From Candidatus Aminicenantes bacterium (GTDB lineage: Bacteria; Acidobacteriota; Aminicenantia; Aminicenantales; JAFGBC01): a stretch of 64,000 nt of DNA. How positions within the stretch are numbered: the first letter of the stretch is position 1; every line of letters starts with the position of its first letter. Where the stretch lies: positions 2,176,001-2,240,000 of the forward strand of contig OY969696.1 in assembly GCA_963702005.1 (NCBI GenBank), given 5' to 3'. The notes below the pieces were generated by a model that saw nothing but the letters and a program-made list of their open reading frames with translations, was not told where the DNA came from and ran no database searches. Positions 1 to 64,000 of this stretch are shown piece after piece. A program made the translations under genes and the position numbers.

Positions 1-179
1 GAGGGATCCTCCTTAGCCCCGCTTCCTTTTCCTTTCAACCTTGGCGCCTCGCCAGCCAGCTAAATTTATTTTTCCCTCCGAAAATACAAAGCTCCTGGTG
101 GCGGTGGCCTTTTCTCGAGCCGTGTCTAAATGGTTGTTCGGGACGGGGCGTATAATACATAAACGCGGGTTTTTATGTC

Positions 180-1775
180 ATGCGGAATAAGTCGAACCCG
201 AGGCTGACAAACGTCCCATCCGCTCTTGAGTTGACCCTGGCCACGGTCATGATCCTGGCGGCGGCGGCCTGCAGCCGGGTCGGCACGCCCCGCCAGGCGC
301 CCGACCGGCGACAAGACCAGGTCTTGCTGGAAGAAGCGAACCGACTCAAGGAGCGGGCCAGCTTCGTCTCGCTGAAGAAGGCCTTCGCTCTTTTTGAAGG
401 CCTGTCGACCCGGCCGTCTCTTCGGGACGCAGCGCTGGTTCCTTACTTGGAAACGTCTCTCCTGCTGGCCGTCCGCGGCAAGGACCTGGGGATCGGCGAT
501 TCCGTTCCCCTCGCTGTCGCCGAGCGGCTCATCCGGGGCCATCGCGTCCTCTCCCGATTCCGGCCGTTTTTCGATATCGCCGTCCTCCTTCCGGTCAAAA
601 CCAAGGGCGTCCTAACCGACATCGACAACAAGTTCAGCTGGGTACGGTTGGGGGAGGATCTTCAACCTCAGGAGCCCTTGATCAGACAAATGGCCGCTAC
701 CGACGAGTTCGCGGCCTATCTTTATGCGGCTTGGATCTGCGACCGTTTCGATTACGGGAAAATCGAGAGCCTTGCCGAAATCTTCGCCCGTTATCCGGCC
801 TCGAAGCCCCTCCTTTACAAAGCCGCGACCTCGATCCAATCCGTCGACTCGGCCGCCCTCCGGAAGCTCATCGACCTTGATCCGGAGTTCTACGAAGCCC
901 ATTATTACTTGGGACAGGCGGCTTTGGAAAAAGGCCTGCTTCTCGAATCCGAGACCGAGTTCCTGAAATCCTACGCTGGGATCCCGGAATCTCCCGAAAC
1001 CCGGATCCTCCTGGCCAGCATTTATTTCGCGACCGAGGAGACCGAGAAGAGCCTCGAATTCTACGAAAGGACCCTCGAGATCGCGCCCGAGTACCGGGAC
1101 GCCATCCTGGGCAAGGCCATCTGTTTGTCTTCCCTGGGCCGGAACGCCGAAGCCATCGCCGTCCTGGAGAAAAACCTGTCCCTCGGCTATTGGCTCCTGG
1201 GCGAGACTCATTTCTGGCTGGCCTGGAACTGGCATGAGCTTAAGGACAACGCCAAGGCCGCCGTCCATATCGAGGAGGCCAAGAGCCGCCTGGGGACGGC
1301 CAGCGAGGTCTTCAGCCTGTCCGGGACAATCCAGCTCGAACTCGGGGACTCGGGCCGGGCCGAAAGAGATTTCAGGGAGGCGCTCAACTTTAACGGTGTC
1401 AATACCGAAGCCCTGCTCGGGCTCGGCCAGCTGTTCGCCAAGAGAGAGATCTGGGCCGAGTCGGGCGAATGGTATCTGAAGGCCGGAAACGCCTGCGAAG
1501 CGACGGCGGAGGCGGTCAGGATCAAGATCAGCGAGATCGAGGATTCCAGCCTCCCTCCGGACCGGAAAAACGCGCTCCTCAAGAAGAAAAGGGCCCAGCT
1601 CGAAGGCCATCTCCAGTCCCGGGCCATGGCGTTCTACCTGGCCGCCGCGACCCTCGCCAACGCCGGCCGGACGGCGGACGCGCTAGGGGCGGCCGAAAAG
1701 GCGGCCGGCCACCCTCTCTATAAGCAAAAAGCCGATGAGCTCGCGGCCAAGATCAAGTCCATGAGGGAGAGATAA
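180..1775 (+). CDS. Tetratricopeptide-repeat lipoprotein
   Basis: Hydrophobic stretch with lipobox-like LAAAAC, then many TPR-like helical repeats (EAHYYLGQAALEKG, EALLGLGQLF); true start may be slightly downstream. Confidence 0.8.
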   Translation: MRNKSNPRLTNVPSALELTLATVMILAAAACSRVGTPRQAPDRRQDQVLLEEANRLKERASFVSLKKAFALFEGLSTRPSLRDAALVPYLETSLLLAVRGKDLGIGDSVPLAVAERLIRGHRVLSRFRPFFDIAVLLPVKTKGVLTDIDNKFSWVRLGEDLQPQEPLIRQMAATDEFAAYLYAAWICDRFDYGKIESLAEIFARYPASKPLLYKAATSIQSVDSAALRKLIDLDPEFYEAHYYLGQAALEKGLLLESETEFLKSYAGIPESPETRILLASIYFATEETEKSLEFYERTLEIAPEYRDAILGKAICLSSLGRNAEAIAVLEKNLSLGYWLLGETHFWLAWNWHELKDNAKAAVHIEEAKSRLGTASEVFSLSGTIQLELGDSGRAERDFREALNFNGVNTEALLGLGQLFAKREIWAESGEWYLKAGNACEATAEAVRIKISEIEDSSLPPDRKNALLKKKRAQLEGHLQSRAMAFYLAAATLANAGRTADALGAAEKAAGHPLYKQKADELAAKIKSMRER

Positions 1776-1819
1776 ACGCGCGGCCGAGGGAGGGCGTAAT
1801 AATTCACGGAATCGGAAAC

Positions 1820-2380
1820 ATGGAAGCCGTGGACGAACGGACCCTCGTCGAGCGCGGTCTGCTCGGAGAGGCCGAGGAGTTCAAGAAGATCGTGGACGCC
1901 TACAGCCCGCCGCTCTTGGCCCTGGCCCTCAACATCCTGGGGAACAGGGAGGACGCCGAGGACGCCTGCCAGGAGACGTTTCTGAGGGCTTTTCATCACA
2001 GGGATTCCTTCGACGTCGAACGAAGCCTCAGGAACTGGCTGATGACCATCCTTTATCGGCGCTGTCTGGATCACCTCAAGAAAAGGAAGCGCTTCAGGGG
2101 CTTCGTCAACCGGTCGGCCTGGAATTCGCCGAATCCCGTCCACAGACTCCCGGCCGCTCCCGATCCCGGTCCGAAGCCGCTGCCGCCCCGGCTCCTCGAG
2201 TTTCTGACCCCGCGGGAAAGGACGGCCCTTTCGCTCTGGGCGAATGAGGACTATACGGCCGAAGAGATCGCCCGGGTCATCGCCTGCTCGGCGAGCACGG
2301 CCCGCGTCTACCTCTTCAACGCCCGCAAGAAGATCAAGGCTTTTCTGGAGAAGGACCATGTGGCGATGCAAACTCGTTGA
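1820..2380 (+). CDS. ECF RNA polymerase sigma factor (sigma-70 family)
   Basis: Region 2 (DAEDACQETFLRAF, WLMTI) and region 4 HTH (TAEEIARVIACSASTARVYLFNARKK). Confidence 0.92.
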   Translation: MEAVDERTLVERGLLGEAEEFKKIVDAYSPPLLALALNILGNREDAEDACQETFLRAFHHRDSFDVERSLRNWLMTILYRRCLDHLKKRKRFRGFVNRSAWNSPNPVHRLPAAPDPGPKPLPPRLLEFLTPRERTALSLWANEDYTAEEIARVIACSASTARVYLFNARKKIKAFLEKDHVAMQTR

Positions 2381-2834
2381 CATCCTGGACCGCCTTGTTC
2401 CATTGAAGGCCTGGCGGGGCTATCTGATCGAGAAACACCGGGAACGTTGTCCCCGCTGCCTGGCGCTTCTGGCCAGCCGCGAAGAAGCCCGGCGGTTTCT
2501 GGTCCGGGCCGATGATGTCGTCCCGGGCTTGGACCTCTGGCCGTCTCTCCGGAAGGCGCTCGCCCGAACGCAGCCTCTCGGCGGGCCCGCGGCCGCCGTT
2601 CCGGCCTTTGTCCGGAAGCGGGCGCTCGCCCTTGCCGGAGCGGTCCTGTTGGCCGTTTTCGGCCTCTGGTTTCTCAGGTCCGGGATCTCGGTCCGGACGG
2701 ACCGGACCGCGGCCTCTTCGGACGATGGATTCAAGATCAACTACATCCGGATCGGAGGCGAGCCGGCCACGGCTTATATCTATCAGCCCAAGGGGACGGA
2801 CATGGTCGTCGTCTGGGCGGAGAGGAATCCATGA
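2358..2834 (+). CDS. Putative zinc-binding (ZAS) membrane anti-sigma factor
   Basis: HxxxCxxC (HRERCPRC), one TM helix; ATG at 2358 overlaps the end of the sigma gene. Confidence 0.75.
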   Translation: MWRCKLVDILDRLVPLKAWRGYLIEKHRERCPRCLALLASREEARRFLVRADDVVPGLDLWPSLRKALARTQPLGGPAAAVPAFVRKRALALAGAVLLAVFGLWFLRSGISVRTDRTAASSDDGFKINYIRIGGEPATAYIYQPKGTDMVVVWAERNP

Positions 2835-2857
2835 CTATAATTTTAGGAGGCGGTGAT

Positions 2858-4552
2858 ATGAATAAAAACAAAAAAGGAAAACTGCTGGGAATGATCTTCC
2901 TGCTGGCCGCGGCCGGGAGCTTGGCCGCCGTCGAGCCGGGACAGGATCTCGGAATGGCCGTAAGGCTCGGCCAATGGGAGATGAAGCTCAGGGTTTTCGA
3001 AGGCGTCAAAGAGGGAGCCGTCGAGCCGACCAAGGTCGTCACGGCCTCCTTCCTGAAATACACCTTCTCGGCTACGATCGAATCCGAGCTCGAGCTGGAG
3101 GCGGAACGGGAGCAGGTCCGAAAGGTCTTCAACCTCAAGGAGGTCCGGCTCCTGACCGAGTCCGAGCTGAGCTGGAGGGAAGGCTTGCCCGAGACGGTCG
3201 CCCAGGTTTTTCGCCTGGATCATAAAGAGTACCAGGTCCGGATGACGACGGCGCGGGTGGTGGGCCGGATGCCCTTCCGGATCGAAGTCTTTGAGCAGGG
3301 CGAGAAGGAAAAGGTGAGCCTCCTGGACACGGAGTTCAACCTGACCAAGACCAAGAAAAATTTCGTCGTGTTCGGGTTTGAGAACAGCCAGGGACAACCT
3401 TATTTTATCTCGCTCCGCATCCTCGGTTTCATGCCCAGCGAGGCGAAAAAGGGCGAGCCGGTTAAAGCCGTAGGTACGATCCAATCCCCCAAGCTTGTTA
3501 AAATGGTCAACCCCGCCTATCCCGAGGAGGCTAAAAAAGCCGGGGTTGAGGGCATCGTCATTCTCGAAGCCACGACCAACGAGGATGGACGCGTCGTCGA
3601 CGCCAAGGTCCTAAAATCCCTCGATCCGGCTCTCGACCAGGCCGCGCTGGATGCCGTTAAGCAGTGGGTCTACGAGCCGAAGGTCATTGACGGGAAGCGC
3701 CGGGGGATCACGTTCACCGCGACGGTGAGATTTGCTCTCGACAAAGGTAAATCTACGAAGGGCGGAGTCGAGAGCGGAGTTAAGGGCGGCGTTGAAGGGG
3801 GCGTTGTCGGGGGCGTTTTAGGCGGCGTCGGGAAAGAGGAAATCCAAAAGAAGCTCGACGAATTCGCGAAGGGCGCCGTCCCCTGCAAAGGCGATATCAA
3901 GCCTCCCAAACTTCTCAAAGAAGTTCTCCCCGTCTATCCCGAAGAGGCCAGGAAGAATGGCATCGAGGGCATCGTCATCCTCTCGGCCAGGACGGATGAA
4001 TACGGCCGCGTCGCGGATACGTTCATCCTTAGGTCCATCCCCGCGCTGGATGAGGCCGCTCAAACCGCGGTCAAACAATGGGTCTACGAGCCGATGCTGA
4101 TCAACGGGAAGGCGACGCCAGTCCTCTTCACCGTGACCGTCCGCTTTCAGTTGGATGGGAAGGGCAAGAAAGGATCGGCCGAGACCGCGTTGAGCATAAT
4201 GACGGCCGAGGATGCTGTTAAAAAGGAGCTCCTGACCGACTCCGAGCTCCGGGACTTCGCTCAGGGCGCGGTCGTCGTCAAGGGCGACGCCGAGATGCCC
4301 AAAAAGGTCCACTCCGTCTCTCCCCAATACCCCCATAAGGCCATGATAAACAGAGTCGAGGGCGTCGTGATCTTGCTCGTGAAGATCGACGCGCAGGGCA
4401 ACGTGGTCGCTCAGAAAACGATACTCTCCATTCCCGTCCTGGACCAGGGCGCGATCGATGCCGTCAAACAATGGAAATATGAACCCCTCATGAAGGACGG
4501 CAAACCCGTTCCCGCCGTCTTCCCGGTGACGGTCGCCTTCAAATTGATATAG
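2858..4552 (+). CDS. Exported protein with three TonB C-terminal domains
   Basis: AGGAGG before ATG 2858, signal peptide, three YP..A....EGxV..D.AA..AVKQW.YEP repeats, GGV-rich linker. Confidence 0.85.
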   Translation: MNKNKKGKLLGMIFLLAAAGSLAAVEPGQDLGMAVRLGQWEMKLRVFEGVKEGAVEPTKVVTASFLKYTFSATIESELELEAEREQVRKVFNLKEVRLLTESELSWREGLPETVAQVFRLDHKEYQVRMTTARVVGRMPFRIEVFEQGEKEKVSLLDTEFNLTKTKKNFVVFGFENSQGQPYFISLRILGFMPSEAKKGEPVKAVGTIQSPKLVKMVNPAYPEEAKKAGVEGIVILEATTNEDGRVVDAKVLKSLDPALDQAALDAVKQWVYEPKVIDGKRRGITFTATVRFALDKGKSTKGGVESGVKGGVEGGVVGGVLGGVGKEEIQKKLDEFAKGAVPCKGDIKPPKLLKEVLPVYPEEARKNGIEGIVILSARTDEYGRVADTFILRSIPALDEAAQTAVKQWVYEPMLINGKATPVLFTVTVRFQLDGKGKKGSAETALSIMTAEDAVKKELLTDSELRDFAQGAVVVKGDAEMPKKVHSVSPQYPHKAMINRVEGVVILLVKIDAQGNVVAQKTILSIPVLDQGAIDAVKQWKYEPLMKDGKPVPAVFPVTVAFKLI

Positions 4553-5380
4553 CTATGAGCCGAGCAGGCTGTGGGGAATAAGGTAGACTAAAAGCGTCGC
4601 GATCGAAGCGGCCAGGATCCATCCCCTGGCCGGCCGGCTTTTCCGCCCCGCGACGAGAGCCGCGGCCCAGAGGCCGATGATGGCCAGGGTTTTTGTGTCG
4701 GTGAGGTCGTTTCCCAAAGGCAATCCGGTCCAGAAGGCGCCGAAGGCCAGTTTTTGTACAATCGGACCGAGAATCATTCCGCCCGCGAATAGGAGCCCAA
4801 ACGCCCGGATCGCGAAGGCGCGCGCTTTCCGGCCGCGCGCCGCCGCTTCCAGGCCGGCCCGGGTCGAGAAGATCATGCCCGCGAACATGATCAGGACGTG
4901 GGCGATGAGGACGGCGGCCGGAACGGCGCCCTTGAAACGGATGACGACAGCCGTTTCACCGCTGAGCGAGGTCTCACGTCCCTCCCGCGACAGGATGACC
5001 CGGTATTCGAGCTTGCCCGTCCGAGGCTGCTTGGGCAGAAGTCCCGTCAAGAACTCGCCCCGCCTGTCCATTGAAACGACGAGAGGCGGCTTAGCGCTCC
5101 CCAGGGGCTTGAACTCGAGACGTCCGGACACGGCCGGATCCGGGACGCGGACATGGATCTCGAAGTCGCGGACCGATCCCGCGCTCCGGGGGAGACGGAA
5201 GGAGACGGCCCCGGCCCCGATCACGGCTTGGCCCCGGACGGGATAAGTGGGTCCCGTCACGCGCTGGTAGAAGGCCGAACCGATCGTGATCAGCCCGGCC
5301 AGGAGCCAAAGCGCGGTTGTTTTAATGGCGGTCCCTTTCCTTTCCGGTCGTTCGTCGGCCGAGGTGATCCGCAACGCCAC
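4553..5380 (-). CDS. Hypothetical membrane protein
   Basis: N-terminal TM, soluble beta-rich domain, 4 C-terminal TM helices. Confidence 0.65.
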   Translation of the reverse strand: MALRITSADERPERKGTAIKTTALWLLAGLITIGSAFYQRVTGPTYPVRGQAVIGAGAVSFRLPRSAGSVRDFEIHVRVPDPAVSGRLEFKPLGSAKPPLVVSMDRRGEFLTGLLPKQPRTGKLEYRVILSREGRETSLSGETAVVIRFKGAVPAAVLIAHVLIMFAGMIFSTRAGLEAAARGRKARAFAIRAFGLLFAGGMILGPIVQKLAFGAFWTGLPLGNDLTDTKTLAIIGLWAAALVAGRKSRPARGWILAASIATLLVYLIPHSLLGS

Positions 5381-5392
5381 GGGGCTCCCGCC

Positions 5393-6091
5393 TCAGTTCT
5401 TGATCTCGACGTTTCCGAACACGGCCGTCGCCTTGAGATAAAGAGTGGCGGTGGTCCCAGACTCCTGCGGCGCGCTCCTCCGGTCGTGAATACCGCCCAG
5501 GATCGGGGTGCCGGCCAGGACGACTTTCCAGTTTTTAGGAACCCGGACTTCGACCCCGCCGAAAACGGCCGTCAGCTCGACCGTCGCCTGGTCCGCGCCC
5601 AGGGCGGCCGGCGTGAAGTCGAGCTCCACTGAACCGAACACGGCCGTCGCCTCCCCGCCCTTGAAGGCCTTGGATTCGATCCGTCGGCGCAGGGTGGTGA
5701 ACACGGCCGTGGCGTCCAGGTCGTCCTCCTTGATCTCCGGAAAACCACCTCCGCCCGAGCCGCGCAGAGCGGGCTTGAGGATGATCCACAATCCGAGGAC
5801 GATGATGGCCAGCGGCCAGACGTAGTGCCAGAAGTGATGGTCGAGGATGCCGAGCTCGAAAAGGAGGAAAACCGCCCCGAACAGGATGAAGAACATACCC
5901 GAGCCGACGTCGCGGAATCCGCTGTTGATGAGGATGGAGAATCCGATCAGGATGAAGATGACGGGCCAGTAATGCCCGATGATCTCGCCGAAATCCAGCT
6001 CTCCCATCTGGTCGAGCAGAAAAAGGAGGCCGAGGATGATGAGGAGCAGCCCCCAGAAGATCCGTCCCGATCCGTGGCGATGGTGGCTCAT
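5393..6091 (-). CDS. LiaF-like cell envelope stress membrane protein
   Basis: 4 TM helices (RIFWGLLLIILG..WPVIFI) plus C-terminal repeats ATAVFGSVELDF/TAVFGGVEVRVP; ATG at 6091 after GGAGG. Confidence 0.8.
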   Translation of the reverse strand: MSHHRHGSGRIFWGLLLIILGLLFLLDQMGELDFGEIIGHYWPVIFILIGFSILINSGFRDVGSGMFFILFGAVFLLFELGILDHHFWHYVWPLAIIVLGLWIILKPALRGSGGGGFPEIKEDDLDATAVFTTLRRRIESKAFKGGEATAVFGSVELDFTPAALGADQATVELTAVFGGVEVRVPKNWKVVLAGTPILGGIHDRRSAPQESGTTATLYLKATAVFGNVEIKN

Positions 6092-6176
6092 GGTGTCCCT
6101 CCCTGTCAAGGAATTTATATCACAACATCTATACGTATAGAAACTGCCGGGGTTGATCTCCGTCATCCCCCCGCCG

Positions 6177-6222
6177 AAAAGAAAAGAAAGGCCGGAGCGA
6201 AGAAGTCTTATGCTCCGGCCTT
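6177..6222 (-). terminator. Rho-independent terminator after the SDR gene
   Basis: 11-bp inverted repeat aaggccggagc (6188-6198)/gctccggcctt (6212-6222) followed on the minus strand by a T-rich tail. Confidence 0.65.
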
Positions 6223-6223
6223 A

Positions 6224-7015
6224 TTAGAGCCGGCGGATGTTCATGCCGCCGCTGACCTCGATGACGGCCCCCGTCGAGTAGGCGAACCCGCCCGTCGCCA
6301 ACCCGGCCACGGCCTTGGCGACGTCCTCGGGCTCCCCCCAGCGGCCTTGCGGGACGAAGCCTTCGGCGATCAGCCGGTCGTACTTCTCTTTGACGGGTTC
6401 GGTCATGTCGGTCCGGATGAGGCCGGGCCGCACTTCATAGACATTGATATTCCGCCCCGCCAGCCGGTCGGCGAACAGGGAGGCCGTTTGGCTCAGGGCG
6501 GCCTTGGATACGCAGTACTCGGGGCGCGAGGGAGACGAGACGACCGCCGAGATCGAGGTGATGAAGATGATGGAGAGCGGGCCGGTTTCCCCGGCTTCGC
6601 GCCGCTTGATCATCTCCCGGGCGATCCGCTGCGAGAGGAAGAAGGCGCCCCGGGCGTTGACGGCCATGACCCGGTCGTAGCTTTCGGGCGGCGTCTCGAG
6701 GAGGTCCGTTCGCCGCTCGGGCGCGATCCCCGCGTTGTTGACGAGGACGTCGATCCGTCCATAGGCGTCGAGGACCTGACCGACGAGGCGTTCCTGGTCG
6801 GCGAGCGACGAGATGTCGCCGGGCGCGGCAAAGAATCGGGCGCCCAGGCTTTCGACCCGCTCTTTGACCTCGAGTAATCCTCGGCTCCGATTGTCCGGCT
6901 TGGAGATGATATCGTTGGCCGCGATATCGTATCCATGGCGGGCGAGCTCGAGGACGATGGCGCGGCCGATGCCGCGTCCCGCTCCCGTCGTTAAAGCCAC
7001 CGGTTTGGAATTCAT
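6224..7015 (-). CDS. Short-chain dehydrogenase/reductase (3-ketoacyl-ACP reductase-like)
   Basis: TGAGRGIG, NNAG and YCVSK motifs. Confidence 0.92.
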   Translation of the reverse strand: MNSKPVALTTGAGRGIGRAIVLELARHGYDIAANDIISKPDNRSRGLLEVKERVESLGARFFAAPGDISSLADQERLVGQVLDAYGRIDVLVNNAGIAPERRTDLLETPPESYDRVMAVNARGAFFLSQRIAREMIKRREAGETGPLSIIFITSISAVVSSPSRPEYCVSKAALSQTASLFADRLAGRNINVYEVRPGLIRTDMTEPVKEKYDRLIAEGFVPQGRWGEPEDVAKAVAGLATGGFAYSTGAVIEVSGGMNIRRL

Positions 7016-9030
7016 CCTTCCTCCTTGATGATCCGGTCCGCCCGGAAGTCTTTCCAGACCTTCTCGAACCAGGGATCGGTCTTGGGCACGGGACGCGTCT
7101 CTCTCCAGGCCTTGCGGACGCGGCCCTTTTCGTCCAGGCCGATCTCAAGAATCCTGCCGCTCACGAAATCCCCGGACTCGCTCAGCTCGAACCGCCAGCG
7201 GTCCTCGATCGTCGGGCAGGGCTTTTCTCCCTTCGGCCCCGGGACAAGGTAGGAGCCGCGGCTCCGGCCCCCTTTCTCCAAGTATTCCCGGATGGCTTCG
7301 AGGTAGAGGGCGTGGGTCAGGGCCAGGTCCTTGAGGCGGAACACGGCCGCCAGCGCAGCGCGGTTCGGGACGGCCATCTCGTTTGCGACCCGCCCGACCA
7401 GGTCCCAGGCCTTCCGGCTTTCTCGGGAGACCTGGGTCGGGTCTCGGACCATGGCGCCGCAGGCCGACATCCGCTCTTGGAGCTCGGCCAGGGCCGTCCG
7501 AGGAGAAAGGGCGCGGCCGGGCTTTCGGGCTAAGGCCGATTCCGCGAAAGCAATCGTCTCCGAAATGCGGGGCGAGGCCAAGGCCAGGAAAGCTTTGAGC
7601 GGCGGCGGCCGCTTCCGATAGCGCCGAGCGACAAACTGGGCGGCCCGCAGGCTCCCGACCTGGCCGGCGTTAAGGGCCGAACCCCCCGGCCGGGTCACGC
7701 CGTGGCTGCCGTTGACCTCTCCGATCGGAAAAAAATGCCGGAGGTTCGATTCCCACCAAAGATTTCCCTTGAAGCCTCCGTTGTTGTGCTGGGCGCAGAC
7801 CCCGATCTCGAGAGGCTCGCGGCCGAGGTCGATGTCGTGCGCCCGAAACAGGTCGACCGCCGGCCGGTTCAGGCGACGAAGCCTGGCGATGGGCGTCGAC
7901 CGGAGGGCGTCCGACCTTTCGAGATAGGTCCGCGCCTCCTCGGCCAGAAGATCGAGGGAAAAATCCGCGAGCCTCCCGGCCCCCGACGGGTTCCGCGTGT
8001 AGTCGAGGAAAACCCGGCGCCCTTTTTCGATTCGCTCCCGATGGACGAGGAGGTCGATAAGCGAAGATCCGAAGGACGCGATCTTGCGCGGATCGAACGG
8101 CCACTCGTATCCTTTGCGAAAGATGGCCGAGGCGAGCGTCTCCATATCCGGGAAATGGTCGTTGAGGAACTCGCGCTCATCCCCGCCCCGACGGTCGGTC
8201 GAGACGTAGCGGGGAATTACCTGTTGGTAGCTTCCGGACAGGTTCCAGCGGAATTTGAGAGAGGCCATCCCGTACTGGGACTCCGTCAGGTTCTGGGCCA
8301 GGGCGCCCGCCTCGAAGGCCAGGCCGTGGGAGCCCGCTTGGCCGCGCGGATAGACCGAATCCCGATAGATCCCGGCGGGACCGCCCGTGGCCAGGACGAC
8401 GTTGACGGCGTTATAGAGGATGAGTCCGAAAGTCCGCGACGCGCTCTGGCCGAGGTCGATCGCGACGGCGCCGGCAACCCTCTTCTCCTTGCCTCGTCCG
8501 CAAGTCAGGAGCGCGACGGCCTGGTGCCGGTCGAAAACCCGGATTCTTTTTCGGTCCACTTCGCGAGCGAGAGCCTCCCACATCAGGCGCGAGGTCAGGG
8601 GGCCGGCCGACGTCGCCCGCTGCCTCGGGTCGTTGTCGGTCTTATAGCCGACATAGGCGCCGAAGGCGTCATGCGGGAAGGGAACGCCGAGCCGGACGAG
8701 ATGAAAGAAGGCCCGAAGCGAGTTCAAGGCTTCGCAGAGGGCGATATCGCCGTGCATGGACCCCCCGGCCGCCAGGTCCCGCGCCATCTCGAAAGGTGAA
8801 TCGGGGACGTCGCCGGCCAGCGAGAGCTTATAGTAAGTCTGCTTGTCCGATCCGGCGTTACGGGAGGTCCCTGCCGTCCAGCGCTCGGTCAGGATCGCGA
8901 TATCCCGCTGCCCTTCCTCGTGGAGGCCGACGGCCGCGTTGAGGGCGGCCGCGCCGCTCCCGATGATGAGGGTGTTGAGAGAATGAACCGGGAAGGTCCG
9001 GCCCCCGATCCTGACTCGTCCGGTTGTCAT
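7012..9030 (-). CDS. FAD-binding oxidoreductase, succinate dehydrogenase/fumarate reductase flavoprotein-like
   Basis: IIGSGAAAL, VVLATGG, QHNNGG, GEVNGSHG..RPGGSAL. Confidence 0.8.
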   Translation of the reverse strand: MTTGRVRIGGRTFPVHSLNTLIIGSGAAALNAAVGLHEEGQRDIAILTERWTAGTSRNAGSDKQTYYKLSLAGDVPDSPFEMARDLAAGGSMHGDIALCEALNSLRAFFHLVRLGVPFPHDAFGAYVGYKTDNDPRQRATSAGPLTSRLMWEALAREVDRKRIRVFDRHQAVALLTCGRGKEKRVAGAVAIDLGQSASRTFGLILYNAVNVVLATGGPAGIYRDSVYPRGQAGSHGLAFEAGALAQNLTESQYGMASLKFRWNLSGSYQQVIPRYVSTDRRGGDEREFLNDHFPDMETLASAIFRKGYEWPFDPRKIASFGSSLIDLLVHRERIEKGRRVFLDYTRNPSGAGRLADFSLDLLAEEARTYLERSDALRSTPIARLRRLNRPAVDLFRAHDIDLGREPLEIGVCAQHNNGGFKGNLWWESNLRHFFPIGEVNGSHGVTRPGGSALNAGQVGSLRAAQFVARRYRKRPPPLKAFLALASPRISETIAFAESALARKPGRALSPRTALAELQERMSACGAMVRDPTQVSRESRKAWDLVGRVANEMAVPNRAALAAVFRLKDLALTHALYLEAIREYLEKGGRSRGSYLVPGPKGEKPCPTIEDRWRFELSESGDFVSGRILEIGLDEKGRVRKAWRETRPVPKTDPWFEKVWKDFRADRIIKEEG

Positions 9031-10316
9031 CTAGTGTCCTTGTTGTCGAACTCCTTGTCCTCTCCCTCTTTGAGGCTGAAGGGAATCCGCTCCCCGCCGA
9101 TCTCGATCGCGTAGTTGCCGGGAGGGAGCGGGATCCAATCCATGGTGTTGCTGACCGAGCCGACGACCTCCCCCGACGCGTTGAAGATCTTATGTCCCCT
9201 GTAGTCGGCCCGCTTGACGGTGACCGTGCCCGGGTTTATCTTCGACTCCTGTCCGCCCTTGACTTCGACTTCCCATGGGATGGATCCGAACATGACCAAG
9301 TAGCGCCCCGGCATGAGCGTCGCCGTCGAGTCGAGGCTGCTGACCGTCCCGTGGACGGCCCCGGTCTCGGGGTCGACGATGTCGTGGCCGTGGAGAGAGG
9401 CTTTGGCCATGGAGATCCAGCCCGGCTCAAGGACGGTCGTCTCGCCGGCTTTGACCTCGACGCTTTTCCAGAGGGCCTTTCCGAAGGCGACGTTGTAGAG
9501 GCCGGCCGGGAGGGCGACCGTCGAGCGGATCGAGCTCGCGGTCTCGACGAGTTTCCCGGACTCGGCCTCGGTCACGGCGTGACCGTGGAGGTCGGCGCCC
9601 TTGACCTCGAGCCAGCCCGTTCCTTTCTTTTCGACGACGACGACGGACGCCGTCCTGATGGCTTGGCTCAAAGCGGCGATGAGCTGACCGGCGTCCGCGG
9701 CCCCGAAATAGGCGCCGCCCGTCGCGCGGGCGATGCAGTCGAGCTGACGGCGGGCCGCCTCGTCGACGCCAAACCCGACCGTATGGATGAGGATCTTGGG
9801 GTTGGCCTTGTCCAAAGCCTTGGCGGCCGCGCAGGGATCGCCCTCGCAGGTTTCGATCCCGTCGCTGACGAGGATGATCATCCGTTCGTCGCCGAACGCG
9901 GCGGGGAAATCCTCGGCTGCTTTCTGCAGGACGTAGGTGATGGGCGTGTAGCCCTTGGCCTGGAGGCCGCTGCTCAACGCCAGGATTGTGTCTTTGCTCT
10001 GGGCAAGCGGGCCAAACGGGACGAGGAGCTGCGTGTCCATACAATCATGCTTGTCCTTAGCCGACTGATGGCCATAGGCGCGGAAGGCGATCGTCAATGT
10101 CCCGGGCAACTTTGAGGCCAGCTCGGCCACGGCTTTTTTGGCGGCCTCCAGCTTGGGCTCGCCCGTCGCCAGCTTTCCCGCCATGCTCCCCGATGCGTCG
10201 AGGATGATCTCGATCATCTTTCCGTCGCCGGAAGCCGGGGGATTCGGCTGGGCAAGATCCGCCCAGAGCGGGCTGAGGAGGAAGGCGGCCGAGACCAGGA
10301 TGAATCGTATTTTCAT
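9027..10316 (-). CDS. Exported von Willebrand factor A domain protein with three C-terminal repeats
   Basis: Signal peptide, MIDAS DASGSM, TPI, VSDGIETC; start at 10316 after GGAGG. Confidence 0.85.
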   Translation of the reverse strand: MKIRFILVSAAFLLSPLWADLAQPNPPASGDGKMIEIILDASGSMAGKLATGEPKLEAAKKAVAELASKLPGTLTIAFRAYGHQSAKDKHDCMDTQLLVPFGPLAQSKDTILALSSGLQAKGYTPITYVLQKAAEDFPAAFGDERMIILVSDGIETCEGDPCAAAKALDKANPKILIHTVGFGVDEAARRQLDCIARATGGAYFGAADAGQLIAALSQAIRTASVVVVEKKGTGWLEVKGADLHGHAVTEAESGKLVETASSIRSTVALPAGLYNVAFGKALWKSVEVKAGETTVLEPGWISMAKASLHGHDIVDPETGAVHGTVSSLDSTATLMPGRYLVMFGSIPWEVEVKGGQESKINPGTVTVKRADYRGHKIFNASGEVVGSVSNTMDWIPLPPGNYAIEIGGERIPFSLKEGEDKEFDNKDTR

Positions 10317-10370
10317 GGGACCCTCCATAAGAAAGGATTATCCCAAAGCGGCCGGAAAATCAACAGGGCG

Positions 10371-11084
10371 TCAATCGACGGCTGGAGTCGTCTTTTCCGC
10401 GCAGGCCTTTTTAATCCTTTCCTTCTCAAGAAGGCGGAGCTGCCAGATCCAGACGAGGAGGATGAGGAAGGCCGAGAGGAGGCGGCGGGTCGGCGCGACG
10501 GTCAGGAAGTCGAACAGGCCGTGGATGAGGGCGGACAGAAAAAGCCCCCGGAGGGCGGCCTGCCAGATCGGGCGGCCCAGGATGGTCGCCGAGCCGACCA
10601 GGTACCCCCAGATCGAGGCGAAGACGGCATGGGTCAGCGGCGAAGCGAAGGCCCGGCCGACCAGGGCCCAGCCCTTCATGTCGGCGAGGTAGCCCAGGTT
10701 CTCGAAGCTGGCGAAGCCCACGGCCAGAACCGAGGCGTAGATGATCCCATCGATCTTCTCGTCGAAGGCCTTGAGCCTGCGCAGGATGAGGAGGAAGGGG
10801 AGGAACTTGAAGACTTCCTCGACGATCCCGATGATGCCGATACAGTAGATGAGGAAGTCGAACCGGGAGCCTCTGAGAAATGCCATTTGAAAATCGACCT
10901 GGAAGCCGAGCCCGGAGAGAAGCCCGTAGAACGCCCAGCACAGGAACCCGGCCAGGAAGCCCAGCCCGAAGGCCTCGATGAGGTTGACGACCGGCTCGCG
11001 CCGGAAGCAATCCTTGTAATAAAGATAGCCGACCCAGAATACGGCCGGCCCGAAAACCGCGGCGAACAGGATCCAGAGCGACAT
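10371..11084 (-). CDS. PrsW family intramembrane protease
   Basis: EEVFK, DGIIYA, GFASFEN, HAVF, HGLFD motifs. Confidence 0.88.
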   Translation of the reverse strand: MSLWILFAAVFGPAVFWVGYLYYKDCFRREPVVNLIEAFGLGFLAGFLCWAFYGLLSGLGFQVDFQMAFLRGSRFDFLIYCIGIIGIVEEVFKFLPFLLILRRLKAFDEKIDGIIYASVLAVGFASFENLGYLADMKGWALVGRAFASPLTHAVFASIWGYLVGSATILGRPIWQAALRGLFLSALIHGLFDFLTVAPTRRLLSAFLILLVWIWQLRLLEKERIKKACAEKTTPAVD

Positions 11085-11089
11085 GATTG

Positions 11090-12373
11090 TCAGAGATCCT
11101 TGCAGACCTTGGCGACGCGCTTGGCCAAAGCCATGATCGTCCAGATGGGCGGGTTGCCGAGCGAGGCGGGAAGCAGGCTGGCGTCGGCGATGTAGAGGTT
11201 CACCGGAAGCCGCTCGGGATGCAGGGATGACGCGTCGCGTGCCGTCAGGGGGATCATCCCGCCCGGGTGTCCGGCGTTGAGTGTCCCAAAGAACATCTTT
11301 TCCTTGGGGACGCCCAGCTCGCCCAAGATGTCGGCGCAAAGGTTTGTCCCTTCCCCGAGCCGAGCCGCGTCCTCGCCCGTTAATGGCTTATCGATTCCGG
11401 CCTCGCTGACCCGACCTGAAGGCGTATCCGCCAGCTTGACCATGAGGCTCAAGATATTCGCCGCCGGGACGGGCCAGCTCCCGTTGAAGAAGAAGCTGAG
11501 ATGGTCGAAGTAAGGAGATAGAATATAGCCGTCCCGTTGAGCTGCGAACGGCATCGGAAGTTCCGTGTCCTGGCGGGCGCCCTCCCATTCGGCGGCCAGG
11601 CAGAGGACCGGGTCCACAAACAAACGCGGCTCGCAGGGGATGCCGGACCGTTCGAGCAGGGGCGGCGTTCCCAGTCCCCCCGCGGCCAGGACAACGAGGT
11701 CGGAGGGGATTTCAAACCGGCGTAGGCCCTTCCGGGCCAGGACGCCCGCGGCCCGTCCCTCCCGAACTAGAACCTTTTCGACGCGGCGGCCCGTGATGAG
11801 GCGGGCGCCCCGGGCGCGCGCGTCGGCAAGAAATACCCGGCTGTCCCATTTAACGCCGTGAGGGCAGCCGAGGGTGCAGCGGCCGCAGCTCCGGCAAAGC
11901 TCGTAGCGGCCCATTTTGGGAAGGGGCCGCGGGTCGAGCCTCATCCCGGCGAAAACATCGAAGAGCCGCCGGGTGGGTTCGCGCCAAAGCCGGCCGTGGT
12001 CGGCGCTGACGGGAATATCCCTTTCGAGCTCTTCAAACTCCGGAGAAAGGTCGATGCCCAGCGCTTTAAGAGCCGCGTCCTGGCGGAGGGCGTTTCCGCA
12101 GGAGAGCGTCGTCGTGCCCCCCGTCCCGCGGCCGGAGATGAGGACCATGCCCTCGGCCGTTTTATCCACTCTCATAGCCGGGAAGAGGAGCTCGATCTCC
12201 TTTTCATTGAAGAGGAGTCCGAGCCGCTTGAGCCGGGCGGCCCGTTCGAGCGGCCAGCCGAACGGCCGAAACTCGCGTCCCGCTTCAATAACCGTCACAT
12301 CGAAGGAGCCGGCGAGGTCGCGCGCGGCGGCCGCCCCGCCCGCCCCGCTCCCGACCACGATTGCCTTTCTCAT
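11090..12373 (-). CDS. GMC-family FAD-dependent oxidoreductase
   Basis: VVGSGAGG, GTGGTT, CxxCxxCxxxC (CRSCGRCTLGC), HPGG, ADASLLP..GNPP. Confidence 0.85.
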   Translation of the reverse strand: MRKAIVVGSGAGGAAAARDLAGSFDVTVIEAGREFRPFGWPLERAARLKRLGLLFNEKEIELLFPAMRVDKTAEGMVLISGRGTGGTTTLSCGNALRQDAALKALGIDLSPEFEELERDIPVSADHGRLWREPTRRLFDVFAGMRLDPRPLPKMGRYELCRSCGRCTLGCPHGVKWDSRVFLADARARGARLITGRRVEKVLVREGRAAGVLARKGLRRFEIPSDLVVLAAGGLGTPPLLERSGIPCEPRLFVDPVLCLAAEWEGARQDTELPMPFAAQRDGYILSPYFDHLSFFFNGSWPVPAANILSLMVKLADTPSGRVSEAGIDKPLTGEDAARLGEGTNLCADILGELGVPKEKMFFGTLNAGHPGGMIPLTARDASSLHPERLPVNLYIADASLLPASLGNPPIWTIMALAKRVAKVCKDL

Positions 12374-12921
12374 GAACGGTCCTCTTCGAAGCGGAACACG
12401 GCCCGGCAGGCCGCCTTGCCCTCGGTCAGCCGTTCCCGGAATTTGAGGCGGCCTCCGCCGGCCAGCCCGGCCAGGACGCCTTCGTCGAGGGCGGAGATGA
12501 GCGAGCAGACCTCACGGCTGTAATGGCGGCTGAAGCCGCAGGCGCGGATGAGGACCTCGCCGTCGGGCCGGGCGTCGAAATCGATCCCGATCGTGCCGTA
12601 GAGGAGGCGAGCGAGCCGCAAAACCTCCTTACGCGAGGACGGTCCGAAGCGCCGTCTCAAGCGTTCTCCGAACCCGAACGCCCGCGCCCGGAGCCTGGCG
12701 CGGAGGACGGACTGTTCCTCGGGATGAGCCAGGGCCTTTTCGGCCTCGGACCGGCTGAAAAGGGCGTAAGCCTCGAGACGGGCCGGCCAGTCGCGGCCTT
12801 CGAGCGGCGGCGGCGGAACGCCGAACGCGTCGGCCGTCAACCCGGCCAGCTCCGAGAGCGCTCTCGTCTTCAGGGCCGGTGGGATCCAGATTTCGGCCAG
12901 TCTCAGCAGGATTCGGCTCAT
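12370..12921 (-). CDS. Hypothetical protein with V4R/ATC-hydrolase-like Cys pattern
   Basis: C-terminal C..(CGF)..C..DEG..G..C..F pattern; overlaps the GMC gene start. Confidence 0.55.
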   Translation of the reverse strand: MSRILLRLAEIWIPPALKTRALSELAGLTADAFGVPPPPLEGRDWPARLEAYALFSRSEAEKALAHPEEQSVLRARLRARAFGFGERLRRRFGPSSRKEVLRLARLLYGTIGIDFDARPDGEVLIRACGFSRHYSREVCSLISALDEGVLAGLAGGGRLKFRERLTEGKAACRAVFRFEEDRS

Positions 12922-12940
12922 GACAGGATTCCCCGCCGCG

Positions 12941-13360
12941 TCATGAGTCCTTCAGACCGCGCCGGCCGGCCAGGGCGACGACGGCCATGCCGATGAAGCC
13001 GTCCACAATGCCGTTGATGAGGAGGATGAGGAAGCGTCCCGTCGCGACGAACAGGATCAGGGACAGAAGGGCGCTGGCGAACTTGGCCTGGGCGAGGAGC
13101 GGGGGATAGGCCCGGCTTTCGGGACGGCGGTACATCAGATAGGCGAGGGCGGTTACGACGTACATATAAGCCGCCGCCAGGGCGACGAAAAAGGGCGATA
13201 CGGCGGTCGGGGAGGGCGGGAAGCCGAGCGGCCGGGACAAACCGTTGAAAAAAAGGAGGACGCGACCCGGGATGAGCAGGAAGCAAAGGCCGACGGCGGC
13301 GAAGACGGCCGCGGCGGCCAGGCTTCCCCTCCGGTATAACGTGGTGATCCGTTCCGTCAT
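12941..13360 (-). CDS. Small 4-TM membrane protein
   Basis: Four hydrophobic helices; GGAGG RBS; tightly packed in operon. Confidence 0.7.
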   Translation of the reverse strand: MTERITTLYRRGSLAAAAVFAAVGLCFLLIPGRVLLFFNGLSRPLGFPPSPTAVSPFFVALAAAYMYVVTALAYLMYRRPESRAYPPLLAQAKFASALLSLILFVATGRFLILLINGIVDGFIGMAVVALAGRRGLKDS

Positions 13361-13372
13361 GTTTCCTCCGGA

Positions 13373-14569
13373 CTATCGGGAATAGTAGAGCCGCATGAAG
13401 CGGGCCCGCGGTCCGAACCGGACCTTCTTTAACATCTCGCGGGTCTGCGAAGCCGAAAGCGGGATCCGGCCCCCGGAGACTTCCGCGAGGAGTCCGTAGT
13501 TCCGGTTCATGAAACAACTCTCCTCGGACGGGAAAAGGGATTTCATCTCCCGGATGATTTCGGCTAATGGCCTCTCCCGGATGTTCCCCAGGCTCAGCGG
13601 CGTGAAGACGCAGGGGCTGACTTCCCCGAAGGCGTCCACGTACACCATCTTGTGGCCGGCGTTGCAGCCGAAGTATTCGCGGCCCTCGAAATGCCCGAGA
13701 TAGTTGACGGTCATCCCGCCTTTTTTATTGTAAGCGTCCTGAAGACGGACAAGCCGGAGCCGGTCTTCCTCGGCAATGATGAGGTCTTCGGACCAGAATG
13801 CAGGAAGGCTCGGCTTGGCCTCGCTGATCCAGGCTTCATGGATGCCCAGTTCCTCCAGGAAGCTGAGCAGCTCCTCGGTTTCGCCGCGCCGGATTCCGGC
13901 CCGGGATAAAACTGCCGAGACGCCGACGTGGAGGCCGCCGGCGCGCAGGCAGGTTTCGATCGCCCGGAGAGCTTCGCGGTAGGCGCCCTTCTTCCCGCGG
14001 CAGCGGTCGTGCTCCTTCTCCCGCCAGTCGTCGAGGCTGACCGAGACCGAGAAGAGCCCGGCCTCAACCAGGTCCCGAGCGAGGGCTTCGGTCAGCCCGC
14101 ATCCCGTCGTGAACAGCTTGACGGCGCAGTCATGGGCCGCGCTCTCGGTGATCCGGACGATATCGCGGTTCAAGAGGGGCTCGCCGCCCGTCCAGCCCAT
14201 CCAGACGACCCCCAGCTCTTTGAGCTCGCGAACGACGCGGAGAATGGTCTCCGTATCCATGGGCCGGCCTTTGCGGCCGCGGTTGTAGCAGTAGACGCAT
14301 TTTTGAGGACAGGCATTGGTCAAGCCGACCTGGGCGTGGGTCGGCCCGTCCGACTTCCGGCGGAGATGCTCGCGGATAAACCTTCGGTAGGCCCGGCCGT
14401 TGACGGGCGGCAGATGGGAATGAAGAATGAGCCGCCCCCCGACATTGCGGACTCGGAATTTCCTCAGGTAGCGATTGAGGAACCAGACGAGCGGCGGCTT
14501 GACCAGGAGGATCTCCGGAGTCCCGGCCAATGCCTTCCACAAGGCCAACTGATCTTTGATGCGCGCCAT
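13373..14569 (-). CDS. Radical SAM protein with SPASM/Twitch domain
   Basis: CPQKCVYC, TGGEPLL, SVSLD, CNAG..VDAFGEVSPC. Confidence 0.92.
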   Translation of the reverse strand: MARIKDQLALWKALAGTPEILLVKPPLVWFLNRYLRKFRVRNVGGRLILHSHLPPVNGRAYRRFIREHLRRKSDGPTHAQVGLTNACPQKCVYCYNRGRKGRPMDTETILRVVRELKELGVVWMGWTGGEPLLNRDIVRITESAAHDCAVKLFTTGCGLTEALARDLVEAGLFSVSVSLDDWREKEHDRCRGKKGAYREALRAIETCLRAGGLHVGVSAVLSRAGIRRGETEELLSFLEELGIHEAWISEAKPSLPAFWSEDLIIAEEDRLRLVRLQDAYNKKGGMTVNYLGHFEGREYFGCNAGHKMVYVDAFGEVSPCVFTPLSLGNIRERPLAEIIREMKSLFPSEESCFMNRNYGLLAEVSGGRIPLSASQTREMLKKVRFGPRARFMRLYYSR

Positions 14570-14593
14570 AAGAAGTTCTTCCCCCGCTGTCCC

Positions 14594-15229
14594 TCAGTCG
14601 AACACGGTCTCTTGATCGGGATGCCCCAGAAATTTATAGAAGAGCTCGATCTGACCGCGCGTGATCCGCTCCTTGGAGAGGGGCGGAAGTTTCTTTCTGT
14701 CGAAAAACCTGGCGTCCGTGACCTCCCAACCCTTCTCAAGCGTCCCGCCGCGCTCGCGGCACAGGAACAGGAGTTTGTAGATATGGAAAGGGGAGGGCGG
14801 ATGGGGATGGAGGGCCTTGTCCAGGACCGCGATAAGCCGGATCGGTTCGACCTTAAGGCCCGTCTCTTCCCGCGTTTCCTTGACGACCGTTCCGGCCGGG
14901 GAGTAACCGATGTCGGCGAACCCGCCCGGCGGCGCCCAGCGGCCGTCCGCCTTTTCGCGGACGAGAAGAATCCGGCCCTCCCGGAAGACGCCGGCCCGGA
15001 CGTCGACCTTGGGCGTCTGGTAGCCGCGATTCCCCTCGAAAAACGGACCGATCGTCCCGACGGTCGTTCCGGTCAGGTTCGCCATCATCTTGAGGCTGAT
15101 CCTCTCGAGCTCCCGATAGCGGTCCCGCTCGTAGTCGTTGTCCGCGTAGGCGAGCCCCGTTTGGGCCAGGGCCAAGATCCGCTTGGCGCGGGCCAGCCAG
15201 GCGTTTTCCTTGACGGTCTTTCTCGGCAT
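14594..15229 (-). CDS. NUDIX hydrolase with N-terminal extension (ADP-ribose pyrophosphatase-like)
   Basis: LAQTGLAY..Y, GYQTPKVDVR, Nudix box GG....KETREETG. Confidence 0.9.
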   Translation of the reverse strand: MPRKTVKENAWLARAKRILALAQTGLAYADNDYERDRYRELERISLKMMANLTGTTVGTIGPFFEGNRGYQTPKVDVRAGVFREGRILLVREKADGRWAPPGGFADIGYSPAGTVVKETREETGLKVEPIRLIAVLDKALHPHPPSPFHIYKLLFLCRERGGTLEKGWEVTDARFFDRKKLPPLSKERITRGQIELFYKFLGHPDQETVFD

Positions 15230-15233
15230 GGCG

Positions 15234-16580
15234 TCAGACCTTTCCCGTCCGGCGTCCCGTCGTCCGGACCGCGGGGCTCGGCAGCCGGTTGTCATAAACG
15301 AGACAGCGAACGGGCTTGCCTTCGCGGAGATGCTTGGAACAGAGCGAGCAGGTCGTGCAGACCCGGTCCGCCGCGAGCGTCCCGTCGCGGTCCAGGGCGG
15401 CCGGCCAGTCCGGGTAGGCGAGGCTGCCCCGTCCCTGTCCGGCGATCGTCATCAGCCCCCCGCCGACGGCGGCGGCCGCGACCTGGGGAAAGAACTGGCG
15501 AAGCCAGGACATCCCGGTTCCGATGACGGCCAGCTCGGGGAACTCGTTTTGGATGCGGCCGGCGATGCGCAGGAGCCGGGCCGTGCCCTCGAGCGGATGC
15601 TCATCCGGCGTCGCGCCGCCCGGGATGGGCTTGTCGAAAGGACGTCCGAACCACGGCTTGTAAGCGGGAATCCCGACCGAAAAGCCCAGGAGAGAGACGC
15701 CCGACTCGGTGAGCCGGCGGATGACGGCGATGGGTTCGATCAGGTCCTCGCGGCCGGGGTCGTCCTCGTCGACGCCGAACCCGAAAGGCGAAGGAATCGT
15801 GTCGAAGGCGCTCAGACGGCCGGTCAGGATAAGGGAGGGCGTATCGTTCTTGATCCGGATGAGAGTCTCCAGAAGGAATCGCGAGCGGTTGGCGAGGGAG
15901 CCGCCGTAGCGGCTGTCGCGGCGGGTGAAGGAGGCGAGAAGCTCCGAAACGAGGTAGCCGTGGCAGGCTTTGACATCGACGCCGTCGAACCCGACTTCGC
16001 GGGCGATCCGGGCCGCGGTCAAGTAGCGATCCTGGATGGCCTGGAGGCTGCCGTCGTCCAAGAGCGGATAATTCCCAGGCAGGCTGAGGAGTCCGTCCAG
16101 GAAGGGGCTCCGGTGGGTGATAATGGGCTGGGGGATGCCCTCGGGCTTCGAGAAACGGCCGGAATGGGTCAGCTGAAGGATGAGAAGGGGACTCCGATCA
16201 GCGGCGCGGGCGGCTTTCCGGACGCGGGACACGAGACGCTTGAAGGCGGGCTTGGTCTCGGCCGTGATCATGAGCTGGTGGGGGTTGGAGCGGCCTTCGG
16301 CCGTAACGGCCGTCGCCTCGAACAAAATCAGGGACGCGCCGCCGGCCGCGTATCTTTCGTAGCGGCGCGCCGTCAGCGGAGTCGGGGACCCGTCGGCTTC
16401 CGCGTCCGCTGCTTCCATGGGCAGGACGGCCAGGCGGTTGGCGAGCGTCCGGCCCGCCACGACGATCTTGCTAAAGAGGGGCGAGATATCGTCTGCGAAG
16501 GGGATGTCGACCCCGAGCTCCTGCGTTTTACCGAGAAACTCTTCCCGGGTCTTGAAGGCGAACTCTTCGTGGGCGGCCAT
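15234..16580 (-). CDS. NADH:flavin oxidoreductase (Old Yellow Enzyme family)
   Basis: NRLAVLPME, LQLTHSGR, GFDGVDVKACHGYL, YGGSLANRSRF; C-terminal CTTCSLC. Confidence 0.9.
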   Translation of the reverse strand: MAAHEEFAFKTREEFLGKTQELGVDIPFADDISPLFSKIVVAGRTLANRLAVLPMEAADAEADGSPTPLTARRYERYAAGGASLILFEATAVTAEGRSNPHQLMITAETKPAFKRLVSRVRKAARAADRSPLLILQLTHSGRFSKPEGIPQPIITHRSPFLDGLLSLPGNYPLLDDGSLQAIQDRYLTAARIAREVGFDGVDVKACHGYLVSELLASFTRRDSRYGGSLANRSRFLLETLIRIKNDTPSLILTGRLSAFDTIPSPFGFGVDEDDPGREDLIEPIAVIRRLTESGVSLLGFSVGIPAYKPWFGRPFDKPIPGGATPDEHPLEGTARLLRIAGRIQNEFPELAVIGTGMSWLRQFFPQVAAAAVGGGLMTIAGQGRGSLAYPDWPAALDRDGTLAADRVCTTCSLCSKHLREGKPVRCLVYDNRLPSPAVRTTGRRTGKV

Positions 16581-16590
16581 ATCTTAATCC

Positions 16591-17595
16591 TCAGCGGGCT
16601 CGGGCTGCGCCGGCCTCGACAATGCCGCGGATGGCGTCCAGCCCGCGCCTGACCCTGCCCTCGCAAACGGATGGCCAGTCCTCCCGGCTCACGACGCTTA
16701 AAGAACCGCTCCGGACCAGGGACTCGGTCCTTGCCGCCGAACGGAGGAGCTTGGAGAATTCGGAGGCGTCGAGGTCGGGGAAGCCCGAAAGGAAGTCCGG
16801 GTCGAAGACGGGCATAGGGAAGCTCCCGCCATGGTCCTCGAGCGAGAGCGTGATCTGCCTTTCGATCCCGGATAGGGCTTCAAAGATGCCGGGAAAGTCA
16901 ACGATCCCGAGCCCGGCTTCGGCCGGAAACGAGATGAGCCCGGCTTCGTCGAGCAGGAGGCCGCCGTCCTTGACGTGGGTCGAGACGATCCAGGGCAGGA
17001 TCCGGAGCGTGGCGGAGAGAGGATCTTCGAGCATGGTCAAGAGGTTCATGGTGTCGAGGCAGATCCCCAGCGGGCCGCCCGGCTCGGCGCCGCTTCCTTC
17101 GAGAAGCCGGACGAGCTCGAAGGTCGTGAACTCGAAATGGGTCTCGATGGCGAGCGTCACTCCGAAATCACGGAGCATCGGGAGCTGGGAGCGAAGGCTT
17201 TCGGACGCGGCGCCGAGCAGGGTTTCCGTCGCCGACCCCTCGTTCTTCCAGCGCATCAACCCGCCCGAGCAGGAACGGATGAGCCCCACGCCGAGAGTCC
17301 GGGCCTGTTCCGCCGCGCGCTTGTTGATGGAGACGATGTCCTTGGGGCGGCCGGTCTCGAAGTCGATCGGAACGTGCTCGCCGCCGCCCCATTCCAGGTA
17401 GAGGCCTTTCTCCCGGGCGGAACCCTCGAGCTCGGACAGGAACGCGCGGTCGAGGGAACGGCCGGGCGGGAGGCCGACCTCGGAGAACTGAACGCCGTCG
17501 GCCCCGTTGGCGGCCGCCCAGTCCAGAAGCTCGGGCGCGGGCAGTCCGAGCGGCTTGAGGCTGTAGGCGTCTATCCCGACTTTGAAGGATTTCAT
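16591..17595 (-). CDS. Xylose-isomerase-like TIM barrel (sugar phosphate isomerase/epimerase)
   Basis: LAIETH, CLDTMN, THVKDG, G.G.VDF metal-binding motifs. Confidence 0.8.
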   Translation of the reverse strand: MKSFKVGIDAYSLKPLGLPAPELLDWAAANGADGVQFSEVGLPPGRSLDRAFLSELEGSAREKGLYLEWGGGEHVPIDFETGRPKDIVSINKRAAEQARTLGVGLIRSCSGGLMRWKNEGSATETLLGAASESLRSQLPMLRDFGVTLAIETHFEFTTFELVRLLEGSGAEPGGPLGICLDTMNLLTMLEDPLSATLRILPWIVSTHVKDGGLLLDEAGLISFPAEAGLGIVDFPGIFEALSGIERQITLSLEDHGGSFPMPVFDPDFLSGFPDLDASEFSKLLRSAARTESLVRSGSLSVVSREDWPSVCEGRVRRGLDAIRGIVEAGAARAR

Positions 17596-17607
17596 GTCCC
17601 AATGCGC

Positions 17608-18663
17608 TTAGCGGGTGGTCGGCGCCTCCGAGGTATGTTTCACGGAATAAGACAGGGCCACGAAGACGACGCCGATGACGGCGACGACCGCCGCCACGTG
17701 GATCACCGGAGTAAACAGCTGGTCGACGATGCGCAGGGGGATCCAGCGAAACTTGACCAGGACGAGGTCTCCCAGCTCCGAGGTCCAGGAACCTCGCCAG
17801 GCGAAGGGCCCGCCGGCGATCGCCCAGAGGGAAAAGCGTTTGATCACCAGGGCGAGCAGAAGGACGGGAAGGCTTCCAGCGATCACGGAAAATCCCGACC
17901 AGCGGAGAAATCCCGCACGCGAAGAAGCGGCGATGAGCGCGCCCAGGAAAATAAACAGGGCCGGGATCAAAAACAGGGCGTAGGACATCATCGCGACCGG
18001 CCGTGAAATCCCGGTTCGGAAGAGCGGGAAGGGCCGGGCGTCTTCGAAGAACGGCATTTCATCGTTCATATGAGAGACCATTCGGGTGCGGGCGTTGAGA
18101 AGGACGTCCTTGGCGACGGCCACGTCGGGAATACAGGCGGGGAGCTTGCGGCCGGCGCCGCCCGAGAGGGCGAGGTCCTGCCAGCGCTTCAGCCCCCCCT
18201 CGTCGCAGGTCGGGAGGTTCTTGAGCGTCTCTTCAAGGAAGCGGTCCACCTCCGGATGAAGGAGCGCCCGCTTGAGCGGCCGTAAATCGAGGGAGAGCGG
18301 TCGGACGGGTTCCTCCCCTCGGAGCATCGCGCCGATCCGCCGCAACGAATCGGTCAGTTCGCCTTGCAGCCAGTCCAGGAAACCGGTTTTGGCCATCAAC
18401 TCCCGCGGCGAGATCCCGGTTTTAGCGGCCGCTTGAAACCAGGCGCGCGTGTCGGGGTCGGCGATTTCGGTTTCGTCCCGGGCGGCGAGGAAGATCTGGT
18501 CCGCCTTGTCCGGAATTTCGGCTATGATTTTCCGCGGCAATTCGGACAGGAACTCCGCCGAGACGGTTGCCTTGACCAGGCCGACGGCCCAGATAATCCC
18601 GAACAGGATCGGCAGGCCGATGAGGACAATGATGAGCATTCCGATGATTTTTCTGGCGACCAT
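17608..18663 (-). CDS. Hypothetical membrane protein
   Basis: N-terminal TM, helical soluble domain, 3 C-terminal TM; GGAGG RBS. Confidence 0.65.
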   Translation of the reverse strand: MVARKIIGMLIIVLIGLPILFGIIWAVGLVKATVSAEFLSELPRKIIAEIPDKADQIFLAARDETEIADPDTRAWFQAAAKTGISPRELMAKTGFLDWLQGELTDSLRRIGAMLRGEEPVRPLSLDLRPLKRALLHPEVDRFLEETLKNLPTCDEGGLKRWQDLALSGGAGRKLPACIPDVAVAKDVLLNARTRMVSHMNDEMPFFEDARPFPLFRTGISRPVAMMSYALFLIPALFIFLGALIAASSRAGFLRWSGFSVIAGSLPVLLLALVIKRFSLWAIAGGPFAWRGSWTSELGDLVLVKFRWIPLRIVDQLFTPVIHVAAVVAVIGVVFVALSYSVKHTSEAPTTR

Positions 18664-18879
18664 GAGAATCCCTCCTATGGCATGATCTGCGTTTATCTTA
18701 TCAGAAAATACGAAAGGGCGGAAAAAAATGTTCCGCCCCGGTCCCTCCCGGTTCCCGCTCCCTCCCGATATCCCGGCTTTTAGCGGCGGGCCCGCCCTGT
18801 CCGCCCCCTATCCGCTCTTGACTTTGGGCCGGGCTTCGTGACATATAATAATGACCGCATACCTCAAGGAGAGGGATTT

Positions 18880-19503
18880 ATGCTGACCGAACTCCAAGAC
18901 GCCCTGCTTCAAGGAAAGAGAGACGAGGTCGTGGCCCTGGTCCAGAAAGCTCTGGACGCCGGCATCCCGACCGCCCGCATCCTCGACGAAGGCCTGATCG
19001 CCGCCATGGAAAAACTCGGGGTCATGTTCAAGAACAACGAGGTCTTCATCCCCGAGGTCCTAGTGGCCGCCCGGGCAATGCACGCCGGGCTGGCCCGGCT
19101 CGAGCCGCTCCTGGTCCGGGACGGGATCGAGCCCAAGGGCGTCGTCGTCATCGGAACGGTCAAGGGGGACCTCCACGACATCGGGAAGAACCTGGTCGCC
19201 ATGATGCTCCGCGGCGCCGGCTACAAGATCGTGGACCTCGGGGCCGACGTCACCCCCGACGCCTTCGTCCAGGCCGTCAAGACCCACAACGCCCACATCG
19301 TCGCCCTATCCGCCCTGCTGACGACGACCATGGTCCAGATGAAGAATGTCATCGAAGCCCTCCGTTCGGCCGGCCTTAAGACTCCGGTCATCATCGGCGG
19401 CGCGCCGGTCACCCTCGATTTTGCCAAAAAAATCACGGCGGCCGGATTCGCCCCGGACGCGGCGAGCGGGGTCGAGGAAGTCCGCCGCCTGCTCGTCCAT
19501 TAA
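18880..19503 (+). CDS. Corrinoid (B12-binding) methyltransferase cognate protein
   Basis: Cap domain (F..NEVFIPEVL) plus GDLHDIGKN, SALLTTT, IIGGAP. Confidence 0.92.
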   Translation: MLTELQDALLQGKRDEVVALVQKALDAGIPTARILDEGLIAAMEKLGVMFKNNEVFIPEVLVAARAMHAGLARLEPLLVRDGIEPKGVVVIGTVKGDLHDIGKNLVAMMLRGAGYKIVDLGADVTPDAFVQAVKTHNAHIVALSALLTTTMVQMKNVIEALRSAGLKTPVIIGGAPVTLDFAKKITAAGFAPDAASGVEEVRRLLVH

Positions 19504-19521
19504 AGGGGGAAGTAGGCTGGC

Positions 19522-20391
19522 ATGAAGGTTTCCGGGTACCCCAAGGTGTTTGCCCTATTCGGATTATTTTCCTTGATGGTTGCCGGCCCCGGTCTGGCCA
19601 AGGATAAAGTCGTCGTAAGCCAATGGGCGTCCGAGCCGCTCGAAGTCGACGGCCTGAATTTGGAATGGACGGCCGACGCCCTGACTTCCAAAGACGATAT
19701 GAAGGTTAGCTACGCCTTCCGGAACGACGACAAGGACCTCTATCTCGTCTTCGTTTTCAACGACCCGAAATATCTGAGCACGATCGACGCCACGGGCATG
19801 ACCGTCTATTTCAACGCCGAGGGCAAAAAGAAGAAGGACAACGGGGTCATTTTCAAGACCAAGCGGGCGACCCCCCAGGAGCTCATCGCCAACTGGGAGA
19901 AGGAAGGCCAGACGGTCAGCGACGAGCGCAAGCGTGAGCTCATGAGCCGCCCCTATTACATCGTCTTTTGGACTGATGTTATCAATAAAAAGCCGGATAA
20001 AACGACCGCGGCCGCGGCCGGAACCACCGTCTCCGACAAGCCTCCCGTCTTCCGGAACGGGTTCAAGGACAAACTCGCCGTCTACGAATTCCGGATCCCT
20101 CTGAGCCGGGCCGGCCAGCCGGGCGGAGTCGGCGCGGTCCCGGGCCAGACGATCAAGTTCGGGTTCGAGTGGGGCGGGATGACCGAGCAGATGCGCAAGG
20201 AGATGATCGCCCGCCGGGCTGCCATGGGAAGCCAGGCCGGAGCCCCCGAGGTCGATATCGATAACGCCCTGGGCGAAGGCGACGAAAGCGTCGATCTCGG
20301 CCAAGGCGGACCTTCCGGATTCTCACGCGGCCCCAAGCAATATTCTTTCTGGATCGACCTCAAGCTCGCGGCGGCCCCGGGCGGATTTTAG
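19522..20391 (+). CDS. Exported hypothetical protein (DOMON/CBM9-like N-terminus)
   Basis: Signal peptide; VDG...EW, NDDKDLYL, YEFRIPL. Confidence 0.6.
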   Translation: MKVSGYPKVFALFGLFSLMVAGPGLAKDKVVVSQWASEPLEVDGLNLEWTADALTSKDDMKVSYAFRNDDKDLYLVFVFNDPKYLSTIDATGMTVYFNAEGKKKKDNGVIFKTKRATPQELIANWEKEGQTVSDERKRELMSRPYYIVFWTDVINKKPDKTTAAAAGTTVSDKPPVFRNGFKDKLAVYEFRIPLSRAGQPGGVGAVPGQTIKFGFEWGGMTEQMRKEMIARRAAMGSQAGAPEVDIDNALGEGDESVDLGQGGPSGFSRGPKQYSFWIDLKLAAAPGGF

Positions 20392-20394
20392 TCC

Positions 20395-21310
20395 CTATCC
20401 GGCCGTCGCCAAGTAAGCCCCCAGGAAAGCGAGTCCGATCGCCAGGATCCGCCAGGGGGTGACCTTTTCCTTGAGGAAGGTGGCGGCCAGGATGAAGATG
20501 AAGATCGAGCTGAGCTGGCTGAGGGCGGCCGCGACCGAAGCGAACGTGTATTTCATGCCCGCCATCCAGGCCATCAGGCTGACGTAGGTCCCCAAAAACG
20601 CCGCCGGCGCCATGGGCCGCCAGTTCGCGCTCCGGGCCAGGGGACGGAGAAGCTTCGCGCCGCTTGGGATGAAAGACGAAAACGAGCGCGAGCGAAATCG
20701 ACGCCCCGGCCAATCTCATGAACATGGCCCACAGGAGCGGGGCGGAGGAGAGCAGGGGCTTGATCATGACGATCCCGGCCGCCATCGTAAACATGGAGGC
20801 GGTCCCCAATCCGGTCCCGAGCATGAGGTCGCGGCGCGGAATCGTCCGCTCGTGCTTTTTTTGGGTGATGGTCAGAACGGCCGAAACGATGAGGGCCACG
20901 CCGAAGAGCTGGAGGGTGCTCATCCGCTCGCCCAGGAAGAGGAGAGAGAGCCCGATGATGAACGGGCTGTAGAAGCAGTCCACGATCGCCGAGAGGCTGG
21001 CTCCGAGCATGTTGAGGCTGACAAGGAACAATGTGTCCGAGATCGTGATTCCCAGGATGCCGCTCAAAACCATCATCGCGTAGGGGCGGGCGCCCAGGGC
21101 GGGAAGAAGCGGAAGCCCGAGGACGGCCGCGGTCAAGGCGACCAGGATCGCGGCGAATAAGTTTTTAAACAGGTTGAGGGCCAGGGGATGGACGGTCCGG
21201 CCCGAGACGCGGAACAGGATGACGGCGAACGACCAGACCAGTCCGGCCCCAAGCGAGAAGATCTCGCCGATGTGGGGGACGCGGACGAGCGACTCGAAGA
21301 ATCCGGACAT
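20395..21310 (-). pseudogene. EamA/DMT transporter with a single frameshift near 20655
   Basis: First ~215 codons in one frame, last TM helices (LSQLSSIFIFILAATFLKEKVT) in another; real pseudogene or sequencing error. Confidence 0.75.
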
Positions 21311-21457
21311 GATCGGTTCATTCACCTGGCGCGGAATAGAAATCCTCTTATAGCAGAATTCCCTGAGCCGGTCAATCAATAGCACTCTGATTTCATTGTT
21401 TTCGATATGGCCCGCACGGCCGGATTTGATATGATAGGACAAACGGAGGAAATGGCA

Positions 21458-23053
21458 ATGCCGCATAAACGTTCAAATCGATTTATCTGGCTGGAGTTCG
21501 CCCTGGTTTTCGCCGCCGGCTTGCTGATCCGGGCCGGGGCGGCGCCGGAAGCTTTTCGGCCCGAGCCGGCATTCGACTCCTGCACGAGCCTGCTGGTCGG
21601 CCGGCTCGCCTCGGCCGACGGCTCGACCATGACCTCCCATTCCTGCGACAGCTCGACCGACCGGACCTGGATGACGATCGTCCCCCACGCCAAACATAAG
21701 GCTGGCGAGACGGCTAAAGTTTATTTCGAGGCCAAGAGGACCAAAGGACCCGACGACAAGGACCGGCTCGAGACTGGCGAGATCCCCCAAGTCCCCGAGA
21801 CCTACGCCTTTTTCAACGCCGCCTACCCGATCATGAACGAGCGGCAACTCGCCATCGGCGAGACGACGATCGGCGGCCGGCCCGAGCTCCAGAGCGACGA
21901 AGGAATGATCGACGCGCCCGAGCTCTACCGCCTCGTCCTGGAGCGGGCCGCGACGGCCCGGGAGGCCATACGGATCGCAGACGATTTAACCGCCAAATAC
22001 GGCTATACGGACTGGGGCGAGTGCTTCACCTTCGCCGACCCCAAGGAGGTCTGGCAGTTCGAGATTTTCGGGCCGGGTAAGAAGCGGAAGGGCGCGGTTT
22101 GGGCGGCCGAGCGGGTGCCGGATGACGAAATCGGCCTATCGGCCAACGCCTCGCGGATACGCGCCATCGATGTTGGGGACCCCGAGCGCTTCATGACCTC
22201 GGCCAATGTCGTTTCTCTTGCCGAAGAGCTCGGATTCTGGTCGAGAGCGGCCGGGCAGCCTTTCGAATTCTGTTACGCCTACGCGCCCAAGTCGCGGACG
22301 AGCCTTTATTCGCGGCGCCGGGAGTGGCGGGCTTTAAGCCTGCTCGCCCCGTCGCTCGGCCTCGACCCCGAGTCCGAGAACTATCCTTTTTCGGTCAAGC
22401 CGGAGAAAAAAGTTACGGTCGGCGACCTTCTCCGGATCTTTCGGGATACCTATGCGGATACGGTCTACGACATGACCCGGACTCTGACGACGGTCAATAA
22501 AAAGGGCGAGGTCGTCAAGAGCCCGGTCGCCGGCCCGTTTCTCAACGGCGATTGGAGGGATCTCCTCCACATCAAACGGGAGCGAACAATCTGCTCGCCG
22601 GCCGCGACCTACCTCCAGATCACCCAGTCCCGTGATTGGCTCCCGGACCCGATCGGAGGGATTGTCTGGGTCGGTTACGACAATCCTGCCACAACCCCGC
22701 ACACGCCCTTCTATATCGGAATCGCCCGGATGCCGGCCTCGTACATGGTGGACGGCCGCTGGCGATTCCGCCGCGATTGCGGCTGGTGGGCGTTCCGGAC
22801 CGTGAGCAAGCTGGCCCTCCTCCGCTGGCAGGAGATGACCAAGGATATCGAGAAGGTCTGGTCGGGGATCGAAAGCGCCGCCTTCGCCGAACAAGCCAAG
22901 GTCGAGGCGGACGCCCTCGCGCTCTACAAAGCCGACCCGGCCAAGGCCCGCGCCTTCCTGACCCGCTACAGCATTGATATGGCCGAGAAGGCCGTGGCCG
23001 CCTATTGGGCGCTGGCCGACGAGCTCCTGGGCAAGTACGCCGCCGATTTCTGA
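21458..23053 (+). CDS. Dipeptidase, peptidase family C69
   Basis: Signal peptide then CTSLLVG..ASADGS, MNERQLAIGETT, ADPKEVW; GGAGG RBS. Confidence 0.9.
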   Translation: MPHKRSNRFIWLEFALVFAAGLLIRAGAAPEAFRPEPAFDSCTSLLVGRLASADGSTMTSHSCDSSTDRTWMTIVPHAKHKAGETAKVYFEAKRTKGPDDKDRLETGEIPQVPETYAFFNAAYPIMNERQLAIGETTIGGRPELQSDEGMIDAPELYRLVLERAATAREAIRIADDLTAKYGYTDWGECFTFADPKEVWQFEIFGPGKKRKGAVWAAERVPDDEIGLSANASRIRAIDVGDPERFMTSANVVSLAEELGFWSRAAGQPFEFCYAYAPKSRTSLYSRRREWRALSLLAPSLGLDPESENYPFSVKPEKKVTVGDLLRIFRDTYADTVYDMTRTLTTVNKKGEVVKSPVAGPFLNGDWRDLLHIKRERTICSPAATYLQITQSRDWLPDPIGGIVWVGYDNPATTPHTPFYIGIARMPASYMVDGRWRFRRDCGWWAFRTVSKLALLRWQEMTKDIEKVWSGIESAAFAEQAKVEADALALYKADPAKARAFLTRYSIDMAEKAVAAYWALADELLGKYAADF

Positions 23054-23129
23054 GCCGACAACGGATTTCCTCTCCCCGCTATCCGGGAGGCAAATCAAAG
23101 AATAAGAGCCCTGTAAGGCGTTCAGCAGC

Positions 23130-23158
23130 TTGACATCGCTTCAAGATGAAGATATATA
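23130..23158 (+). promoter_or_regulatory. Sigma-70 promoter
   Basis: TTGACA-17 bp-TATATA upstream of the 23212 ORF. Confidence 0.65.
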
Positions 23159-23211
23159 TTAAAAGAAAATTTGGTTTTCATTAGGATTTTAGGGGACAAA
23201 CCATAAAACGT

Positions 23212-25188
23212 ATGCTGATCTTGAGTATGGCTTTCGGTTTACTGGCAATGGGATCCCTCTCATCGGCCGGAAATGCCCAGATAAGGCCCGTAGAAAAGCA
23301 TTCAAAAGCCCAAAAGCGGATTGACCGCGTTACCGTAGATCTCTATATCAGCGGAACGATCACCTGGGACATGGACGGAAGGGGGCTTGAGGGTGTAGGC
23401 ATAATTGTGGATTATTGTAATGAACGGTGGACAGCAACGCTTCCAAATGGCCACTTCTCTTTCAAACATGAAGGCCTTGGGGCTCCGGCTCACTTCGCAC
23501 CGCAACTCGGCGGATTTATTTTCTCCCCTGAATTCCGTGATGTCACCTGCAATATGTCAGATATACCAAATCAAAATTTCACAGCCACATATGTGGGTCG
23601 CCCTCTCGTCCTGACCGCTCCCGTCGGGGGGGAGGTCTGGCCTAAGGTCTCGATCCAAAAAATCATGTGGAAGTCCATAGAGCTGTCCGGACATCTCGCC
23701 CTGGATCTTTACCGGAACGGGACTAAGGTCGGCCGGATCGCCGAAAATGTGCGCCAGGAGGGCGAGTTCTACTCTTGGCCGGTCGGAACGCTGACGGAAG
23801 GAAAGGCCGAGCAAGGCGGCGGCTATAGGGTGAAAATTTCTTTGCAAAAATATTCCTTTCTTCCGGGGACGAGGGACATAAGCGACGGTGCGTTCACGAT
23901 CGGCTCAAACCCCATACTGGCTCTGACCTCGCCCAATGGAGGAGAAGACTTGGCGCTGGGGGCGAGCCACGCCATCGGATGGAAGGCCGACAAACTTGTT
24001 ACGGGTCTCGGTCGGCTGGTGCTCTTCAAGGACGGGGTCAAGCAGGGGATCATCGCCGATGACATACCGATCGCAGCCCGCTATTACAATTGGATTGCCG
24101 GGAGTACTCCCGGAGGCGCGGTTGCCCCGGGAATGGGCTACAAGGTCAAGATCGTATCCAAGGATCTTGATCTTGAGGACGCGAGCGACAAGGCTTTCAC
24201 CATGACGAAGAAGCCCTTCATATCGCTGACGTCTCCCAACGGCGATGAGGAGTGGCAGAAGGGGAGTTGGTATCCGATCACTTGGTCATCGAGGGATGTG
24301 TCGGGCTTCTGCGATCTCGAGCTCTATCGGAATGGGACGAAGCTGGGCGTCATCGCCAAAGATATCTCCGTCGCGGACGGAAATTCCAGATGGAAAGCCG
24401 GTTTGTACAGAGGCGGCATCGCGCCGATTGGGAAAGGGTACAAGGTCAAGCTCGACGTCAAGGGGACGGCTTTTTCCGATTTCAGCAACAGGAGTTTTGA
24501 ACTGGCGTTCCTGACGGCGTTGGTCATCGACCACAAATGCACGGATTTAGCGAAGATCCCGGAGGAATGGATTCGGAAGGCCGGGGCGCTCCTGAGGGTT
24601 CAGTACGCGAGCGGAGCGTTCCCCGATGATCTCAACCGGGGGCTCGACGCTCTAACCGCAAAAGAGGGTGGACCCGGCGCCTTATATCTGATTCAGGGAC
24701 AGCCGCAGCTTCATTTGCTCTCGGCGATCAAGCCCGAGTTCTTCTGGCGGGGGAGTGGGCCGACGCTGACGGTTAATGCCGTCGAGACTCTGGGTTTGAA
24801 TGTCACGGGCTGGTCATGGGGGAAAGAACTTGAGAATGGCGGGACTCAAGATGTTCGGGAATACCTCCGGAGCATGGGGTCGATGGAAGACGGTCACAAA
24901 GCTGTGAAGTTTATTTATTTCACGGCTCCGGCGCGTTCGGCGCTGAGCTCGAGAGCCAACCTCAACGCCGAGATTCGCAAATATTGCCGAGAGAAGGGCA
25001 AGATTTTGTTTGATTGGGAGGACCTGGACAGCTGGTATAAAGGAGACAGGTATTCGGAGCAGGGAATCCCGATGATTCATCCCCGCTATCGGGATTCGCA
25101 AAATCGGGTCAACTCCCTGAGCTGCGAGATGAAAGCTCGGGCCTTCTGGTGGCTCATGGCCAGGCTGGCCGGCTGGGACGAGAAATAA
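23212..25188 (+). CDS. Exported multidomain protein: carboxypeptidase-regulatory-like domain, three Ig-like repeats, C-terminal alpha/beta domain
   Basis: Three LT(A/S)P.G.E.W..G....I.W...SD..F repeats; signal peptide. Confidence 0.7.
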   Translation: MLILSMAFGLLAMGSLSSAGNAQIRPVEKHSKAQKRIDRVTVDLYISGTITWDMDGRGLEGVGIIVDYCNERWTATLPNGHFSFKHEGLGAPAHFAPQLGGFIFSPEFRDVTCNMSDIPNQNFTATYVGRPLVLTAPVGGEVWPKVSIQKIMWKSIELSGHLALDLYRNGTKVGRIAENVRQEGEFYSWPVGTLTEGKAEQGGGYRVKISLQKYSFLPGTRDISDGAFTIGSNPILALTSPNGGEDLALGASHAIGWKADKLVTGLGRLVLFKDGVKQGIIADDIPIAARYYNWIAGSTPGGAVAPGMGYKVKIVSKDLDLEDASDKAFTMTKKPFISLTSPNGDEEWQKGSWYPITWSSRDVSGFCDLELYRNGTKLGVIAKDISVADGNSRWKAGLYRGGIAPIGKGYKVKLDVKGTAFSDFSNRSFELAFLTALVIDHKCTDLAKIPEEWIRKAGALLRVQYASGAFPDDLNRGLDALTAKEGGPGALYLIQGQPQLHLLSAIKPEFFWRGSGPTLTVNAVETLGLNVTGWSWGKELENGGTQDVREYLRSMGSMEDGHKAVKFIYFTAPARSALSSRANLNAEIRKYCREKGKILFDWEDLDSWYKGDRYSEQGIPMIHPRYRDSQNRVNSLSCEMKARAFWWLMARLAGWDEK

Positions 25189-25274
25189 AAGCCGATTCGT
25201 TCACCGCGACGAACCTGGAGTTTTGACAAGCTCCCGCGCTTTATGATTTACTGACCCTTCAGCGGCCAGTATCA

Positions 25275-27383
25275 ATGCATATTCTCGGCCTTCACATCCT
25301 CGATTTCGCCATCATCGTCATCTTCGTCGTCGTCATGCTTGTCCTGGGCTGGCGGGCCTCCCGGCGGACGCGCACGGCGGAAGATTTTTACATCGCCGGC
25401 CGCCGGCTCGGCAAGTTCTACCAGTTCTTCCTCAACCTGGGGACCTCAACCAACGCCGACCAGGCCATCGTCGTCTCGCGCGAGGTTTACCGCCAGGGAA
25501 TCGGCGGCATGTGGATCCAGTACCTGGTCCTGTTTCTGACGCCGTTCTATTGGTTCACGACCTGCTTCTTCCGGCGGGTCCGGCTGGTCACGATCGGCGA
25601 CTTCTTCAGCGAGCGCTTCAAGAGCCGTTTCCTGGGCGCCGCCTTCGCCGTCTTCACCCTGTTCATGGCCTTTTTGGGGAACGGCGTCGGCTACATGGTG
25701 GCAGCTAAGACCATGATCGCGCTCACCCCCAAACCGGCCGCGAGCTACACGGCCGCCGAACGGACGAGCGTCGAGATGTTCCGCGAGCTGCGCTCCCTCG
25801 AGGCTAAGCGGGACGGGCCCGGCTTGGGAGCGGACGAAGCGGCCCGCCTAGCCGAGCTCCGCGAGCGCGATAAAAGAGGCGAGCTCCGTTCGGTCATCTC
25901 CTATACGAACCCATTTGTCATCTATGCCATCTACACGATCATCGTCGGCATTTACACAATCTTGGGCGGCTTCTTCGCGGCCGTCCTGACCGACGTCATC
26001 CAGGGCGTCCTGATCACGACCTTCTCCCTTCTTCTTATCCCGATCGGATTGTCCAGGGTCGGCGGGTTCGCCGGGCTCCACGCCGCCGTCCCCGATTTCA
26101 TGTTCGCGCTGTTCGGCTCGGCCGCGGTCAGCGAATACGCCTGGTACACGATCCTGGCCATGGTCCTGGCCAACCTGGTCTCGATCATCGCCTCGGCCCC
26201 GGGCATGCAGACGGCCGGTTCAGCCAAGGACGAGATGACGGCCAGGTTCGGGATGATCGGCGGGATGTTCTTCAAGCGCTTCATCATGCTCTTCTGGGCC
26301 CTGACCGGGCTGCTGGCCATCGCCCTCTACAGCGGGAAGCTCCACGACCCGGACCTGATCTGGGGCACGATGACCATGGACCTCCTCTTCCCGGGCGCGA
26401 TCGGCCTGATGATGGCCGGGGTCCTGGCGGCCAAGATGTCGTCGCTGTCCGGGGCGAGCGTCTCCTATTCGGCCCTGTTTATCCGAAACCTCTACCAGCC
26501 CTTCGTCAAGCCCAAGTCGGACCGGCGCCTGATCGCGGTCGGCCGGGTCGCCATCGCGGTGACCCTGGTCGGCGGGGTCGGGGCCGCTCTCTTCGTCGGA
26601 AACCTGCTCGACCTGTTCAAATACTTCATCTCGCTCCCGGCCGTGTTCGGGGCGGCCATCTGGCTCGGCTTCGTCTGGCGGCGGCTGACCCGGAGCGCCG
26701 TCATCGCCCAGGTCGCGATCTGCTTCCTGATTTACGCGGTCATCCCCAATGTCTTTCAAACCCTCAACTGGGCCCGGACCAACCCGTCCTTCCTCAAGGA
26801 AACCCGGGCGCAGGTCCGTTGGGTCGAAACCAAAGCCGTCCATACAGACTTGGCGGCGGGGAGGGCGGGGACGCTCGGGGAACATATCAGGAAACAGGTC
26901 GTCCTAGAGCCGGCCGCGATATTCTATGAAAAGACCGCGCGGGTCAATCCCGAAGATCCGGAGTCGCCCAAGGTCGGGATCGGCCGCTTCCATGCCGAGA
27001 TCTGGGTTCTGAGTTGGCTCGGAATCGACTTCGTCGGCTGGTCGAAGGCGCAGCTCAGCGCGGCCCGCTTCTTTTTCGATGCCCTGTTTCCCTTCCTGCT
27101 TCTCTTCTTGTTGAGCCTGGTCAGCAAGCCCGTTCCCAAGCCCGACCTCGACCGGTTTTTCGCCAAGATTCACACGCCGGTCCAGCCGACGCCGGAGGCG
27201 GAAGCCAAGGCTCTTGCCGACGCCTACGCCGATCCCGATAAGTTTAGGGAGAGGAAGATCTGGCCGCGGTCGAACTGGGAGATCATGAAACCGGGCAGGA
27301 AGGACGTCCTCGGCTTCGGAGGGAGCTGGATCCTGGTCGGCGTCATCATCTTCCTCCTCTGGCTCATGGTCCATATTAAATAG
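25275..27383 (+). CDS. Sodium:solute symporter family protein
   Basis: DFYIAGRRLG, TIGDFFSERF, GGFFAAVLTDVIQG, many TM helices. Confidence 0.9.
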   Translation: MHILGLHILDFAIIVIFVVVMLVLGWRASRRTRTAEDFYIAGRRLGKFYQFFLNLGTSTNADQAIVVSREVYRQGIGGMWIQYLVLFLTPFYWFTTCFFRRVRLVTIGDFFSERFKSRFLGAAFAVFTLFMAFLGNGVGYMVAAKTMIALTPKPAASYTAAERTSVEMFRELRSLEAKRDGPGLGADEAARLAELRERDKRGELRSVISYTNPFVIYAIYTIIVGIYTILGGFFAAVLTDVIQGVLITTFSLLLIPIGLSRVGGFAGLHAAVPDFMFALFGSAAVSEYAWYTILAMVLANLVSIIASAPGMQTAGSAKDEMTARFGMIGGMFFKRFIMLFWALTGLLAIALYSGKLHDPDLIWGTMTMDLLFPGAIGLMMAGVLAAKMSSLSGASVSYSALFIRNLYQPFVKPKSDRRLIAVGRVAIAVTLVGGVGAALFVGNLLDLFKYFISLPAVFGAAIWLGFVWRRLTRSAVIAQVAICFLIYAVIPNVFQTLNWARTNPSFLKETRAQVRWVETKAVHTDLAAGRAGTLGEHIRKQVVLEPAAIFYEKTARVNPEDPESPKVGIGRFHAEIWVLSWLGIDFVGWSKAQLSAARFFFDALFPFLLLFLLSLVSKPVPKPDLDRFFAKIHTPVQPTPEAEAKALADAYADPDKFRERKIWPRSNWEIMKPGRKDVLGFGGSWILVGVIIFLLWLMVHIK

Positions 27384-27396
27384 GCGGATAAATATC

Positions 27397-28422
27397 GTGC
27401 CCCTTCGTAAAGATATCCGCAGCCTGACGCTCGATGAGCTGCGGGCGTTTTTCGCGGACATCGGCGAGCCCGGCTTTCGCGCCGAGCAGGTTTACGCGTG
27501 GCTCTATAAACGCGGAGGGCTTGACTTCGAGGGCTGGACGGATTTCCCGCGAGCGCTCAGGGATCGGCTTCCCGATCTGTTCACGGCCCCCCGGCTCGAG
27601 CTTTACGGACGCCTTAAGTCCAAGGACGGGACCGAGAAGCTCGTCTTCAGGCTCCCCGACGGAGTTATTATCGAGACCGTCCTCATCCCGTCAGAAGCGC
27701 GGGCGACGATCTGCCTTTCGAGTCAGGCCGGATGCAAGTTCCGCTGCGTCTTCTGCGCGTCGGGCCTCGACGGATTCAAGCGCGATCTCACGGCGGGCGA
27801 GATCGTCGGCCAAGTCCTCGCCGTCCGCGATGCCGCGAACCTGGCGCCGACCAACATCGTGGTCATGGGCATGGGCGAGCCCATCGACAATTTCGACAAC
27901 CTGGAAAGAGCCCTCCGCATCCTCAACGACCGGCGGGGGCTCGGGCTCGCCGCGCGTCGGATGACGGTCTCGACGGCCGGGCACATTCCGGGAATCGATC
28001 GATTCGCGAAGCTGGGGCTCCAAGTCAACCTGTCGCTGTCCTTGCACGCCGTGACGGATAAACTGCGCAGCGAGCTCATGCCTATCAACCGGAAATACCC
28101 GCTTAAGGACCTGTTGGCCGCCTGCGAGCGCTATATTCAAGGAGGCGGGCGGAAGATCACCTGTGAGTACATCTTGATCCGGGGAGTCAACGATGGCGCG
28201 GCCGACGCCAAGGGGCTGGCAGGGATCTCGAAAAAACTCTGGGCCAAGGTCAACCTGATCCCCTACAGCCCAGTTCTCGGGCTGCCCTATCAGACGCCCT
28301 CGCCCAAGGAGGCCGGAGCGTTCAAGCGCCGCCTCGAGGCCCGGGGAGTTCCGGTCACACTGCGCCGCTCCCAGGGCGCCGATATCCTGGCCGCTTGCGG
28401 CCAGCTGGCTGGCCGCGTTTGA
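27397..28422 (+). CDS. rlmN: 23S rRNA (A2503-C2) methyltransferase RlmN
   Basis: CLSSQAGCKFRCVFCASG, MGMGEP, SLHA, ILAACGQL. Confidence 0.96.
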   Translation: MPLRKDIRSLTLDELRAFFADIGEPGFRAEQVYAWLYKRGGLDFEGWTDFPRALRDRLPDLFTAPRLELYGRLKSKDGTEKLVFRLPDGVIIETVLIPSEARATICLSSQAGCKFRCVFCASGLDGFKRDLTAGEIVGQVLAVRDAANLAPTNIVVMGMGEPIDNFDNLERALRILNDRRGLGLAARRMTVSTAGHIPGIDRFAKLGLQVNLSLSLHAVTDKLRSELMPINRKYPLKDLLAACERYIQGGGRKITCEYILIRGVNDGAADAKGLAGISKKLWAKVNLIPYSPVLGLPYQTPSPKEAGAFKRRLEARGVPVTLRRSQGADILAACGQLAGRV

Positions 28423-28446
28423 AGGCAGTTCCTCAACCCTTAGGCG

Positions 28447-29634
28447 TCACCCTGTTTTTATCAAGCGGGCCGGGCGGGCCCATTCCGCGTCGGTTTCGCT
28501 GGGCAACACGGATTCGGTGTAGCACCGCTCCATAATCTCATCCAGGCCCTCGACCCAAACGCGTTTTCCGTTGGGCTCGGCCTCATAGCGGAGAAGGCCG
28601 GAGGGGAAATCCGCGATCCCGGCCGCGGAGTCCTGCATCCCGTTGACGGCGAGCGTCTGGGCCGAGGCGGCTTCGATGCCGCAGACAGGCGCACGGCCGC
28701 TCCGCACGGCCCGGATCGAGTCCCAGAGCTTTTTTAAGGGCTCGGCGTCGGGAGACCCATAATTTTTGACCTTGCCGTCATGGAAGAAAGCCTTGATGTC
28801 CGATCCCCGTCCCGCGGCCAGCACGGTCGCCCTCTCGAAGTCGTAGGACAAGACCGGCCCCGAATCCAGGCGGCCGGCGTGGCTCACCAGGAACAATATC
28901 TCGACGCCGCTATCGGCTCTGATCCGGGCCGCGGCCGTGTCGTAGTTCTCGATCCGGTTCGCCCGGTAGAGCTCGGCCTGGACCTCGACCGGCCGGGCGC
29001 TTCGCTCCGTCAGGTCGCCCAGGATATAGAACATGTTGTGAAGATCATGGGCCATGGCGTTGTTGGCCGGACTGTCTAAAACCCATCGTCCCGCGGCGTC
29101 TTTAATCCTCCCCGCCCAGGAGTTCCGCGCATAGTAGGCATCGTCGCGCGGCCAGAGATAGAGGCAGCTCAGGCGTTTGGGCCGGCCCAGCGCTCCGCTC
29201 AGGATATCCTTTTTCAAGCGCTGGATGGCGTCGCTGAAGGACCACTGGAAGCCCACGGCGACCCAGCGGCCGGCCCGGTCGCGGGCTTCCCGCATGGCCT
29301 TGGCATCCTGGACGGTCGCGGCCAGGGGCTTTTCGCACAGGACATGGCTGCCGCGGGAAAGGGCCAGGATGGTCTGGGGGGCGTGGAACTGGATGGGGGA
29401 GGAGATGACGGCCAGCTCCGCCTCCCCCCGGGCGTAGAAATCTTCGAGGGTGGGGACGATCGGAATCCCCGAAGCTTTTAGCTCCGCAAGGCGGGGGCAG
29501 CGCGCCGGTTCGGGATCGACCGCCCCGACCATCCGGAACAGTCCTTCCGGGGCGCGGTCGAGAAGCTCCGCGACATAGACGCCGCCCATGCCGCCGATGC
29601 CGGCCAGCACGATCGAAACCGGATTCTCGTCCAT
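28447..29634 (-). CDS. Gfo/Idh/MocA family oxidoreductase
   Basis: AGIGGMG, HVLCEKP. Confidence 0.9.
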   Translation of the reverse strand: MDENPVSIVLAGIGGMGGVYVAELLDRAPEGLFRMVGAVDPEPARCPRLAELKASGIPIVPTLEDFYARGEAELAVISSPIQFHAPQTILALSRGSHVLCEKPLAATVQDAKAMREARDRAGRWVAVGFQWSFSDAIQRLKKDILSGALGRPKRLSCLYLWPRDDAYYARNSWAGRIKDAAGRWVLDSPANNAMAHDLHNMFYILGDLTERSARPVEVQAELYRANRIENYDTAAARIRADSGVEILFLVSHAGRLDSGPVLSYDFERATVLAAGRGSDIKAFFHDGKVKNYGSPDAEPLKKLWDSIRAVRSGRAPVCGIEAASAQTLAVNGMQDSAAGIADFPSGLLRYEAEPNGKRVWVEGLDEIMERCYTESVLPSETDAEWARPARLIKTG

Positions 29635-29639
29635 GATCC

Positions 29640-30779
29640 CTAATAGCGACGCAGCTTGCGCTGCTCGTCGAGCATGGCCATGTAATTATCGTATTTCGTC
29701 CCGACCGCGACGCTGTGGCTCGTGCCCAGGATGAACCTTCCCCCGGGCTTGGCGATCTCCATGGCCCGCCGGACGTCGTTCCGGACGTCGTCCGGCGTCC
29801 CGCCGATGAGATTCTCGACGGCGACGCCTCCCCAGATCGCGAGTCGGTCGCCGTAGAGTTCCTTGACGCGGCCGATGTCCATGCCGGCCGTGAGCTGAAC
29901 GGCTTGGTAGACGTCATAGCCGATCTCGACGAATATATCGAGATAGCTCCAGACGTTTCCGCAGCAGTGTTTGATGAGACGCTTCCCGAACCGCTCGCGG
30001 ACGGAGCGGGCTCGGGCTTTGTTGGCCTCGAGGAAGAGCTCCCTGAACATCCGGGGACTCACGAACGGGCCCGTCCTGTGGCCGAAGTCCCCGGCCCAGA
30101 GGACGGCGTCCGAGTCGCGGTGGATGAGGACCTCGTCGGCCGAGTTTTGCCGCCGGAGCTCGAACGCGGTCGCGGCCCGGACGGCCTCGGGATTCTCGAC
30201 GAGCTCGATCAGGCCGCGCTCCATCCCCCCCAGGAGGAGGATGCCGATCTCCCCGCCCGAAGGGCCGCAGATGAACTTCTCATCTTTGAAGCGCCGGACG
30301 ACGGCGTCGAGGACGGCCCAGGAGGCCGGATCGCGGCGGATCGGCTCCGGCTCTTTCCGGTACATCTCGGCCTTGAAGACCTGGGCGTCGCGGACCGGGT
30401 CCCGGACGCAGGTGATGTCCTGGGTCGCCTCGGAAAACTTATAGATCCGGCCGTACTTGTCTTCCCAGGTCGCTCCGTCGATCCGGCGCGGGGGCGCGTC
30501 ATCCGTTTCCGGCGGCAGCTCCCAGGTCGCGTTCGGGAAGGTCACGATGTCGAGGTCGAGCTTTTCATGGAGCTCGATGTGGTCGCGGCGCCAGCTCTCG
30601 GCGACCTCGGCCCGGCGGCCCTCCCAAAAGGCGATCTGGGATTTGGCCTTGGCGCGGAGGTAGGTCTCGTGGCCGATGATCCGTTCGACGGTGTCGAAAT
30701 CCACGGCGAACTCGCCGTAGGGAACGCGGTCGGGGAGGCGGCCGGCGAGGACGGCTTGGACCCGCTCCTTGGAGTTCAT
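29640..30779 (-). CDS. Uroporphyrinogen decarboxylase/MtaA-like methyltransferase family protein
   Basis: MNSKERV..PDRVP, DFG...GPFVSP, HCCG, GGRFILG. Confidence 0.85.
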   Translation of the reverse strand: MNSKERVQAVLAGRLPDRVPYGEFAVDFDTVERIIGHETYLRAKAKSQIAFWEGRRAEVAESWRRDHIELHEKLDLDIVTFPNATWELPPETDDAPPRRIDGATWEDKYGRIYKFSEATQDITCVRDPVRDAQVFKAEMYRKEPEPIRRDPASWAVLDAVVRRFKDEKFICGPSGGEIGILLLGGMERGLIELVENPEAVRAATAFELRRQNSADEVLIHRDSDAVLWAGDFGHRTGPFVSPRMFRELFLEANKARARSVRERFGKRLIKHCCGNVWSYLDIFVEIGYDVYQAVQLTAGMDIGRVKELYGDRLAIWGGVAVENLIGGTPDDVRNDVRRAMEIAKPGGRFILGTSHSVAVGTKYDNYMAMLDEQRKLRRY

Positions 30780-33277
30780 TTGAGAGTTGGCAGGGGCCGT
30801 TCCAGGAGGTCCGTTTCCCGGAAGAGGCGGCGGCCGAGGTCGAAGGATAGGGTTTTAATCTCGAACGGCCCGAGACGGACTGAGGTCCGGGCCTTGGCGA
30901 AGGGAAGCTCGAGCCGGACCGTTCTCGCCCTTCCGGTCGGCTCGAACAGCCGGATGATGATCTTGCGGCCGGCCTCCGATTTCTTGAGAGCGGTCAGGAC
31001 GACCGCAGGGTCGTCCAGGATAAGGACCGGCTCGGCTCGCCGTCCCCGGCCTGAGGGAAAGAAGGAGAGGATGAACGGAGGCTCGTTCCTCTCCAGAGCC
31101 TCCCGTTCCACTCGCTCCAGCCTTTCCTCGGCCGGGCCGGCATTGACCCAGAAGCGGAACGACCGTTCGCCCTGGTCGTGCCTCGGGATGTGGCGGTCGG
31201 CCTTGAGCATGGCCTGGGCGGCGTCCGGGTCGGCCGCGAAAGCGGGCGCCCGGAGCAAGGACAATCGCAGCTCGCGGCCGTCGAAATCCGCGCCGTGAAT
31301 GCCGTCGTTGATAATCGTCAACGCCTGTCCGGCCGCGTCGGAGACGAGCGCCATCCATTTCTGGGCGACCGCCTCGGCGCCGTCGGCGAAGAGCTCGTCG
31401 CGGCCGTAGGCGACCTGACCCAGGAAGCGCCAGCCGTCCGGGCGGCAGGGAAGGGCGAGCTTGAGCATGCGGTCCTTTTCGGCCCAGAGGACGCGAACTG
31501 CGACTTCGAGCTCGCCGCCCCGGACGGGGATATGATATCTCATGACGAGATACGAACGCCCATAGCCGAACAGGGCCTCGACGACGGTCCTGACCCCGCC
31601 CGACTCGATGACGCGGACCGGAGCGAGCGCGGATACGGATAAGCCGCAGAAGGCGGCCGCCCGGTTCGGAGGCAAGAGATCGAACGCTCCTTCAACATTC
31701 CGGAACGACCTTGTCTTCATGCCCCAGCAATCCGCGTCATCCTCGATGACGAGCGGTTTGAACGCCCCGGCCTCAAGGATCTTTCGGCCTCGGACGCTGT
31801 AGCGGTCGACCAGGCCGGTCGTGCGGCTGATGACAATCTCAAGGTCCGGATTGCGAAGGACAATGTCCCCGGCGTCTTGGGCCCCGAGAGACGACGACTT
31901 TTTTGGGACGGGCTCGAGGCGGCAAGTGAACCTGTCGAGACCGCCGGGCTGAAGGCGGGCCGGGAAGACAACCCGCTTGCGCCATTCGACGCAGAGGTTG
32001 CTGGCCTCCTTTTCGGGCTGGCAGGGGAGCGCCTTTCCTTCCCGGCTGATCCGGGGAAGGAGATAGTCCTCGGACGAGTTGACCTCGGCCGGCTCGAACT
32101 CGCAATCGATGATCGTATCGAATACCCAAGGGTGGGGATTGTAGACGAAGATCGGGATTTCGCCTTCTTCGGCCCGCGCCTCGCCTCCGGCCATCCGGAA
32201 GAAAGCCTTGGCCTTGACGCGGGAGGCGATCTCGAGGCCGTGGTCGATGGTCCTCAGCGCGGAATCTTCGGCGGCCTCGATCGAGGAGCCGGGCAGGATA
32301 TCGTGGAATTCGGCGAAAGCGAGGTCCCGCAGCGCGTCGTCCAGATCGGCTTTGGGGTAAGGCATCAGGCGCTGGACGAACGCGGCCGCCGCCATCTTCT
32401 CGGCCGAGAAAATTTCATTCTCGAGTCTTCGGTGCTTGCGCTTGACCCGGGCCATTGAGGTATAGCATCCGGGCGCCCAAGGATTGAGGCTCTTGGCGAC
32501 AATCGGGAGCTTCCGGCCCGAACGGGCCAGGTCCTTGAAATAAGCTTCGGGCGTCGAGTGGATGATGAGGTTGTCGCCGGCGTCCCGGGCCAGCTCGGCG
32601 AGATCCTCCAGATCCCGGCGCGAGGCGCCGCCGCCGTGGTTACCGACGCCCCAGAGCAGGATGCTCAGCGGCGCGGCTGGCTTCCGCTTCAGCCAGTCCT
32701 CGACCTTGACCCGAGCCCGGCCGAGGCCCGAGTTGTAATGGGCCGTCGCGCGCGCGGCCACGACCCGTGATCCGTCGAACCCGACCCAGATGAACTCCTC
32801 AGCCGGAAGAGGGCATTCGGCCTGGGACGGTCTGCAGAATAAATAAGAATCGTACCCGCTCTTGGCCAGGATCTGGGGGATGCCCCGGCCGTGTCCGAAG
32901 GGGTCGAGGTTGACGGCCGTCGTCGGCTCGGCGCCGAATTTATCCTTGAAATAGGCCTTTCCGAGCATGATCTGGCGGACGACGGACTCGCCGCTCGGCA
33001 TGTTGCAGTCGGGCTGGAGGTGCCAGCCGCCCATGATGTGCCAGCGTCCGCCGCGAACGAGCCGCTGGATGCGGCGGAACAGGGCCGGCTCGTACTCTTC
33101 GACCCAGCGGTAGAGGACGGCTTCGTTGTGGTTGAAGATAAAAGCGGGGAATTCCCGGCAGAGGTCGGCCGCGGTCCGAAAGGTCGAAAGGGCCTCGCCC
33201 GCGCCCTCTTCCCATTCCCAGAGCCAGACCGGGTCGAGGTGCGCGTTGCAGACGAGGTGAATCTTTGTCTTGGGCAT
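30776..33277 (-). CDS. Alpha-mannosidase, GH38
   Basis: NAHLDPVWLW, PDCNMPSGES, DPFGH, FHDILPGSSI. Confidence 0.92.
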   Translation of the reverse strand: MPKTKIHLVCNAHLDPVWLWEWEEGAGEALSTFRTAADLCREFPAFIFNHNEAVLYRWVEEYEPALFRRIQRLVRGGRWHIMGGWHLQPDCNMPSGESVVRQIMLGKAYFKDKFGAEPTTAVNLDPFGHGRGIPQILAKSGYDSYLFCRPSQAECPLPAEEFIWVGFDGSRVVAARATAHYNSGLGRARVKVEDWLKRKPAAPLSILLWGVGNHGGGASRRDLEDLAELARDAGDNLIIHSTPEAYFKDLARSGRKLPIVAKSLNPWAPGCYTSMARVKRKHRRLENEIFSAEKMAAAAFVQRLMPYPKADLDDALRDLAFAEFHDILPGSSIEAAEDSALRTIDHGLEIASRVKAKAFFRMAGGEARAEEGEIPIFVYNPHPWVFDTIIDCEFEPAEVNSSEDYLLPRISREGKALPCQPEKEASNLCVEWRKRVVFPARLQPGGLDRFTCRLEPVPKKSSSLGAQDAGDIVLRNPDLEIVISRTTGLVDRYSVRGRKILEAGAFKPLVIEDDADCWGMKTRSFRNVEGAFDLLPPNRAAAFCGLSVSALAPVRVIESGGVRTVVEALFGYGRSYLVMRYHIPVRGGELEVAVRVLWAEKDRMLKLALPCRPDGWRFLGQVAYGRDELFADGAEAVAQKWMALVSDAAGQALTIINDGIHGADFDGRELRLSLLRAPAFAADPDAAQAMLKADRHIPRHDQGERSFRFWVNAGPAEERLERVEREALERNEPPFILSFFPSGRGRRAEPVLILDDPAVVLTALKKSEAGRKIIIRLFEPTGRARTVRLELPFAKARTSVRLGPFEIKTLSFDLGRRLFRETDLLERPLPTLK

Positions 33278-33287
33278 GGTGCCGATC

Positions 33288-35318
33288 CTATCCCGTTGTG
33301 ATCCGAATTGTCGCGCCGTTCTCATCCCGCTCATAGGGGAGAAAAACGCCCTCTCGGCGCAAGAGACTGCGGCGTCCGCCGATCCAGACGGCGGGGCGGG
33401 ACCCGCGTCCCGCTTTTTCGAGGTCGAGCTTCAGGACGCGGCCCCGCAGGGGAATCTCGGCCTCGGCCTTTTTGATTCCGGCCGGAAGCCGGGGCCGGAG
33501 CAGGAGCCCGTCGAGTGTGGGACGGACGCCGAGCATGTGGCGAACGAGAAGAGAGATGATCTCCACCCAGGTCCAGGGAATGATCCCGACCTGGGGACAG
33601 GGAGGTACGGGCCGGGGTCCGTAGAATTCAAACCAGGAACCGGCCCGGCCCCCCTGGATTCGGCGCAGCCAGTTGAGGACGCGCCAAACCTTTGCGTCAT
33701 TTCCCGCCTCGAAATAGGCCCTGGCTACGAATAGAGACGCAAAAGACCACGGCCCCGGAGAATCCGGTTCCGAGCTGACATGGTAGCGGCCGTAGCCCCC
33801 GCCTGTCCAGCGCTGGTTCCAGAGCTTTTCGATTTCTCCCAGGGTCCGCCCGGCCAAGCCGCTTCGAGGCGGGATGAAGCCGAGGGCGATCGGAAGCGAC
33901 GTCGACGTATCCGGATCGAGGAGATGCCGGCCCGGCTGGAAGAGCGGGACGTCGGTGGCGAGGAGAAGGGTCGGCTCGGGCGTAATTTGCCTCTCGACTT
34001 CTCCGGAGACGAGGCGCCGCTTGAAGAGATGACCTTGGTCGACAAACCTGGAGCGCTTGTCTTCGAACGCGGCACGGCGCAGACGCCATCCCATCCGGAG
34101 CCAGCGTTCGGCCTCCCGGTCTTTGCCGAGCAGCCTGGCGATCCCGGCCGCGCTTCCCAAGCCGCGGGCCACGAAGAGATGGTGGGCCAGCTCGAATCCG
34201 TCTTCGATGCCGTGGGCGGCGTGGCGTTCCCAGAATTCGCGCTGGTTGTGAAGAAGACCCGAGGTGCGGGACCGGAACGAAGGCCGGAGCGGGAACTCGG
34301 CGATCCTCCGGATGTCCCGCCAGCGGCGGCGGAGGAAGGCCGTGTCGCCGCTCCAAGCGGCATAGGCATCCAGGGCGGAGAGGAGAACGCCGTTCTGATC
34401 GAACTCGCATTCCTCCCGAGGCCTGCGCCGGCTCGAATCGAATGTCGCGCCGTCCTCGGCGACGGACGAGTCGAGGATGCGGTCGAGGATGGTCCGGGCG
34501 GTCTCCAGGAAGCCGAGGGCGGCCAGCGCTTCGCTGACCAGGGCTTGGTCCCGGACCCATTCCAGATTGTACTGCCAGATGCTGCCGTCGAGCTTCCCGG
34601 ATCCGGCTACGACGGCCGGAAGCTGATGGCGGGCGGCCTTGAACAAATGGTCCAGCAGGGGATGATGGAAGCGGATGCGGGCCTTTTCGGTCCAGAAGGC
34701 CCGGGCGGCCGGGGCCGGGGCCGGCGCTCCGCACCAGGAACAAAAGGCCGAAAGGGAATGTCCTCGGCGGGCCAGGAGGTATTCGATGAAGAACGATCGT
34801 TCCTGGCCGGGCCTGAAACGGACGGTCCGGCGGAGCGCCTCATCCTTGAGGCCCGTCCTGAGCGTCAGCGTCCGAGAAGCCTGATGAGTGTTGCGGACGC
34901 GAATGTCCCTGACGAGTCGCGGCCGCGTCCGGTCGGGGCAGAAAAAGAATTCCGTGACGAGCCAGCCGGCCTCCGACCACGAGGCACGGAGTCCCGGAAT
35001 CCCATCCGCCTCCGTCCGGCGGACGCTGACGCGGCCGTGCCGCGCCGCGTGCCGATCCCGGGACGAGACGAGGATCAGGGCCGTTGCGCCGAGTCCCCCG
35101 TCCGCGTCGAGGCTTAAAGAGGCGCGCTTCGGTCCCAAGACTTCGGGATTCATCAGGAGGAGCCCGAGCGGGGTCGCCTGGCGGTAGCGGGAAACTTGGA
35201 GGGCGGCCTGGATGAGGCCGTTGCCCAGGAAGTAATATTCGGTCCCGGGAAGGTTTGTCCGGACGTCGGGATGGCCGCGCGACGGATCGTCCGCGTAGAG
35301 GTGCTCCTTGACATCCAT
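33288..35318 (-). CDS. (alpha/alpha)6-barrel glycoside hydrolase-like protein (GH15/GH63-like)
   Basis: Y..EWVRD, E.DQNG, EFWER, GGYGRY, GPW. Confidence 0.7.
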   Translation of the reverse strand: MDVKEHLYADDPSRGHPDVRTNLPGTEYYFLGNGLIQAALQVSRYRQATPLGLLLMNPEVLGPKRASLSLDADGGLGATALILVSSRDRHAARHGRVSVRRTEADGIPGLRASWSEAGWLVTEFFFCPDRTRPRLVRDIRVRNTHQASRTLTLRTGLKDEALRRTVRFRPGQERSFFIEYLLARRGHSLSAFCSWCGAPAPAPAARAFWTEKARIRFHHPLLDHLFKAARHQLPAVVAGSGKLDGSIWQYNLEWVRDQALVSEALAALGFLETARTILDRILDSSVAEDGATFDSSRRRPREECEFDQNGVLLSALDAYAAWSGDTAFLRRRWRDIRRIAEFPLRPSFRSRTSGLLHNQREFWERHAAHGIEDGFELAHHLFVARGLGSAAGIARLLGKDREAERWLRMGWRLRRAAFEDKRSRFVDQGHLFKRRLVSGEVERQITPEPTLLLATDVPLFQPGRHLLDPDTSTSLPIALGFIPPRSGLAGRTLGEIEKLWNQRWTGGGYGRYHVSSEPDSPGPWSFASLFVARAYFEAGNDAKVWRVLNWLRRIQGGRAGSWFEFYGPRPVPPCPQVGIIPWTWVEIISLLVRHMLGVRPTLDGLLLRPRLPAGIKKAEAEIPLRGRVLKLDLEKAGRGSRPAVWIGGRRSLLRREGVFLPYERDENGATIRITTG

Positions 35319-35372
35319 AAGGGCCCCATTATATCCCGGCCCGGCTGCCGGAATCAAAATGGCGGCCCGGGG

Positions 35373-36008
35373 TCAGACGAAGATTGTGGCCAGAGTGTAG
35401 ATTGCGAAACCGAAAAGCATCAGGGCCAGGCCGATGAAGATTCTCTTGAAGGTCTTGGGTTGGAACTGAAGATGGTGCTTGGCGACGAAGCGGATCAGCA
35501 TGAAGTACCAGAGTAGGCTCCCCAGCCCGCAGGCCACGGAGAAGACGATCGGGCGCCAGCCGCTGTTGGACATATGGGTCCAAGGGTGGGCGGTCGTCAT
35601 GCCGGCGACGCCGAGCCAGAAGATGTAGATGGTCGGGTTCGAGATGTAGAGAAGGATGACCCCCAGGATCGGCTTGGCGTTGAGGGGCGGGATGTCCTGC
35701 GGAGTCACGGGCCGAGTGAAGGTCTTGCCCTGGCGGTAGAGCCGGGTGCTGAGAATGATCAAGACGAAAGAGGCCAGCACTTTCATCGGGATGAGGTATT
35801 TCATCATCGGGTCCGTGATCTGGGAGATCCCGATGAGGGCGATCAGGCAGTAGGCGGCGTCGAGAACGGATGTCGTCAGACCGCCGGAGATGCCGTGGAT
35901 GAAGCCTCTCTTCAGCGTCTGAGAGATGACATAGACATTGACAGGACCGAGCGGGATGGCGGCCAGGAAGCCGACGGCCAGTCCCACGATAATGATAATC
36001 CCCGCCAC
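35373..36008 (-). CDS. LysE family translocator
   Basis: AIPLGPVN, RGFIHG, SNPT. Confidence 0.85.
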   Translation of the reverse strand: MAGIIIIVGLAVGFLAAIPLGPVNVYVISQTLKRGFIHGISGGLTTSVLDAAYCLIALIGISQITDPMMKYLIPMKVLASFVLIILSTRLYRQGKTFTRPVTPQDIPPLNAKPILGVILLYISNPTIYIFWLGVAGMTTAHPWTHMSNSGWRPIVFSVACGLGSLLWYFMLIRFVAKHHLQFQPKTFKRIFIGLALMLFGFAIYTLATIFV

Positions 36009-36040
36009 GCGGTTTTAACTCCTTGATCGAGAGAAAACAT

Positions 36041-36069
36041 TTTATAGCAGAAGCGGACGCCGCTGTCAA
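36041..36069 (-). promoter_or_regulatory. Sigma-70 promoter for the LysE gene
   Basis: Minus strand TTGACA-17 bp-TATAAA. Confidence 0.65.
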
Positions 36070-36144
36070 TTTGATAGATCAATCCCCTGCGCGGGAAGAG
36101 AGCGACGGGGAGAATAACGCCGCAGAGCAAGCCGCGTACTCGGG

Positions 36145-36726
36145 TCACAAGTGAAACGAAGTCCCCAGCCCGAGGCCGAACCTCCATCCTCCGAGATCGA
36201 CTTCGATGTCGAAGGGTTTGACCTTGAGCGGAATGTAGTGGGCTTCGATGAATCCGAACAGACCGGCCGCCAGCTTCGCCCGCACGCCCGCGCCGAAGAG
36301 GAGTGAGGTTTTCCGCCCCTTGGCCTGCAAGGAAAGGGGAAACGAGCTTTCGATCGTCTGCCTGTAAGAGAGGCCCGCGAGTCCGGCTTTGATGTAGGGA
36401 GCCCAGCGTCGGTCCAAGATCTTCCAAAGGGCGAATGCCTCCCAGCCTCGGACGGAAAGGTCGGTCTTTTCCTTGTAGAGGCCGATTTCCCCGGAACGGC
36501 AGTAGCCGAACTCGTAGCCCAGGGCGAGCGACAGGCCGTCCAGGACGCGCACGCCCAGGAAAGGGGCGGCCGCGTAGCCATTCCCGTAGACCTCTCGGAT
36601 CTGGCGGCTCCCCACGGTCCGAAAGGCGCCGAAAAGCGCGAGATCTAAGCTCAGGGGTTCGGCGCAAGAGACGAGAAGAAAGGTCAGCAGGATAAAGCCA
36701 AACCCAAGAAATTTCAATCCCCTCAT
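36145..36726 (-). CDS. Outer membrane beta-barrel protein
   Basis: Signal peptide, alternating beta strands, PYIKAG, C-terminal aromatic. Confidence 0.7.
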   Translation of the reverse strand: MRGLKFLGFGFILLTFLLVSCAEPLSLDLALFGAFRTVGSRQIREVYGNGYAAAPFLGVRVLDGLSLALGYEFGYCRSGEIGLYKEKTDLSVRGWEAFALWKILDRRWAPYIKAGLAGLSYRQTIESSFPLSLQAKGRKTSLLFGAGVRAKLAAGLFGFIEAHYIPLKVKPFDIEVDLGGWRFGLGLGTSFHL

Positions 36727-36762
36727 ATCCTTAGCGGACCGGAGCAGGGCGGCGCGCCCGCC

Positions 36763-37011
36763 CTACAACTTGGGAAGCGTCGAAGTGGGGGAGGGCTTTT
36801 TTTCTTCTTCCTGCTCGACCTCGAGGCCGAGGAGCTTGGCGGCGCCGTCAAAGATCATCTTGAGGGACTTCTTGGATTCCTGGAGCTCGGCCAGCCGCTC
36901 GCGGACCTTCAGGAGTTCCTTCTCAACCTGGGCGTCGATCCCGTCGAGCTGATGCTTGACCTCTTCCATGGTCTTTTTGTAAAGATCCTCTTGCTCCTTG
37001 TTTAGAGACAT
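36763..37011 (-). CDS. Small coiled-coil hypothetical protein
   Basis: AAGGAG RBS before MSLNKEQ; heptad-rich helix. Confidence 0.7.
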   Translation of the reverse strand: MSLNKEQEDLYKKTMEEVKHQLDGIDAQVEKELLKVRERLAELQESKKSLKMIFDGAAKLLGLEVEQEEEKKPSPTSTLPKL

Positions 37012-37033
37012 CGTGGGCTCCTTGGATTGTGAA

Positions 37034-38599
37034 TCACTTTCTGAAGACGATGTTGAACGGTTTCCAGACCTTGACCCGGGCTCCATCTTTGATGGCGGGT
37101 CTGAATTTCCACTGCCTCATGGATGTCTCGGCGGCTCGGTCGAAGCCGAAACTCCCCTTTATCCCCCTCAGGATGGTCGTTTGGGTGACATCTCCGCTTT
37201 CGGAGATCAGCGCGTTGACCGTCACGACGCCTTCGATGCCGATCCTTCGGGCCATCTCGGGATAGATCGGTTGGACCCTTTTGGTCTCGACCGGCTGAGT
37301 GTCAACCTGGTCCAGCGGAATAAGGTCGCCCTCCTGAGCCTTACGGACCACCGGCTGGGACGACTCGGCCAGAGCAGGTTCCGTCTTTTCCGGAGCCGCT
37401 TCCGCTGGCTGAGGCTGGTTCTGGATCTGGAGCGTGGGCGTCTGAGCCGGGAGGATGGGGGCCAGCGTGTCCGACGTCCTTCCCGGCTGGGGAGCGGCCG
37501 TCTGGCCTCTGGAGGACCCGGCCGGGGTCGCCTGGGGCTTGGCGGCCGGCTTGGACTCGGCAGCTTGGGGCTGGGTTTGCTGCTGGGAGCCGTTCGGATT
37601 GGACGCCGGCTGTTGAGCGGCGGCATTTGTTTCCGGCACGTTACCGGGGGGGTTCTCAGCGGGCGTTTGAATGCCGGACGGCGTCGCCTCAGTCTGCTGG
37701 GCCGTCTCGACCAGGCCGGTCTCGCTCTTCTTCGGCTTGAGGACGAACATGACGAGGAGCGCGATGACGACGAGGCCGGCGCCGATCCCGATGATGAGCC
37801 CCACCTTCGATTTCTTCTTCTCGGGTTCTTCAATATATCCACCGAACGGCACCGAACCGGGCCGCGCCTCGACGCGCTTTTCTTCATGCTCCCGGACAGC
37901 CGGGGGGACGGTTTCTTCGAGGGCGGGAGGCGTGAAGACGGGCATCTCCTTGGGCTTTTTGGCCTTTTCTTTGGGAAGCTCGGGCTTCTCTTCGTGGCCG
38001 CTCTTGAGACCAAAGTCGGCCAGGGCGCTTTGCAGGATCGTGTCGATTTCGGCCTCGACGTCGGTGGCCCCTTCGGGCGGCTCGACCTTGGCCGTCGAGT
38101 CCTTACCCCCGGGCATCAGCAGACCCCATTCTTCGCTGAAGTCCAGCGCCTTGTCCTTGGCCTGGGCCGGAGCCGGTTCGGCCGCTTCCGGTTCGGGCGG
38201 TGCGGCCTCCGCGGCCGGCTGTTTCTCTCCTTTAAGGAGGTCCCGGAAGACGGGCTGGAGATCTTCTTTTTTCCAGGGTTTCTCGAAAAAGGCGGAAGCC
38301 CCGTAGAACCGGATGGCTTCCGATTTGTAGACCGATTCCCGATAGATGCCGGTCACGATGATGACGGGCACTTTCTTGGCGGAGTCATAAGCGATCTTCT
38401 TGCAGAGCTCGAACCCATGGAGCTTGGGCAGCATGGCCTCCATGATGACGAGGTCGGGCCGTTCGGCCTTGAACTTCTCGAGGCCGGTGATTCCGTCGCT
38501 GGCGGTGACGACGTCGCAACCCTCGCTCTGCGCGAAATCGGACAGCGATTTTAAGGATTCCGCATCGTAATCGATGATCAGCACCTTTTTCTGGCTCAT
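37034..38599 (-). CDS. Response-regulator receiver + TM + TonB C-terminal fusion protein
   Basis: N-terminal receiver (VLIIDYD, LVIMEAMLP, EKP), acidic/Pro linker, TM, TonB_C (YPEMARRIGIEG..QWKFRPA). Confidence 0.85.
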   Translation of the reverse strand: MSQKKVLIIDYDAESLKSLSDFAQSEGCDVVTASDGITGLEKFKAERPDLVIMEAMLPKLHGFELCKKIAYDSAKKVPVIIVTGIYRESVYKSEAIRFYGASAFFEKPWKKEDLQPVFRDLLKGEKQPAAEAAPPEPEAAEPAPAQAKDKALDFSEEWGLLMPGGKDSTAKVEPPEGATDVEAEIDTILQSALADFGLKSGHEEKPELPKEKAKKPKEMPVFTPPALEETVPPAVREHEEKRVEARPGSVPFGGYIEEPEKKKSKVGLIIGIGAGLVVIALLVMFVLKPKKSETGLVETAQQTEATPSGIQTPAENPPGNVPETNAAAQQPASNPNGSQQQTQPQAAESKPAAKPQATPAGSSRGQTAAPQPGRTSDTLAPILPAQTPTLQIQNQPQPAEAAPEKTEPALAESSQPVVRKAQEGDLIPLDQVDTQPVETKRVQPIYPEMARRIGIEGVVTVNALISESGDVTQTTILRGIKGSFGFDRAAETSMRQWKFRPAIKDGARVKVWKPFNIVFRK

Positions 38600-38758
38600 G
38601 CGCTGCCCTTCCTTTATTCGAAATCCGGCTTTTCCCTCGCCGGGAGGGTTAGGGCCGAGGAGGTATCTGCCCGCAAGTCTATTTTCATCGAAGGCGGCTA
38701 AACGTCAATCACCCTTTGAGGTGATTCCCAGGATGAAATTCCCCTCTTGGGGGGGGTG

Positions 38759-40537
38759 TTAGGACCGTCCTCGCCGAAAGCGATGAAACGAGGAAGCGGA
38801 TTGGGGTGAGTGAGGGGTCTCGAACCCCCAACCTTTGTCTTTTCTGCTCCCCGGACGGGTGCCGGGGCCGAGAATGGGCCGGCCCGGGCGCGCGTCCGTG
38901 ATCTTTCCTCCGTCGACGACCAGCTCTCCGTTGACCGCTACATATTCGAAGCCCTGGCTATAGTGGTTAGGGTCGGCATAGGTTGAGCGCTCCTGAACCG
39001 TGTCGGGGTCAAAAGCTACGATGTCCGCCGCCATCCCCGGCCGCAGCAGGCCTCGGTCGCGAAGACGCATCCGAGAGGCTGGCAACGAAGTCATCTTGCG
39101 GACCGCCTCTTCGAGCGGGATCAGCTTGACCTCGCGCACGTAGTGGCCAAGGATGCGGGCGGTCGTCGCCCAGGCCCTCGGATGTGATTTCTCGCGGGAA
39201 AAAATTCCGTCCTCGGCCGAAGTCTCCGAGTCGGTGCACATGGAAACCAGCGGATGCCTGAGCGCCGCTCGCACGTCCTCCTCGCTCATTCCGAAGGTCA
39301 CGCGCATCGTGTTCCCGCGGTCGGCGAGCACGATGTCCATGACGGTGTCGAGAGGATCCTTACCTTCGTCCCGCGCGATCTCGGCGATCGTCTGGCCCTC
39401 ATATTTCTTGAGGTCAAGATTGAGGACGCTCGTGATGAGAATACGCGAGGCGCCCTCGGGCCAGTCGGGATTTTCCGCCAGGAATTCGCGTTTGGCACGG
39501 CCGCGCGTCGTCGGGTCGCGGAGTCGTGCCAGGAGCTGCTCGAGGCTCCCTTCCTGAAGCCATGAGGGTAGACTGTCCACGAGTCCATTCGAACTCGCCG
39601 TCCACGGATATTGGTCGGCGGAGACATCCAGGCCCTGCGCCCGCGCCTCCTCCAGCCTCCTGAGGACGGCAGGCATGAGGCCCCAGTTTTCCTTTCCGGA
39701 CGTTTTGAGGTGGTAGATCTCCGCTGGAATCGCCGCTTCACGTGCGATGCGGAACACCTCATCCAGGCTGGCGTCGATGCCGCCATTATTGTCGTTACCC
39801 TCGTCCCGCTGGTGTGTGATGTAGCTTCCACCGTAGGAAGCGGCGATGCGGGCGAGGGCGATGATCTCATCCGTCGAGGCGTAGCGGTCGGGCACGTAAA
39901 TGAGCGCAGTCGACAGCCCCAGGGCCCCTTCTTCCATGGCCCGGGCCACGGCCGCCTTCATGATCTCGAGCTCCTCCGGCCGGGCACGGCGGTTTTCTTT
40001 GCCGATGACGAGATTGCGGATGCCGCCGGCGCCCACAAATGTCCCCAAATTGACGGCGGACCGTGCCCGCATGAACGCTTCCCAGTAGCCGGCAAGCGTC
40101 GTCCAATCGGGAGTCAGCCCGTACCGGCTCCAGACATCCCGCCCTTCTTCGATCATCCGTTGGTTCAGCGGGCCGATCGACGAACCCTCGCCCGTGATCT
40201 CGGTCGTGATGCCCTGGGTGATCTTGCTCGCGACGCGATTATCGACAAGGATCCTGTATTCGGACTGCCCCATCATGTCAATGAATCCGGGGGCGATGAC
40301 GAGGTGCGAGGCGTCGATCCGGCGCCTGGCAGTGGCCTTGGCGAGATTCCCGATAGCGGCGATCCGGTCACCGACGACGCCGACGTCGGCCCGGAACCAG
40401 GGCGCGCCGGTCCCGTCGACCACGCGGCCGCCCGCGAAAATCAGATCATAGACGGGTCCCTGGCCAAGACAAAGGCCCGCCGTGAGAATGAGCCCGATGA
40501 CCGTTCCGCTAAAGATTCTTATTTTGGCAGCGCCCAA
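38759..40537 (-). CDS. N-acyl-D-amino-acid deacylase (amidohydrolase)
   Basis: VVDGTGAPW, APGFIDM, QGITTE, HPRAW, PGMAADIVAFD; likely TTG start at 40537 after GAGGAGG; C-terminus reads through the tRNA-His fragment. Confidence 0.88.
   Translation of the reverse strand: MGAAKIRIFSGTVIGLILTAGLCLGQGPVYDLIFAGGRVVDGTGAPWFRADVGVVGDRIAAIGNLAKATARRRIDASHLVIAPGFIDMMGQSEYRILVDNRVASKITQGITTEITGEGSSIGPLNQRMIEEGRDVWSRYGLTPDWTTLAGYWEAFMRARSAVNLGTFVGAGGIRNLVIGKENRRARPEELEIMKAAVARAMEEGALGLSTALIYVPDRYASTDEIIALARIAASYGGSYITHQRDEGNDNNGGIDASLDEVFRIAREAAIPAEIYHLKTSGKENWGLMPAVLRRLEEARAQGLDVSADQYPWTASSNGLVDSLPSWLQEGSLEQLLARLRDPTTRGRAKREFLAENPDWPEGASRILITSVLNLDLKKYEGQTIAEIARDEGKDPLDTVMDIVLADRGNTMRVTFGMSEEDVRAALRHPLVSMCTDSETSAEDGIFSREKSHPRAWATTARILGHYVREVKLIPLEEAVRKMTSLPASRMRLRDRGLLRPGMAADIVAFDPDTVQERSTYADPNHYSQGFEYVAVNGELVVDGGKITDARPGRPILGPGTRPGSRKDKGWGFETPHSPQSASSFHRFRRGRS
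38802..38835 (-). repeat. 34-bp copy of the tRNA-His 3' end (distal att site)
   Basis: tggggtgagtgaggggtctcgaacccccaacctt identical to 48851-48884. Confidence 0.92.
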
Positions 40538-40659
40538 TTCGCCCTCCTCTTCGGCACATCCAATGCCTGGGAATAACCCAGCCTCTTTCTCTAACCGGCA
40601 ACCTGCGGGTTTGGGTCGGGGTTCTCCTGATCCCACGCCGCTGAACCTGCGCCGCAGAA

Positions 40660-40689
40660 AGTATAGGTGCCGGCCTGGAGCGATGTCAA
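40660..40689 (-). promoter_or_regulatory. Sigma-70 promoter for the D-aminoacylase gene
   Basis: Minus strand TTGACA-18 bp-TATACT; supports the internal start. Confidence 0.55.
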
Positions 40690-40896
40690 CTTGACCTGCC
40701 TTTATAAGATTGGGCCGGATATGGAAGTGGTATAGAGCAAGAAATTCGGAACTTAGACCCATCCTTAAATCGGCCCCGATGCCTCGCTAGGTACTGCCCA
40801 TTGGTGGAGGGGCACTCAGGTCCCCTTCAGCCCGGCCAGCCACATCCTGGCATCTTCAGGCTCTGCCGTTTATCGAATGGGATTTCGTTTTGCCCT

Positions 40897-41211
40897 CTAG
40901 TGAGTTGAGCGCTCGACAATCGCTTCCACTACCTCCATTATGACGAGGAGGACGGCAATAAACCCAAAGACCACGGCCAATATCACGACGGGTGAGCGGT
41001 CCTTGAACTTAATTAAGCTTACGATCCCGGTAACGAAAGCGGCAATTCCGGATATCATCATGGATGTTCCCAGCATAATAAGGAGGGGGCTCCCGATTTT
41101 CATTCCTTTCAATCCCAATAAATTCCTCCTGTTAAGAACCGCAATAAGAAGCGCAACGAACACGGCCATCAATATGCCGGCCCATTTTCCGAGTTTTGTT
41201 TTCGGCATCAT
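40897..41211 (-). CDS. Small 3-TM membrane protein (cargo)
   Basis: MMPKTKLGKW then three hydrophobic helices; own TTGACT-17-TATCCT promoter at 41242-41270. Confidence 0.7.
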   Translation of the reverse strand: MMPKTKLGKWAGILMAVFVALLIAVLNRRNLLGLKGMKIGSPLLIMLGTSMMISGIAAFVTGIVSLIKFKDRSPVVILAVVFGFIAVLLVIMEVVEAIVERSTH

Positions 41212-41397
41212 TTTCCCCTTTCCCCTTTGTTTGCTGGTCAAAGGATAACGCCGTCGGGAAGGGAAGTCAATTAGTGGTGGCCTGTATGCTCAACGAGGCA
41301 TCACGCATACGAAGGCAGTCGGTCAGCACGGCACAATCAGCTGGGGGATGATGGGTCTGGCCTGCATAGGGGGCTTTCGGGGCTGCTGGACGCGGGC

Positions 41398-41522
41398 AGA
41401 CTCCGCCGCCGTGTCACACCGTTGTCACAAAAAGTGCTAAAACTCGTCTACTTCGGACTAAAGGTGCTTAAAAGGAAAACTTAGGAAACCTTAGATTATC
41501 AGGGAAAACGAGGGGATTAAGC
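41398..41522. repeat. att-arm-like element A (homologous to 43781-43905)
   Basis: agactccgcc, TGTCACA-N4-TGTCACA (41412-41429), ~10-bp periodic (C)TAA motifs, then tRNA fragment. Confidence 0.75.
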
Positions 41523-41565
41523 TGGCTGGGAAGCAAGGATTCGAACCTCCGACCTTTGGATCCGG
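41523..41565 (-). repeat. Chimeric tRNA 3' fragment (Arg-CCG anticodon/T-arm side + Gln-type acceptor end)
   Basis: Reverse complement ccggatccaaaggtcggaggttcgaatccttgcttcccagcca; 30 bp identical to 42130-42159. Confidence 0.8.
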
Positions 41566-41587
41566 GAGGGAGGCCGACGACCTATCC

Positions 41588-42046
41588 CTATTTCAGGATG
41601 TCCTCTTCCCCTCTCTGTGCCTTTGCCAATTGCAGGTACTTCTTCGCCGATATGATTGCCAGAATTGCGGCGATCAGGTTCGCTCCAATACAGACCAGCA
41701 TCAAGATCGCCTCTGCGCGGAATCCTTCATAGAACTGCAGAGAATAGACGGCAAGTTGGAACACCATGAAGTCATGTAGAAATAAGAGGAGCGCCCCAAG
41801 ATAAAGGGGGCCGCTGAGCATTCTGACGCCGCGCCGGCTCAGAATGACAACGGCCAGCAAAACAACGACCGCAACCAATTGGATTGCAAAAAATATCTTG
41901 GAAGAAGAATCGACGCGGTCGGCAATCGCCTCAGGATGCGCGGCCAGTCGAGGCACGAACAAGAGAGCCCACAAAGCGGCCACTCCGATTGCGATTGCGG
42001 TTGCGGTATAGACCATGCGCCGCGAAGTGGTTTCTTTGTCCATCAC
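41588..42046 (-). CDS. 4-TM membrane protein (cargo of the 594-bp unit)
   Basis: AAGGAGGT RBS, four hydrophobic helices. Confidence 0.72.
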   Translation of the reverse strand: MMDKETTSRRMVYTATAIAIGVAALWALLFVPRLAAHPEAIADRVDSSSKIFFAIQLVAVVVLLAVVILSRRGVRMLSGPLYLGALLLFLHDFMVFQLAVYSLQFYEGFRAEAILMLVCIGANLIAAILAIISAKKYLQLAKAQRGEEDILK

Positions 42047-42116
42047 AGATACCTCCTTCCAATGCTGATCACTAGTTTATATCAGAATGCTTGACAACAA
42101 AATAGGGGGGGGGATG

Positions 42117-42161
42117 TGGCGTGCCTGAGAGGATTCGAACCTCCGACCTTTGGATCCGGAG
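42117..42161 (-). repeat. 3' half of a tRNA-Arg(CCG) (att-like fragment)
   Basis: Reverse complement ctCCGga-tccaa-aggtc-ggaggTTCGAATcctct-caggcac-g-CCA; no 5' half present. Confidence 0.8.
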
Positions 42162-42204
42162 GCTCCCGGTGCTCTGGCACGAACGGGGATCCGGGCCCGG
42201 GCAT

Positions 42205-42483
42205 TCAGTTTGTCGGCTTGGTGTCCGGCAGGTCCTTGCCCGCTTTCTTCATGTATCTCCGGCCTTCCTCGTAGATGTCAAAATCCTCTTTCCTGTCCAG
42301 GCGCACCTTTTTCCTCTGTCCATCGTCGGTCTGGAAAATTACAAGATATGCGTGCTTGGAGAGAGTGCAGGTCTTCTTGGCCTCGACGGTCCCCGACCAT
42401 TCCTTGCGGCGATCCCTTTTTCTCCTAACCCAGGGTAAGAAAACGAGCCCGTCACCCAGGAGTTCAAGTATGAAATCAATCAT
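42205..42483 (-). CDS. Small hypothetical protein (cargo)
   Basis: AAGGAGG RBS; hydrophobic N-terminus, basic beta-rich C-terminus. Confidence 0.6.
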   Translation of the reverse strand: MIDFILELLGDGLVFLPWVRRKRDRRKEWSGTVEAKKTCTLSKHAYLVIFQTDDGQRKKVRLDRKEDFDIYEEGRRYMKKAGKDLPDTKPTN

Positions 42484-42560
42484 TTCGAACCCTCCTTCTC
42501 ATCCGCCCCTCACCAGTCTCGGGGCAGGGTCTCCGCCCGCCGGACCTACCTTCCCGTTGC

Positions 42561-43385
42561 TTATTTTAGCGTCAGCCCGATCCTCTTTTTATCTTTCGCC
42601 CAATAAATATAGAGCGCTTTGCCTTTTACATTGGCGAGAGGGAGAGTTCCCCAGTAGCGGCTGTCGTAGCTATTGTCGCGATTATCTCCGAGAACGAAAC
42701 AATGGCCAGCGGGCATCTTAAGCGGGCCGAAGTTGTCCCGGCTGTTGTCTATGACGATATCCTCGTGGACCTTGTATGATTCCTGGAGGGGTTCGTTACC
42801 GATAAAGACTTGCTTATTTTTTATTTCGACCGTTTCGCCTTCAAGAGCGATGACACGCATGAGAAATTGCTTTGTGGGATCTCGAGGATACTCGAAAACG
42901 ACTAAATCCCCCCGCTTAGGCGCCTGGTCGCTAAAGCCTTTTGGGTCCGTCATCAAGAAATCGTCTTTTTGAAGAGTCGGCATCATGGAGGCCGAAGGAA
43001 ACTTGTACGGTGAGACGCCTAGAGACGTCATCCAAATCCTTGCCGGAACGAAAATCTTCAAGCCGAGTGAAAGAATGATAAAGAACGCATAGACGAGAGG
43101 CGTTTGATATTTCCTAAGCCCCGTCTCCTTGGTCCGGCGCGCCTGGACAAAAGCGTGGATGATAGTGAACAACCAGAAAACAAAGACGGCTAGGACGAGC
43201 GCCATGAACCCGCTAAAATGGCGCGGCCAGCCGGCCAATCCCCAAAGAAAAGGTAGGGCGACAGAGAAGACAAAGAATATAATTCCAAGGACACCTTTCC
43301 CGTTATAGATCTGTCCGAGACCAGGAACGAGCAAAGACAGAAGGGCGGCGATGAACGGATTCCTTTTTTTCTTTTCGGCGGTCAT
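42561..43385 (-). CDS. Signal peptidase I paralogue with extra N-terminal TM domain (cargo)
   Basis: NPFIAALLSLLVPGLGQIYNG, PSASMMPTL, RGDLVVF, GDNRDNSYDSRYWG; the catalytic Lys position reads FLMRVI. Confidence 0.85.
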   Translation of the reverse strand: MTAEKKKRNPFIAALLSLLVPGLGQIYNGKGVLGIIFFVFSVALPFLWGLAGWPRHFSGFMALVLAVFVFWLFTIIHAFVQARRTKETGLRKYQTPLVYAFFIILSLGLKIFVPARIWMTSLGVSPYKFPSASMMPTLQKDDFLMTDPKGFSDQAPKRGDLVVFEYPRDPTKQFLMRVIALEGETVEIKNKQVFIGNEPLQESYKVHEDIVIDNSRDNFGPLKMPAGHCFVLGDNRDNSYDSRYWGTLPLANVKGKALYIYWAKDKKRIGLTLK

Positions 43386-43638
43386 GATTCCCTCCCTACG
43401 TTCGTTGATTTCTTGGTTTCTTTTCCCCCCGGGGACCCGCGAGCCCAGCTCATCGCAGCGTTCTCTATATCGCGCAGAAAGGAAAAGAAATTGACCTCTG
43501 GCACGGGATGGCTTTCCCTCCCATTAAGCCCGGGACCCCTCTCCCTCGGTACGAAAAGATGATATTCCCAAGCTTGATTCTATGTCAAGGACCAGTATGG
43601 AGAACGACTGAGTTATCATAAGTTCGGGGCCTTAAGAT

Positions 43639-43764
43639 TGACCTGCCACCCCTTAAACCGATCCAGGCATAATGAGAAAAACCTGGGAGAAAGGAGCCTT
43701 AATGGGCAGGGTATGGTTCACTCCGGAACAAATCATTGAAAAGCTCCGTGAGGCCGAAGTCCTC
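43639..43764 (+). mobile_element. Truncated IS3-family left end with orfA start
   Basis: TGACCTGCCACCCC end, AAGGAG RBS, ATG 43702 MGRVWFTPEQIIEKLREAEVL, then cut off. Confidence 0.7.
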
Positions 43765-43780
43765 AGATCTATCGAAATCT

Positions 43781-43905
43781 AGACTCCGCCCCATGTCACA
43801 AATATGTCACAGATTGTGCCTAAACTCGCTTAACTTAGCCTAACGGAACCTAAATAGGAAAAAGCCTAACTTTCTTATTCACCAGGGGAAAACAGGGAGA
43901 ACAGG
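43781..43905. repeat. att-arm-like element B (homologous to 41398-41522)
   Basis: agactccgcc, TGTCACA-N4-TGTCACA (43794-43811), periodic CTAA motifs. Confidence 0.75.
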
Positions 43906-43954
43906 TGGGGTGAGTGAGGGGTCTCGAACCCCCAACCTTCGGATCCACAGTCCG
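43906..43954 (-). repeat. 49-bp copy of the tRNA-His 3' end including the anticodon loop
   Basis: Identical to 48851-48899. Confidence 0.93.
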
Positions 43955-44456
43955 GGAAGTGCGCGCCCCATTCGGTTTTCAATCGACCGTGAACAAAAGG
44001 CTTCCCAGCCGGACGGGATCCTTCTCGTGCATCGCGGCACGCCGGTTGGATCTATTAAGTTATGATAAGGCTGGGAAAAGGAGGCAAGCCGTGAAGCGGA
44101 AAGGCGTCGTCTTCCTAGCTTCCTTCGATTTGTTGTTCATAGTGCTGAGTGTCTTGCTCTACGGGTCTTTCGCTCCCGCCGATCAAGTCGGCTCGCTGCT
44201 GGTAACAAACAACAGCGACCTGGTCAACAGGGATACGTCCAGCCCGGACACGCTGGTCGCCAACCCGGGGCCCGACGGCATCTCACTCCGGGAGGACATG
44301 CTCGCGGCCGCGGGCGCTACGACATCCCTCGCAATTAGCTTCACCCCGTCTTTGAGGGTGGACTGACCCCCAAAAATTGAACCACCCCGAGTGCTAAATA
44401 TTAGGATGCTATAATAGACATCATCAGCCGGGAGAAGGCCTTTAAAGGAGGCTCTG

Positions 44457-44768
44457 ATGGTGTCCGAGAAACACGGCAAACGGTACACGGCGCGGTTCAA
44501 GTTCCAGGTGGTGATGGAAATCTTAAGCGGGGCCAAGGCCATCGGACAGATCGCGCGGTCCTATGGCGTTCATCCGGTGACTCTCAGCCATTGGAAGAAA
44601 GAGTTCATCGAAAAAGGGCCGGAGATCTTCTCCCAGCACACCACGATCCAGGAGTACGAGAAACGGATCGAGGACTTGGAACGGTTAATCGGCCATAAAG
44701 AAGTGGAGATCGCGCTCCTAAAAAATTTCATGGCCGGGAGCTCACCCCGGGGGAAAAAGTTGAGCTGA
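44457..44768 (+). CDS. IS3 transposase OrfA
   Basis: HTH (IGQIARSYGVHPVTLSHWKK) plus leucine zipper; A6 slippery site at ~44720. Confidence 0.88.
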   Translation: MVSEKHGKRYTARFKFQVVMEILSGAKAIGQIARSYGVHPVTLSHWKKEFIEKGPEIFSQHTTIQEYEKRIEDLERLIGHKEVEIALLKNFMAGSSPRGKKLS

Positions 44769-44806
44769 CGCGGGCGTTTAAGGACGACTATGGGCTGAAC
44801 AGAGTC

Positions 44807-45637
44807 TTGGCGGCTCTGGGGCTTTCGAAAGGGACTTGGCATTATGCCCAGACGAGACCGAGTTATGAAGAGAAGCATGTCGGGCTGAGGAAACCGTTGC
44901 TCGAGATTGCCAGAACCCATCCGGAATACGGATACCGGAGGACGAGTGCCGAGCTCCGGGATCGAGGAATCCAGGTCAATCGGAAAGTCGTGGCGCGTCT
45001 GCATGGGACCTGGGATTTAGCCGTGATTCGACGGGTGAGGAAGCCGAAAACAAGCTCCCTGGCAAAGCTTCTTAAAGACACCGGGTCTAAGATCAATCTC
45101 GTGGCCGGCCTGACCGAGATCGATGATTTTGAGGTCGTCTATACGGATTTTACGGAGCTGCTCTACCGGAGAGGCCGGGCGAAAGCCCAGCTGATGCCGT
45201 TCGTGGATCATTCGAGCAAACTCGTTTTAGGCCACGCCCTGGGAGAGGCGGATAATACGGAGTTGGCCCTGGACGCCTGGCGCAAGGCGAAGACGACGCT
45301 CCGAAGATACGGACGGACAACGGAAGGGCTGATCGTTCATCATGATCAGGATGGTGTTTATTTAGGCCATGGCTGGCTCCGTGAGCTTGCCGTCCAGGAT
45401 AAAGTGCGCGTTTCCTATTCGGAAAACGGGGCCAAGGGCAACGTCCACATGGAGTCGTTCAATTCCCGATTCAAAGCCGAGAATCGGCTGTTGTTTTGGG
45501 AACAGGAAGATCTCCCTTCATTGAAAAAGGTTGTCGGGCAGCGGATCCGGTACTATAATCACGTTCGTCGACACTCGGCGTTGGGTTACCAATCGCCGAT
45601 TCGATATCTCAAAGAAAAGGGCCGAAGACCCGGCTGA
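44807..45637 (+). CDS. IS3 transposase OrfB (DDE), probably fused to OrfA by -1 frameshift
   Basis: YGYRR, TDFT, HHDQDG, ESFN, YN..RRHSALGY.SP. Confidence 0.9.
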   Translation: MAALGLSKGTWHYAQTRPSYEEKHVGLRKPLLEIARTHPEYGYRRTSAELRDRGIQVNRKVVARLHGTWDLAVIRRVRKPKTSSLAKLLKDTGSKINLVAGLTEIDDFEVVYTDFTELLYRRGRAKAQLMPFVDHSSKLVLGHALGEADNTELALDAWRKAKTTLRRYGRTTEGLIVHHDQDGVYLGHGWLRELAVQDKVRVSYSENGAKGNVHMESFNSRFKAENRLLFWEQEDLPSLKKVVGQRIRYYNHVRRHSALGYQSPIRYLKEKGRRPG

Positions 45638-45909
45638 GATGTTAGCGGAATTTAGCCCTCTAAGTGGTTCGAAAAATGGGGGTCATGTCCGGGCCCCAAG
45701 ATCTCAATCTCAGATAGGCTGCCGCGCATCACGGGGGGCAGCTTGAAGATCACGGGCGACATTAACGCCGACGGCACGTCGGACATCTCGCTCGACGGCG
45801 GGAAGAAAGCCGCGGAAGCGAATTCTAAGGATCTTTCAGAATCCAAACATCTCCCACTATCACCAACATGTCGCAAATTCGGTTGAAAAGCGCGTAAACT
45901 ACGTCATTG

Positions 45910-46030
45910 AAATCGATGCCTCTTTCGACGAGTTGGGCTGCAAACGTGTGCCGTAGGTCATGAAATCGAAGGCCCCTGATCCCAGCTCTACGTGTGGTTG
46001 CGTTGAAAGCCGTCTTGACATCAAGGGGCC
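45910..46030 (-). pseudogene. Tyrosine integrase remnant (box II region)
   Basis: [39 protein letters not shown]; no N-terminus and no catalytic Tyr region. Confidence 0.85.
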
Positions 46031-46043
46031 GCGGTTCTATCCT
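46015..46043 (+). promoter_or_regulatory. Sigma-70 promoter for the kinase gene
   Basis: TTGACA-17 bp-TATCCT, 28 bp before ATG 46072. Confidence 0.65.
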
Positions 46044-46071
46044 CTGGGCAGACAAGGACTGGGATGGGCGC

Positions 46072-48750
46072 ATGATCGGCCAGCTCGTTTCCCACTACCG
46101 GATCCTGGAGAAGCTCGGCGGCGGAGGCATGGGCGTCGTCTACAAGGCCGAAGACACCAGGCTCAAGCGCGCGGTCGCCCTGAAGTTCCTGCCCGAGGAG
46201 TCGCTCCAAGAGCCGCACGCCCTGGAGCGCTTCGAGCGGGAGGCCCAGGCCGCATCGGCCCTGAACCACCCGGGGATCTGCACCATTTTCGATATCGACC
46301 AACACCAGGGACGCCATTTCATCGCCATGGAGCTACTCGAGGGCCGGACCCTGAAGCGGCGCATCCTCGGCCAGCCGGTCCCGGCCGACGAGATCATCAA
46401 TCTAGCTATCCAGATCGCCGACGCCCTCGACGCCGCCCACGGCAAGGGCATCATCCATCGGGACATCAAGCCGGACAACATCTTCGTCACCGATCGCGGC
46501 CTAGCCAAGATCCTCGATTTCGGCCTGGCCAAAACGATGCCGCGAGAAACGGCTGCCGCGGGCTCGGCCGGCCCGACCGTCACCGCCCCGGAGCCGCTGA
46601 CCGGAGCCGGCGCGGCGGTCGGGACGGTGGCTTATATGTCCCCGGAGCAGGCCCGGGGCGAGCCGCTTGATGCCCGCACCGATCTTTTTTCCTTAGGCGT
46701 CGTGCTCTACGAAATGGCGACAGGTCGGCAGGCCTTTACTGGCTCCACCTCGGCCGTCATCTTCGACGCCATCCTTCATAAAGCCCCGACATCTCCCGTC
46801 CGGCTGAACCCGGATGTCCCGCCCGAGCTGGAGCGGATCATCAACAAGGCCCTGGAGAAAGAACGGCGGTTGCGCTACCAGAGCGCGGCCGAGATCCGGG
46901 CCGATCTCGAGCGGCTGAAACGGGATTCCACCTCGGCGCGCATAGCCGCCTTTGAAGACCAAGCGGCGCCATCGGCAGGCCCCATCGCCTCGGGGCGTAA
47001 GAGACGCCGATGGATCCCTTGGGCCGCGGGGGCAGTCGCCGTGCTCGTCTTAGCCGCGGCCGGCATGCTTCTCCTAATGGGGCATAAAAAGCCCTCCGAA
47101 ACAGCCGTTCCCCAAGTGGCCAACGCTGTCAAAGTGACCACCGCCATGGGTGCCAAGGACTGCCCAAGCTGGTCTCCGGACGGCCGCATGCTGGTCTACC
47201 AGTCCGACCAAGCAGGGAACTGGGACATCTGGGTCACCCAGGTCGGGACGAGCCAGGCCGTCAACCGGACGGCCGACAGCCCGGCCAACGAGATGAATCC
47301 CACCTGGTCGCCGGATGGTCAGTGGATCGCCTTCTTTTCGGACCGGACCGAACGCGGCTACTACGTCATGCCCGGGATCGGCGGCAAGGCCCATCGGATC
47401 GCCTCTTTGGAGTTTGCCGATGCCTATCCGACGGCGGCCCAATGGTCTCCGGACAGTACTCATCTGGCCTATGCCCTGCGCCAGCGCGTCGAACCCTACA
47501 TCGAGATCCTGACCGTGGCCAGTGGCCAATCCAAGAGGCTGACGCTTCCGAACCGGGCCCGCAACAATTCCATCATCGACATGAGCTGGTCGCCCGACGG
47601 GCGCTGGCTCGCCTATGCCCGGGCCATTAGCCCCATCGCAGCGACCGCCGAACTGTGGCTGACGCACACGACCGACGAGAAGAGCTTCCAGCTGACCGAC
47701 GGGACCTTGAGGGATACCAGCCCGACCTGGTCTCCGGACGGCCGCGAGCTCTATTTCATCTCCAATCGCGGCGGGACGCCTGACCTCTGGCGGTTCGCGA
47801 TTGGCGGCCAGGGACTGCCGGAGGGGCCGCCGCGGCAGATCACGGCCGGCATCGAGATGACCCATGCCGTCATAGCCCCGGGCGGACGGACGTTGGCCTA
47901 TTCCAAAGGCCGGACGGTCCGCAACGCGTTCCGGGCCCCCCTCCCGGCGGGCCGGCCGATCACCTGGACGGACGCCACCCAGCTGACCTTCGACGAAGCG
48001 GAGATCGAGTCCGTCGAAGTCTCAAAGGACGGACGGATCCTGGTCAGCTCGGACAGATCGGGAAACTGGGACATCTACCTGCTGTCCCCGGACTCGGGCG
48101 ATCTGCAACAACTGACGACCGATCCGGGAGTGGATGCGGGCCCGCGCTGGAAGCCCGACGGCAGCGAGATCGCGTTCTACTCGTCGAGAACGGGCCATCG
48201 GGAAATATGGCTCATGCCCGTGGGCGGCGGCCCGGCGCGGCAACTCACCCACGGCGAGGTCGAGAGTTTCAACCCGGCTTGGTCCCCCGACGGGAAGTCC
48301 ATCACCATGGAGAGCGGGGGCATTTTGATCCTCGACCCTCAAAGCCTCAAGGTGAGGAACTTAACCGACAAAGAAACCAATTGCCACCCGGACTGGTCCC
48401 CTGACGGGCGCTGGGTGGCCTTCAGTGAAAAGGGCAACCAAGGGTGGCAGATTTTTCGCATCGCAGCCTCCGGTGGGCTGGTCGAGCAGCTGACACGAGG
48501 AGGAGGCTGGACGCCCCGTTGGTCCCCCGACGGGAAGCGGATCTACATGATCGGCACCGGAAGCCGGAGGAATGCCATCTGGGCCCTATCACTCGAGAGC
48601 CGGGAGGAATGGCCGGTGACAGCATTGACCGGCCGGCGCGGCGCGCTGGGATATAACGGCCTAGCCGTCGACGGCCGGTTCCTCTATTTCACCTGGGAAG
48701 AGGTGCGCAGCGACATCTGGGTCGCCGATATCGTCCGGCCGGTGAAGTGA
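46072..48750 (+). CDS. Ser/Thr protein kinase with TM and TolB-like PD40 beta-propeller repeats (cargo)
   Basis: [28 protein letters not shown]; TM helix; repeated P.WSPDG. Confidence 0.93.
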
Positions 48751-48850
48751 CCGCCTGTCCGTTTTTCTTAACAAGAGTTCAATTAATCCAAAATGATTTG
48801 TATAAGGAGATTCTCTTATCAGGCTAACTGATTGAATATTGAGGGAACAG

Positions 48851-48928
48851 TGGGGTGAGTGAGGGGTCTCGAACCCCCAACCTTCGGATCCACAGTCCGA
48901 TGCTCTAACCAATTGAGCTACACTCACC
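48851..48928 (-). tRNA. tRNA-His(GTG)
   Basis: GGTGAGTGTAGCTCAATTGGTTAGAGCATCGGACTGTGGATCCGAAGGTTGGGGGTTCGAGACCCCTCACTCACCCCA: cloverleaf, G-1, encoded CCA. Confidence 0.96.
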
Positions 48929-49074
48929 GTCCCTTCGGAGGCGTATGATTTTCTCATCTCGTCGCCCCATTGTCAATACTGGCTCCAACTCGTTTTATAT
49001 CAATCAATTATGGTAAATTTCGGCCTCCCAAAAAAGGCTTAATACCCAAGTCCGGAAGGGCCGGCCCGGCTTGA

Positions 49075-49989
49075 CTATCGTTTCTGGCCCTCGATGAGGT
49101 CGAGGACGTCGGCCGAATCGCGCCAGCGGGGCCGGACCTTGACCTGGAGGTCGAGATAGATCCGGGTCTTGAGGATGTCCTCGATCTCCCGGCGGGCCTC
49201 GCTCCCGATCGCTTTGAGAAGCTGGGCGTGGCGGCCGATGACGATTTTGCGTTGGGAGTCCTTTTCGACGAGGATGCTTGCTTGGAGGTAGATGACGGGC
49301 GGGCGGGGGGCTTGTCCTTCCGGCGTCTCGGCGCTGCGTTCCTCGATCTGCTCGAGGAGGACGGCCGTCACGAAAGGCAGCTCCTGTTCGACGCGCGCGA
49401 GGAGTTTCTCGCGGATGATTTCGGCCAAGAAGAACCGTTGAGACTGGTCTGTGATCTCGTCGGCTGCATAAAGCCGGTCCGCTTCGGGGAGAGCGTGGTA
49501 GAGGCAGTCCTCGAGCCGGTCGAGGTTGATCCCCTTGAGGGCCGAGATGGGGATGATCTCCTTGAAGGCCAGGAGGTCCTTGTAGCGGTCGATGAGGGGG
49601 AGGAGCTTGTCTTTCCGGATCAGGTCGACCTTGTTGAGGAGGAGGAATAGGGGCTTGGAGACGTCCTTGAGGATCTCCAGGGCGTAGGCGTCCCCGTGGC
49701 CGAAAGGCTGGGCGGCGTCGACGAGAAGGCAGACCAGGTCCGCCGTCTGGAGGGAGGTGAAGACAAAGTTCATCATCCGGCGGTTGAGGCCGTGCAGGGG
49801 TTTGTGGATGCCGGGGTTGTCGATGAAGACGATCTGTCCCCGGTCGCCGGTCTTGATGCCCAGGATGCTGATGCGGGTCGTCTGGGGTTTATCCGAGACG
49901 ATGGCGACCTTGCGGCCCAGGATCCGGTTGAGGAGGGTCGACTTTCCCGCGTTGGGCCGGCCGACCAGGGCGACGGTCCCCGAGTTCAT
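49075..49989 (-). CDS. era: GTPase Era
   Basis: GRPNAGKST, KPQTTR, NKVD, KH domain. Confidence 0.96.
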   Translation of the reverse strand: MNSGTVALVGRPNAGKSTLLNRILGRKVAIVSDKPQTTRISILGIKTGDRGQIVFIDNPGIHKPLHGLNRRMMNFVFTSLQTADLVCLLVDAAQPFGHGDAYALEILKDVSKPLFLLLNKVDLIRKDKLLPLIDRYKDLLAFKEIIPISALKGINLDRLEDCLYHALPEADRLYAADEITDQSQRFFLAEIIREKLLARVEQELPFVTAVLLEQIEERSAETPEGQAPRPPVIYLQASILVEKDSQRKIVIGRHAQLLKAIGSEARREIEDILKTRIYLDLQVKVRPRWRDSADVLDLIEGQKR

Positions 49990-51245
49990 GGGCGGGACCC
50001 GTCCTGCCCCCCGGCCGACTCCCGGACCCGGAGTTTCTTGACGCGTTTGGGATCGACATCGAGGACCTCGAAGCTGAGGCCCTTGATAACAACCGTCTCG
50101 CCCTTGCGGGGGAGCCGGCCCAGGTGGTGGGTGACGAGGCCGCCTGCGGTGAGGAAGTCGTCCTCGGCCAGATCGCGCTCGAAGCGGTCCTCGAGCTCCT
50201 CGACTTCGACCTCGCCGGAGAGGGTGAAGTCCCGAGGCCCGTTCTCGACGATCCGGGGCTCCTCGAGGTCATACTCGTCCTGGATCTCGCCGACGATCTC
50301 CTCGACGAGGTCCTCCATGGTCACCAGCCCCGACACCCCGCCGTGCTCGTCGACGACGATGGCCAGCTTGACCTTGGCCCGCTTAAATTCCTTGAGGAGG
50401 GCCGAGACCTCCATGGATTCGGGAACGAAAATAACGGGACGGAGCAGGCCCTCGATGGGCAGGTTTTTATGCGAGGGGTCGGCGTATTCGAGGAGATCCT
50501 TGGCGATGACGATGCCTTCGATGTTGTCGATGCGATCCTTGTAGACGGGAATCCGCGAATACTGCTCCTTGATGATGAGCTCGCGGAGCCGTCCGATCGT
50601 CGTGTCCTTCCGGATGCAGACCATCTTGACCCGGGGCGTCATGATCTCCCGGACGAGCGTGCCGCCGAACTCGACGACGCCGCGCAGGAGACCCTCTTCC
50701 TCTTTTTCGATGATGCCTTCTTCCTGGGCCTCGTCGAGGAAGGTCTCGATGGCATCCTCGGTCGCCGCCTCGCGCGGCTCGTCCGCCTCCACCTTTTCCT
50801 CCTCCCCCCGCTCCTGGAGGCGGCGGGAAAGGAAGGTCAAGGGCGAGCTCAGGGCGAGGAGGGGGCCGAGGACGGGAAGGATCGATCCCAGGAGGCGGCC
50901 CCGGCTCAGGGCGTTGATGAGGCGGGGAACGTATTCAAAAATAAGGAGATAGCCGGCCAGGGCGGTCAGCATCGGGCCCGCCGGCCAGAACCGGCCGCGC
51001 CGGAAGACGAAGAATAATAAAAGGCCCGAAGCCAGGATGGACAGGATACGCAGAATCTCGACCGCGATCCGGAGATCGTCGAAGCGGTCGATCATCCGCT
51101 GGCGGAATTCCTTTTTCCGGTCCTCGAGGATTCCGCTGAAAGCGATCTTGGAGATCGCGTTCAGGGAGACATGGAGGAGGGACAGGAGGAAGGCGGCCAA
51201 CCCGCATACGGCCAATCCCATTCCGGCCAGCCAGGCAGCCCTCAT
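49986..51245 (-). CDS. HlyC/CorC family CBS-domain transporter
   Basis: TM domain, VREIMTPR, SRIPVY, VDEHGG..TMEDLVEEIVGEI. Confidence 0.9.
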   Translation of the reverse strand: MRAAWLAGMGLAVCGLAAFLLSLLHVSLNAISKIAFSGILEDRKKEFRQRMIDRFDDLRIAVEILRILSILASGLLLFFVFRRGRFWPAGPMLTALAGYLLIFEYVPRLINALSRGRLLGSILPVLGPLLALSSPLTFLSRRLQERGEEEKVEADEPREAATEDAIETFLDEAQEEGIIEKEEEGLLRGVVEFGGTLVREIMTPRVKMVCIRKDTTIGRLRELIIKEQYSRIPVYKDRIDNIEGIVIAKDLLEYADPSHKNLPIEGLLRPVIFVPESMEVSALLKEFKRAKVKLAIVVDEHGGVSGLVTMEDLVEEIVGEIQDEYDLEEPRIVENGPRDFTLSGEVEVEELEDRFERDLAEDDFLTAGGLVTHHLGRLPRKGETVVIKGLSFEVLDVDPKRVKKLRVRESAGGQDGSRP

Positions 51246-51246
51246 C

Positions 51247-51660
51247 TCAGGCTCCCAGGAACCGCCGCCGGGCCTTGGCTTCCTCGGCCTCCATCCCCCG
51301 GAAGTGTTTGAATCCCAGCAGGTGAAGGAAGCCGTGGATGACGAGGATCCGCAGCTCCCGGTCCAAGCCGTGGCCTTTGGCGGCGGCTTGGACGGCGGCG
51401 CGGGGGACGGAGATGATGACATCGCCCAGGAAGTAGCGGCCGTCGGGTCCCCGCGTCCCGATCGGAAAGCTTAGGACATCGGTCGGCCTGTCCTTGCCCC
51501 GGAATTCGCGGTTGAGCTGCCGGATGCGCCGGTCGTCGACGAAGGCCAGGACGATATCGGGATCCTGAAGGCGGTAGCGGCGGACGAGCCCGGACACCAG
51601 GTCCCGGAAGGCTCGGACCCGGAGGCGGGCCTTGCGCTGAAGGTTAATGACTTCGATCAT
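51247..51660 (-). CDS. ybeY: rRNA maturation RNase YbeY
   Basis: PTDVLSFP, LGDVIIS, HGFLHLLGFKH. Confidence 0.93.
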   Translation of the reverse strand: MIEVINLQRKARLRVRAFRDLVSGLVRRYRLQDPDIVLAFVDDRRIRQLNREFRGKDRPTDVLSFPIGTRGPDGRYFLGDVIISVPRAAVQAAAKGHGLDRELRILVIHGFLHLLGFKHFRGMEAEEAKARRRFLGA

Positions 51661-54001
51661 GGGCGTCGGGGGCTTTGGAGGGTTTCTTGTCCTTCTTGAT
51701 TTCGAACTCGAACCCGGGGTAGTGGACCCGGGGATGATAGATCGCGTAAAGGATGGACAGGAACGAGGCGGCGATGGACCGCAGCTCGCGGATCGCGAAG
51801 TCGCACTCGTCGAGCTGGCCGTCTTCGAGGTAGCTGGAGAAGATATCGGTGATGACCTTCTTGAGGCTTTCCCGGGAGGGGGATTTCAGGCTTCGCGAGG
51901 CGGCTTCGACGGAATCGGCCAAGAGGATGATCCCGGCTTCTTTGCTGCGCGGCCTCGGCCCCGGGTAGCGGTAATCCTCCTCGCCAACCTTTTGCATCTC
52001 GGGATCGTAGGTTTCCTTGGCCTTCTCGTAGAAGTAGCGGACGAGCGAGGTCCCATGATGCTGTTCGATGATCTCGCGGAGAGCGGTCGGCAGCCTGAGC
52101 TTCCGGGCCAGGTCGACGCCCTCCTTGACGTGGTTGATAATGACCAGGGTCGAGATGTTGGGGGACAGCTCGCGGTGCATGTCCGGATCGCGGGTCGTGT
52201 TCTCGATGTAGTAGTCGGGCATTTTGATCTTGCCGATGTCGTGGTAGAGGGAACCGGCCTTGACGAGCATCGGGTCGAGCCGGATCTCCTCGGCCGCCTT
52301 CTCGGCCAGGGTCGACACGACCAGGGAATGATGGTAGGAGCCGGGCGCTTCCATGGCCATCTCGCGGAAGATGGGGAGGTCGGAATTGGTGAGATCGAGG
52401 AGCTTGGTCTGGGTCGTCAGACGGAAGACGGTCTCGTAGATGGGGAGGAGGACGAAGGCGAGGCCCGCGCTCAGGGCGCCGCCGAGGAGGCCCATGCCGA
52501 CCTTAGCCCCGAGGATCTCCAATCCGGTCGGCGTGTCCCGGATGAGATGGATGGTCAGGGCGACGAAGGCGTTGACCGGAGCCAGGATGAACAGCCCCGC
52601 CCGCAGGATGGCCGTCCGTGTTCGCCGGCGGTAATACTTAATCCCGTATAGGGCGGCCAGCCCGCCGATGAAGCTGTAGACCATGAGGTAGTACTGGCCG
52701 CCGAACAGGTATCCGAGGACGAGGCTGTTGAGGATGGTAAAGGTCAGCGCGATCGGACCCGTATAGATAAAAGCGAACAGCAGGCTGCCCATCGCATAGG
52801 GTAGGCCGAACGACAGCGGGGGAAGGCTGCCGGCGACGTCCGCGGTCTGGAGCGGAGGAGAAGCCGCGCCCAGGAACGAGCCCAGCTTGGCGGCCAGGAG
52901 CCCGATGACGAGGGTCAGGCCCATCATCCGGAACGTCTCCAGGGCTTGGCCGAACCGCAGCTGGGACTTGAGATAATACCAGAGGCTCACGAACAGGAGC
53001 GCGAACAGGAACAGCGACCCGAGGAAGCTGATCAGCCAGCTCGGCTTGGTCTTGAGGCTTCGGTTGATGAGGGCGATCTGCTTGACCGTGTCGGCCGTCG
53101 CTTCGTCGCCCTTGCGAATGATGATTTTGCCTTTCTTGATGGTGTAGAAGACGGTCTCGACGCGGTTACGGGCCTGTTGCTTGCGGGCCTCGGTCTCGAC
53201 CCGGTGGAACGTGATGTTGGGCGAGAGAAAGGAATGCGCCAACCCGAGGAGGAGCGTCCTGTCCGATGAGGGAAGCGAGAGCTTGGCCGCATCCGCCGCG
53301 AGCTTGTCCTGGGCTTCCCGGACGTCGAGGATATCGCTCGTCCTGAGGACTCTCTCCGGCTGGTTTTGGATGAGGGCCAGACCGAGTTCCATCTCCCCGT
53401 GGCTGAACAGGTTTTTATTGAGGATGATTCCCTGGTCGAAGACCGTCTGGAGCAGGCTGAGCAGGGATTCTTCCAGGACGGGGGCGAAGGCCTTTCGGAT
53501 CAAGGCTCCCCATTCGGCCGCGCCGGACTCGATCCCGAACCGTTCAAACGCCAGGGCGGCGAAATCGGAAGACCGGCGCTTCGCGGCCGGGACGGCGGCG
53601 ATCCAATCGCGGCCCGCGCCGAAGACCCCCCGGATTTTTTCCTCAAGGTTGAGGGCCGCGTTGACGTCCAGGACCCAGACGGGCAGGACGGTTTCCTCGG
53701 CTTCCTTACGCCGTTTCGCCGTCGTTTCCAGGTCATCGACGGTCAAGTCCGCGGGCGCGACGATGTCGCTCGGGGCGATGTCGCCGACCTTCGGCTCGGG
53801 CAGCGCCTTGGAGGGGAGATAGGAAATGAGCCAGCCCAGGATGAGGACGAAGGCCGCCAGGTAGAGGCCCGGCATACGGAGAAACCTCCGCTGCCAGGGC
53901 TCGGGCGCTCCGTTGACGGACGGGCCGGCGCCGTTTTTCTTCTTCGGCGGGAACTTGGATCCCAGAAACAGCTTGATGCCCTTGAATGAAATGGGATCCA
54001 T
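51644..54001 (-). CDS. 7TM-HD phosphohydrolase (PgpH-like)
   Basis: Extracellular domain, 7 TM, APGSYHHS, YHDIGK, HHGT, LADSVEAA. Confidence 0.9.
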   Translation of the reverse strand: MDPISFKGIKLFLGSKFPPKKKNGAGPSVNGAPEPWQRRFLRMPGLYLAAFVLILGWLISYLPSKALPEPKVGDIAPSDIVAPADLTVDDLETTAKRRKEAEETVLPVWVLDVNAALNLEEKIRGVFGAGRDWIAAVPAAKRRSSDFAALAFERFGIESGAAEWGALIRKAFAPVLEESLLSLLQTVFDQGIILNKNLFSHGEMELGLALIQNQPERVLRTSDILDVREAQDKLAADAAKLSLPSSDRTLLLGLAHSFLSPNITFHRVETEARKQQARNRVETVFYTIKKGKIIIRKGDEATADTVKQIALINRSLKTKPSWLISFLGSLFLFALLFVSLWYYLKSQLRFGQALETFRMMGLTLVIGLLAAKLGSFLGAASPPLQTADVAGSLPPLSFGLPYAMGSLLFAFIYTGPIALTFTILNSLVLGYLFGGQYYLMVYSFIGGLAALYGIKYYRRRTRTAILRAGLFILAPVNAFVALTIHLIRDTPTGLEILGAKVGMGLLGGALSAGLAFVLLPIYETVFRLTTQTKLLDLTNSDLPIFREMAMEAPGSYHHSLVVSTLAEKAAEEIRLDPMLVKAGSLYHDIGKIKMPDYYIENTTRDPDMHRELSPNISTLVIINHVKEGVDLARKLRLPTALREIIEQHHGTSLVRYFYEKAKETYDPEMQKVGEEDYRYPGPRPRSKEAGIILLADSVEAASRSLKSPSRESLKKVITDIFSSYLEDGQLDECDFAIRELRSIAASFLSILYAIYHPRVHYPGFEFEIKKDKKPSKAPDAHDRSH

Positions 54002-54006
54002 GGTCG

Positions 54007-54963
54007 TCAGGAGGACTTGGCGGGCCGGGCGCCGGCTTTGTCGTAGGCGAGGATGATTTTCTGGACGAGGGGATGGCGGACGACGTCCTTTTCGTTGAAA
54101 TAGACGAAGGCGATCTCGGGGATCGCCGACAGGATTTTGATCGCCTCGAGAACGCCCGATTGTTTGGGCTGGGGGAGGTCGATCTGGGTGATGTCCGCGG
54201 TGACGACAAGCTTGGAATCGAACCCGGGCCGGGTAAGGACCATCTTCATCTGCTCCCGGGTCGTGTTCTGGGCCTCGTCGACGATGATGAACGCGCCGTT
54301 GAGCGTCCGGCCCCGCATGAAGGCGAGCGGGGCGATCTCGATGACGCCCTTCTCGATCAGGCGGCTGGCCTGATCGTACTGGGAGAGGTCGAACAGGGCG
54401 TCGTAGAGGGGGCGAAGGTAGGGGTTGATTTTTTGGGCCAGGTCGCCGGGCAGAAAGCCGAGCCGCTCGCCGGCCTCGACGGCGGGCCGGGTCAGGATGA
54501 TCCGGTGGACGGCCTTGTTCTGGAGGAAGGACAGGGCCATGGCCATGGCCAGATAGGTCTTGCCCGTGCCGGCCGGCCCGATCCCGAACACCAGGTCGCA
54601 GGTCTTAATGGCCTGCATGAACTCCTGCTGGTTGAGGCTCTTGGGGGCGACCGACTTGCGGGACAGGTTCAGGGCTTCGGCCGGGAAATAGTCCTCGAGC
54701 GTCCGCGAGGAATCCTCCTCGAGCAGGTCGAGGGCGATCCGGAAATCTTCCTCCTTGAGATGGTGGCCTTTTTCGGCGAGCTCGGCCATGCGCTTGAAGA
54801 AATAGAGGGCGAACTCGATCCGCGGCTTGTCGCCGTCGATGATCAGGTCGTCTCCGCGCAGGGCGAGCCGGACGGCCAGGCGTTCTTCCAGCCTGCGCAG
54901 GTTCCGGTCCAGAATTCCGGACAGAGAGTTATTCCCGAGAAAGGGGGAGCTGATTTTTTCCAT
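54007..54963 (-). CDS. phoH: PhoH family ATPase
   Basis: GPAGTGKT, RPAVEAGE, MRGRT, DEAQN, VVRHPLV. Confidence 0.93.
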   Translation of the reverse strand: MEKISSPFLGNNSLSGILDRNLRRLEERLAVRLALRGDDLIIDGDKPRIEFALYFFKRMAELAEKGHHLKEEDFRIALDLLEEDSSRTLEDYFPAEALNLSRKSVAPKSLNQQEFMQAIKTCDLVFGIGPAGTGKTYLAMAMALSFLQNKAVHRIILTRPAVEAGERLGFLPGDLAQKINPYLRPLYDALFDLSQYDQASRLIEKGVIEIAPLAFMRGRTLNGAFIIVDEAQNTTREQMKMVLTRPGFDSKLVVTADITQIDLPQPKQSGVLEAIKILSAIPEIAFVYFNEKDVVRHPLVQKIILAYDKAGARPAKSS

Positions 54964-55071
54964 ATCAGGCAGGAGGCTGCGGGTCTTCGCTCATAGCGTA
55001 TCCAGGGACCACAGATTATACTCCCTTCAGGGCGGGCTTTGTCAAGGTCCCTGACTGTTGTCGGGCTTCGC

Positions 55072-56829
55072 CTAAAGCTGAAGGCTGATGACTTCGAGAT
55101 AATCCTTAATATCAACGGTTAGATTCGTGCCGGATAATGTGCGGGTTTTGCGATCGAGCTCATAGATTTTGGCGGACAGGGAGGAATCGGACTTGAGACT
55201 GATCCGACCGTCAATCGAGGGAGAGAACGCGAAGAGATAGAAACGGCGGGAATCGTCCCGGTCCACGTAGTACTCGATCATGGTGCCGGTGGGAGCCTTC
55301 AGCGTAAAGGGCATTTCGGATTTTAGCGATGGTAGAGGAATCACCCGAGGGAATTTCAGCGGCTTGGCCCGCGGTTGGTGCCACTGATCCCGTGTCCCAT
55401 TGTTCCCGACGAGAACGACCGGGTGACTTGATAGAAGCTTGAATTCGGCGTCCGTCATCGACTCGACACCAGGTAATACGATCGGCCCCACGTCTTGCAG
55501 CGCGGCGGTCGTCAGAGTTTCAAGCGGGGCGATCTTGAACGGAAGGTGGCCCTCTTCCAGCGTCTCGAAAGCCTCCGTGTACAGGTCAAATGTTCTTTCA
55601 TCCTTGAAGCTGAAGTCTTTGTTGCGAGCCGAATAGATAAGCGCAATCTCCTGGTAGGGGACGCGGCGGCTTAAAACCGGACGACGCAAGCCGTCGAGGA
55701 ACTTGAACGCGTTGGCCGGATAGGGCGAATCGGCGGTCGGGTAATAATTACCGGACTGACACACGGCCGCGGCGAATTCCTTGCGCGCAGCTGTCTTTGA
55801 TTCGGGCCATCCCAGATACAGGATCGGCTGCTTTTGCTGAATATCCCGAGCAAATTTGGCCATGCGAAAAGCGGTCCGGTAGTCTCCCCCGGGCTCAATC
55901 TCGGGCGAGGCGGCGATCCCGGACATGACCGAAAGCGCCGGTTCGTTACCCAACAGAGTCCCGTCACAGGTGTCGTTCGCGGAAGATTCGAAGAAGGGGA
56001 CGATACCGTAGGCTCGCGCCGTATCAGCCAGATCCTGCAAGTACTCCTGTACGGCTTGGTGGCGGAAATAAACGAACTTTCGCCACGCTGTCGATTCCCA
56101 GTTGACAGTCGTCGGAACACTCAAGCCGTACTGACTCTTGAAGGCGCTCGCAAAGCCGGCGTCGCTGGATGCCCATTTGTCACCGAGATTTTGCATGCCG
56201 GGAAGCGAAGCCTGGTCGATATATACCGCATCGAGTTCCTTGAGGCCGAGCCGTTTGATTCGATCCTTGAACAAATCGCGAAAGCCGGAGTAGGGAGATG
56301 CCCAGGCGTCCTCCATGTCTTTCTTGACCCAGTCGGCCTCGATATTGGTCCAGACCATCGGCTTTCCCGCGATGTCTCTCTGTATCCATTCAGGATGGTT
56401 GCGATAGAGCGTGGGCACAGCCGGATTTTTATAAGCTCCATGAGCCATGACCTCAAGACCGTTGAGATAGCAAATCACCTTGAGCTTCCGGAGATGAGCT
56501 TGTTCTATAAGATACCCAATCTTCTGGAGAATGCCGGAAAAACCCGACTCATCGACAAAAGTCCGGTACATCTGCTCCTCTTCGATGTAAAAAATCACCG
56601 TGTTAGCGCCGTGGTTCACGGCGACGGTAAGATTCCGGCTAATTTGCCCCAGAGATGTACCGGGATAAAGAATGTCAAAAGGCCACACGTTCATCGCATA
56701 AGTCCAAGCGGGGAACTTGTCAGCGGCAACCCGCCCAAGCTCTGAGGAGGCGGCTGGAGAGCGCTCGAGCCAGCCGATCAAGCAGGCCGAGCATGCTGCC
56801 AGGAAGCCGAAAAACCGCAGGTTTTTAAT
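55072..56829 (-). CDS. Exported glycoside-hydrolase-like protein (TIM barrel + class I GATase-like domain)
   Basis: Signal peptide, HPEWIQRD, ASPYSG, DAVYID, IALIYS; start appears to be ATT at 56829; lower GC. Confidence 0.6.
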   Translation of the reverse strand: MKNLRFFGFLAACSACLIGWLERSPAASSELGRVAADKFPAWTYAMNVWPFDILYPGTSLGQISRNLTVAVNHGANTVIFYIEEEQMYRTFVDESGFSGILQKIGYLIEQAHLRKLKVICYLNGLEVMAHGAYKNPAVPTLYRNHPEWIQRDIAGKPMVWTNIEADWVKKDMEDAWASPYSGFRDLFKDRIKRLGLKELDAVYIDQASLPGMQNLGDKWASSDAGFASAFKSQYGLSVPTTVNWESTAWRKFVYFRHQAVQEYLQDLADTARAYGIVPFFESSANDTCDGTLLGNEPALSVMSGIAASPEIEPGGDYRTAFRMAKFARDIQQKQPILYLGWPESKTAARKEFAAAVCQSGNYYPTADSPYPANAFKFLDGLRRPVLSRRVPYQEIALIYSARNKDFSFKDERTFDLYTEAFETLEEGHLPFKIAPLETLTTAALQDVGPIVLPGVESMTDAEFKLLSSHPVVLVGNNGTRDQWHQPRAKPLKFPRVIPLPSLKSEMPFTLKAPTGTMIEYYVDRDDSRRFYLFAFSPSIDGRISLKSDSSLSAKIYELDRKTRTLSGTNLTVDIKDYLEVISLQL

Positions 56830-56850
56830 GGGATTGTCCTCTCGCCAGGG

Positions 56851-56880
56851 ATGATAGAGCGCCGGTGGCCGGGCTGTCAA
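56851..56880 (-). promoter_or_regulatory. Sigma-70 promoter for the glycosidase-like gene
   Basis: Minus strand TTGACA-18 bp-TATCAT. Confidence 0.55.
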
Positions 56881-57096
56881 GTCGAGGTCCTTTATCCTAA
56901 TCCGGGGGACTCCCGCCAGCCTCTGGGCCGGGACGAACAAAGGCGTATTCAGATCCGTCGAGGGGGGGCGAAATGGCAGAGTGTCGGCAGAGGCCTGCCC
57001 GTCGATTCCATCATTTATGCGCTGGCCTATGAAAGCGCAAAGAGGCCCGTCTATGCCGGCGGGAATAACGGCGTTTTCTGGATATCCTGGCCGTAG
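56881..57096 (+). pseudogene. C-terminal remnant of a BNR/Asp-box beta-propeller protein
   Basis: LWAGTNKGVFRSVEGG / KWQSVGRGLP..VYAGGNNGVF across two frameshifts; no start. Confidence 0.6.
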
Positions 57097-57209
57097 AGTC
57101 CAAAGGGCGTTGGGCCCGTTCTCACCGTTTTTGCTCGGACCTTGGCAGGATTTTTCCTTTCCTGCTGCGTGTCCGGGTTTTCAAGCCCTAACAATGTCGC
57201 GAAAACCGC

Positions 57210-57238
57210 TTGAAAAAAAAGCCCGTCTGGTATATAAA
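57210..57238 (+). promoter_or_regulatory. Sigma-70 promoter of the sulfate-activation operon
   Basis: TTGAAA-17 bp-TATAAA. Confidence 0.55.
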
Positions 57239-57310
57239 AAGGTTTAATTTTAGGAGGGCTTTGCCCGCCCGGATAAGGCCGGGAACGCTCCTCGGCCCGA
57301 AAAAGGAGAA

Positions 57311-57529
57311 ATGATGGACAAGGAATTCATGACGGTCTCGATCCCGACCTCCCTCTTTAAAAAGATCGAGGAGGCCATCAAGGGGACCGAAGTCGGCTCG
57401 GTGGCGAATTACGTGACGAAGGTCCTCAGGGAAAGCCTGTCCAAGGGGGAGGCCGCGCCCGAGGTCTTCAGCAAAGAGGATGAGGAGAAAGTCAAGGAAC
57501 GGCTCAAAGCCCTCGGCTATATCGACTGA
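57311..57529 (+). CDS. CopG/ribbon-helix-helix small protein with C-terminal ERLKALGY motif
   Basis: TVSIP..L...I RHH pattern; tail EDEEKVKERLKALGYID; AAGGAG RBS. Confidence 0.8.
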   Translation: MMDKEFMTVSIPTSLFKKIEEAIKGTEVGSVANYVTKVLRESLSKGEAAPEVFSKEDEEKVKERLKALGYID

Positions 57530-57571
57530 GAATCCAGCTCGACGACGATCCGATCAAGGAGACACACTCAT

Positions 57572-58720
57572 ATGATACAACCTCACGGCGGCAAGCTGGT
57601 GGACCGGGTGCTCCGCGGTTCCCAGAAGGAGGAAGTCCTGGAGCGTGCCAAGACCCTTCCCAAGATCGTTCTCGACGCCGAATCCGTCTCGGACGTCGAG
57701 AATATCGCCAACGGCGTTTACAGCCCCCTCGAAGGCTTTCTGGGCAAAGCCGATTTCCGGAACGTCCTCAACCAGATGCGGCTGGCCAATGATCTCCCCT
57801 GGACCGTTCCCATCGTTCTCGACGTCAGCCGGGAGGAAGCGGCCAAGTTCAAGGTCGGCGGCGGGATTCTCCTCGTCAACGAAGGCGGCCGGCCCGTCGC
57901 CGTCCTGACCCTCGAGGAGGTCTATGACTACGACCGGGAGGAAATGGCCGAGAAGGTCTTCCAAACCCTCGACCGGGCCCACCCCGGCGTCGCCAAGGTC
58001 ATGGCCATGAAGGACATCCTGCTGGCCGGCAAGATCGACCTCATCCAGGAATCGCCGACTCCGTTCGATCGCTATAAGCTCAGCCCCAAGGAGACGCGGA
58101 TCCTCTTCAAGGAAAAGGGCTGGCGAACCGTGGTCGGATTCCAGACACGGAACACCCCCCACAACGGCCACGAGTACGTCCAGAAAGCGGCCCTGACCTT
58201 CACCGACGGCATCTTCATCAACCCCGTCATCGGTAAGAAGAAAAAGGGCGACTTCAAGGACGAGGTCATCCTAGCCTCCTACGAGGAGCTCATCCGGCAC
58301 TATTACCTCAAAGAGCGGGCCGTCATGGCCATTCTCCAGATGGAGATGCGCTACGCGGGGCCGCGCGAGGCCATCCACCATGCCGTCATCCGCAAGAATT
58401 TCGGCTGCACCCATATCATCATCGGCCGCGACCACGCCGGCGTCGGCAGCTACTACGGCCCCTACGCCGCCCAGGACATCTTCGAGGAGTTCCCCGACCT
58501 GGGAATCGCGCCCCTCTTCTTCCGGGCCTTCTACTTCTGCAAGAAGTGCCGGTCGGTCGTCAACGAAAAGATCTGTCCCCACCCGCCCGCCGACCAGATC
58601 CAGTACAGTGGGACTAAGATCCGGGACATGCTCGTCAAGGGCGAAATCCCGCCCCCCGAGCTGATGCGGCCCGAGGTGGCCAAGATCATCATGGCCTTCA
58701 AGGAACCCTTTAATGACTGA
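57572..58720 (+). CDS. sat: Sulfate adenylyltransferase
   Basis: PHGGKL, YSPLEGF, FQTRN.PH.GHE, YAGPREA, GRDHAG. Confidence 0.96.
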   Translation: MIQPHGGKLVDRVLRGSQKEEVLERAKTLPKIVLDAESVSDVENIANGVYSPLEGFLGKADFRNVLNQMRLANDLPWTVPIVLDVSREEAAKFKVGGGILLVNEGGRPVAVLTLEEVYDYDREEMAEKVFQTLDRAHPGVAKVMAMKDILLAGKIDLIQESPTPFDRYKLSPKETRILFKEKGWRTVVGFQTRNTPHNGHEYVQKAALTFTDGIFINPVIGKKKKGDFKDEVILASYEELIRHYYLKERAVMAILQMEMRYAGPREAIHHAVIRKNFGCTHIIIGRDHAGVGSYYGPYAAQDIFEEFPDLGIAPLFFRAFYFCKKCRSVVNEKICPHPPADQIQYSGTKIRDMLVKGEIPPPELMRPEVAKIIMAFKEPFND

Positions 58721-60095
58721 GCGGAGAAAGATCCTCGTCGTCGGGCTCGATTGCGCGACTCCCGAAATCGTCTTCGGCCGGAGCGGGGAACTCCCCGTCC
58801 TCAAGCGGCTGATCGAAGCCGGAGTCCACGGAACTCTGCGCAGCTCGGACCCACCGATCACGATCCCGGCTTGGATGGTCATGGCGACCGGGAAGGACCC
58901 GGGCCGGCTCGGCCTCTATGGGTTCCGGCATCGCAGGGGATCTTCTTACGACAAGATGTGGATCGCCAATTCCCTGGCCGTTAAGGAAAAGACCGTTTGG
59001 GACATCCTGGGCGACCAGGGCGGGCAGAGCACACTCGTCAGCATCCCGCCCAGCTTCCCGCCCAAGCCGGTCGCCGGGAACCTCATTTCCTGCTTCATCA
59101 CGCCGCCCGCCAAGTCCAAGGAGTCGACCTACCCGGCCTCCCTGTACCAGGAGATCGAGGACCGCTTCGGGCCCTACCTGTTCGACGTCGTCTTCCGGAC
59201 CGAGAACCGGGACCAGATCCTGGCCGAGATCTACAAGATGACCGACAAGCGGTTCGAGATCATGGAGTACCTCCTCGAGACCAAGCCCTGGAACCTGTTC
59301 TGGTTCGTCGAGATCGGCGTCGACCGCGTCCACCACGCCTTCTGGAAATACGCGGACCCCGCCCACCATCTCTACGAGCCGGGCAACCGCTACCAAAACG
59401 TCATTATCGATTACTACAAGCACCTCGACCAGAAGCTCGGCCGCTTTCTGGAAAAGGCGGGCAAGGACACCGTCGTCCTGGTCGTCTCCGACCACGGCGC
59501 CAAACGGATGAAAGGCTGCTTCTGCGTCAACGAATGGCTCATCGAGCAGGGCGACCTGGTCGTCAAGGAAAAACCGGATAAGGTCGTCAGCATCGACGAC
59601 CTTAAAATCGACTGGGCCAAGACCCGGGCTTGGGGCTGGGGCGGCTATTACGCGCGTCTCTTCCTCAACGTGGAGGGGCGCGAGCCGCAGGGTATCATCC
59701 CGGCCGAGGATTACGAGAAGGTCCGCGACGAATTCAAGGCGCGCTTGCTGGCCCTGCGCGGCCCGAACGGCGAGGAATGGAAGACAAAGGTCATCAAACC
59801 CCAGGAATATTACGAAGAAGCCAACGGCGAATACCCGGACCTCATGGTCTATTTCGACGACCTGTACTGGCGGTCGGCCGGGACCCTCGGCTACGGAACC
59901 CTCTTCCTCCCCGAAAACGACACCGGGCCCGACGACGCCGTTCACGCCCAGGAGGGGATCTATATCCTCTGCGATCCCCGCTCCAAGGCCGGAGGCCGGA
60001 AGGACGGTTCCATCCTCGACATCGCTCCGACGATTCTGACGTCCCTGGGGATTCCGGTACCCAAAGACATGAAGGGCCGAGCCCTCGGATCATAA
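58713..60095 (+). CDS. Alkaline phosphatase superfamily protein (type I phosphodiesterase/nucleotide pyrophosphatase-like)
   Basis: GLDCA, PPITIPAW, TGKDPG, DRVHH, SDHG, DIAPTIL. Confidence 0.88.
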   Translation: MTERRKILVVGLDCATPEIVFGRSGELPVLKRLIEAGVHGTLRSSDPPITIPAWMVMATGKDPGRLGLYGFRHRRGSSYDKMWIANSLAVKEKTVWDILGDQGGQSTLVSIPPSFPPKPVAGNLISCFITPPAKSKESTYPASLYQEIEDRFGPYLFDVVFRTENRDQILAEIYKMTDKRFEIMEYLLETKPWNLFWFVEIGVDRVHHAFWKYADPAHHLYEPGNRYQNVIIDYYKHLDQKLGRFLEKAGKDTVVLVVSDHGAKRMKGCFCVNEWLIEQGDLVVKEKPDKVVSIDDLKIDWAKTRAWGWGGYYARLFLNVEGREPQGIIPAEDYEKVRDEFKARLLALRGPNGEEWKTKVIKPQEYYEEANGEYPDLMVYFDDLYWRSAGTLGYGTLFLPENDTGPDDAVHAQEGIYILCDPRSKAGGRKDGSILDIAPTILTSLGIPVPKDMKGRALGS

Positions 60096-60131
60096 ACAGA
60101 CTTCGAACAACACGAAAGGAGTGCCGTTGCG

Positions 60132-60677
60132 ATGAGTAAGACCTGCTGCCCCGACCGTAAAGGAGTCACCCTCTGGTTCACTGGGCTGCCCTGCTCGGGA
60201 AAGTCGGCCGTCGCCGACCGCGTCGCGGACATCCTCAAGAGCAAGGGATTATACGCGGAGCGCCTGGACGGAGATAACGTCCGCCAGGAGCTGACCCGGG
60301 ACCTTGGTTTCTCCAAGAAAGACCGGGATGAGAACATCCGCCGGGTCAGCTTCGTGGCCAAACTGCTGACCCGGAACGGCGTCTTCGTCCTGACCTCATT
60401 CATCTCGCCCTACAAAGAGATGAGGGCCCACGCCCGGACCCAGATCGGAAGCTTCCTCGAGGTCTACGTCAAGTGCCCGGTCGACGTCTGTATCGAGCGC
60501 GACGTCAAGGGCATGTACAAGAAGGCGATGAGGGGCGAGATCAAGGAATTCACCGGCGTTTCCGACCCCTACGAAGAGCCCGAGAAGCCCGAGCTCGTCC
60601 TGGAAACGGACAAGGAAACGCTCGAGGAGAGCGCCGGGAGGGTTTTGGCCAAGCTCGAGCAACTCGGCTTTATTTAA
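60132..60677 (+). CDS. cysC: Adenylyl-sulfate kinase
   Basis: WFTGLPCSGKS, LDGD, ENIRR, FTGVSDPYE. Confidence 0.96.
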   Translation: MSKTCCPDRKGVTLWFTGLPCSGKSAVADRVADILKSKGLYAERLDGDNVRQELTRDLGFSKKDRDENIRRVSFVAKLLTRNGVFVLTSFISPYKEMRAHARTQIGSFLEVYVKCPVDVCIERDVKGMYKKAMRGEIKEFTGVSDPYEEPEKPELVLETDKETLEESAGRVLAKLEQLGFI

Positions 60678-60704
60678 TGATAAGATTTGGAATAAGATGA
60701 GAAT

Positions 60705-61661
60705 ATGACGGCGTACCTGGTGACGGGGGGAGCGGGCTTCATCGGAAGCCACCTGGTCGAGGAGCTCCTGCGGCGCAACGCCCGGGTCCGGGTCCTCGAT
60801 AATTTCCTGACGGGACGCAAGGAGAACCTTGCGGAATTCCGCAAAGACGTCGAGGTCGTCAAGGGCGACATCCGCGAGCCGTCCGCCTGCCGCCGGGCCC
60901 TCCGCGGCGTGGACCACGTCCTCCACCAGGCGGCGCTGCCTTCGGTCCCCCGCTCGGTCCAGGACCCCCGCCTGACCAACGACATCAACATCACCGGGAC
61001 CCTCAACATGCTCGTGGCGGCCCGGGACGCCGGCGTCCGGAGCTTCGTATTCGCCTCGTCCTCGTCCGTCTACGGGGACGACCCGAACCTGCCCAAGCGG
61101 GAAGGGAGCGAGGGCAAACCCCTGTCTCCCTACGCCGTCTCGAAGCTTGTCGGCGAGAAGTACTGCCGGGTCTTCCGGGATCTCTACGGTCTCAACGCGG
61201 TCGCACTCCGCTATTTCAACATCTTCGGCGCCCGCCAGGACCCGACTTCCCAGTACGCGGCGGTCGTCCCCAATTTCATCACCCGGCTCCTGCGCGGGGA
61301 GCGTCCGATCATCTACGGAGACGGCGAACAGTCGCGGGATTTCACCTATGTCGCCAACGTCGTCGAGGCCAACCTGCTGGCGGCCGCGGCGTCCGGAGTC
61401 GGCGGCGAGGTTTTCAACATCGCCTGCGCGGACCGGATCACGATCAACGGCCTGGCCAGGACGCTCAACGCGATCCTGGGGACCGGCCTTCCCTCCCTCC
61501 ATGAGCCGGCCCGGCCGGGCGACATCCTCCACTCGTTCGCCGACATCGCCAAGGCCGAGGCCGGACTGTCCTATCGGCCCTCGGTGGCCTTCGAGGACGG
61601 TCTGCGGCGGACCGTCGACTGGTATCGATCAAGGAGTTCGACATGGGGCAAGAAGCGCTGA
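60705..61661 (+). CDS. NAD-dependent nucleotide-sugar epimerase (UDP-GlcNAc 4-epimerase-like)
   Basis: GGAGFIG, HQAALPSVPRS, PYAVSK, RYFN. Confidence 0.9.
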   Translation: MTAYLVTGGAGFIGSHLVEELLRRNARVRVLDNFLTGRKENLAEFRKDVEVVKGDIREPSACRRALRGVDHVLHQAALPSVPRSVQDPRLTNDINITGTLNMLVAARDAGVRSFVFASSSSVYGDDPNLPKREGSEGKPLSPYAVSKLVGEKYCRVFRDLYGLNAVALRYFNIFGARQDPTSQYAAVVPNFITRLLRGERPIIYGDGEQSRDFTYVANVVEANLLAAAASGVGGEVFNIACADRITINGLARTLNAILGTGLPSLHEPARPGDILHSFADIAKAEAGLSYRPSVAFEDGLRRTVDWYRSRSSTWGKKR

Positions 61662-62962
61662 GGCTGGAGAAAAAGATCCGGGCCAAGCGGGCCCGGGTCG
61701 GCGTCATCGGCCTGGGCTACGTCGGGCTTCCGCTGGTCCAGACGTTTCTGTCCCGGGGCTTCCGGGTCATCGGTTTCGATATCGACCCCAAGAAGGTCCG
61801 CCTGCTCAACGCGGGCCGGAGCTACATCCGTCACATCTCGGCGGCCGAGCTCAAGGTCTTCCTCAAGTCGAGGATGTTCGCGGCCACGACCGATTTCCGG
61901 CGCCTCCGCGCGGCGGACGCCGTCATCATCTGCGTCCCCACTCCGCTCGACGCCCACCGCAACCCGGACCTGTCCTTCGTCCTGGACACGACCCGGGTCA
62001 TCGCCGCCAACCTGCGCCGGGGCCAGCTCGTCGTCCTGGAGAGCACGACCTATCCCGGGACGACGGACGAGGAGATGCTCCCGCTCCTCGAGGCGACCGG
62101 CCTGCGGGTCGGCCGGGACTTTTTCCTGGCCTTTTCGCCCGAACGGGAAAATCCGGGAGACAAGGTCTATTCGACGGCGACGACGCCCAAGGTCGTCGGC
62201 GGCGTGACCCGGGACTGCCTCCGGGTCGCCAAGGCCCTCTACGACCAGGTCATCGTCAAGACGGTCCCCGTCTCGTCGACGCGCGTCGCCGAAGCCTCCA
62301 AGCTCCTCGAGAACATCTTCCGTTCCGTCAACATCGCCCTGGTCAACGAGCTCAAGATGATCTTCGAGCGGATGGGAATCGACGTCTGGGAGGTCATCGC
62401 GGCCGCCTCCTCCAAGCCGTTCGGCTTCATGCCCTTCTACCCCGGGCCGGGCTACGGAGGTCACTGCATCCCGATCGATCCCTTCTACCTGAGCTGGAAG
62501 GCCAAGGAGTTCGACTACACGACGAAGTTCATCGAGCTGGCCGGCGAGATCAACACGGCCATGCCCTATTACGTGGTCGCCAAGACCGTCGATGCTCTCA
62601 GCCGGCGCGGGATCACGATCAAGGGCGCCCGGATCCTCGTCCTGGGCGTCGCCTATAAAAAGGACATCGACGACCAGAGGGAATCCCCCTCCCTCAAGAT
62701 CATCAGCCTCCTTCAGGAACGGGGCGCCCGGGTCGCCTACCACGATCCTTATATCCCCAGGTCGCGCGGCCATCGCGAGTACCCCGGCCTCGACCTCCGA
62801 TCCGTCCCGCTCAGCGCGGCCCGGCTCAGGGGGGCCGATGCCGTCATCATCGCGACCGGCCATACCGTCCTGGATTACGAGCGGATCGCCCGCCAGGCCC
62901 GCCTCGTCGTCGACGCCCGGAACGCCGTCAAGAAACGGTTCAAGAACGTCATCAAGGCCTGA
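61643..62962 (+). CDS. UDP-N-acetylglucosamine 6-dehydrogenase-like nucleotide-sugar dehydrogenase
   Basis: GLGYVG, CVPTP, ESTTYPGT, FSPER, GGHCIPID. Confidence 0.9.
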   Translation: MGQEALRLEKKIRAKRARVGVIGLGYVGLPLVQTFLSRGFRVIGFDIDPKKVRLLNAGRSYIRHISAAELKVFLKSRMFAATTDFRRLRAADAVIICVPTPLDAHRNPDLSFVLDTTRVIAANLRRGQLVVLESTTYPGTTDEEMLPLLEATGLRVGRDFFLAFSPERENPGDKVYSTATTPKVVGGVTRDCLRVAKALYDQVIVKTVPVSSTRVAEASKLLENIFRSVNIALVNELKMIFERMGIDVWEVIAAASSKPFGFMPFYPGPGYGGHCIPIDPFYLSWKAKEFDYTTKFIELAGEINTAMPYYVVAKTVDALSRRGITIKGARILVLGVAYKKDIDDQRESPSLKIISLLQERGARVAYHDPYIPRSRGHREYPGLDLRSVPLSAARLRGADAVIIATGHTVLDYERIARQARLVVDARNAVKKRFKNVIKA

Positions 62963-62998
62963 GGGCCGCCGCCCCGGGCGGCCGCCAAGGAGACGCGC

Positions 62999-64000
62999 AT
63001 GAAGATCGCCGTTGTCGGAACGGGCTACGTCGGCCTGGTCACGGCTACTTGCCTGGCCGAGCTGGGCCACGCCGTCATCGGGACGGACAAGGACGAAGCG
63101 AAGATCCGGACCATCCTCTCCGGGCGGGCGCCCTTCTATGAGCCGGGCCTGGACGACCTCCTGGCCTCGAACCTCGCCAAGGGCCATCTCCGCTTCAGCT
63201 CCGACCAGACGGAAGCCATCCGGGCCGCCGAGGTCATCTTCGTCTGCGTCGGGACGCCTCCCCAGGAGGACGGGAGCGCCGACATGTCCCAGATCGAAGA
63301 GGTCGCCCGGATGATCGCCGAGAACCTCAACGGCTACAAGCTGGTCGTCGAGAAGAGCACGGTCCCGGTCAAGACCTCCTACTGGATCAAGCGGGTCATG
63401 ACTTCGTTCAAGAAAAGCGAGCACCCCTTCGACGTCGCCTCGAACCCCGAGTTTCTCCGTGAGGGCTCCGGCGTCGGCGACTTCATGAATCCGGACCGGG
63501 TCATCATCGGCGTCGAGACCGAACGGGCCCGGGATCTGTTGGCCCGGATCTATGAGCGCTTCAGGGACCGGATCGTCATCACCAACATCGACACGGCCGA
63601 GCTCGTCAAGCACGCCTCGAACTCGTTCCTGGCCCTCAAGATCTCGTTCATCAACATGATCGCCGACCTCTGCGAGCGGACCGACGCCGACGTCGAGATG
63701 GTCGCCCGGGGCATGGGGCTCGACCCGCGGATCGGCAAGTCCTTCCTGAAGGCCGGCCTCGGCTACGGAGGATCCTGCTTTCCCAAGGACGTCAAGGCCC
63801 TGGCCAGGATCGGGGCCGAGCTCGGCGTCGAAATGACCTTGCTCCGGGACGTCGACGCCGTCAACGACGACCGGGTCCGCGTCTTCATGGACAAGGTCCG
63901 CCGCGCGCTCTGGATCCTCAAGGGCAAGACGGTCGGAATCCTGGGCCTCGCCTTCAAGCCCGAGACGGACGACATCCGCGAGGCGCCCAGCATCAAGATC
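62999..64000 (+). CDS. ugd: UDP-glucose 6-dehydrogenase (partial, runs off window)
   Basis: MKIAVVGTGYVG, KSTVPV, SNPEFLREG, GYGGSCFPKD. Confidence 0.9.
   Translation, partial: MKIAVVGTGYVGLVTATCLAELGHAVIGTDKDEAKIRTILSGRAPFYEPGLDDLLASNLAKGHLRFSSDQTEAIRAAEVIFVCVGTPPQEDGSADMSQIEEVARMIAENLNGYKLVVEKSTVPVKTSYWIKRVMTSFKKSEHPFDVASNPEFLREGSGVGDFMNPDRVIIGVETERARDLLARIYERFRDRIVITNIDTAELVKHASNSFLALKISFINMIADLCERTDADVEMVARGMGLDPRIGKSFLKAGLGYGGSCFPKDVKALARIGAELGVEMTLLRDVDAVNDDRVRVFMDKVRRALWILKGKTVGILGLAFKPETDDIREAPSIKI

Follow-up and report, generated by a model that had tools for sequence, protein, structure and literature searches.

Downstream of a tRNA-His gene of Candidatus Aminicenantes bacterium, several partial tRNA genes divide about 10 kb of DNA into small units without an integrase. 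Is this a platform which captures genes in the manner of an integron, as an earlier note on the same DNA had proposed, or the residue of elements that integrated one after another? We analysed a window of 64,000 nucleotides (GCA_963702005.1, OY969696.1:2176001-2240000; positions are those of the window unless a genome position is stated). The stretch 38802-48850 is probably a tandem accretion array of at least five integrative elements or composite pieces which decayed afterwards, and we classify it as CIME-like rather than integron-like.

The features of the array are collected in Table 1. A repeat search, together with BLAST against the 52 tRNAs of this genome, bore out the layout given in the earlier note: one intact tRNA-His(GTG) gene is followed by four co-oriented tRNA 3' fragments, with unit spacings of 4945, 1789, 594 and 2721 bp. 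The tRNA-His gene lies next to era, a pairing kept in all six other genomes fetched from the order. At the other side, the 34-nt His fragment is the end of the array, and the next gene (37034-38599) encodes a response-regulator/TonB_C protein. As in tRNA islands, the array thus has the intact target at one side, and the 3' part of this gene is directly repeated at the island borders. The chimera was confirmed by matching both source sequences: the 30 nt at its 5' side recur at 42130-42159, and the 26 nt at its 3' side are those which end the host tRNA-Gln(CTG). The preceding fragment is indeed of the Arg(CCG) type; it is not a copy from this genome, being only 92% identical to the host tRNA-Arg(CCG), while its last 44 nt are identical (44/44) to the intact tRNA-Arg(CCG) in another genome of the order (L071). 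The interpretation of the fragments as att footprints is supported.

Table 1. Features of the tRNA-His locus (positions in the window).
Feature	Position	Strand	Evidence and remarks
Era GTPase	49075-49989		upstream of tRNA-His
tRNA-His(GTG), intact	48851-48927	-	ARAGORN, Rfam; read as integration target, attL side
Ser/Thr kinase with PD40 beta-propeller	46072-48750	+	Pkinase 3.8e-46, PD40 4.3e-68; cargo of unit X1
Tyrosine-integrase remnant	45888-46025	-	PF00589, E 2.8e-8
Partial motif copy	45840-45901	-	profile positions 28-89; nhmmer E 3.6e-5
IS3-family insertion sequence	44364-45685	+	Pfam HTH_Tnp_1, rve, rve_3
IS3 orfA	44457-44768
IS3 orfB	44807-45637
tRNA-His 3' fragment	43906-43954	-	49 nt, 100%, tRNA positions 29-77; E 1e-24
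Motif copy 1	43772-43862	-	putative P' arm
Accessory signal peptidase I (S26)	42561-43385	-	Pfam 5.7e-39
Small DUF7489 protein	42205-42483	-	Pfam
tRNA-Arg(CCG)-type 3' fragment	42117-42163	-	foreign
152-aa multi-pass membrane protein	41588-42046	-	no Pfam family
Chimeric Arg/Gln fragment	41523-41570	-	5' part Arg(CCG)-type, 3' end tRNA-Gln(CTG), joined in T-loop
Motif copy 2	41394-41480	-
114-aa membrane protein	40897-41241	-	weak DUF6688 match; promoter-like site 41270-41242
Amidohydro_3 amidohydrolase, D-aminoacylase-like	38759-40762	-	Pfam 4.1e-23
tRNA-His 3' fragment, outermost	38802-38835	-	34 nt, 100%, tRNA positions 44-77; E 8e-16

The cargo designations of the earlier note were largely confirmed by Pfam (Pkinase and PD40, Peptidase_S26, Amidohydro_3, small membrane proteins). 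The kinase ORF is open from 45994, with 46072 as the likely start. The signal peptidase gene has a promoter-like site (43588-43559) and a leader which is conserved over about 170 nt; a paralogue (48%) is present at another place in the genome. Of 80 metagenome loci, at least 31 have the DUF7489 gene together with that of the signal peptidase. The 152-aa membrane protein, sole gene of the 594-bp unit, has a 60% paralogue at genome position 4019-4450 which adjoins Arg fragments. The amidohydrolase probably starts near 40510; its domain is complete at residue 616 of 667, and the tail of the ORF reads across the 34-nt His fragment. Sigma-70 promoters had been recognised before most cargo genes, and the array contains 12 promoter-like sites, compared with 3.6 +/- 2.2 in shuffled sequences; these sites, which are consensus matches only, precede the genes for the signal peptidase, the 114-aa protein, the amidohydrolase and the kinase. 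Neither conjugation nor mobilisation genes were seen in the array, and Pfam analysis of all unit ORFs revealed no integration or transfer genes, which is a property of CIMEs.

Could the fragments be chance look-alikes or local duplications of tRNA pseudogenes, with native genes between them? The GC content of about 52% over 40.5-46 kb, compared with 60% for the genome, speaks for a foreign origin; the amidohydrolase and kinase genes have a core-like value (63-65%, about 65% for the kinase), and kinase paralogues are numerous in this genome, both of which would suit native genes. This reading is nevertheless contradicted by the perfect His matches and their E-values (Table 1), by the lack of a counterpart of the region at core-level identity in either congener, and by the position of a block from the array at a different tRNA in congener G001 (see below). 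We consider it extremely improbable. For the kinase, G001 has matches of 66-68% only.

That the array has no intact integrase was correctly stated before, but a remnant had been overlooked. It comprises the box II region with HDLRHT and lacks the catalytic Tyr; it is the only tyrosine integrase sequence inside the island and, among 12 PF00589 matches in the genome, the only one near the array. Its best match by tblastn (44%) is the genome's integrase at genome position 3091053-3092114. Fused to the remnant is the partial motif copy, 74% identical to a copy at genome position 1793969-1794065. We read the remnant as the distal end of unit X1, and remnant and partial motif together as a hidden fifth junction that has lost its tRNA fragment by deletion.

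The IS3-family element, which is absent from the earlier note, shows the family's orfA (HTH_Tnp_1), orfB (rve) and inverted ends TG...CA, here of 36 nt. It interrupts a plus-strand gene fragment starting near 44091. No target duplication was seen at its ends, and no second copy was found in the genome.

A phased-repeat motif of about 90 nt, likewise absent from the earlier note, is located directly 3' of two fragments and occurs in the partial third copy. In copy 1, four phased repeats of 10 bp (ATTARGC type) precede two TGTGACA words one helical turn apart. The eight or nine copies in this genome are all co-oriented with a tRNA gene or fragment and lie about 40-60 nt 3' of it. Of 151 genomes of the order (order assignment to Aminicenantes by record titles), 98 contain the motif, the present one counted, mostly right after tRNA genes or fragments. 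Of 38 copies at 29 foreign loci, 26 are next to a tRNA gene or fragment: 15 beside an intact tRNA, seven beside a co-oriented fragment and four beside an inverted one. Neither RNA structure or conserved pairing nor an Rfam match was found for the motif. The element family is widespread in Aminicenantes, and we found no description of it.

The sole detailed example of a related intact element with attL, integrase and attR is L119, in which tRNA-Arg(CCT) is followed by the motif, about 10 kb of cargo, an integrase and a repeat of the same T-arm. The integrase (457 aa) has HTH_17, SAM-like and PF00589 domains. A paired TGTGACG repeat is found in the motif and again in the 3' end of the integrase gene, and the motif would therefore be a P' arm like that of lambda, a putative integrase-binding site. 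Integrases of the present genome at tRNA-Arg(ACG) and tRNA-Val have a like layout with other repeat words. The attP of the family would accordingly run from the integrase 3' end with its arm-type repeat pair through a tRNA-derived core into a P' arm of about 90 nt, comprising four ATTARGC repeats and the same TGTKACA pair as the integrase 3' end.

The region is variable among the relatives examined, as anticipated: G001 has unrelated DNA after its tRNA-His, and in congener G002 the left flank is conserved up to 38575, where its contig ends. Mixed arrays, for which a search had been recommended, were found elsewhere in this genome and across the order. A segment of the array, 41395-43954 (2.56 kb, three units), is 95.7% identical in G001, compared with 83-89.5% for the core. 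It sits there between a 5' fragment of tRNA-Leu(CAA) and the intact tRNA-Leu(CAA), and the same Arg/Gln chimera also occurs in G001. In metagenome loci, Arg/Thr and Arg/Arg chimeras follow DUF7489. The Arg/Gln chimera and the Arg/Thr chimeras of metagenome contigs break in the T-loop, which points to integration into non-cognate tRNA sequences. Between the loci L149 and L150, 2829 nt agree at 99.6%, and this similarity breaks off within a T-loop. Blocks reassort with breakpoints at a fragment edge or within a T-loop, as the earlier note had expected of single units; the G001 block, however, moved as three units together.

The reshuffling might also be mostly ordinary homologous recombination among motif copies or tRNA fragments, the arrays being passive hot spots. 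Mosaic breakpoints do lie within identical stretches, namely a 22-nt run common to three motif copies and the T-loop word, and the G001 homology fades gradually across motif copy 2, stopping near 41435. Three mosaics break inside the motif and not in a tRNA, which also counts against accretion. However, the identical stretches are merely 12-22 nt long, the fragment edges are sharp and coincide with the usual positions of integrase cores in tRNAs (27-29, 44, T-loop), and integrases classically leave tRNA 3' parts as direct repeats, according to PMC4383910. We regard homologous recombination as the main cause as improbable.

For the accretion array that we favour, we infer the following history. 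Elements would have inserted one after another by tyrosine integrases crossing over inside tRNA sequence, each insertion regenerating the tRNA, displacing older units outward and leaving a displaced 3' fragment. At least some crossovers may have occurred in the T-loop; since this is common to nearly all tRNAs, a newcomer could also enter a displaced fragment or a non-cognate tRNA, and such entries would explain why His, Arg and Gln fragments occur together and how the chimera arose. Blocks already accreted would later have travelled as passengers of larger composites, which would account for the foreign Arg fragment. With the integrase modules lost except for one remnant, and unit X2 cut by IS3, promoter-bearing envelope cargo with orphan att remnants would have been left.

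Several observations count against this history. No unit has a complete integrase, and three units (594-2721 bp) are below any possible integrase-bearing size, so that decay alone must have removed a lot, repeatedly. In three other genomes, 9-15 kb separate the response-regulator/TonB_C gene from tRNA-His, and no fragment was noticed in this interval. Most motif copies across the order are orphans: no integrase was found within 1.5 kb of the motif at any of 30 loci, and in a hand count over five genomes, a PF00589 match was within 20 kb of only 15 among 88 motif hits. One genome (G106) contains 11 motifs and only two Xer-like hits plus one short hit.

It is possible, though rather unlikely, that mobility resides in the small units (tRNA core and arm with one gene or two, promoters included), which integrases of related elements would excise, capture and shuffle in trans, with tRNA loci acting as open capture arrays; in this form the earlier proposal is defensible. 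Integrase-less units between co-oriented fragments recur, with 2051 bp (L155, L156), 1423 bp (L148), 810 and 831 bp (L166), and 2674, 1396 and 2709 bp (L150). Among the 80 metagenome relatives of the signal peptidase kept for the locus survey, a single locus has any integrase match. The signal-peptidase/DUF7489 pair forms an integrase-less unit of 1.4-2.7 kb between tRNA fragments, beside five kinds of tRNA. The pair is found directly after intact tRNA-Thr (L139), 740 nt after tRNA-Arg(CCG) (L154), after tRNA-Leu(CAA) and motif (L153), 3.7 kb past era-tRNA-His (L178), and after an integrase and a His fragment (L179). In seven loci a conserved stretch of about 98 nt joins DUF7489 to the next fragment. 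This recurring unit looks more cassette-like than random debris, which also counts against accretion. Near-identical two-unit blocks occur in differing flanks with a T-loop breakpoint, and cargo-free arrays (fragment, motif, fragment, motif in 150-350 nt) exist in L069 and L052. The integrase at genome position 3091053-3092114, whose stop codon is followed after about 190 nt by a GTGACAC pair, is a candidate for action in trans. Against such mobility, the 200 nt upstream of each of the four fragment junctions contain no arm-type repeat pair, so that complete attL/attR pairs are apparently lacking, and the G001 block did not move one unit at a time. No tRNA fragment marks the junction of the DUF7489 and membrane-gene modules at genome position 4020. 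New integrase-bearing elements entering internal fragments would yield the same flank changes, and contigs of public runs gave no evidence for circles, both joints being ambiguous.

Integrons hold arrays of small, mostly co-oriented single-gene units without recombinase, divided by recombination sites; intI, attI and Pc lie beside the array, attC sites are imperfect inverted repeats, and the cassettes are promoterless. In its small, mostly co-oriented, integrase-less units between recombination-site remnants the present array is similar, and to this extent the earlier proposal stands. It differs in that no intI-attI-Pc platform lies beside it (the nearest PF00589 match is the internal remnant), unit borders are tRNA 3' fragments and a motif without conserved pairing in place of attC, and the units have their own promoter-like sites. 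The sites of the array are tRNA-derived and the integrases element-borne.

Tandem genomic islands in tRNA and tmRNA genes are described in the Islander paper (PMC4383910). In the Dehalococcoides ssrA islands, as far as described in parts of PMC3146451, 3'-end direct repeats after a regenerated target form the borders of several strain-specific islands, the repeats have further conserved nucleotides at their sides, and some islands lack integration genes and are perhaps cis-mobilizable according to the authors; the array resembles them in all three respects. There, however, all repeats (20 bp) derive from ssrA, the integrase belongs to the serine recombinases and six-gene integration modules persist in 16 islands, whereas the array has fragments from several tRNAs, chimeras, units down to 594 bp, and a tyrosine integrase with nearly all modules lost. 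For mycobacteriophage Ms6, PMC1762012 describes an integrase which targets the T-loop and core changes which retarget integration to other tRNAs; the putative family core likewise lies in the tRNA T-loop.

An attP of the lambda type contains arm-type integrase sites. The family is lambda-like in its paired direct repeats on both sides of the core, which are putative arm sites, and in the extra N-terminal DNA-binding domain (HTH_17) of the integrase. Unlike in lambda and Ms6, the P' arm is conserved in nucleotide sequence across the whole order while the cores differ, and both orientations of the core with respect to the integrase occur.

The primary papers on CIMEs and on accretion-mobilisation of ICESt1/ICESt3-type elements are reportedly those of Pavlovic (2004) and Bellanger (2011). 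According to sections of PMC5704250, an element integrates, decays to an integrase-less element keeping its att sites, and a newcomer enters an att site. CIMEs by definition have working attL and attR sites; in the array, a P'-arm motif follows two fragments and the distal junctions are without arm repeats. The array differs from ICESt1/ICESt3-type elements, as outlined there, in its want of conjugation or mobilisation genes. The scheme of integration, CIME decay and further accretion, as far as set out in PMC5704250, still fits better than an integron, because a platform integrase, attC and arm pairs are missing, an integrase remnant lies inside the array and L119 carries its own integrase. 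Common to both, again by parts of PMC5704250, are the three steps and composites that can be moved as a whole, as the 2.56-kb block suggests.

The genome is a single contig of 4.31 Mb with a GC content of 60.4%, and tRNA-His(GTG) is the sole tRNA in the window according to ARAGORN and Rfam. The four co-oriented tRNA 3' fragments which the earlier note had described downstream of this gene were recovered by repeat search and by BLAST against the tRNAs of the genome, with the unit spacings claimed (4945, 1789, 594 and 2721 bp). Pfam agreed with the gene labels (kinase-PD40, signal peptidase S26, two small membrane proteins and an Amidohydro_3 enzyme) and placed a DUF7489 protein among the cargo. 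Promoters had also been reported, and we counted 12 promoter-like sites against 3.6 in shuffled sequences, about three times the expectation. The GC content is about 52% across 40.5–46 kb and 63–65% in the kinase and amidohydrolase.

Features of the tRNA-His array and tRNA-Arg(TCG) 5' halves (window coordinates unless marked as genome positions)
Feature	Position	Strand	Remarks
tRNA-His(GTG)	48851-48927	minus	intact
Kinase domain of kinase-PD40 gene	46070-46870
Tyrosine-integrase remnant	45888-46025		40 residues; PF00589, E 2.8e-8
Partial motif copy	45840-45901	minus	fused to integrase remnant
IS3-family element	44364-45685		36-nt inverted ends, no target duplication
tRNA-His 3' fragment, 49 nt	43906-43954	minus	100% to tRNA-His 3' end
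Motif copy	43772-43862	minus	40-60 nt 3' of 49-nt His fragment
Signal-peptidase leader	43386-43600	minus	~170 nt
Arg(CCG)-type fragment	42117-42163	minus	92% to host's own tRNA-Arg(CCG)
Chimeric Arg/Gln fragment	41523-41570	minus	first 30 nt as Arg fragment; last 26 nt as host tRNA-Gln(CTG) 3' end
Motif copy	41394-41480	minus	40-60 nt 3' of Arg/Gln chimera
tRNA-His 3' fragment, 34 nt	38802-38835	minus	100% to tRNA-His 3' end
tRNA-Arg(TCG) 5' halves (tRNA positions 1-41)	genome positions 1792570, 2367913, 3081669, 3146361, 3150276, 3153648		six, in arrays

The earlier note had overlooked that the Arg fragment is not the host's own; over its last 44 nt it agrees fully with an intact tRNA-Arg(CCG) from a different genome of the order (L071). 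Also missed were an IS3-family element, which cuts a plus-strand gene fragment, a remnant of a tyrosine integrase, and the conserved motif described below. Read in tRNA orientation, unit X1 directly after tRNA-His contains the kinase and ends in this remnant. Beyond it we read a buried junction, from which the fragment and one-third of the motif (a phased-repeat stretch of about 90 nt found 3' of the fragments) have been deleted, and then unit X2, consisting of the partial motif and the broken gene cut by IS3. Next in order are taken to be the 49-nt His fragment and motif with the signal peptidase and DUF7489, the Arg fragment with the 152-aa membrane gene, the Arg/Gln chimera and motif with the 114-aa membrane gene and amidohydrolase, and, at the far end, the 34-nt His fragment followed by the conserved flank. 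This order of parts implies at least five former elements or pieces.

More than 15 paralogues of the kinase domain, with 63–73% DNA identity, are present in the genome. Kinase homologues also occur near tRNA-His in two other genomes of the order (G023, G028) and, in several metagenome loci, next to signal-peptidase units. The signal-peptidase gene is preceded by a leader behind a TTGACA/TATCAT promoter-like site, which is conserved before its homologues in at least seven metagenome loci. This leader has no Rfam match and a weak fold (−7.6 kcal/mol, double change in 6 of 23 pairs); it may be a regulatory leader.

The motif consists of four phased 10-bp ATTARGC-type repeats followed by two TGTKACA repeats one helical turn apart. 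Eight to nine copies exist in this genome, each in the same orientation as the tRNA gene or fragment immediately upstream of it (tRNA-Asp, tRNA-Glu(CTC), tRNA-Arg(TCG), and His and Glu fragments). Across the order, a motif model matches 98 of 151 genomes (this genome counted), with up to 20 copies per genome, often in arrays 0.15–5 kb apart. An exact pattern of the motif matched 39 stretches when about 186,000 species genomes were searched, and at least 21 of these stretches come from records titled Aminicenantes or Acidobacteriota; a search of viral contigs for a free element gave no match to it. The 29 loci examined from other genomes contain 38 copies, of which 26 are next to a tRNA: an intact gene in 15 cases (Asp, Ala, Glu, Arg, Thr, Lys, Leu, Phe), a co-oriented fragment in seven and an inverted fragment in four.

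Other identities of the motif were rejected. As an RNA it has no Rfam match in 36000–52000 at E values up to 1, and an 11-copy alignment gave five invariant pairs with zero covariation. Against the end of a Tn7-like transposon or a dif-like Xer site speak the tRNA repeats of 34–49 nt, the motif repeats that are direct and not inverted, and the presence of the repeat pair in integrase 3' ends as well; moreover, no transposase gene other than that of IS3 was identified in the array. A conserved gene behind the motif was not apparent (206 ORFs from 30 loci gave one cluster of 3), and an integrase within 1.5 kb was found in none of 30 loci.

The one intact family member studied, locus L119, has the order tRNA-Arg(CCT), motif, about 10 kb of cargo (UvrD-like helicase, NUDIX and HTH proteins), a 457-aa integrase with HTH_17, SAM-like and catalytic domains, and then the same T-arm again. 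The TGTGACG pair of its motif recurs inside the 3' coding end of the integrase gene, about 55 nt before the fragment. Lambda-type attP sites have repeat pairs on both sides of the core. Because these are built likewise, the motif would represent a P' arm, with its repeats as predicted arm-type integrase sites. The same layout, with other repeat words, is seen for the integrases at the end of the tRNA-Arg(ACG) island of this genome (GTGGCACA-type repeat words), beside tRNA-Val (TTTGGGCACA) and at genome position 3091053–3092114 (GTGACACA). The core may lie either way round relative to the integrase (L116, L121), which accounts for motif pairs that face outward from some of the fragments (L060, L120).

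Where elements recombine was indicated by the signal-peptidase unit, relatives of which are encoded in 80 metagenome loci. The pairing with DUF7489 is kept in at least 31 of these. It adjoins intact tRNA-Thr(CGT), tRNA-Arg(CCG), or tRNA-Leu(CAA) plus motif, elsewhere lies 3.7 kb past era–tRNA-His or behind an integrase and a His fragment, and also forms units of 1.4–2.7 kb bounded by two Arg-type fragments. DUF7489 is followed by a conserved stretch of about 98 nt and an Arg(CCG)-type anticodon arm, while the acceptor end of this fragment is of the Arg(CCG), the Thr(CGT) or another Arg type, the switch being located in the T-loop. Loci L149 and L150 have 2829 nt in common at 99.6% identity, with unrelated flanks on both sides; the common stretch starts at a GAGCAC-type repeat pair before a Thr fragment and ends inside a T-loop. 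Breakpoints at tRNA fragments, which the earlier note had proposed to look for, were thus found, and we infer that the crossover position is in the T-loop. Crossover in this shared loop would permit landing in non-cognate tRNA sequence, displaced fragments included, and would thereby give rise to mixed arrays.

The same-genus genomes available for comparison are fragmented assemblies. G001 is a congener, with an Era protein of 95% identity and core DNA of 83–89.5%; its tRNA-His is followed by a motif and then by unrelated genes. Block 41395–43954, which spans the His fragment through the second motif and includes three fragment types, is 95.7% identical to G001 contig C192, where it is located between a 5' fragment of tRNA-Leu(CAA) and the intact gene. 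The homology begins at tRNA-His position 27–29 and ends inside the second motif. These comparisons mark the block as a travelling composite, the internal fragments of which are fossils. The era–tRNA-His pair is kept in all six other genomes examined; at this place G023 also carries a motif plus two T-arm fragments of His-like sequence, and G019 two motifs. In three other genomes, a response-regulator/TonB_C gene lies 9–15 kb from tRNA-His with no fragment seen between. The ‘tRNA-Gln(ttg)’ of 93 nt which ARAGORN placed within era in G001 (L021, 4520–4612) is very likely a false call; several odd long tRNA calls in the window's genome (e.g. 4292938, 3717067) also look dubious.

No listed public sequencing run contains more than 0.23 of the sampled words. 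Four runs were examined as Logan contigs, a form in which starts, circles and rare forms are not visible, and parts lacking cover were not counted as evidence. Contigs from wetland and sediment runs contain parts of the 41659–43935 block at about 98–99%. Runs X1 and X2 (labels distinct from those of the units) contain the joints 43811>41440, which connects halves of the two motifs, and 41270>42116. The joints are no evidence of circles and may reflect alternative arrangements in strains related to this one. A break close to the centre of the motif, or inside its TGTKACA pair, characterizes three mosaics: the window's genome versus G001; the copy at genome position 1793952–1794042 versus the G001 tRNA-His copy and window copy 43772–43862; and, from runs X1 and X2, a hybrid contig. 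They may point to a second crossover site or to homologous exchange. A statistical test for breakpoints at the centre of the motif had only 28 close pairs from 71 distinct copies, too small a number for a decision, and the three mosaics are anecdotes.

At least 28 tRNA fragments lie outside tRNA genes in this genome, many away from the cognate gene. His and Arg(TCG) pieces are mixed in a tRNA-Glu array, and Asp and Arg(TCG) pieces beside tRNA-Lys. The further arrays which the earlier note had suggested searching for at tRNA-Arg(CCG) and tRNA-Gln were found neither at tRNA-Arg(CCG) nor at either tRNA-Gln in this genome. In a second small array (genome positions 3545–4581, no tRNA gene nearby), fragments of the Arg(CCG) type lie on either side of a DUF7489 gene copy (95%) that is fused to a truncated homologue (60%) of the gene for the 152-aa membrane protein. 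Circular permutation of these modules as a sign of a circle was rejected, the junction at 4020 being a plain fusion in a gene end with no tRNA fragment. At tRNA-Val(CAC) (genome positions 89457–90711), a convergent intact integrase lies directly downstream and three Val 3' fragments follow 78–88 kb away (167430–177200), possibly as the tandem ends of a very large island. tRNA 5' parts are duplicated as well. In both this genome and G001, 5' fragments of tRNA-Leu(CAA) upstream of the intact gene each precede a second conserved arm of about 180 nt (C192 7158–7339, 88% to genome positions 3081454–3081635). Together with the six tRNA-Arg(TCG) 5' halves, this suggests a second element type by which tRNA 5' parts are duplicated.

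We consider the array to be probably the product of accretion and decay of integrase-bearing elements. The integron-like platform proposed in the earlier note did not hold up in its original form, as a resident integrase, attI and attC are absent. Moreover, units have their own promoter-like sites, the only intact relative examined carries its own integrase, arm repeats are missing from the four distal junctions (200 nt upstream of each fragment searched), and the G001 block moved whole. A milder version, in which small units are mobilized in trans like cassettes or integrase-less, att-bearing cis-mobilizable elements (CIMEs), appears unlikely to us, although it draws on several findings. Most motif copies are orphans, only 15 of 88 lying within 20 kb of a PF00589 match (hand count, five genomes); the 11 motifs of G106, also of this order, are unaccompanied by any large island-type integrase; some motif arrays are devoid of cargo; and the signal-peptidase unit recurs without an integrase, any integrase match being found in only one of the 80 loci. 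This genome has 12 PF00589 matches, none beside a motif except the window remnant, and the integrase at 3091053–3092114, with a GTGACAC repeat pair, is a possible trans-acting enzyme. Slightly more doubtful still is the full proposal that the tRNA 3' core and 90-nt arm are a portable att end, that integrase-less units with promoters of their own (the signal-peptidase/DUF7489 pair, for instance) are captured at any tRNA T-loop, shuffled by crossovers in T-loop or arm and re-mobilized in trans by element-borne integrases, and that tRNA loci of Aminicenantes are open, integron-like capture arrays lacking a resident integrase.

That islands stand in tandem at tRNA genes is textbook knowledge. Beyond this picture go the mixing of fragments of several tRNAs with T-loop chimeras, units down to a single gene, and one nucleotide-conserved arm combined with many tRNA cores across an uncultured order. 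No description of this element family was found by title or abstract in the literature on Aminicenantes integrases and tRNA, or among 10 of 92 papers listed on T-loop integrases and genomic islands. With the present findings, a phylum-level group for whose mobile elements no describing paper was found gains a concrete att architecture and, as a candidate, an integrase type with an N-terminal HTH_17 domain, with promiscuous T-loop crossover into displaced fragments offered as the mechanism for mixed envelope-gene arrays. Should small units prove mobile in trans, they would provide, next to integrons, a second natural way for cassette arrays to arise. The array data are covered by a known scheme in three steps (PMC5704250), in which an element integrates, decays to a CIME and then accretes a newcomer; the ssrA array of Dehalococcoides (PMC3146451) is a precedent which covers them as well.

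Follow-up and report, generated by a model that had tools for sequence, protein, structure and literature searches.

A 594-bp single-gene unit between tRNA-Arg-derived repeats in an Aminicenantes genome, probably a miniature integrase-less island remnant

A 594-bp unit in a Candidatus Aminicenantes genome, consisting of one gene between two exact copies of a tRNA-derived repeat, is probably a miniature integrase-less islet bounded by att-type sites, a CIME-like remnant of a tyrosine-integrase integration at a tRNA-Arg(CCG) gene that was imported and is now a fossil. The unit lies in a stretch of 64,000 nucleotides (assembly GCA_963702005.1, contig OY969696.1, positions 2,176,001 to 2,240,000 of the forward strand), hereafter the window, and the genome is called G000. 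The history of the integration is reconstructed entirely from genome comparison.

The repeat pair and its cargo gene

The window contains exactly two copies of the 30-mer, at 41536-41565 and 42130-42159, which lie 594 bp apart from start to start and enclose 0.56 kb of DNA, and 0 of 100 dinucleotide-preserving shuffles of the sequence produced any 30-mer match. An ORF scan returned a single sizeable ORF inside the pair, the cargo gene, whose stop codon (41588-41590) is separated from the left repeat by 22 nt (41566-41587). Both the perfect direct repeat and the single 152-aa membrane-protein gene ending about 22 bp from its left copy, as proposed in an earlier sequence-only reading, were borne out. 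The view of the pair as a unit held in that it has att-type direct repeats, one gene and no recombinase, but the 30-mer is not unique to the pair, with two further exact copies elsewhere in this genome at 3573 and 4543 (locus B). The unit is composed as follows, f4 being another Aminicenantales family.

41536..41565, minus strand: R1, the left exact 30-mer, equal to positions 35-64 of the f4-type tRNA-Arg(CCG), from anticodon loop to T-loop
41588..42046, minus strand: cargo gene with four hydrophobic segments, 152 aa from a GTG start; homologs start one codon later (151 aa)
42047..42116, minus strand: 70-nt spacer from R2 to the cargo start, with GGAGG before the start and a C-run directly after the tRNA end
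42117..42161, minus strand: R2, the right copy and its flank, positions 33-75 of the f4-type tRNA-Arg(CCG) plus CCA; exact 30-mer at 42130-42159

The four hydrophobic segments of the cargo protein were identified by a Kyte-Doolittle scan. The protein had no family match in Pfam, NCBIfam, PADLOC or PHROGs and none among PDB sequences (family profile, E up to 1), and no homologs were found in viral contigs, plasmids or phages. We collected 104 homologs, all unnamed or loosely named and all from Aminicenantes-type metagenome genomes, and 20 columns were invariant across 16 cargo sequences. The locus-B copy differs from its homolog in genome G175 by 9 synonymous and 8 non-synonymous changes (dN/dS ~0.27); the copy in the unit (locus A) differs from that of the sister species G001 by 1 synonymous and 3 non-synonymous changes, too few for an informative dN/dS. 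The cargo thus appears to be under constraint, and from the loci compared below its product is a conserved four-helix membrane protein whose gene travels along with the tRNA fragment downstream. Within 41300-42700 we found neither a sigma-70-type consensus promoter nor a terminator positioned for the cargo, and no intrinsic terminator follows it on its own strand, though other signals may be in use in this organism.

Origin of the repeats

Both repeats are orphan 3' fragments of tRNA-Arg(CCG) that start in the anticodon loop. The right copy and its flank (42119-42161) are identical at 43 of 43 positions to positions 33-75 of an intact tRNA-Arg(CCG) gene in genome G135, which upholds the tRNA-Arg descent suggested earlier, and 8 of the 9 aligned fragment rows share their starting position in the anticodon loop. 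The tRNA-Arg(CCG) of G000 itself departs from the 30-mer at 3 of 30 positions. In family f4 the 30-mer is contained in intact tRNA-Arg(CCG) genes, and 51 of 87 genomes have it with at most one mismatch; among three f1 genomes, only G000 and G001 do. Genome G019 has 11 copies. At the level of sequence, these comparisons demonstrate that the repeat is native to family f4 and foreign to the tRNA-Arg(CCG) of G000. Because the repeats carry f4 and not native tRNA sequence, the unit would have formed elsewhere and been imported.

Neither repeat copy belongs to an intact tRNA according to ARAGORN and Rfam. An ARAGORN scan of the window for complete cloverleafs returned tRNA-His only, as did Rfam over 38000-50000 at E up to 1, and no 5' half was recoverable upstream of R2. 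The flank of R2 (GTGCC..AGAGC) resembles an acceptor plus D-arm with a deletion, as if R2 were a decayed full tRNA; this candidate was rejected, because 1189 of 2000 shuffles matched the score obtained when the first 32 nt of the G135 tRNA were aligned locally with the 54 nt upstream of R2.

The left repeat as a hybrid site

R1 matches tRNA-Arg(CCG) at positions 35-64 only, and its identity with R2 is shortened because of a 1-nt insertion in the loop remnant of R1. Two further features adjoin it.

41523..41548, minus strand: tRNA-Gln(CTG)-type 3' end (T-loop, acceptor strand and CCA), 26 of 26 nt identical to the G000 tRNA-Gln at 2037846-2037871
41396..41522, minus strand: AT-rich arm, directly downstream (in the tRNA sense) of the Gln-type end, member of a 5-copy family

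Since R1 and the Gln-type end overlap by 13 nt that are common to both T-loops, R1 is a hybrid Arg/Gln site; R1 and R2 are unlike in the acceptor part. Each of the five arm copies begins just past a tRNA 3' end, the other four being at tRNA-Asp, at tRNA-Glu twice and at a Glu fragment. A neighbouring family of integrative elements is the probable source of the copy at 41396..41522, as its terminal arm.

The cargo gene recurs at tRNA sites

We examined 19 loci homologous to the cargo, excluding a partial hit at a contig end (L030 in genome G242). The expectation that the gene would elsewhere again be flanked by tRNA fragments was confirmed: a tRNA gene or fragment lies within 700 nt at 10 of the 19 loci, 8 of them with tRNA-Arg types, as compared with 2.5% of the G000 genome being that close to such a site. 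In G135 an intact tRNA-Arg(CCG) is followed, after a 585-nt spacer, by the cargo as sole ORF and then by a fragment (positions 33-74). The cargo-to-fragment junction there is homologous to the R1 junction, and the junction of cargo, spacer and fragment is conserved between G000/G001 and G135. In genome G024 a 3' fragment is followed by the cargo, again the sole ORF, and by an intact tRNA-Arg(TCG). The sister genome G221 shows the corresponding empty site, with the same flank (89.6% identity over 404 nt) running directly into the intact tRNA, and comparison of the two genomes reveals a clean insert of ~805 bp bounded by repeats. The site shared by G221 and G024 is occupied in genome G222 by an integrase-less unit of 6.5 kb. 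Because the cargo recurs bracketed by tRNA-Arg sequence and a sister genome retains the empty site, the unit is interpreted as a product of site-specific integration and not of chance.

At four further tRNA-adjacent homologs (in G222 near Arg-ACG, in G221 near an Arg-TCT-like fragment, in G028 near an Ala fragment and at C14 of G024 near tRNA-Lys), the search for a second repeat gave nothing beyond chance-level 8-13-mers. It had been proposed as a refutation that homologous loci might show the gene inside a much larger island from which the rest was deleted. At none of the 19 loci do these repeats delimit an island that holds both the cargo and an integrase, but in genome G170 the cargo lies mid-unit with other genes in a repeat-bounded segment of 3.8 kb that has no integrase. 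With no integrase-bearing parent locus among the 19, decay from a larger element, which is part of the CIME definition, stays hypothetical. One single gene is found at tRNA-Arg(CCG), at tRNA-Arg(TCG) and between an orphan pair, and movement of the unit as such would fit this recurrence at least as well as repeated decay.

The surrounding array and a second locus

A tRNA-His island array houses the unit in its second compartment; the relevant features of this array are the following.

42205..42483, minus strand: 92-aa ORF just outside the repeat pair, with a weak DUF7489 match below the Pfam cut-off
42561..43385, minus strand: signal peptidase I homolog with an N-terminal extension, within the 2.56-kb block common to G001
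43905..43954, minus strand: 50-nt att repeat of the enclosing array, an exact copy of the tRNA-His 3' end
38801-38850: third, degenerate copy of the tRNA-His 3' end, 34 nt exact (38802-38835)
48851..48927, minus strand: intact tRNA-His(GTG), anchor of the array enclosing the unit (ARAGORN, Rfam)

The block common to G001 runs from 43954 to 41395, where synteny stops; it is 95.8% identical in that sister species, the hybrid R1 included, with one mismatch in R2. Across G000 we counted 89 tRNA or tRNA-fragment sites, compared with 53 genes called by ARAGORN.

A paralog of the 92-aa ORF sits inside the repeat pair at locus B, and the spacer at 42047..42116 is homologous to the spacer there (4451-4531). 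The segment of locus B comprising repeat, cargo and 92-aa gene is 92.6% identical to G175 over 880 nt, while the core protein Era is 65% identical; one end of this homology falls inside the fragment and the other at the stop of the 92-aa gene, where there is no att site. That the modules of the two G000 loci might be circularly permuted, and so point to a circle, was considered and rejected, as homology of the 92-aa module ends off the att sites, at the stop of the gene and 46 nt ahead of its start.

Recombinases and present mobility

G000 has 12 PF00589 hits. None lies between the repeats or borders one of the four copies of the 30-mer, the nearest hit being an 82-aa fragment (45825-46073) that belongs to the tRNA-His unit. 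No cognate integrase was found in G000, the best homologs being 33-35% identical to the integrases of G135 and G152. At related sites the neighbouring recombinases are for the most part tyrosine integrases (G135, G152). An integrative element may have the layout xis-int-att, as in pSAM2. This order is present elsewhere in G000 (xis 2734045-2734257, int 2734869-2736146, Arg(ACG) fragment ~2736150-2736200) and in G152; the 594-bp unit has no tyrosine integrase of its own reading toward the att fragment.

Intervals between consecutive co-oriented Arg(CCG)-type sites were surveyed in the fetched loci. A recombinase-like ORF was present in 1 of 36 such intervals, in a sample picked partly for short repeat spacing and searched with six recombinase queries only. 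In f4 genomes, 12 of the 36 measure at most 1.2 kb and hold unrelated single genes, for instance a 974-bp unit of G140 with a gene for an NAD-binding protein. The sizes are continuous from 0.5 to 18 kb.

Contigs of four runs (X1, X2, X3 and X17) over 40000-44100 contained neither a 594-bp skip nor a circle joint, though contigs cannot show rare forms and the result therefore weighs neither way on excision. A 1399-nt contig of run X2 spans 41412-42316 and has the same arrangement as the genome. The joints listed were skips of 845, 1006, 2459 and 71 bp, as well as 45-bp go-backs at R2; their short sides measure 23-37 nt, and they start or end at tRNA-like sequence. Such joints are often from other organisms. 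A 623-nt unitig of X17 (41536-42158) is the expected product of a k=31 graph at the 30-mer repeat and does not count as evidence of a circle. The unit is probably immobile now and we infer that it is a fixed fossil in G000; because contigs cannot reveal rare excision products, this label rests on absence of evidence.

Alternative explanations

Our preferred reading is that an integrase-mediated insertion at a tRNA-Arg(CCG) gene would have left repeats of the 3' fragment, from the anticodon loop on, that the unit formed in another lineage and was presumably imported within a larger composite island, and that the hybrid R1 may have arisen by later recombination with a neighbouring element, the switch falling inside the shared 13-nt T-loop. 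Recombination between the repeats would release a 594-bp circle, as the sequence-only reading envisaged, if an integrase were supplied in trans, but neither enzyme nor product is evident. A rather unlikely alternative takes this last step as current, the unit being an active cassette of cargo and one tRNA-Arg-type site that a tyrosine integrase encoded elsewhere would cut out as a circle of less than 1 kb and reinsert at tRNA-Arg genes or at fragments already present, with arrays growing in integron-like fashion. Such movement would agree with the cargo being the sole ORF between an Arg site and a 3' fragment in G135 (CCG), in G024 (TCG) and at the orphan pair of G000 and G001, with the natural empty site in G221, with the closeness of the locus-B segment to G175 relative to Era and its one end within the fragment, with the short single-gene intervals in f4 and the 35 of 36 intervals that have no recombinase-like ORF, and with the 11 copies in G019; parasitic mobility is documented for the integrase-less H47 island in the accessible text of PMC3191183. 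It agrees poorly with the lack of a cognate integrase in G000, with a hybrid R1 that keeps just 30 nt of the Arg site, with the identical arrangement in G001 and in environmental contigs, with the far end of the G000/G175 homology at a gene stop, with the four tRNA-adjacent homologs that have no second repeat and with the mid-unit cargo of G170, and the continuous interval sizes are also expected from decay.

It is quite improbable that general (homologous or illegitimate) recombination among tRNA fragments accounts for the locus, the cargo merely residing in a tRNA-proximal hot spot and never having been a repeat-delimited unit. The conserved junction of cargo, spacer and fragment, the common anticodon-loop start of the fragments and the clean repeat-bounded insert in G024 versus G221 all argue otherwise, even though tRNA-like sites in G000 outnumber its called tRNA genes, R1 itself joins two tRNA types by recombination within 13 identical nt, and modules have been shuffled off att sites, the 92-aa gene being inside the pair at locus B and outside it here. 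Least probable is that the downstream tRNA fragment was retained as a cis-acting RNA, a 3' processing or stabilising tRNA-like element of which the repeat would be a consequence. At several loci a fragment lies 20-140 nt beyond the end of a co-oriented gene, and the cargo has no intrinsic terminator of its own, but fragments devoid of a 5' half cannot adopt a tRNA fold (ARAGORN and Rfam are silent there), R1 and R2 differ in the acceptor part, and the same fragments also bound units with genes on the opposite strand.

Comparison with known systems

The original work on CIMEs was reportedly done in Streptococcus thermophilus. In the accessible text of PMC5704250, these elements are flanked by attL and attR, have no integration or transfer genes and accrete in tandem at tRNA genes. 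The 594-bp unit resembles them in being bounded by attL/attR-type direct repeats that stem from insertion into a target gene at its 3' end (homologous units adjoin an intact tRNA-Arg in G135 and G024), in having no integrase, excisionase or transfer gene (a single ORF with no match in Pfam, NCBIfam, PHROGs or PADLOC) and in sharing one hot spot with other, tandemly arranged units. It differs in its size of ~0.6 kb with a single gene and in that both att copies are orphan, one of them hybrid, with no intact target. As far as that source sets it out, the CIME definition includes decay from an ICE or IME and mobilisation in cis, through att sites that the integrase of a related element can still use; the unit is matched to it by repeats and gene content. 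The ssrA islands of Dehalococcoides likewise follow one another downstream of a single small-RNA gene, whose 3' end is repeated directly at the boundary of every island, and 15 islands without an integration module were suggested to be CIMEs or now fixed (PMC3146451, accessible text). As described there, they have a tmRNA target, a 20-bp repeat, a serine recombinase and several genes per island, whereas here the repeats are tRNA fragments of 30-50 nt, the integrases at related sites are mostly of the tyrosine type and fragments also occur far from tRNA genes.

The microcin H47 island of E. coli, according to the accessible text of PMC3191183, spans 13 kb, has no recombination genes of its own, is flanked by imperfect direct repeats and depends on trans-acting functions; its hybrid att sites come from recombination in different identity segments, and its excision and integration were shown experimentally. 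Flanking direct repeats, the absence of own recombination genes and a hybrid site are common to both, but the H47 repeats are not described in that text as tRNA fragments, and the 594-bp unit, far below 13 kb, is known from sequence alone. Partial tRNA genes as distal direct repeats of integrated elements are also on record, one instance being PYG1 (21.4 kb) with its 44-bp repeats (PMC9897764); the examples in the accessible part of that source are mobile DNA of ~9-23 kb beside an intact tRNA, as opposed to 0.56 kb with no intact tRNA here. Neither sub-kilobase single-gene tRNA-att units nor tRNA-Arg arrays in Aminicenantes turned up in our literature search, though the supplementary tables of PMC9897764 might hold small cases.

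The unit had also been likened to an integron cassette, and that comparison survives as an analogy of economy, one gene with one tRNA-type site. An integron cassette consists of one gene and an attC site, formed by imperfect inverted repeats that fold into a hairpin, and its platform encodes the integrase IntI together with attI. Co-oriented arrays and a recombinase outside the unit are further likenesses. The site here is a direct copy of tRNA positions 33-75, colinear with the tRNA (positions 35-64 or 33-75), in which pairing by eye amounts to the short T-arm, so that there is no attC-type inverted repeat; nor does an IntI-type integrase with attI stand beside the array, with 0 of 12 PF00589 hits adjoining a 30-mer copy.

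Implications

The 594-bp unit is a very small relative of known integrase-less islands, and an att-bounded unit of this kind can be as small as one gene in 0.6 kb. If it is only a fossil, it represents an ordinary though unusually compact case of island decay and accretion. We regard it as doubtful, on the genomes compared, that the tRNA-Arg 3' half in Aminicenantales serves more generally as a recombination site for recombinase-less gene units of sub-kilobase to few-kilobase size that tyrosine integrases insert and excise in trans, at tRNA-Arg genes as well as at fragments already present. If this were true, gene capture would follow the logic of integrons with att sites of the tRNA type, and the 594-bp unit would represent a cassette of this kind that had passed into a lineage without the enzyme and is seen there. 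The repeats, being of foreign tRNA sequence, trace the donor lineage, and orphan tRNA fragments offer a practical marker for dissecting composite islands. Recurrence of the gene at different tRNA-Arg genes, together with the empty site, makes trans-mobilisation of single genes testable in an uncultivated lineage.

A tRNA-Arg-derived repeat pair encloses one membrane-protein gene

The exact 30-mer on which the sequence-only reading was built occurs exactly twice in the window, with a start-to-start spacing of 594 bp, and was matched in 0 of 100 dinucleotide-preserving shuffles. Its proposed tRNA-Arg origin was borne out: each copy, read on the minus strand, corresponds to the 3′ portion of a tRNA-Arg(CCG). 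The pair encloses one credible ORF, referred to here as the cargo.

41536-41565: left copy of the 30-mer (R1)
41588-42046, minus strand: cargo ORF, 152 aa from GTG
42130-42159: right copy of the 30-mer (R2)
42205-42483, minus strand: 92-aa ORF, just outside the pair
48851-48927: tRNA-His, the sole tRNA in the window (ARAGORN, Rfam)

Database homologs of the cargo start one codon later (151 aa). Its stop codon lies 22 nt from the left copy, and a hydropathy scan found four hydrophobic segments, in agreement with the single membrane-protein gene first described there.

ARAGORN and Rfam found no tRNA at R1 or R2. R2 with its flank (42119-42161) is identical at 43/43 positions to positions 33-75 of the intact tRNA-Arg(CCG) of G135, another genome of the order, and is followed by CCA; R1 equals positions 35-64 of the same gene. 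When ten tRNA-Arg copies from five genomes were aligned (one intact tRNA and nine fragments), 8 of the 9 fragments had a common anticodon-loop start, the odd one being the fragment before the cargo in genome G175, which is divergent until the T-stem. Reading the upstream flank of R2 as a decayed tRNA 5′ half found no support, since 1189 of 2000 shuffles scored equally well.

The genome holding the window (G000; a single 4.31-Mb contig, 60% G+C) contains two further exact copies of the 30-mer, at genome positions 3573 and 4543. Its native tRNA-Arg(CCG) (2366448-2366523) differs from the 30-mer at 3 of 30 positions and also in the acceptor stem. Allowing at most one mismatch, the 30-mer was present in 65 of the order's 246 genomes, including 51 of the 87 in another Aminicenantales family (f4), where it is carried by intact tRNA-Arg(CCG) genes; in the family of G000 (3 genomes) it occurs only in G000 (4 copies) and its sister G001 (3), family and genus labels being those assigned by the search tool. 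Because the tRNA-Arg(CCG) of G000 differs and the 30-mer is found mainly in f4, these comparisons indicate that the repeats are foreign to the G000 lineage.

The left repeat is a hybrid, and both repeats sit inside a tRNA-His array

Positions 41523-41548 are identical (26/26) to the 3′ end of the G000 tRNA-Gln(CTG), and this Gln-type end overlaps the Arg-type 30-mer by 13 nt common to both T-loops. The next ~110 nt form a family with four other G000 copies (73-82% identity), each of which begins directly after a tRNA 3′ end, namely those of tRNA-Asp, tRNA-Glu(CTC), a partial tRNA-Glu and a Glu fragment.

41396-41522: window copy of the arm family
347294-347378 (genome): arm-family copy
1790019-1790090 (genome): arm-family copy
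1792109-1792209 (genome): arm-family copy
3143191-3143274 (genome): arm-family copy

The five copies are ~85-110 nt long and AT-rich, with a conserved core holding two GTTACAC-like direct repeats; Rfam gave no match for the window copy. We take these copies to be terminal arms belonging to a different family of integrative elements, possibly the arm-type binding sites of an island family using several tRNAs; R1 would then join the Arg-bounded unit to an adjacent module.

The R1/R2 pair in turn lies within a tRNA-His array, where the tRNA-His 3′ end is repeated exactly over 50 nt at 43905-43954 and in degenerate form at 38801-38850 (34 nt exact). The proximal tRNA-His unit, between 43955 and the tRNA, holds the following genes, of which the integrase looks truncated on both sides.

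44457-45637: IS3-family transposase
45825-46073: tyrosine integrase C-terminal fragment, 82 aa
45994-48750: Ser/Thr kinase fused to TolB-like repeats, 918 aa

A 667-aa amidohydrolase ORF (38759-40762, minus strand) reads through the degenerate tRNA-His fragment, so that its last ~25 codons are tRNA-derived, and the peptide GWGFETPHSP of its end recurs in a spurious ORF over the real tRNA-His; an integration scar may have replaced the native C-terminus.

The cargo is constrained and recurs beside tRNA-Arg

The cargo family comprises 104 database homologs with absent or loose names, the one named lineage being Candidatus Aminicenantales. It occurs sporadically, in 16 of the order's 246 genomes and 8 of its 68 genera, and it was absent from the viral contigs, plasmids and phages searched. 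The 20 invariant columns in an alignment of 16 cargo sequences, together with a dN/dS of ~0.27 between the second-locus copy of G000 and G175 (9 synonymous, 8 non-synonymous differences), indicate that the cargo is under constraint; changes between the window copy and G001 were too few for dN/dS to inform.

The association of the cargo with tRNAs, which the sequence-only reading had put forward as a check, held elsewhere. We inspected 19 loci together with their flanks, excluding a partial hit in genome G242. In 10 of them a tRNA gene or fragment lies no more than 700 nt from the cargo, and in 8 it is of a tRNA-Arg type (CCG, TCG, ACG and a TCT-like fragment). As background, 2.5% of the G000 genome lies within the same distance of its 89 tRNA or fragment sites, although the cargo loci are related and a binomial test overstates significance.

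The second G000 locus (genome 2420-4574) carries four co-oriented Arg(CCG)-type fragments between small genes, in this order:

149-aa cargo paralog (62% aa identity)
92-aa ORF paralog (89% aa identity)
162-aa membrane protein
89-aa ORF

Modules are permuted between the two loci, the 92-aa gene lying within the pair here and outside it in the window; this was not counted as evidence of a circle, since the homology ends of the 92-aa gene lie off the att sites. At the same locus, ~100 nt beside fragment 3562-3609 are duplicated beside the partial fragment 2420-2440, and a 240-aa ORF (4488-5210) reads through fragment 4532-4574. Across the whole genome, 89 tRNA or tRNA-fragment sites compare with 53 genes called by ARAGORN. 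Among the orphan fragments are three of Val(CAC) at 167-177 kb, two of Arg(ACG) at 2736 and 2738 kb, others of Arg(TCG), Ala, Asp, Glu and Leu, and another tRNA-His fragment, the second, at 1793869-1793920. The second Arg(ACG) unit, without integrase, holds two paralogous 209-aa genes that are phage tail-collar-like by eye.

The cargo beside tRNA-Arg genes and fragments in other genomes

Three of the loci carry the most weight. In G135 an intact tRNA-Arg(CCG) is followed by a 585-nt spacer, the cargo, 20 nt and a fragment of positions 33-74, and the cargo-to-fragment junction is homologous to that at R1. Directly upstream of this tRNA and not part of the unit are a small ORF encoding an excisionase-like helix-turn-helix (no Pfam match) and, after it, a tyrosine integrase. 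Genome G024 has the order 3′ fragment, cargo, intact tRNA-Arg(TCG). Its sister G221 shares the flank at 89.6% over 404 nt and reaches the intact tRNA directly, about 100 nt on; the two therefore differ by a repeat-bounded insert of about 805 bp. In the third sister, G222, this site is occupied by a 6.5-kb unit that encodes a kinase and an outer-membrane receptor-like protein and lacks an integrase. In G175 the fragment, cargo and 92-aa gene are 92.6% identical over 880 nt to the second G000 locus, the homology ending within the fragment on one side and at the stop of the 92-aa gene on the other. This contrasts with the core protein Era, which is only 65% identical between G000 and G175 (95% between G000 and G001).

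Several further features were seen around these sites. Large proteins bearing a zinc ribbon at the N-terminus were found repeatedly as cargo beside tRNA-Arg sites in G019 (loci L067-L073), G222 (L066) and G024 (L039); that of G222 has 850 aa (Pkinase and TPR by Pfam) and the others about 800-1050 aa, the N-terminal motif being alike by eye. In G019 alone the 30-mer occurs 11 times. Immediately upstream of the G024 tRNA-Arg(TCG) lies a ~58-nt element (L039:8809-8866) that has dozens of copies in G222 and G221 (81-95% identity) and looks like a miniature repeat family. G024 also has a 5′ fragment (positions 1-50) of this tRNA 3.2 kb upstream of it; like the tRNA-Leu(CAA) 5′ fragment of G001 described below, it indicates that some elements in the order duplicate the 5′ part of their target.

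Recombinase-less intervals predominate among those sampled

The G000 genome gave 12 PF00589 hits, none adjoining any of the four 30-mer copies, and its best homologs of the tyrosine integrases beside Arg(CCG) sites in G135 and G152 are 33-35% identical. Where present, the integrase reads towards the fragment, as in G152 (25 nt away) and the G000 tRNA-Arg(ACG) island; in G160 a large serine recombinase abuts the tRNA.

2734045-2734257 (genome): xis of the tRNA-Arg(ACG) island
2734869-2736146 (genome): int of the same island, followed by the fragment

Consecutive Arg(CCG)-type sites in the same orientation bound 36 intervals in the loci sampled from f4 genomes, G000 and G001, loci that were partly chosen for close repeats. 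The intervals span 520 to 18,368 bp (12 of 36 at most 1.2 kb), and tblastn with six recombinase queries, which may miss divergent recombinases, found a recombinase-like ORF in one. Cargo is unrelated between units, including an NAD-binding protein (974-bp unit, G140), peptidases (G177), lipoprotein-like ORFs and zinc-ribbon kinases.

A fixed islet is the favoured reading

The best-supported account has five steps. An element with the cargo and a copy of the tRNA-Arg 3′ part would have integrated through a tyrosine integrase into the anticodon-loop-to-3′-end segment of a tRNA-Arg gene, giving tRNA-cargo-fragment, as the G135 and G024/G221 comparisons show. The unit, or a composite holding it, would then have passed into the G000/G001 lineage, as the foreign tRNA sequence suggests. 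The tRNA 5′ half, now absent, would have been lost, and the distal fragment would have recombined within the T-loop with the Gln-type att end of another element, producing the hybrid observed. Finally, the block would have reached the different surroundings seen today, in G000 the tRNA-His array and in G001 an interval at tRNA-Leu. The unit may have been mobilised at some time as a bare circle of less than a kilobase by an integrase acting in trans, or it may be the remnant of a larger island.

We saw no sign that this copy is active. A 2.56-kb block of the window (43954-41395) recurs at 95.8% identity in G001, a member of the same genus, with the hybrid R1 kept and one mismatch in R2; there it lies between a 5′ fragment of tRNA-Leu(CAA) and that tRNA. 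The 42-nt fragment (L036, 7082-7123) is 5.5 kb upstream of the intact gene (12656-12744), and the two bracket the shared block. Contigs of 20 environmental runs from 17 studies cover the stretch in part, one (run X2) spanning R1, cargo, R2 and the next gene. Contigs of the four runs examined, which cannot reveal rare forms, listed no joint of the predicted excision or circle kind. In contigs of runs X1 and X17, the tRNA-Arg 3′ part at 42117-42161 has a second copy 45 nt on (the match goes back 45), which would mean near-adjacent duplicate fragments in some environmental genomes.

We consider it probable that the unit is a fixed islet resembling a cis-mobilizable element (CIME). An active or recently active, cassette-like unit, as the sequence-only reading had imagined by analogy with integron cassettes, is unlikely; the unit lacks the features that define an integron cassette, having neither attC nor an intI platform. 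It is quite improbable that the pair arose incidentally, through general recombination in a hot spot; a cis-acting RNA role for the fragment is very improbable.

The fixed-islet reading can be set beside known systems. It is standard for an integrated element to carry, at its distal end, a direct repeat derived from the 3′ part of a tRNA (PMC9897764), and units keeping attL and attR without integration or transfer genes are termed CIMEs, which accumulate by accretion (PMC5704250). Dehalococcoides is reported to have tandem ssrA islands, of which 15 lack an integration module (PMC3146451), and the H47 island is reported to move using host-supplied recombination functions (PMC3191183). The 594-bp unit has att repeats and no recombinase, and so resembles CIMEs in structure. 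No description of sub-kilobase single-gene tRNA-att units of this sort was found in the open literature searched. What stands out is that the unit holds a single gene, that this one-gene unit recurs at different tRNA-Arg isoacceptors, that one of its sites is an Arg/Gln hybrid, and how many such units without a recombinase the order contains.

Follow-up and report, generated by a model that had tools for sequence, protein, structure and literature searches.

A hybrid of two tRNA-derived attachment-site fragments in a tRNA-anchored island array of Candidatus Aminicenantes

A 43-nt site on the minus strand of a Candidatus Aminicenantes chromosome is a hybrid of two attachment-site (att) fragments with different tRNA identities, tRNA-Arg(CCG) in its first part and tRNA-Gln(CTG) in its second, joined in the T-arm. 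The stretch of DNA analysed here (the window, 64,000 nucleotides) is C1:2176001-2240000 of the host genome, which forms one 4.31-Mb contig. The site occupies window positions 41523-41565, where the minus strand reads CCGGATCCAAAGGTCGGAGGTTCGAATCCTTGCTTCCCAGCCA, as quoted in an earlier note on this DNA. A BLAST comparison of the region with the genome shows that its Arg(CCG)-type part, running from the anticodon loop to the T-loop (41536-41565), is identical (30/30) to a pure Arg-type fragment, frag2, at 42130-42159. The Gln part, from the T-loop to the CCA (41523-41548), matches positions 49-74 of the host's own tRNA-Gln(CTG), c[2037846-2037919], at 26/26 positions including the CCA when all tRNAs are searched against the genome. 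The two identities overlap over 13 nt, AGGTTCGAATCCT, corresponding to tRNA positions 51-63, and the junction must fall there. The earlier note had located the exchange in just such a common T-arm sequence, correctly except for its length, given there as 12 nt; it was also right about the Gln-type acceptor end and about the incomplete T-stem, in which GGAGG and CCTTG form, as read from the sequence, three Watson-Crick pairs, one G-U pair and one G.G mismatch. A Gln-specific 14-mer occurs once in the window (at most one mismatch), against 0.02 occurrences expected from 100 shuffles.

The full 43 nt match no tRNA in the host genome, for which ARAGORN makes 52 tRNA calls, four of them dubious. 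Across window positions 38500-49200, ARAGORN and Rfam detect a tRNA-His only and do not call the hybrid, and no complementary 5' acceptor strand is present from which the cloverleaf of a genuine tRNA could be closed. A 32-nt sequence spanning the hybrid junction has one exact match in the species-representative genomes, an orthologous non-tRNA site in a same-genus metagenome-assembled genome (MAG), and it matches three metagenome contigs (L191, L192 and L193); ARAGORN predicts no tRNA gene at the MAG site or at the three metagenome sites. Thus, a single genuine tRNA covering all 43 nt, the outcome that the earlier note had named as contrary to its reading, was found neither in the host genome nor among the junction matches. 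Decay of a genuine tRNA gene and resemblance by chance are both excluded in practice, and we hold either to be extremely improbable: local alignment does reveal weak 5'-half traces upstream of the fragment, but the exact match of each side of the T-loop to a different tRNA, the G.G mismatch, the negative ARAGORN and Rfam searches, the chance expectation and the lack of any tRNA gene with the hybrid sequence in the collections searched all stand against them.

The hybrid lies in an array of islands headed by an intact tRNA-His. The features of this array are as follows.

48851-48927, minus strand: intact tRNA-His(GTG), the array head, called by ARAGORN and Rfam
45825-46073, minus strand: 82-aa ORF, a tyrosine integrase remnant and the sole integrase-like sequence in the array
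41523-43954, minus strand: shared 2.4-kb block, about 98-100% identical in the same-genus MAG, identity collapsing right after the hybrid CCA
43905-43954, minus strand: tRNA-His 3' half, 50 nt, 100% (50/50) identical to the gene, left edge of the shared block
43779-43868 (approximate), minus strand: His-associated copy of the E85 element, just downstream of the 50-nt His fragment
42561-43385, minus strand: signal peptidase I (S26), membrane segment at the N-terminus, block cargo
42205-42483, minus strand: ORF92, weak Pfam DUF7489 match, DNA 95% identical to genome 3704-4020
42117-42161, minus strand: frag2, pure Arg(CCG)-type 3' half from anticodon loop to CCA, 45 nt, with weak tRNA 5'-half traces upstream
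41588-42046, minus strand: ORF152, small membrane protein without a family match, sole cargo between the two Arg-type fragments
41523-41565, minus strand: hybrid att fragment (Arg part 41536-41565, Gln part 41523-41548, common 13 nt 41536-41548)
41481-41522, minus strand: spacer downstream of the hybrid, including TTTTCCCTGATAAT, collinear with spacers after tRNA-Gln(CTG) in relatives
41394-41480, minus strand: E85, about 85 bp, candidate att-site arm, directed into the next island
38802-38835, minus strand: terminal tRNA-His fragment, T-arm to CCA, 34 nt (34/34), inside the last codons of an amidohydrolase ORF (38759-40762)

Read in the tRNA sense, the order is tRNA-His, an island with a kinase and the integrase remnant, the His half with its E85, signal peptidase I, ORF92, frag2, ORF152, the hybrid, the spacer with E85, ORF114, the amidohydrolase and the 34-nt His fragment. 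His, Arg and Gln types therefore stand in one array, and the mixed tRNA-anchored arrays invoked by the earlier note are real; its observation that the His and Arg fragments are nearly identical over TCGAACC...GGATCC is likewise accurate (20/23 positions agree). Williams is said to have distinguished, in 2002, anticodon-loop and T-loop sublocations among the tRNA att sites of tyrosine integrases. With an intact tRNA-His at its head and same-orientation 3' copies at 43905-43954 and 38802-38835, the array has the layout of the anticodon-loop class, and tRNA identity from the anticodon loop or stem through to the 3' end is seen in the His 50-mer, frag2 and most of 66 Arg fragments in related loci. 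In the hybrid, the Arg part begins at the anticodon loop and the Gln part only at the T-loop, the 26 nt of Gln identity extending from the T-loop region to the CCA and ending there, as in a T-loop-class site.

Twelve matches to PF00589 are present in the genome, and the sole one in the array is a 44-position remnant (window 45894-46022). PF00589 and ORF profile searches found no intact integrase in the window array and none at all in the block 41523-43954, and no candidate integrase gene adjoins the hybrid. Neither ORF152 nor ORF114, nor a 385-aa ORF that follows E85 in a related genome (G025), has a Pfam, NCBIfam or PHROGs match. The interval from tRNA-His to the integrase remnant holds, on the other strand (45994-48750), a gene for a 918-aa Ser/Thr protein kinase fused to PD40/WD40-like beta-propeller repeats.

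The array itself follows the familiar pattern of tandem tRNA islands, in which newer insertions push older ones outward, with an intact tRNA-His at the head, exact 3' halves with anticodon-loop edges and an integrase remnant. It departs from this pattern in that several tRNA identities are mixed, the cargo islands are mostly integrase-less and carry the 85-bp arm, and one fragment is a small T-arm hybrid.

Two observations concern the state of the individual fragments. At the far end of the array, residues roughly 642-653 of the 667-aa amidohydrolase are encoded by the terminal His fragment, where tRNA identity begins only at position 44; this junction looks like a second illegitimate T-arm join. 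Upstream of conserved 3' halves, weak and mutated traces of tRNA 5' halves (acceptor strand and D-arm) are found at 41566-41600, 42162-42190 and genome 3609-3640, and the tRNA 3' half apparently stays whole as the remainder decays. We also considered a D-arm-less tRNA at frag2, where an upstream 10-mer pairs at 9/10 positions with the 3' acceptor strand. Local alignment resolves this region into scattered 5'-half traces, and ARAGORN and Rfam are negative; the traces were taken as decay, not as a gene.

Both parents of the hybrid can be traced in relatives. The host's own tRNA-Arg(CCG), at 2366448-2366523, has an acceptor beginning GCGGCTG, unlike the Arg type of the hybrid, which belongs to a tRNA-Arg(CCG) with acceptor GTGCCTG that is common in other genomes of the order and of which the host has fragments only. 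The Arg-CCG body recognised in the earlier note is thus the same as that at 42130-42159 but of a type foreign to the host genome. The Arg(CCG)-type half (42117-42161) is found again at genome 3568-3608 and 4538-4581; a further copy, at 193435-193464, begins at the T-stem. A 27-mer of this type (GGATCC...AATCC) has 102 matching stretches in the species-representative genomes, nearly all in Aminicenantes or Aminicenantales MAGs. The 111 occurrences of the Arg 5' part (A-part) in our stored loci comprise 42 full tRNA-Arg(CCG) genes (GTGCCTGTAGCTCAG...), 66 fragments and three at locus edges. The Arg pieces in the host derive from elements that were shaped in hosts carrying the GTGCCTG-type tRNA.

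The layout of the left parent is preserved in locus L103, which has, in this order, a full tRNA-Arg(CCG), an ORF152 homologue (63.6% amino acid identity), a homologous spacer CCTCCCTCC and a pure Arg half; in G024 an ORF152 homologue lies between a tRNA-Arg(TCG) and an Arg(TCG) half. These two layouts mark ORF152 as a mini-island that originally had a pure Arg half as its distal site. The right parent is represented in G025 by a full tRNA-Gln(CTG), a related spacer, E85 and a 6.3-kb integrase-less island (an AbiE pair and DUF805), followed by a 44-nt Gln repeat and another related spacer. A related spacer with E85 also follows tRNA-Gln in G011, G093, G097, G106, G112 and G125; an alignment (A1) of 12 rows also bears on the spacer and E85, its wrong-strand rows G106_x and G093_x being left aside. 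With both parental layouts found in relatives, the hybrid is an Arg-type attR joined to a Gln-type proximal junction.

The order of the two small ORFs is itself variable: genome 3568-4581 reads half, ORF152, ORF92, half, and window 41588-42483 reads ORF92, half, ORF152, hybrid. DNA identity between the window copies and those at the genome start is 95% for ORF92 and 71% for ORF152. Downstream of the S26-ORF92 pair, G028 has an Arg half and G011 a Lys(CTT) half.

The hybrid does not travel alone. The same-genus MAG (Candidatus Aminicenantes PFL55; G001) carries the shared block at C192:8216-10775, and from window position 43954 to 41524 the two copies agree at 48-50 of 50 positions in most 50-nt bins, with few divergent patches. 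Beyond the hybrid, agreement falls to 36/50, 45/50 and 30/50 and is then lost, so that the block ends exactly at the hybrid. Core flanks on the same MAG contig are 81-83% identical to host genome 2571213-2579776, and in the MAG the block belongs to a tRNA-Leu(CAA) array, flanked by a 5' fragment of tRNA-Leu(CAA) on one side and the complete tRNA-Leu on the other. Because the block is about 98-100% identical against 81-83% for the core and occupies a different tRNA array, the hybrid-bearing block has moved, or been exchanged, recently between lineages. The hybrid was not formed in place, and the join predates the window locus. The earlier note had invoked strand exchange between units from different tRNA loci; att fragments of unlike identity have indeed been joined, but not at the window locus between host tRNA loci.

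We then counted such joins in relatives, using censuses seeded with Arg and Gln patterns and one genome per species, with crossover positions read from fragment edges. An Arg A-part continues as Gln at 1/111 sites. Hybrids make up 3/103 fragment rows, which represent two independent loci, in the loci then stored plus the host genome, where overlapping loci may count a few rows twice. About 20 of the 3' fragments in the host genome are credible, and one of these is a hybrid (46 rows were listed, the others being chance-like 13-mers with two mismatches). A Gln 25-mer occurs at 55 places in a 201-genome sample of the order, and the 42 places inspected (the remaining 13 lie in single-copy genomes) are 33 full genes, seven pure Gln fragments and two hybrids, those of the host and of G001. 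The seven pure fragments have edges at or before the anticodon loop, and no T-loop-only Gln fragment is among the 42. For most of the 66 Arg fragments the edge is found 1-9 nt upstream of GGATCC, at the anticodon loop or stem; each of three fragments in the host Val array shows co-variation between its T-stem halves. Together, the Arg edges, the Gln edges and the Val co-variation place the usual crossover of this family outside the T-arm.

We also considered whether hybrids form at the anticodon loop itself and tabulated the 9 nt upstream of GGATCC in 72 Arg fragments. None has the His loop (CTGT); the variants are one CTCT and two CTTC, each one base from CTCC, and the tabulation gives no evidence of unlike-site crossover at this position. 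Fragments that start at the T-stem do exist, namely at genome 193457 (Arg), genome 3861709 (Ala) and window 38802-38835 (His), with four further Arg examples in relatives (L079, L166, L173 and L174).

Although rare, T-arm hybrids recur. In L068, the sequence after an inverted E85 is an Arg A-part running into the T-loop, T-stem and acceptor end of a tRNA-Thr(CGT) (about 6040-6093). The junction lies inside a common stretch of 15 nt, AGGTCGGAGGTTCGA, and Arg and Thr have different bases at two positions of the T-loop; about 1.9 kb upstream of this hybrid stands one pure half of each type, Thr and Arg, with 31 nt between them. Of the contigs with the Arg/Gln junction, L191 and L192 are G001-like, and L193 (1579 bp) has a different left flank, with an unrelated ORF and a normal CTCC loop. 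The right flank of L193 is collinear from the T-loop on with tRNA-Gln loci (87.7% over 773 nt with G181, 90.7% over 835 nt with G197), and this homology extends to the contig end, about 960 nt. L193 is thus an independent Arg/Gln hybrid, situated where the terminal fragment of a tRNA-Gln array should sit, and T-arm hybrids have arisen at least three times (window/G001, L193 and L068). In both kinds the junction falls within the longest stretch of identity between the two partners, which measures 13 nt for Arg/Gln and 15 nt for Arg/Thr. The reciprocal junction, Gln 5' part with Arg 3' part, has no exact match in the species-representative genomes, and none of the 112 Arg B-part sites (0/112) has a non-Arg A-part. 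All three independent hybrids therefore combine an Arg(CCG) 5' part with the 3' part of another tRNA (3 vs 0). None of the explanations that we tried accounts for this polarity bias, in which the numbers are small and the searches were seeded with Arg and Gln.

We propose, with about even chances of being right, that the hybrid is a recombination scar between unlike att fragments in tandem arrays, its T-arm join produced by short-homology exchange or deletion. The left part (ORF152, spacer and Arg sequence to the T-stem) would be the attR of a mini-island that once lay behind a tRNA-Arg(CCG). The right part (Gln from the T-loop to the CCA, spacer and E85) would be the proximal junction of a tRNA-Gln-type element. 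The two would have been joined within their only long common stretch, the 13 nt given above, by exchange or deletion within one tandem array, involving two fragments of unlike tRNA identity but equal orientation and driven by short T-arm identity instead of the normal anticodon-loop crossover of the family's integrase. The hybrid itself is carried at the end of the 2.4-kb block, which has moved between lineages. We favour short homology because the join lies off the normal crossover, always falls in the longest identity block, is rare and comes without a reciprocal product; the absent product is what a deletion that loses a reciprocal circle predicts. The arrangement that should precede such a deletion (ORF152, Arg half, X, Gln half, E85) was not found in the arrays examined. 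Thirteen bases is short for RecA-dependent recombination. The uniform polarity, which simple homology does not predict, counts against the short-homology reading, as do the T-stem-start fragments, which are what T-loop-type integrases leave.

A T-loop-class tyrosine integrase that is normally specific for the Arg(CCG) T-arm but acted on a non-cognate Gln or Thr T-arm is a serious rival origin, though to our minds a less probable one. Either off-target integration or a reaction resembling excision, with two unlike sites of one array as its substrates, could have been the route. Arg and Gln share the 7-nt loop TTCGAAT and the same inner stem pairs, which would suit such an enzyme, as would the recurrence in L193 (Arg/Gln) and L068 (Arg/Thr), the constant polarity and the T-stem-bounded fragments in the host and relatives, which fit T-loop-type sites as these are generally described. 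One hybrid core is joined to three right flanks (the host, G001 and L193) and two left flanks, implying repeated joins or later exchanges at exactly the hybrid site, and such a hot spot suits an enzyme better than rare 13-bp homology events. A tblastn search of the loci then stored with the host's 11 integrase ORFs gave matches in five loci (L058, L061, L083, L089 and L103); integrases stand directly beside Arg(CCG) sites in L103 (1399-2421, upstream of the tRNA) and L089, and in none of the five does one adjoin a hybrid. A candidate integrase of the host itself lies at genome 2734824-2736146. Against the integrase, no intact gene is present in the window array and most islands of the family are without one, the reciprocal junction expected from integration was not found, and hybrids are rare. 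The two T-loop differences of the Arg/Thr pair also weigh against it, since T-loop heterology normally hinders strand exchange. Lastly, in the portion of the Thermococcus study considered here, the enzyme failed to recombine tRNA-Leu with tRNA-Thr in vitro despite genomic signs of such events (PMC5495485). The array, lacking an intact integrase, gives no support to the relaxed-specificity recombinase suggested by the earlier note. On sequence evidence, the homologous shuffling that the note offered as its other reading and an off-target integrase stand level, and short-homology exchange and integrase action cannot be told apart.

The position of the L193 hybrid, exactly at the expected terminal attR of an array at a tRNA-Gln locus, raises the question of whether the hybrid is a working att core of an element lineage that switched its target from tRNA-Arg(CCG) to tRNA-Gln(CTG). 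The attP of such an element would carry old Arg sequence upstream and Gln sequence from T-loop to CCA downstream, so that integration would restore the tRNA-Gln and leave the hybrid as attR, and the 26-nt Gln part does have the shape of a T-loop-class identity block. We regard this as quite unlikely: neither the window nor G001 has a Gln-type attL or tRNA-Gln upstream, where a pure Arg half and a His half are found instead; an element with the hybrid core was never seen together with an integrase; and the L193 contig spans only 1579 bp.

Similar phenomena are known elsewhere. CIMEs and their accretion in streptococci involve integrase-less, att-flanked cargo in tandem with related elements, which could move in trans. 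They resemble the present array in having integrase-less cargo between att sites in tandem, and differ in that the att sites of their arrays are all of one kind and that cross-target hybrid cores are not known from them. Integron cassette arrays string together short cargo units that have no promoter and close with a recombination site, and their order varies between genomes, as that of ORF92 and ORF152 does between the window and genome 3568-4581; unlike them, the arrays described here have no IntI, attI or attC-type imperfect palindromes, and their sites are tRNA halves. We can imagine, as an improbable extension, that in Aminicenantia the tRNA 3' halves and the E85 arm are the portable sites of an integron-like cassette system, with integrase-less cargo moved in trans by a recombinase able to exchange strands in the nearly universal T-loop. 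If so, cassettes could hop from the array of one tRNA to that of another, and both kinds of hybrid, Arg/Gln and Arg/Thr, would be footprints of this traffic.

Prochlorococcus tycheposons and cargo islands, in the part of their description considered here, have partial-tRNA flanks, repeated integration at one tRNA, degenerate elements with fragmented integrases and further partial tRNAs scattered about (bioRxiv 10.1101/2020.12.28.424599). The partial tRNAs flanking cargo, the repeated integration and the degenerate integrases are met again in the window array. The present system belongs to another phylum and has a conserved 85-bp arm, and hybrids between different tRNAs do not feature in that part of the tycheposon description. 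Going by the same part, no tycheposon hallmark genes were seen among the ORFs scanned with general profiles, none of which resembles a helicase or primase. In Thermococcales, recombination endpoints were placed in unlike tRNA pairs (Leu/Thr and Leu/Gly), with the tRNA-targeting pTN3 integrase suspected, according to the portion of that paper considered here (PMC5495485). There too, recombination between unlike tRNAs was deduced from genome comparison; the archaeal events are large chromosomal inversions between whole tRNA genes, in contrast to the small direct-orientation join of att fragments in an island array seen here. A non-exhaustive literature search found no paper on att hybrids between different tRNA species.

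tRNA islands are usually viewed as separate stacks, one per tRNA, each with its own integrase. Given the mixed stack, the movement of the block between His and Leu arrays and the recurrent T-arm hybrids, the conserved T-loop, or an enzyme using it, links supposedly independent stacks, and the hybrid shows that arrays of cassettes behind unlike tRNAs do at times exchange DNA by recombination. Such links offer one route for the spread of integrase-less cargo and, possibly, for a change of target tRNA. They also carry a warning for annotation, as one end of a partial tRNA is not enough in such genomes to tell which tRNA it came from.

The E85 element is a candidate arm site for an integrase or a regulator. 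It consists of two TTTA(A/G)GCAC repeats about 32 nt apart and two TGTGACA motifs 11 nt apart, followed by GGGGAGAGGTCTGCC, and has no Rfam match. Further copies are found at genome 347294-347378, 1790019-1790090, 1792136-1792209 and 3143191-3143274. E85 lies about 40 nt downstream of the 3' ends of tRNAs or fragments of Asp, Glu, His and Gln type; inverted copies occur in relatives, upstream of Arg(CCG) fragments, and E85 is always directed into the island.

Other arrays of the genome are anchored on the tRNA 5' half, which is the less usual polarity and is also that of the Leu array holding the hybrid block in G001. Copies of the tRNA-Arg(TCG) 5' half (positions 1-41) are present at 3081669-3081709, 3146361-3146401, 3150276-3150316, 3153648-3153688, 1792570-1792609 and 2367913-2367952, and a tRNA-Leu(CAA) 5' piece lies at 2583063-2583094, 1.9 kb upstream of the gene. 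Mixed arrays combine a His half with an Arg(TCG) 5' half behind tRNA-Glu(CTC) (1789899-1794060), an Asp half with an Arg(TCG) 5' half behind tRNA-Lys(CTT) (2367614-2369846), and Glu, Ala and Gly pieces among Arg(TCG) 5' halves (3143121-3153688). The ARAGORN calls at 2329984, 3623827, 3717067 and 4292938 (Pro-cgg, Val-gac, Val-cac and Arg-tct) lack a T-loop motif and are likely false, and the 'tRNA-Glu' call at genome 1792026 is a 3' fragment. In relatives, integrase-less islands between tRNA halves occur at L023 (G025:C12) 548-6852 and L019 (G005:C17) 183-8068; the cargo of such islands includes AbiEii/AbiEi with DUF805, a MarR-HlyD-MFS-OEP efflux operon and, in a third island, HEAT-repeat proteins.
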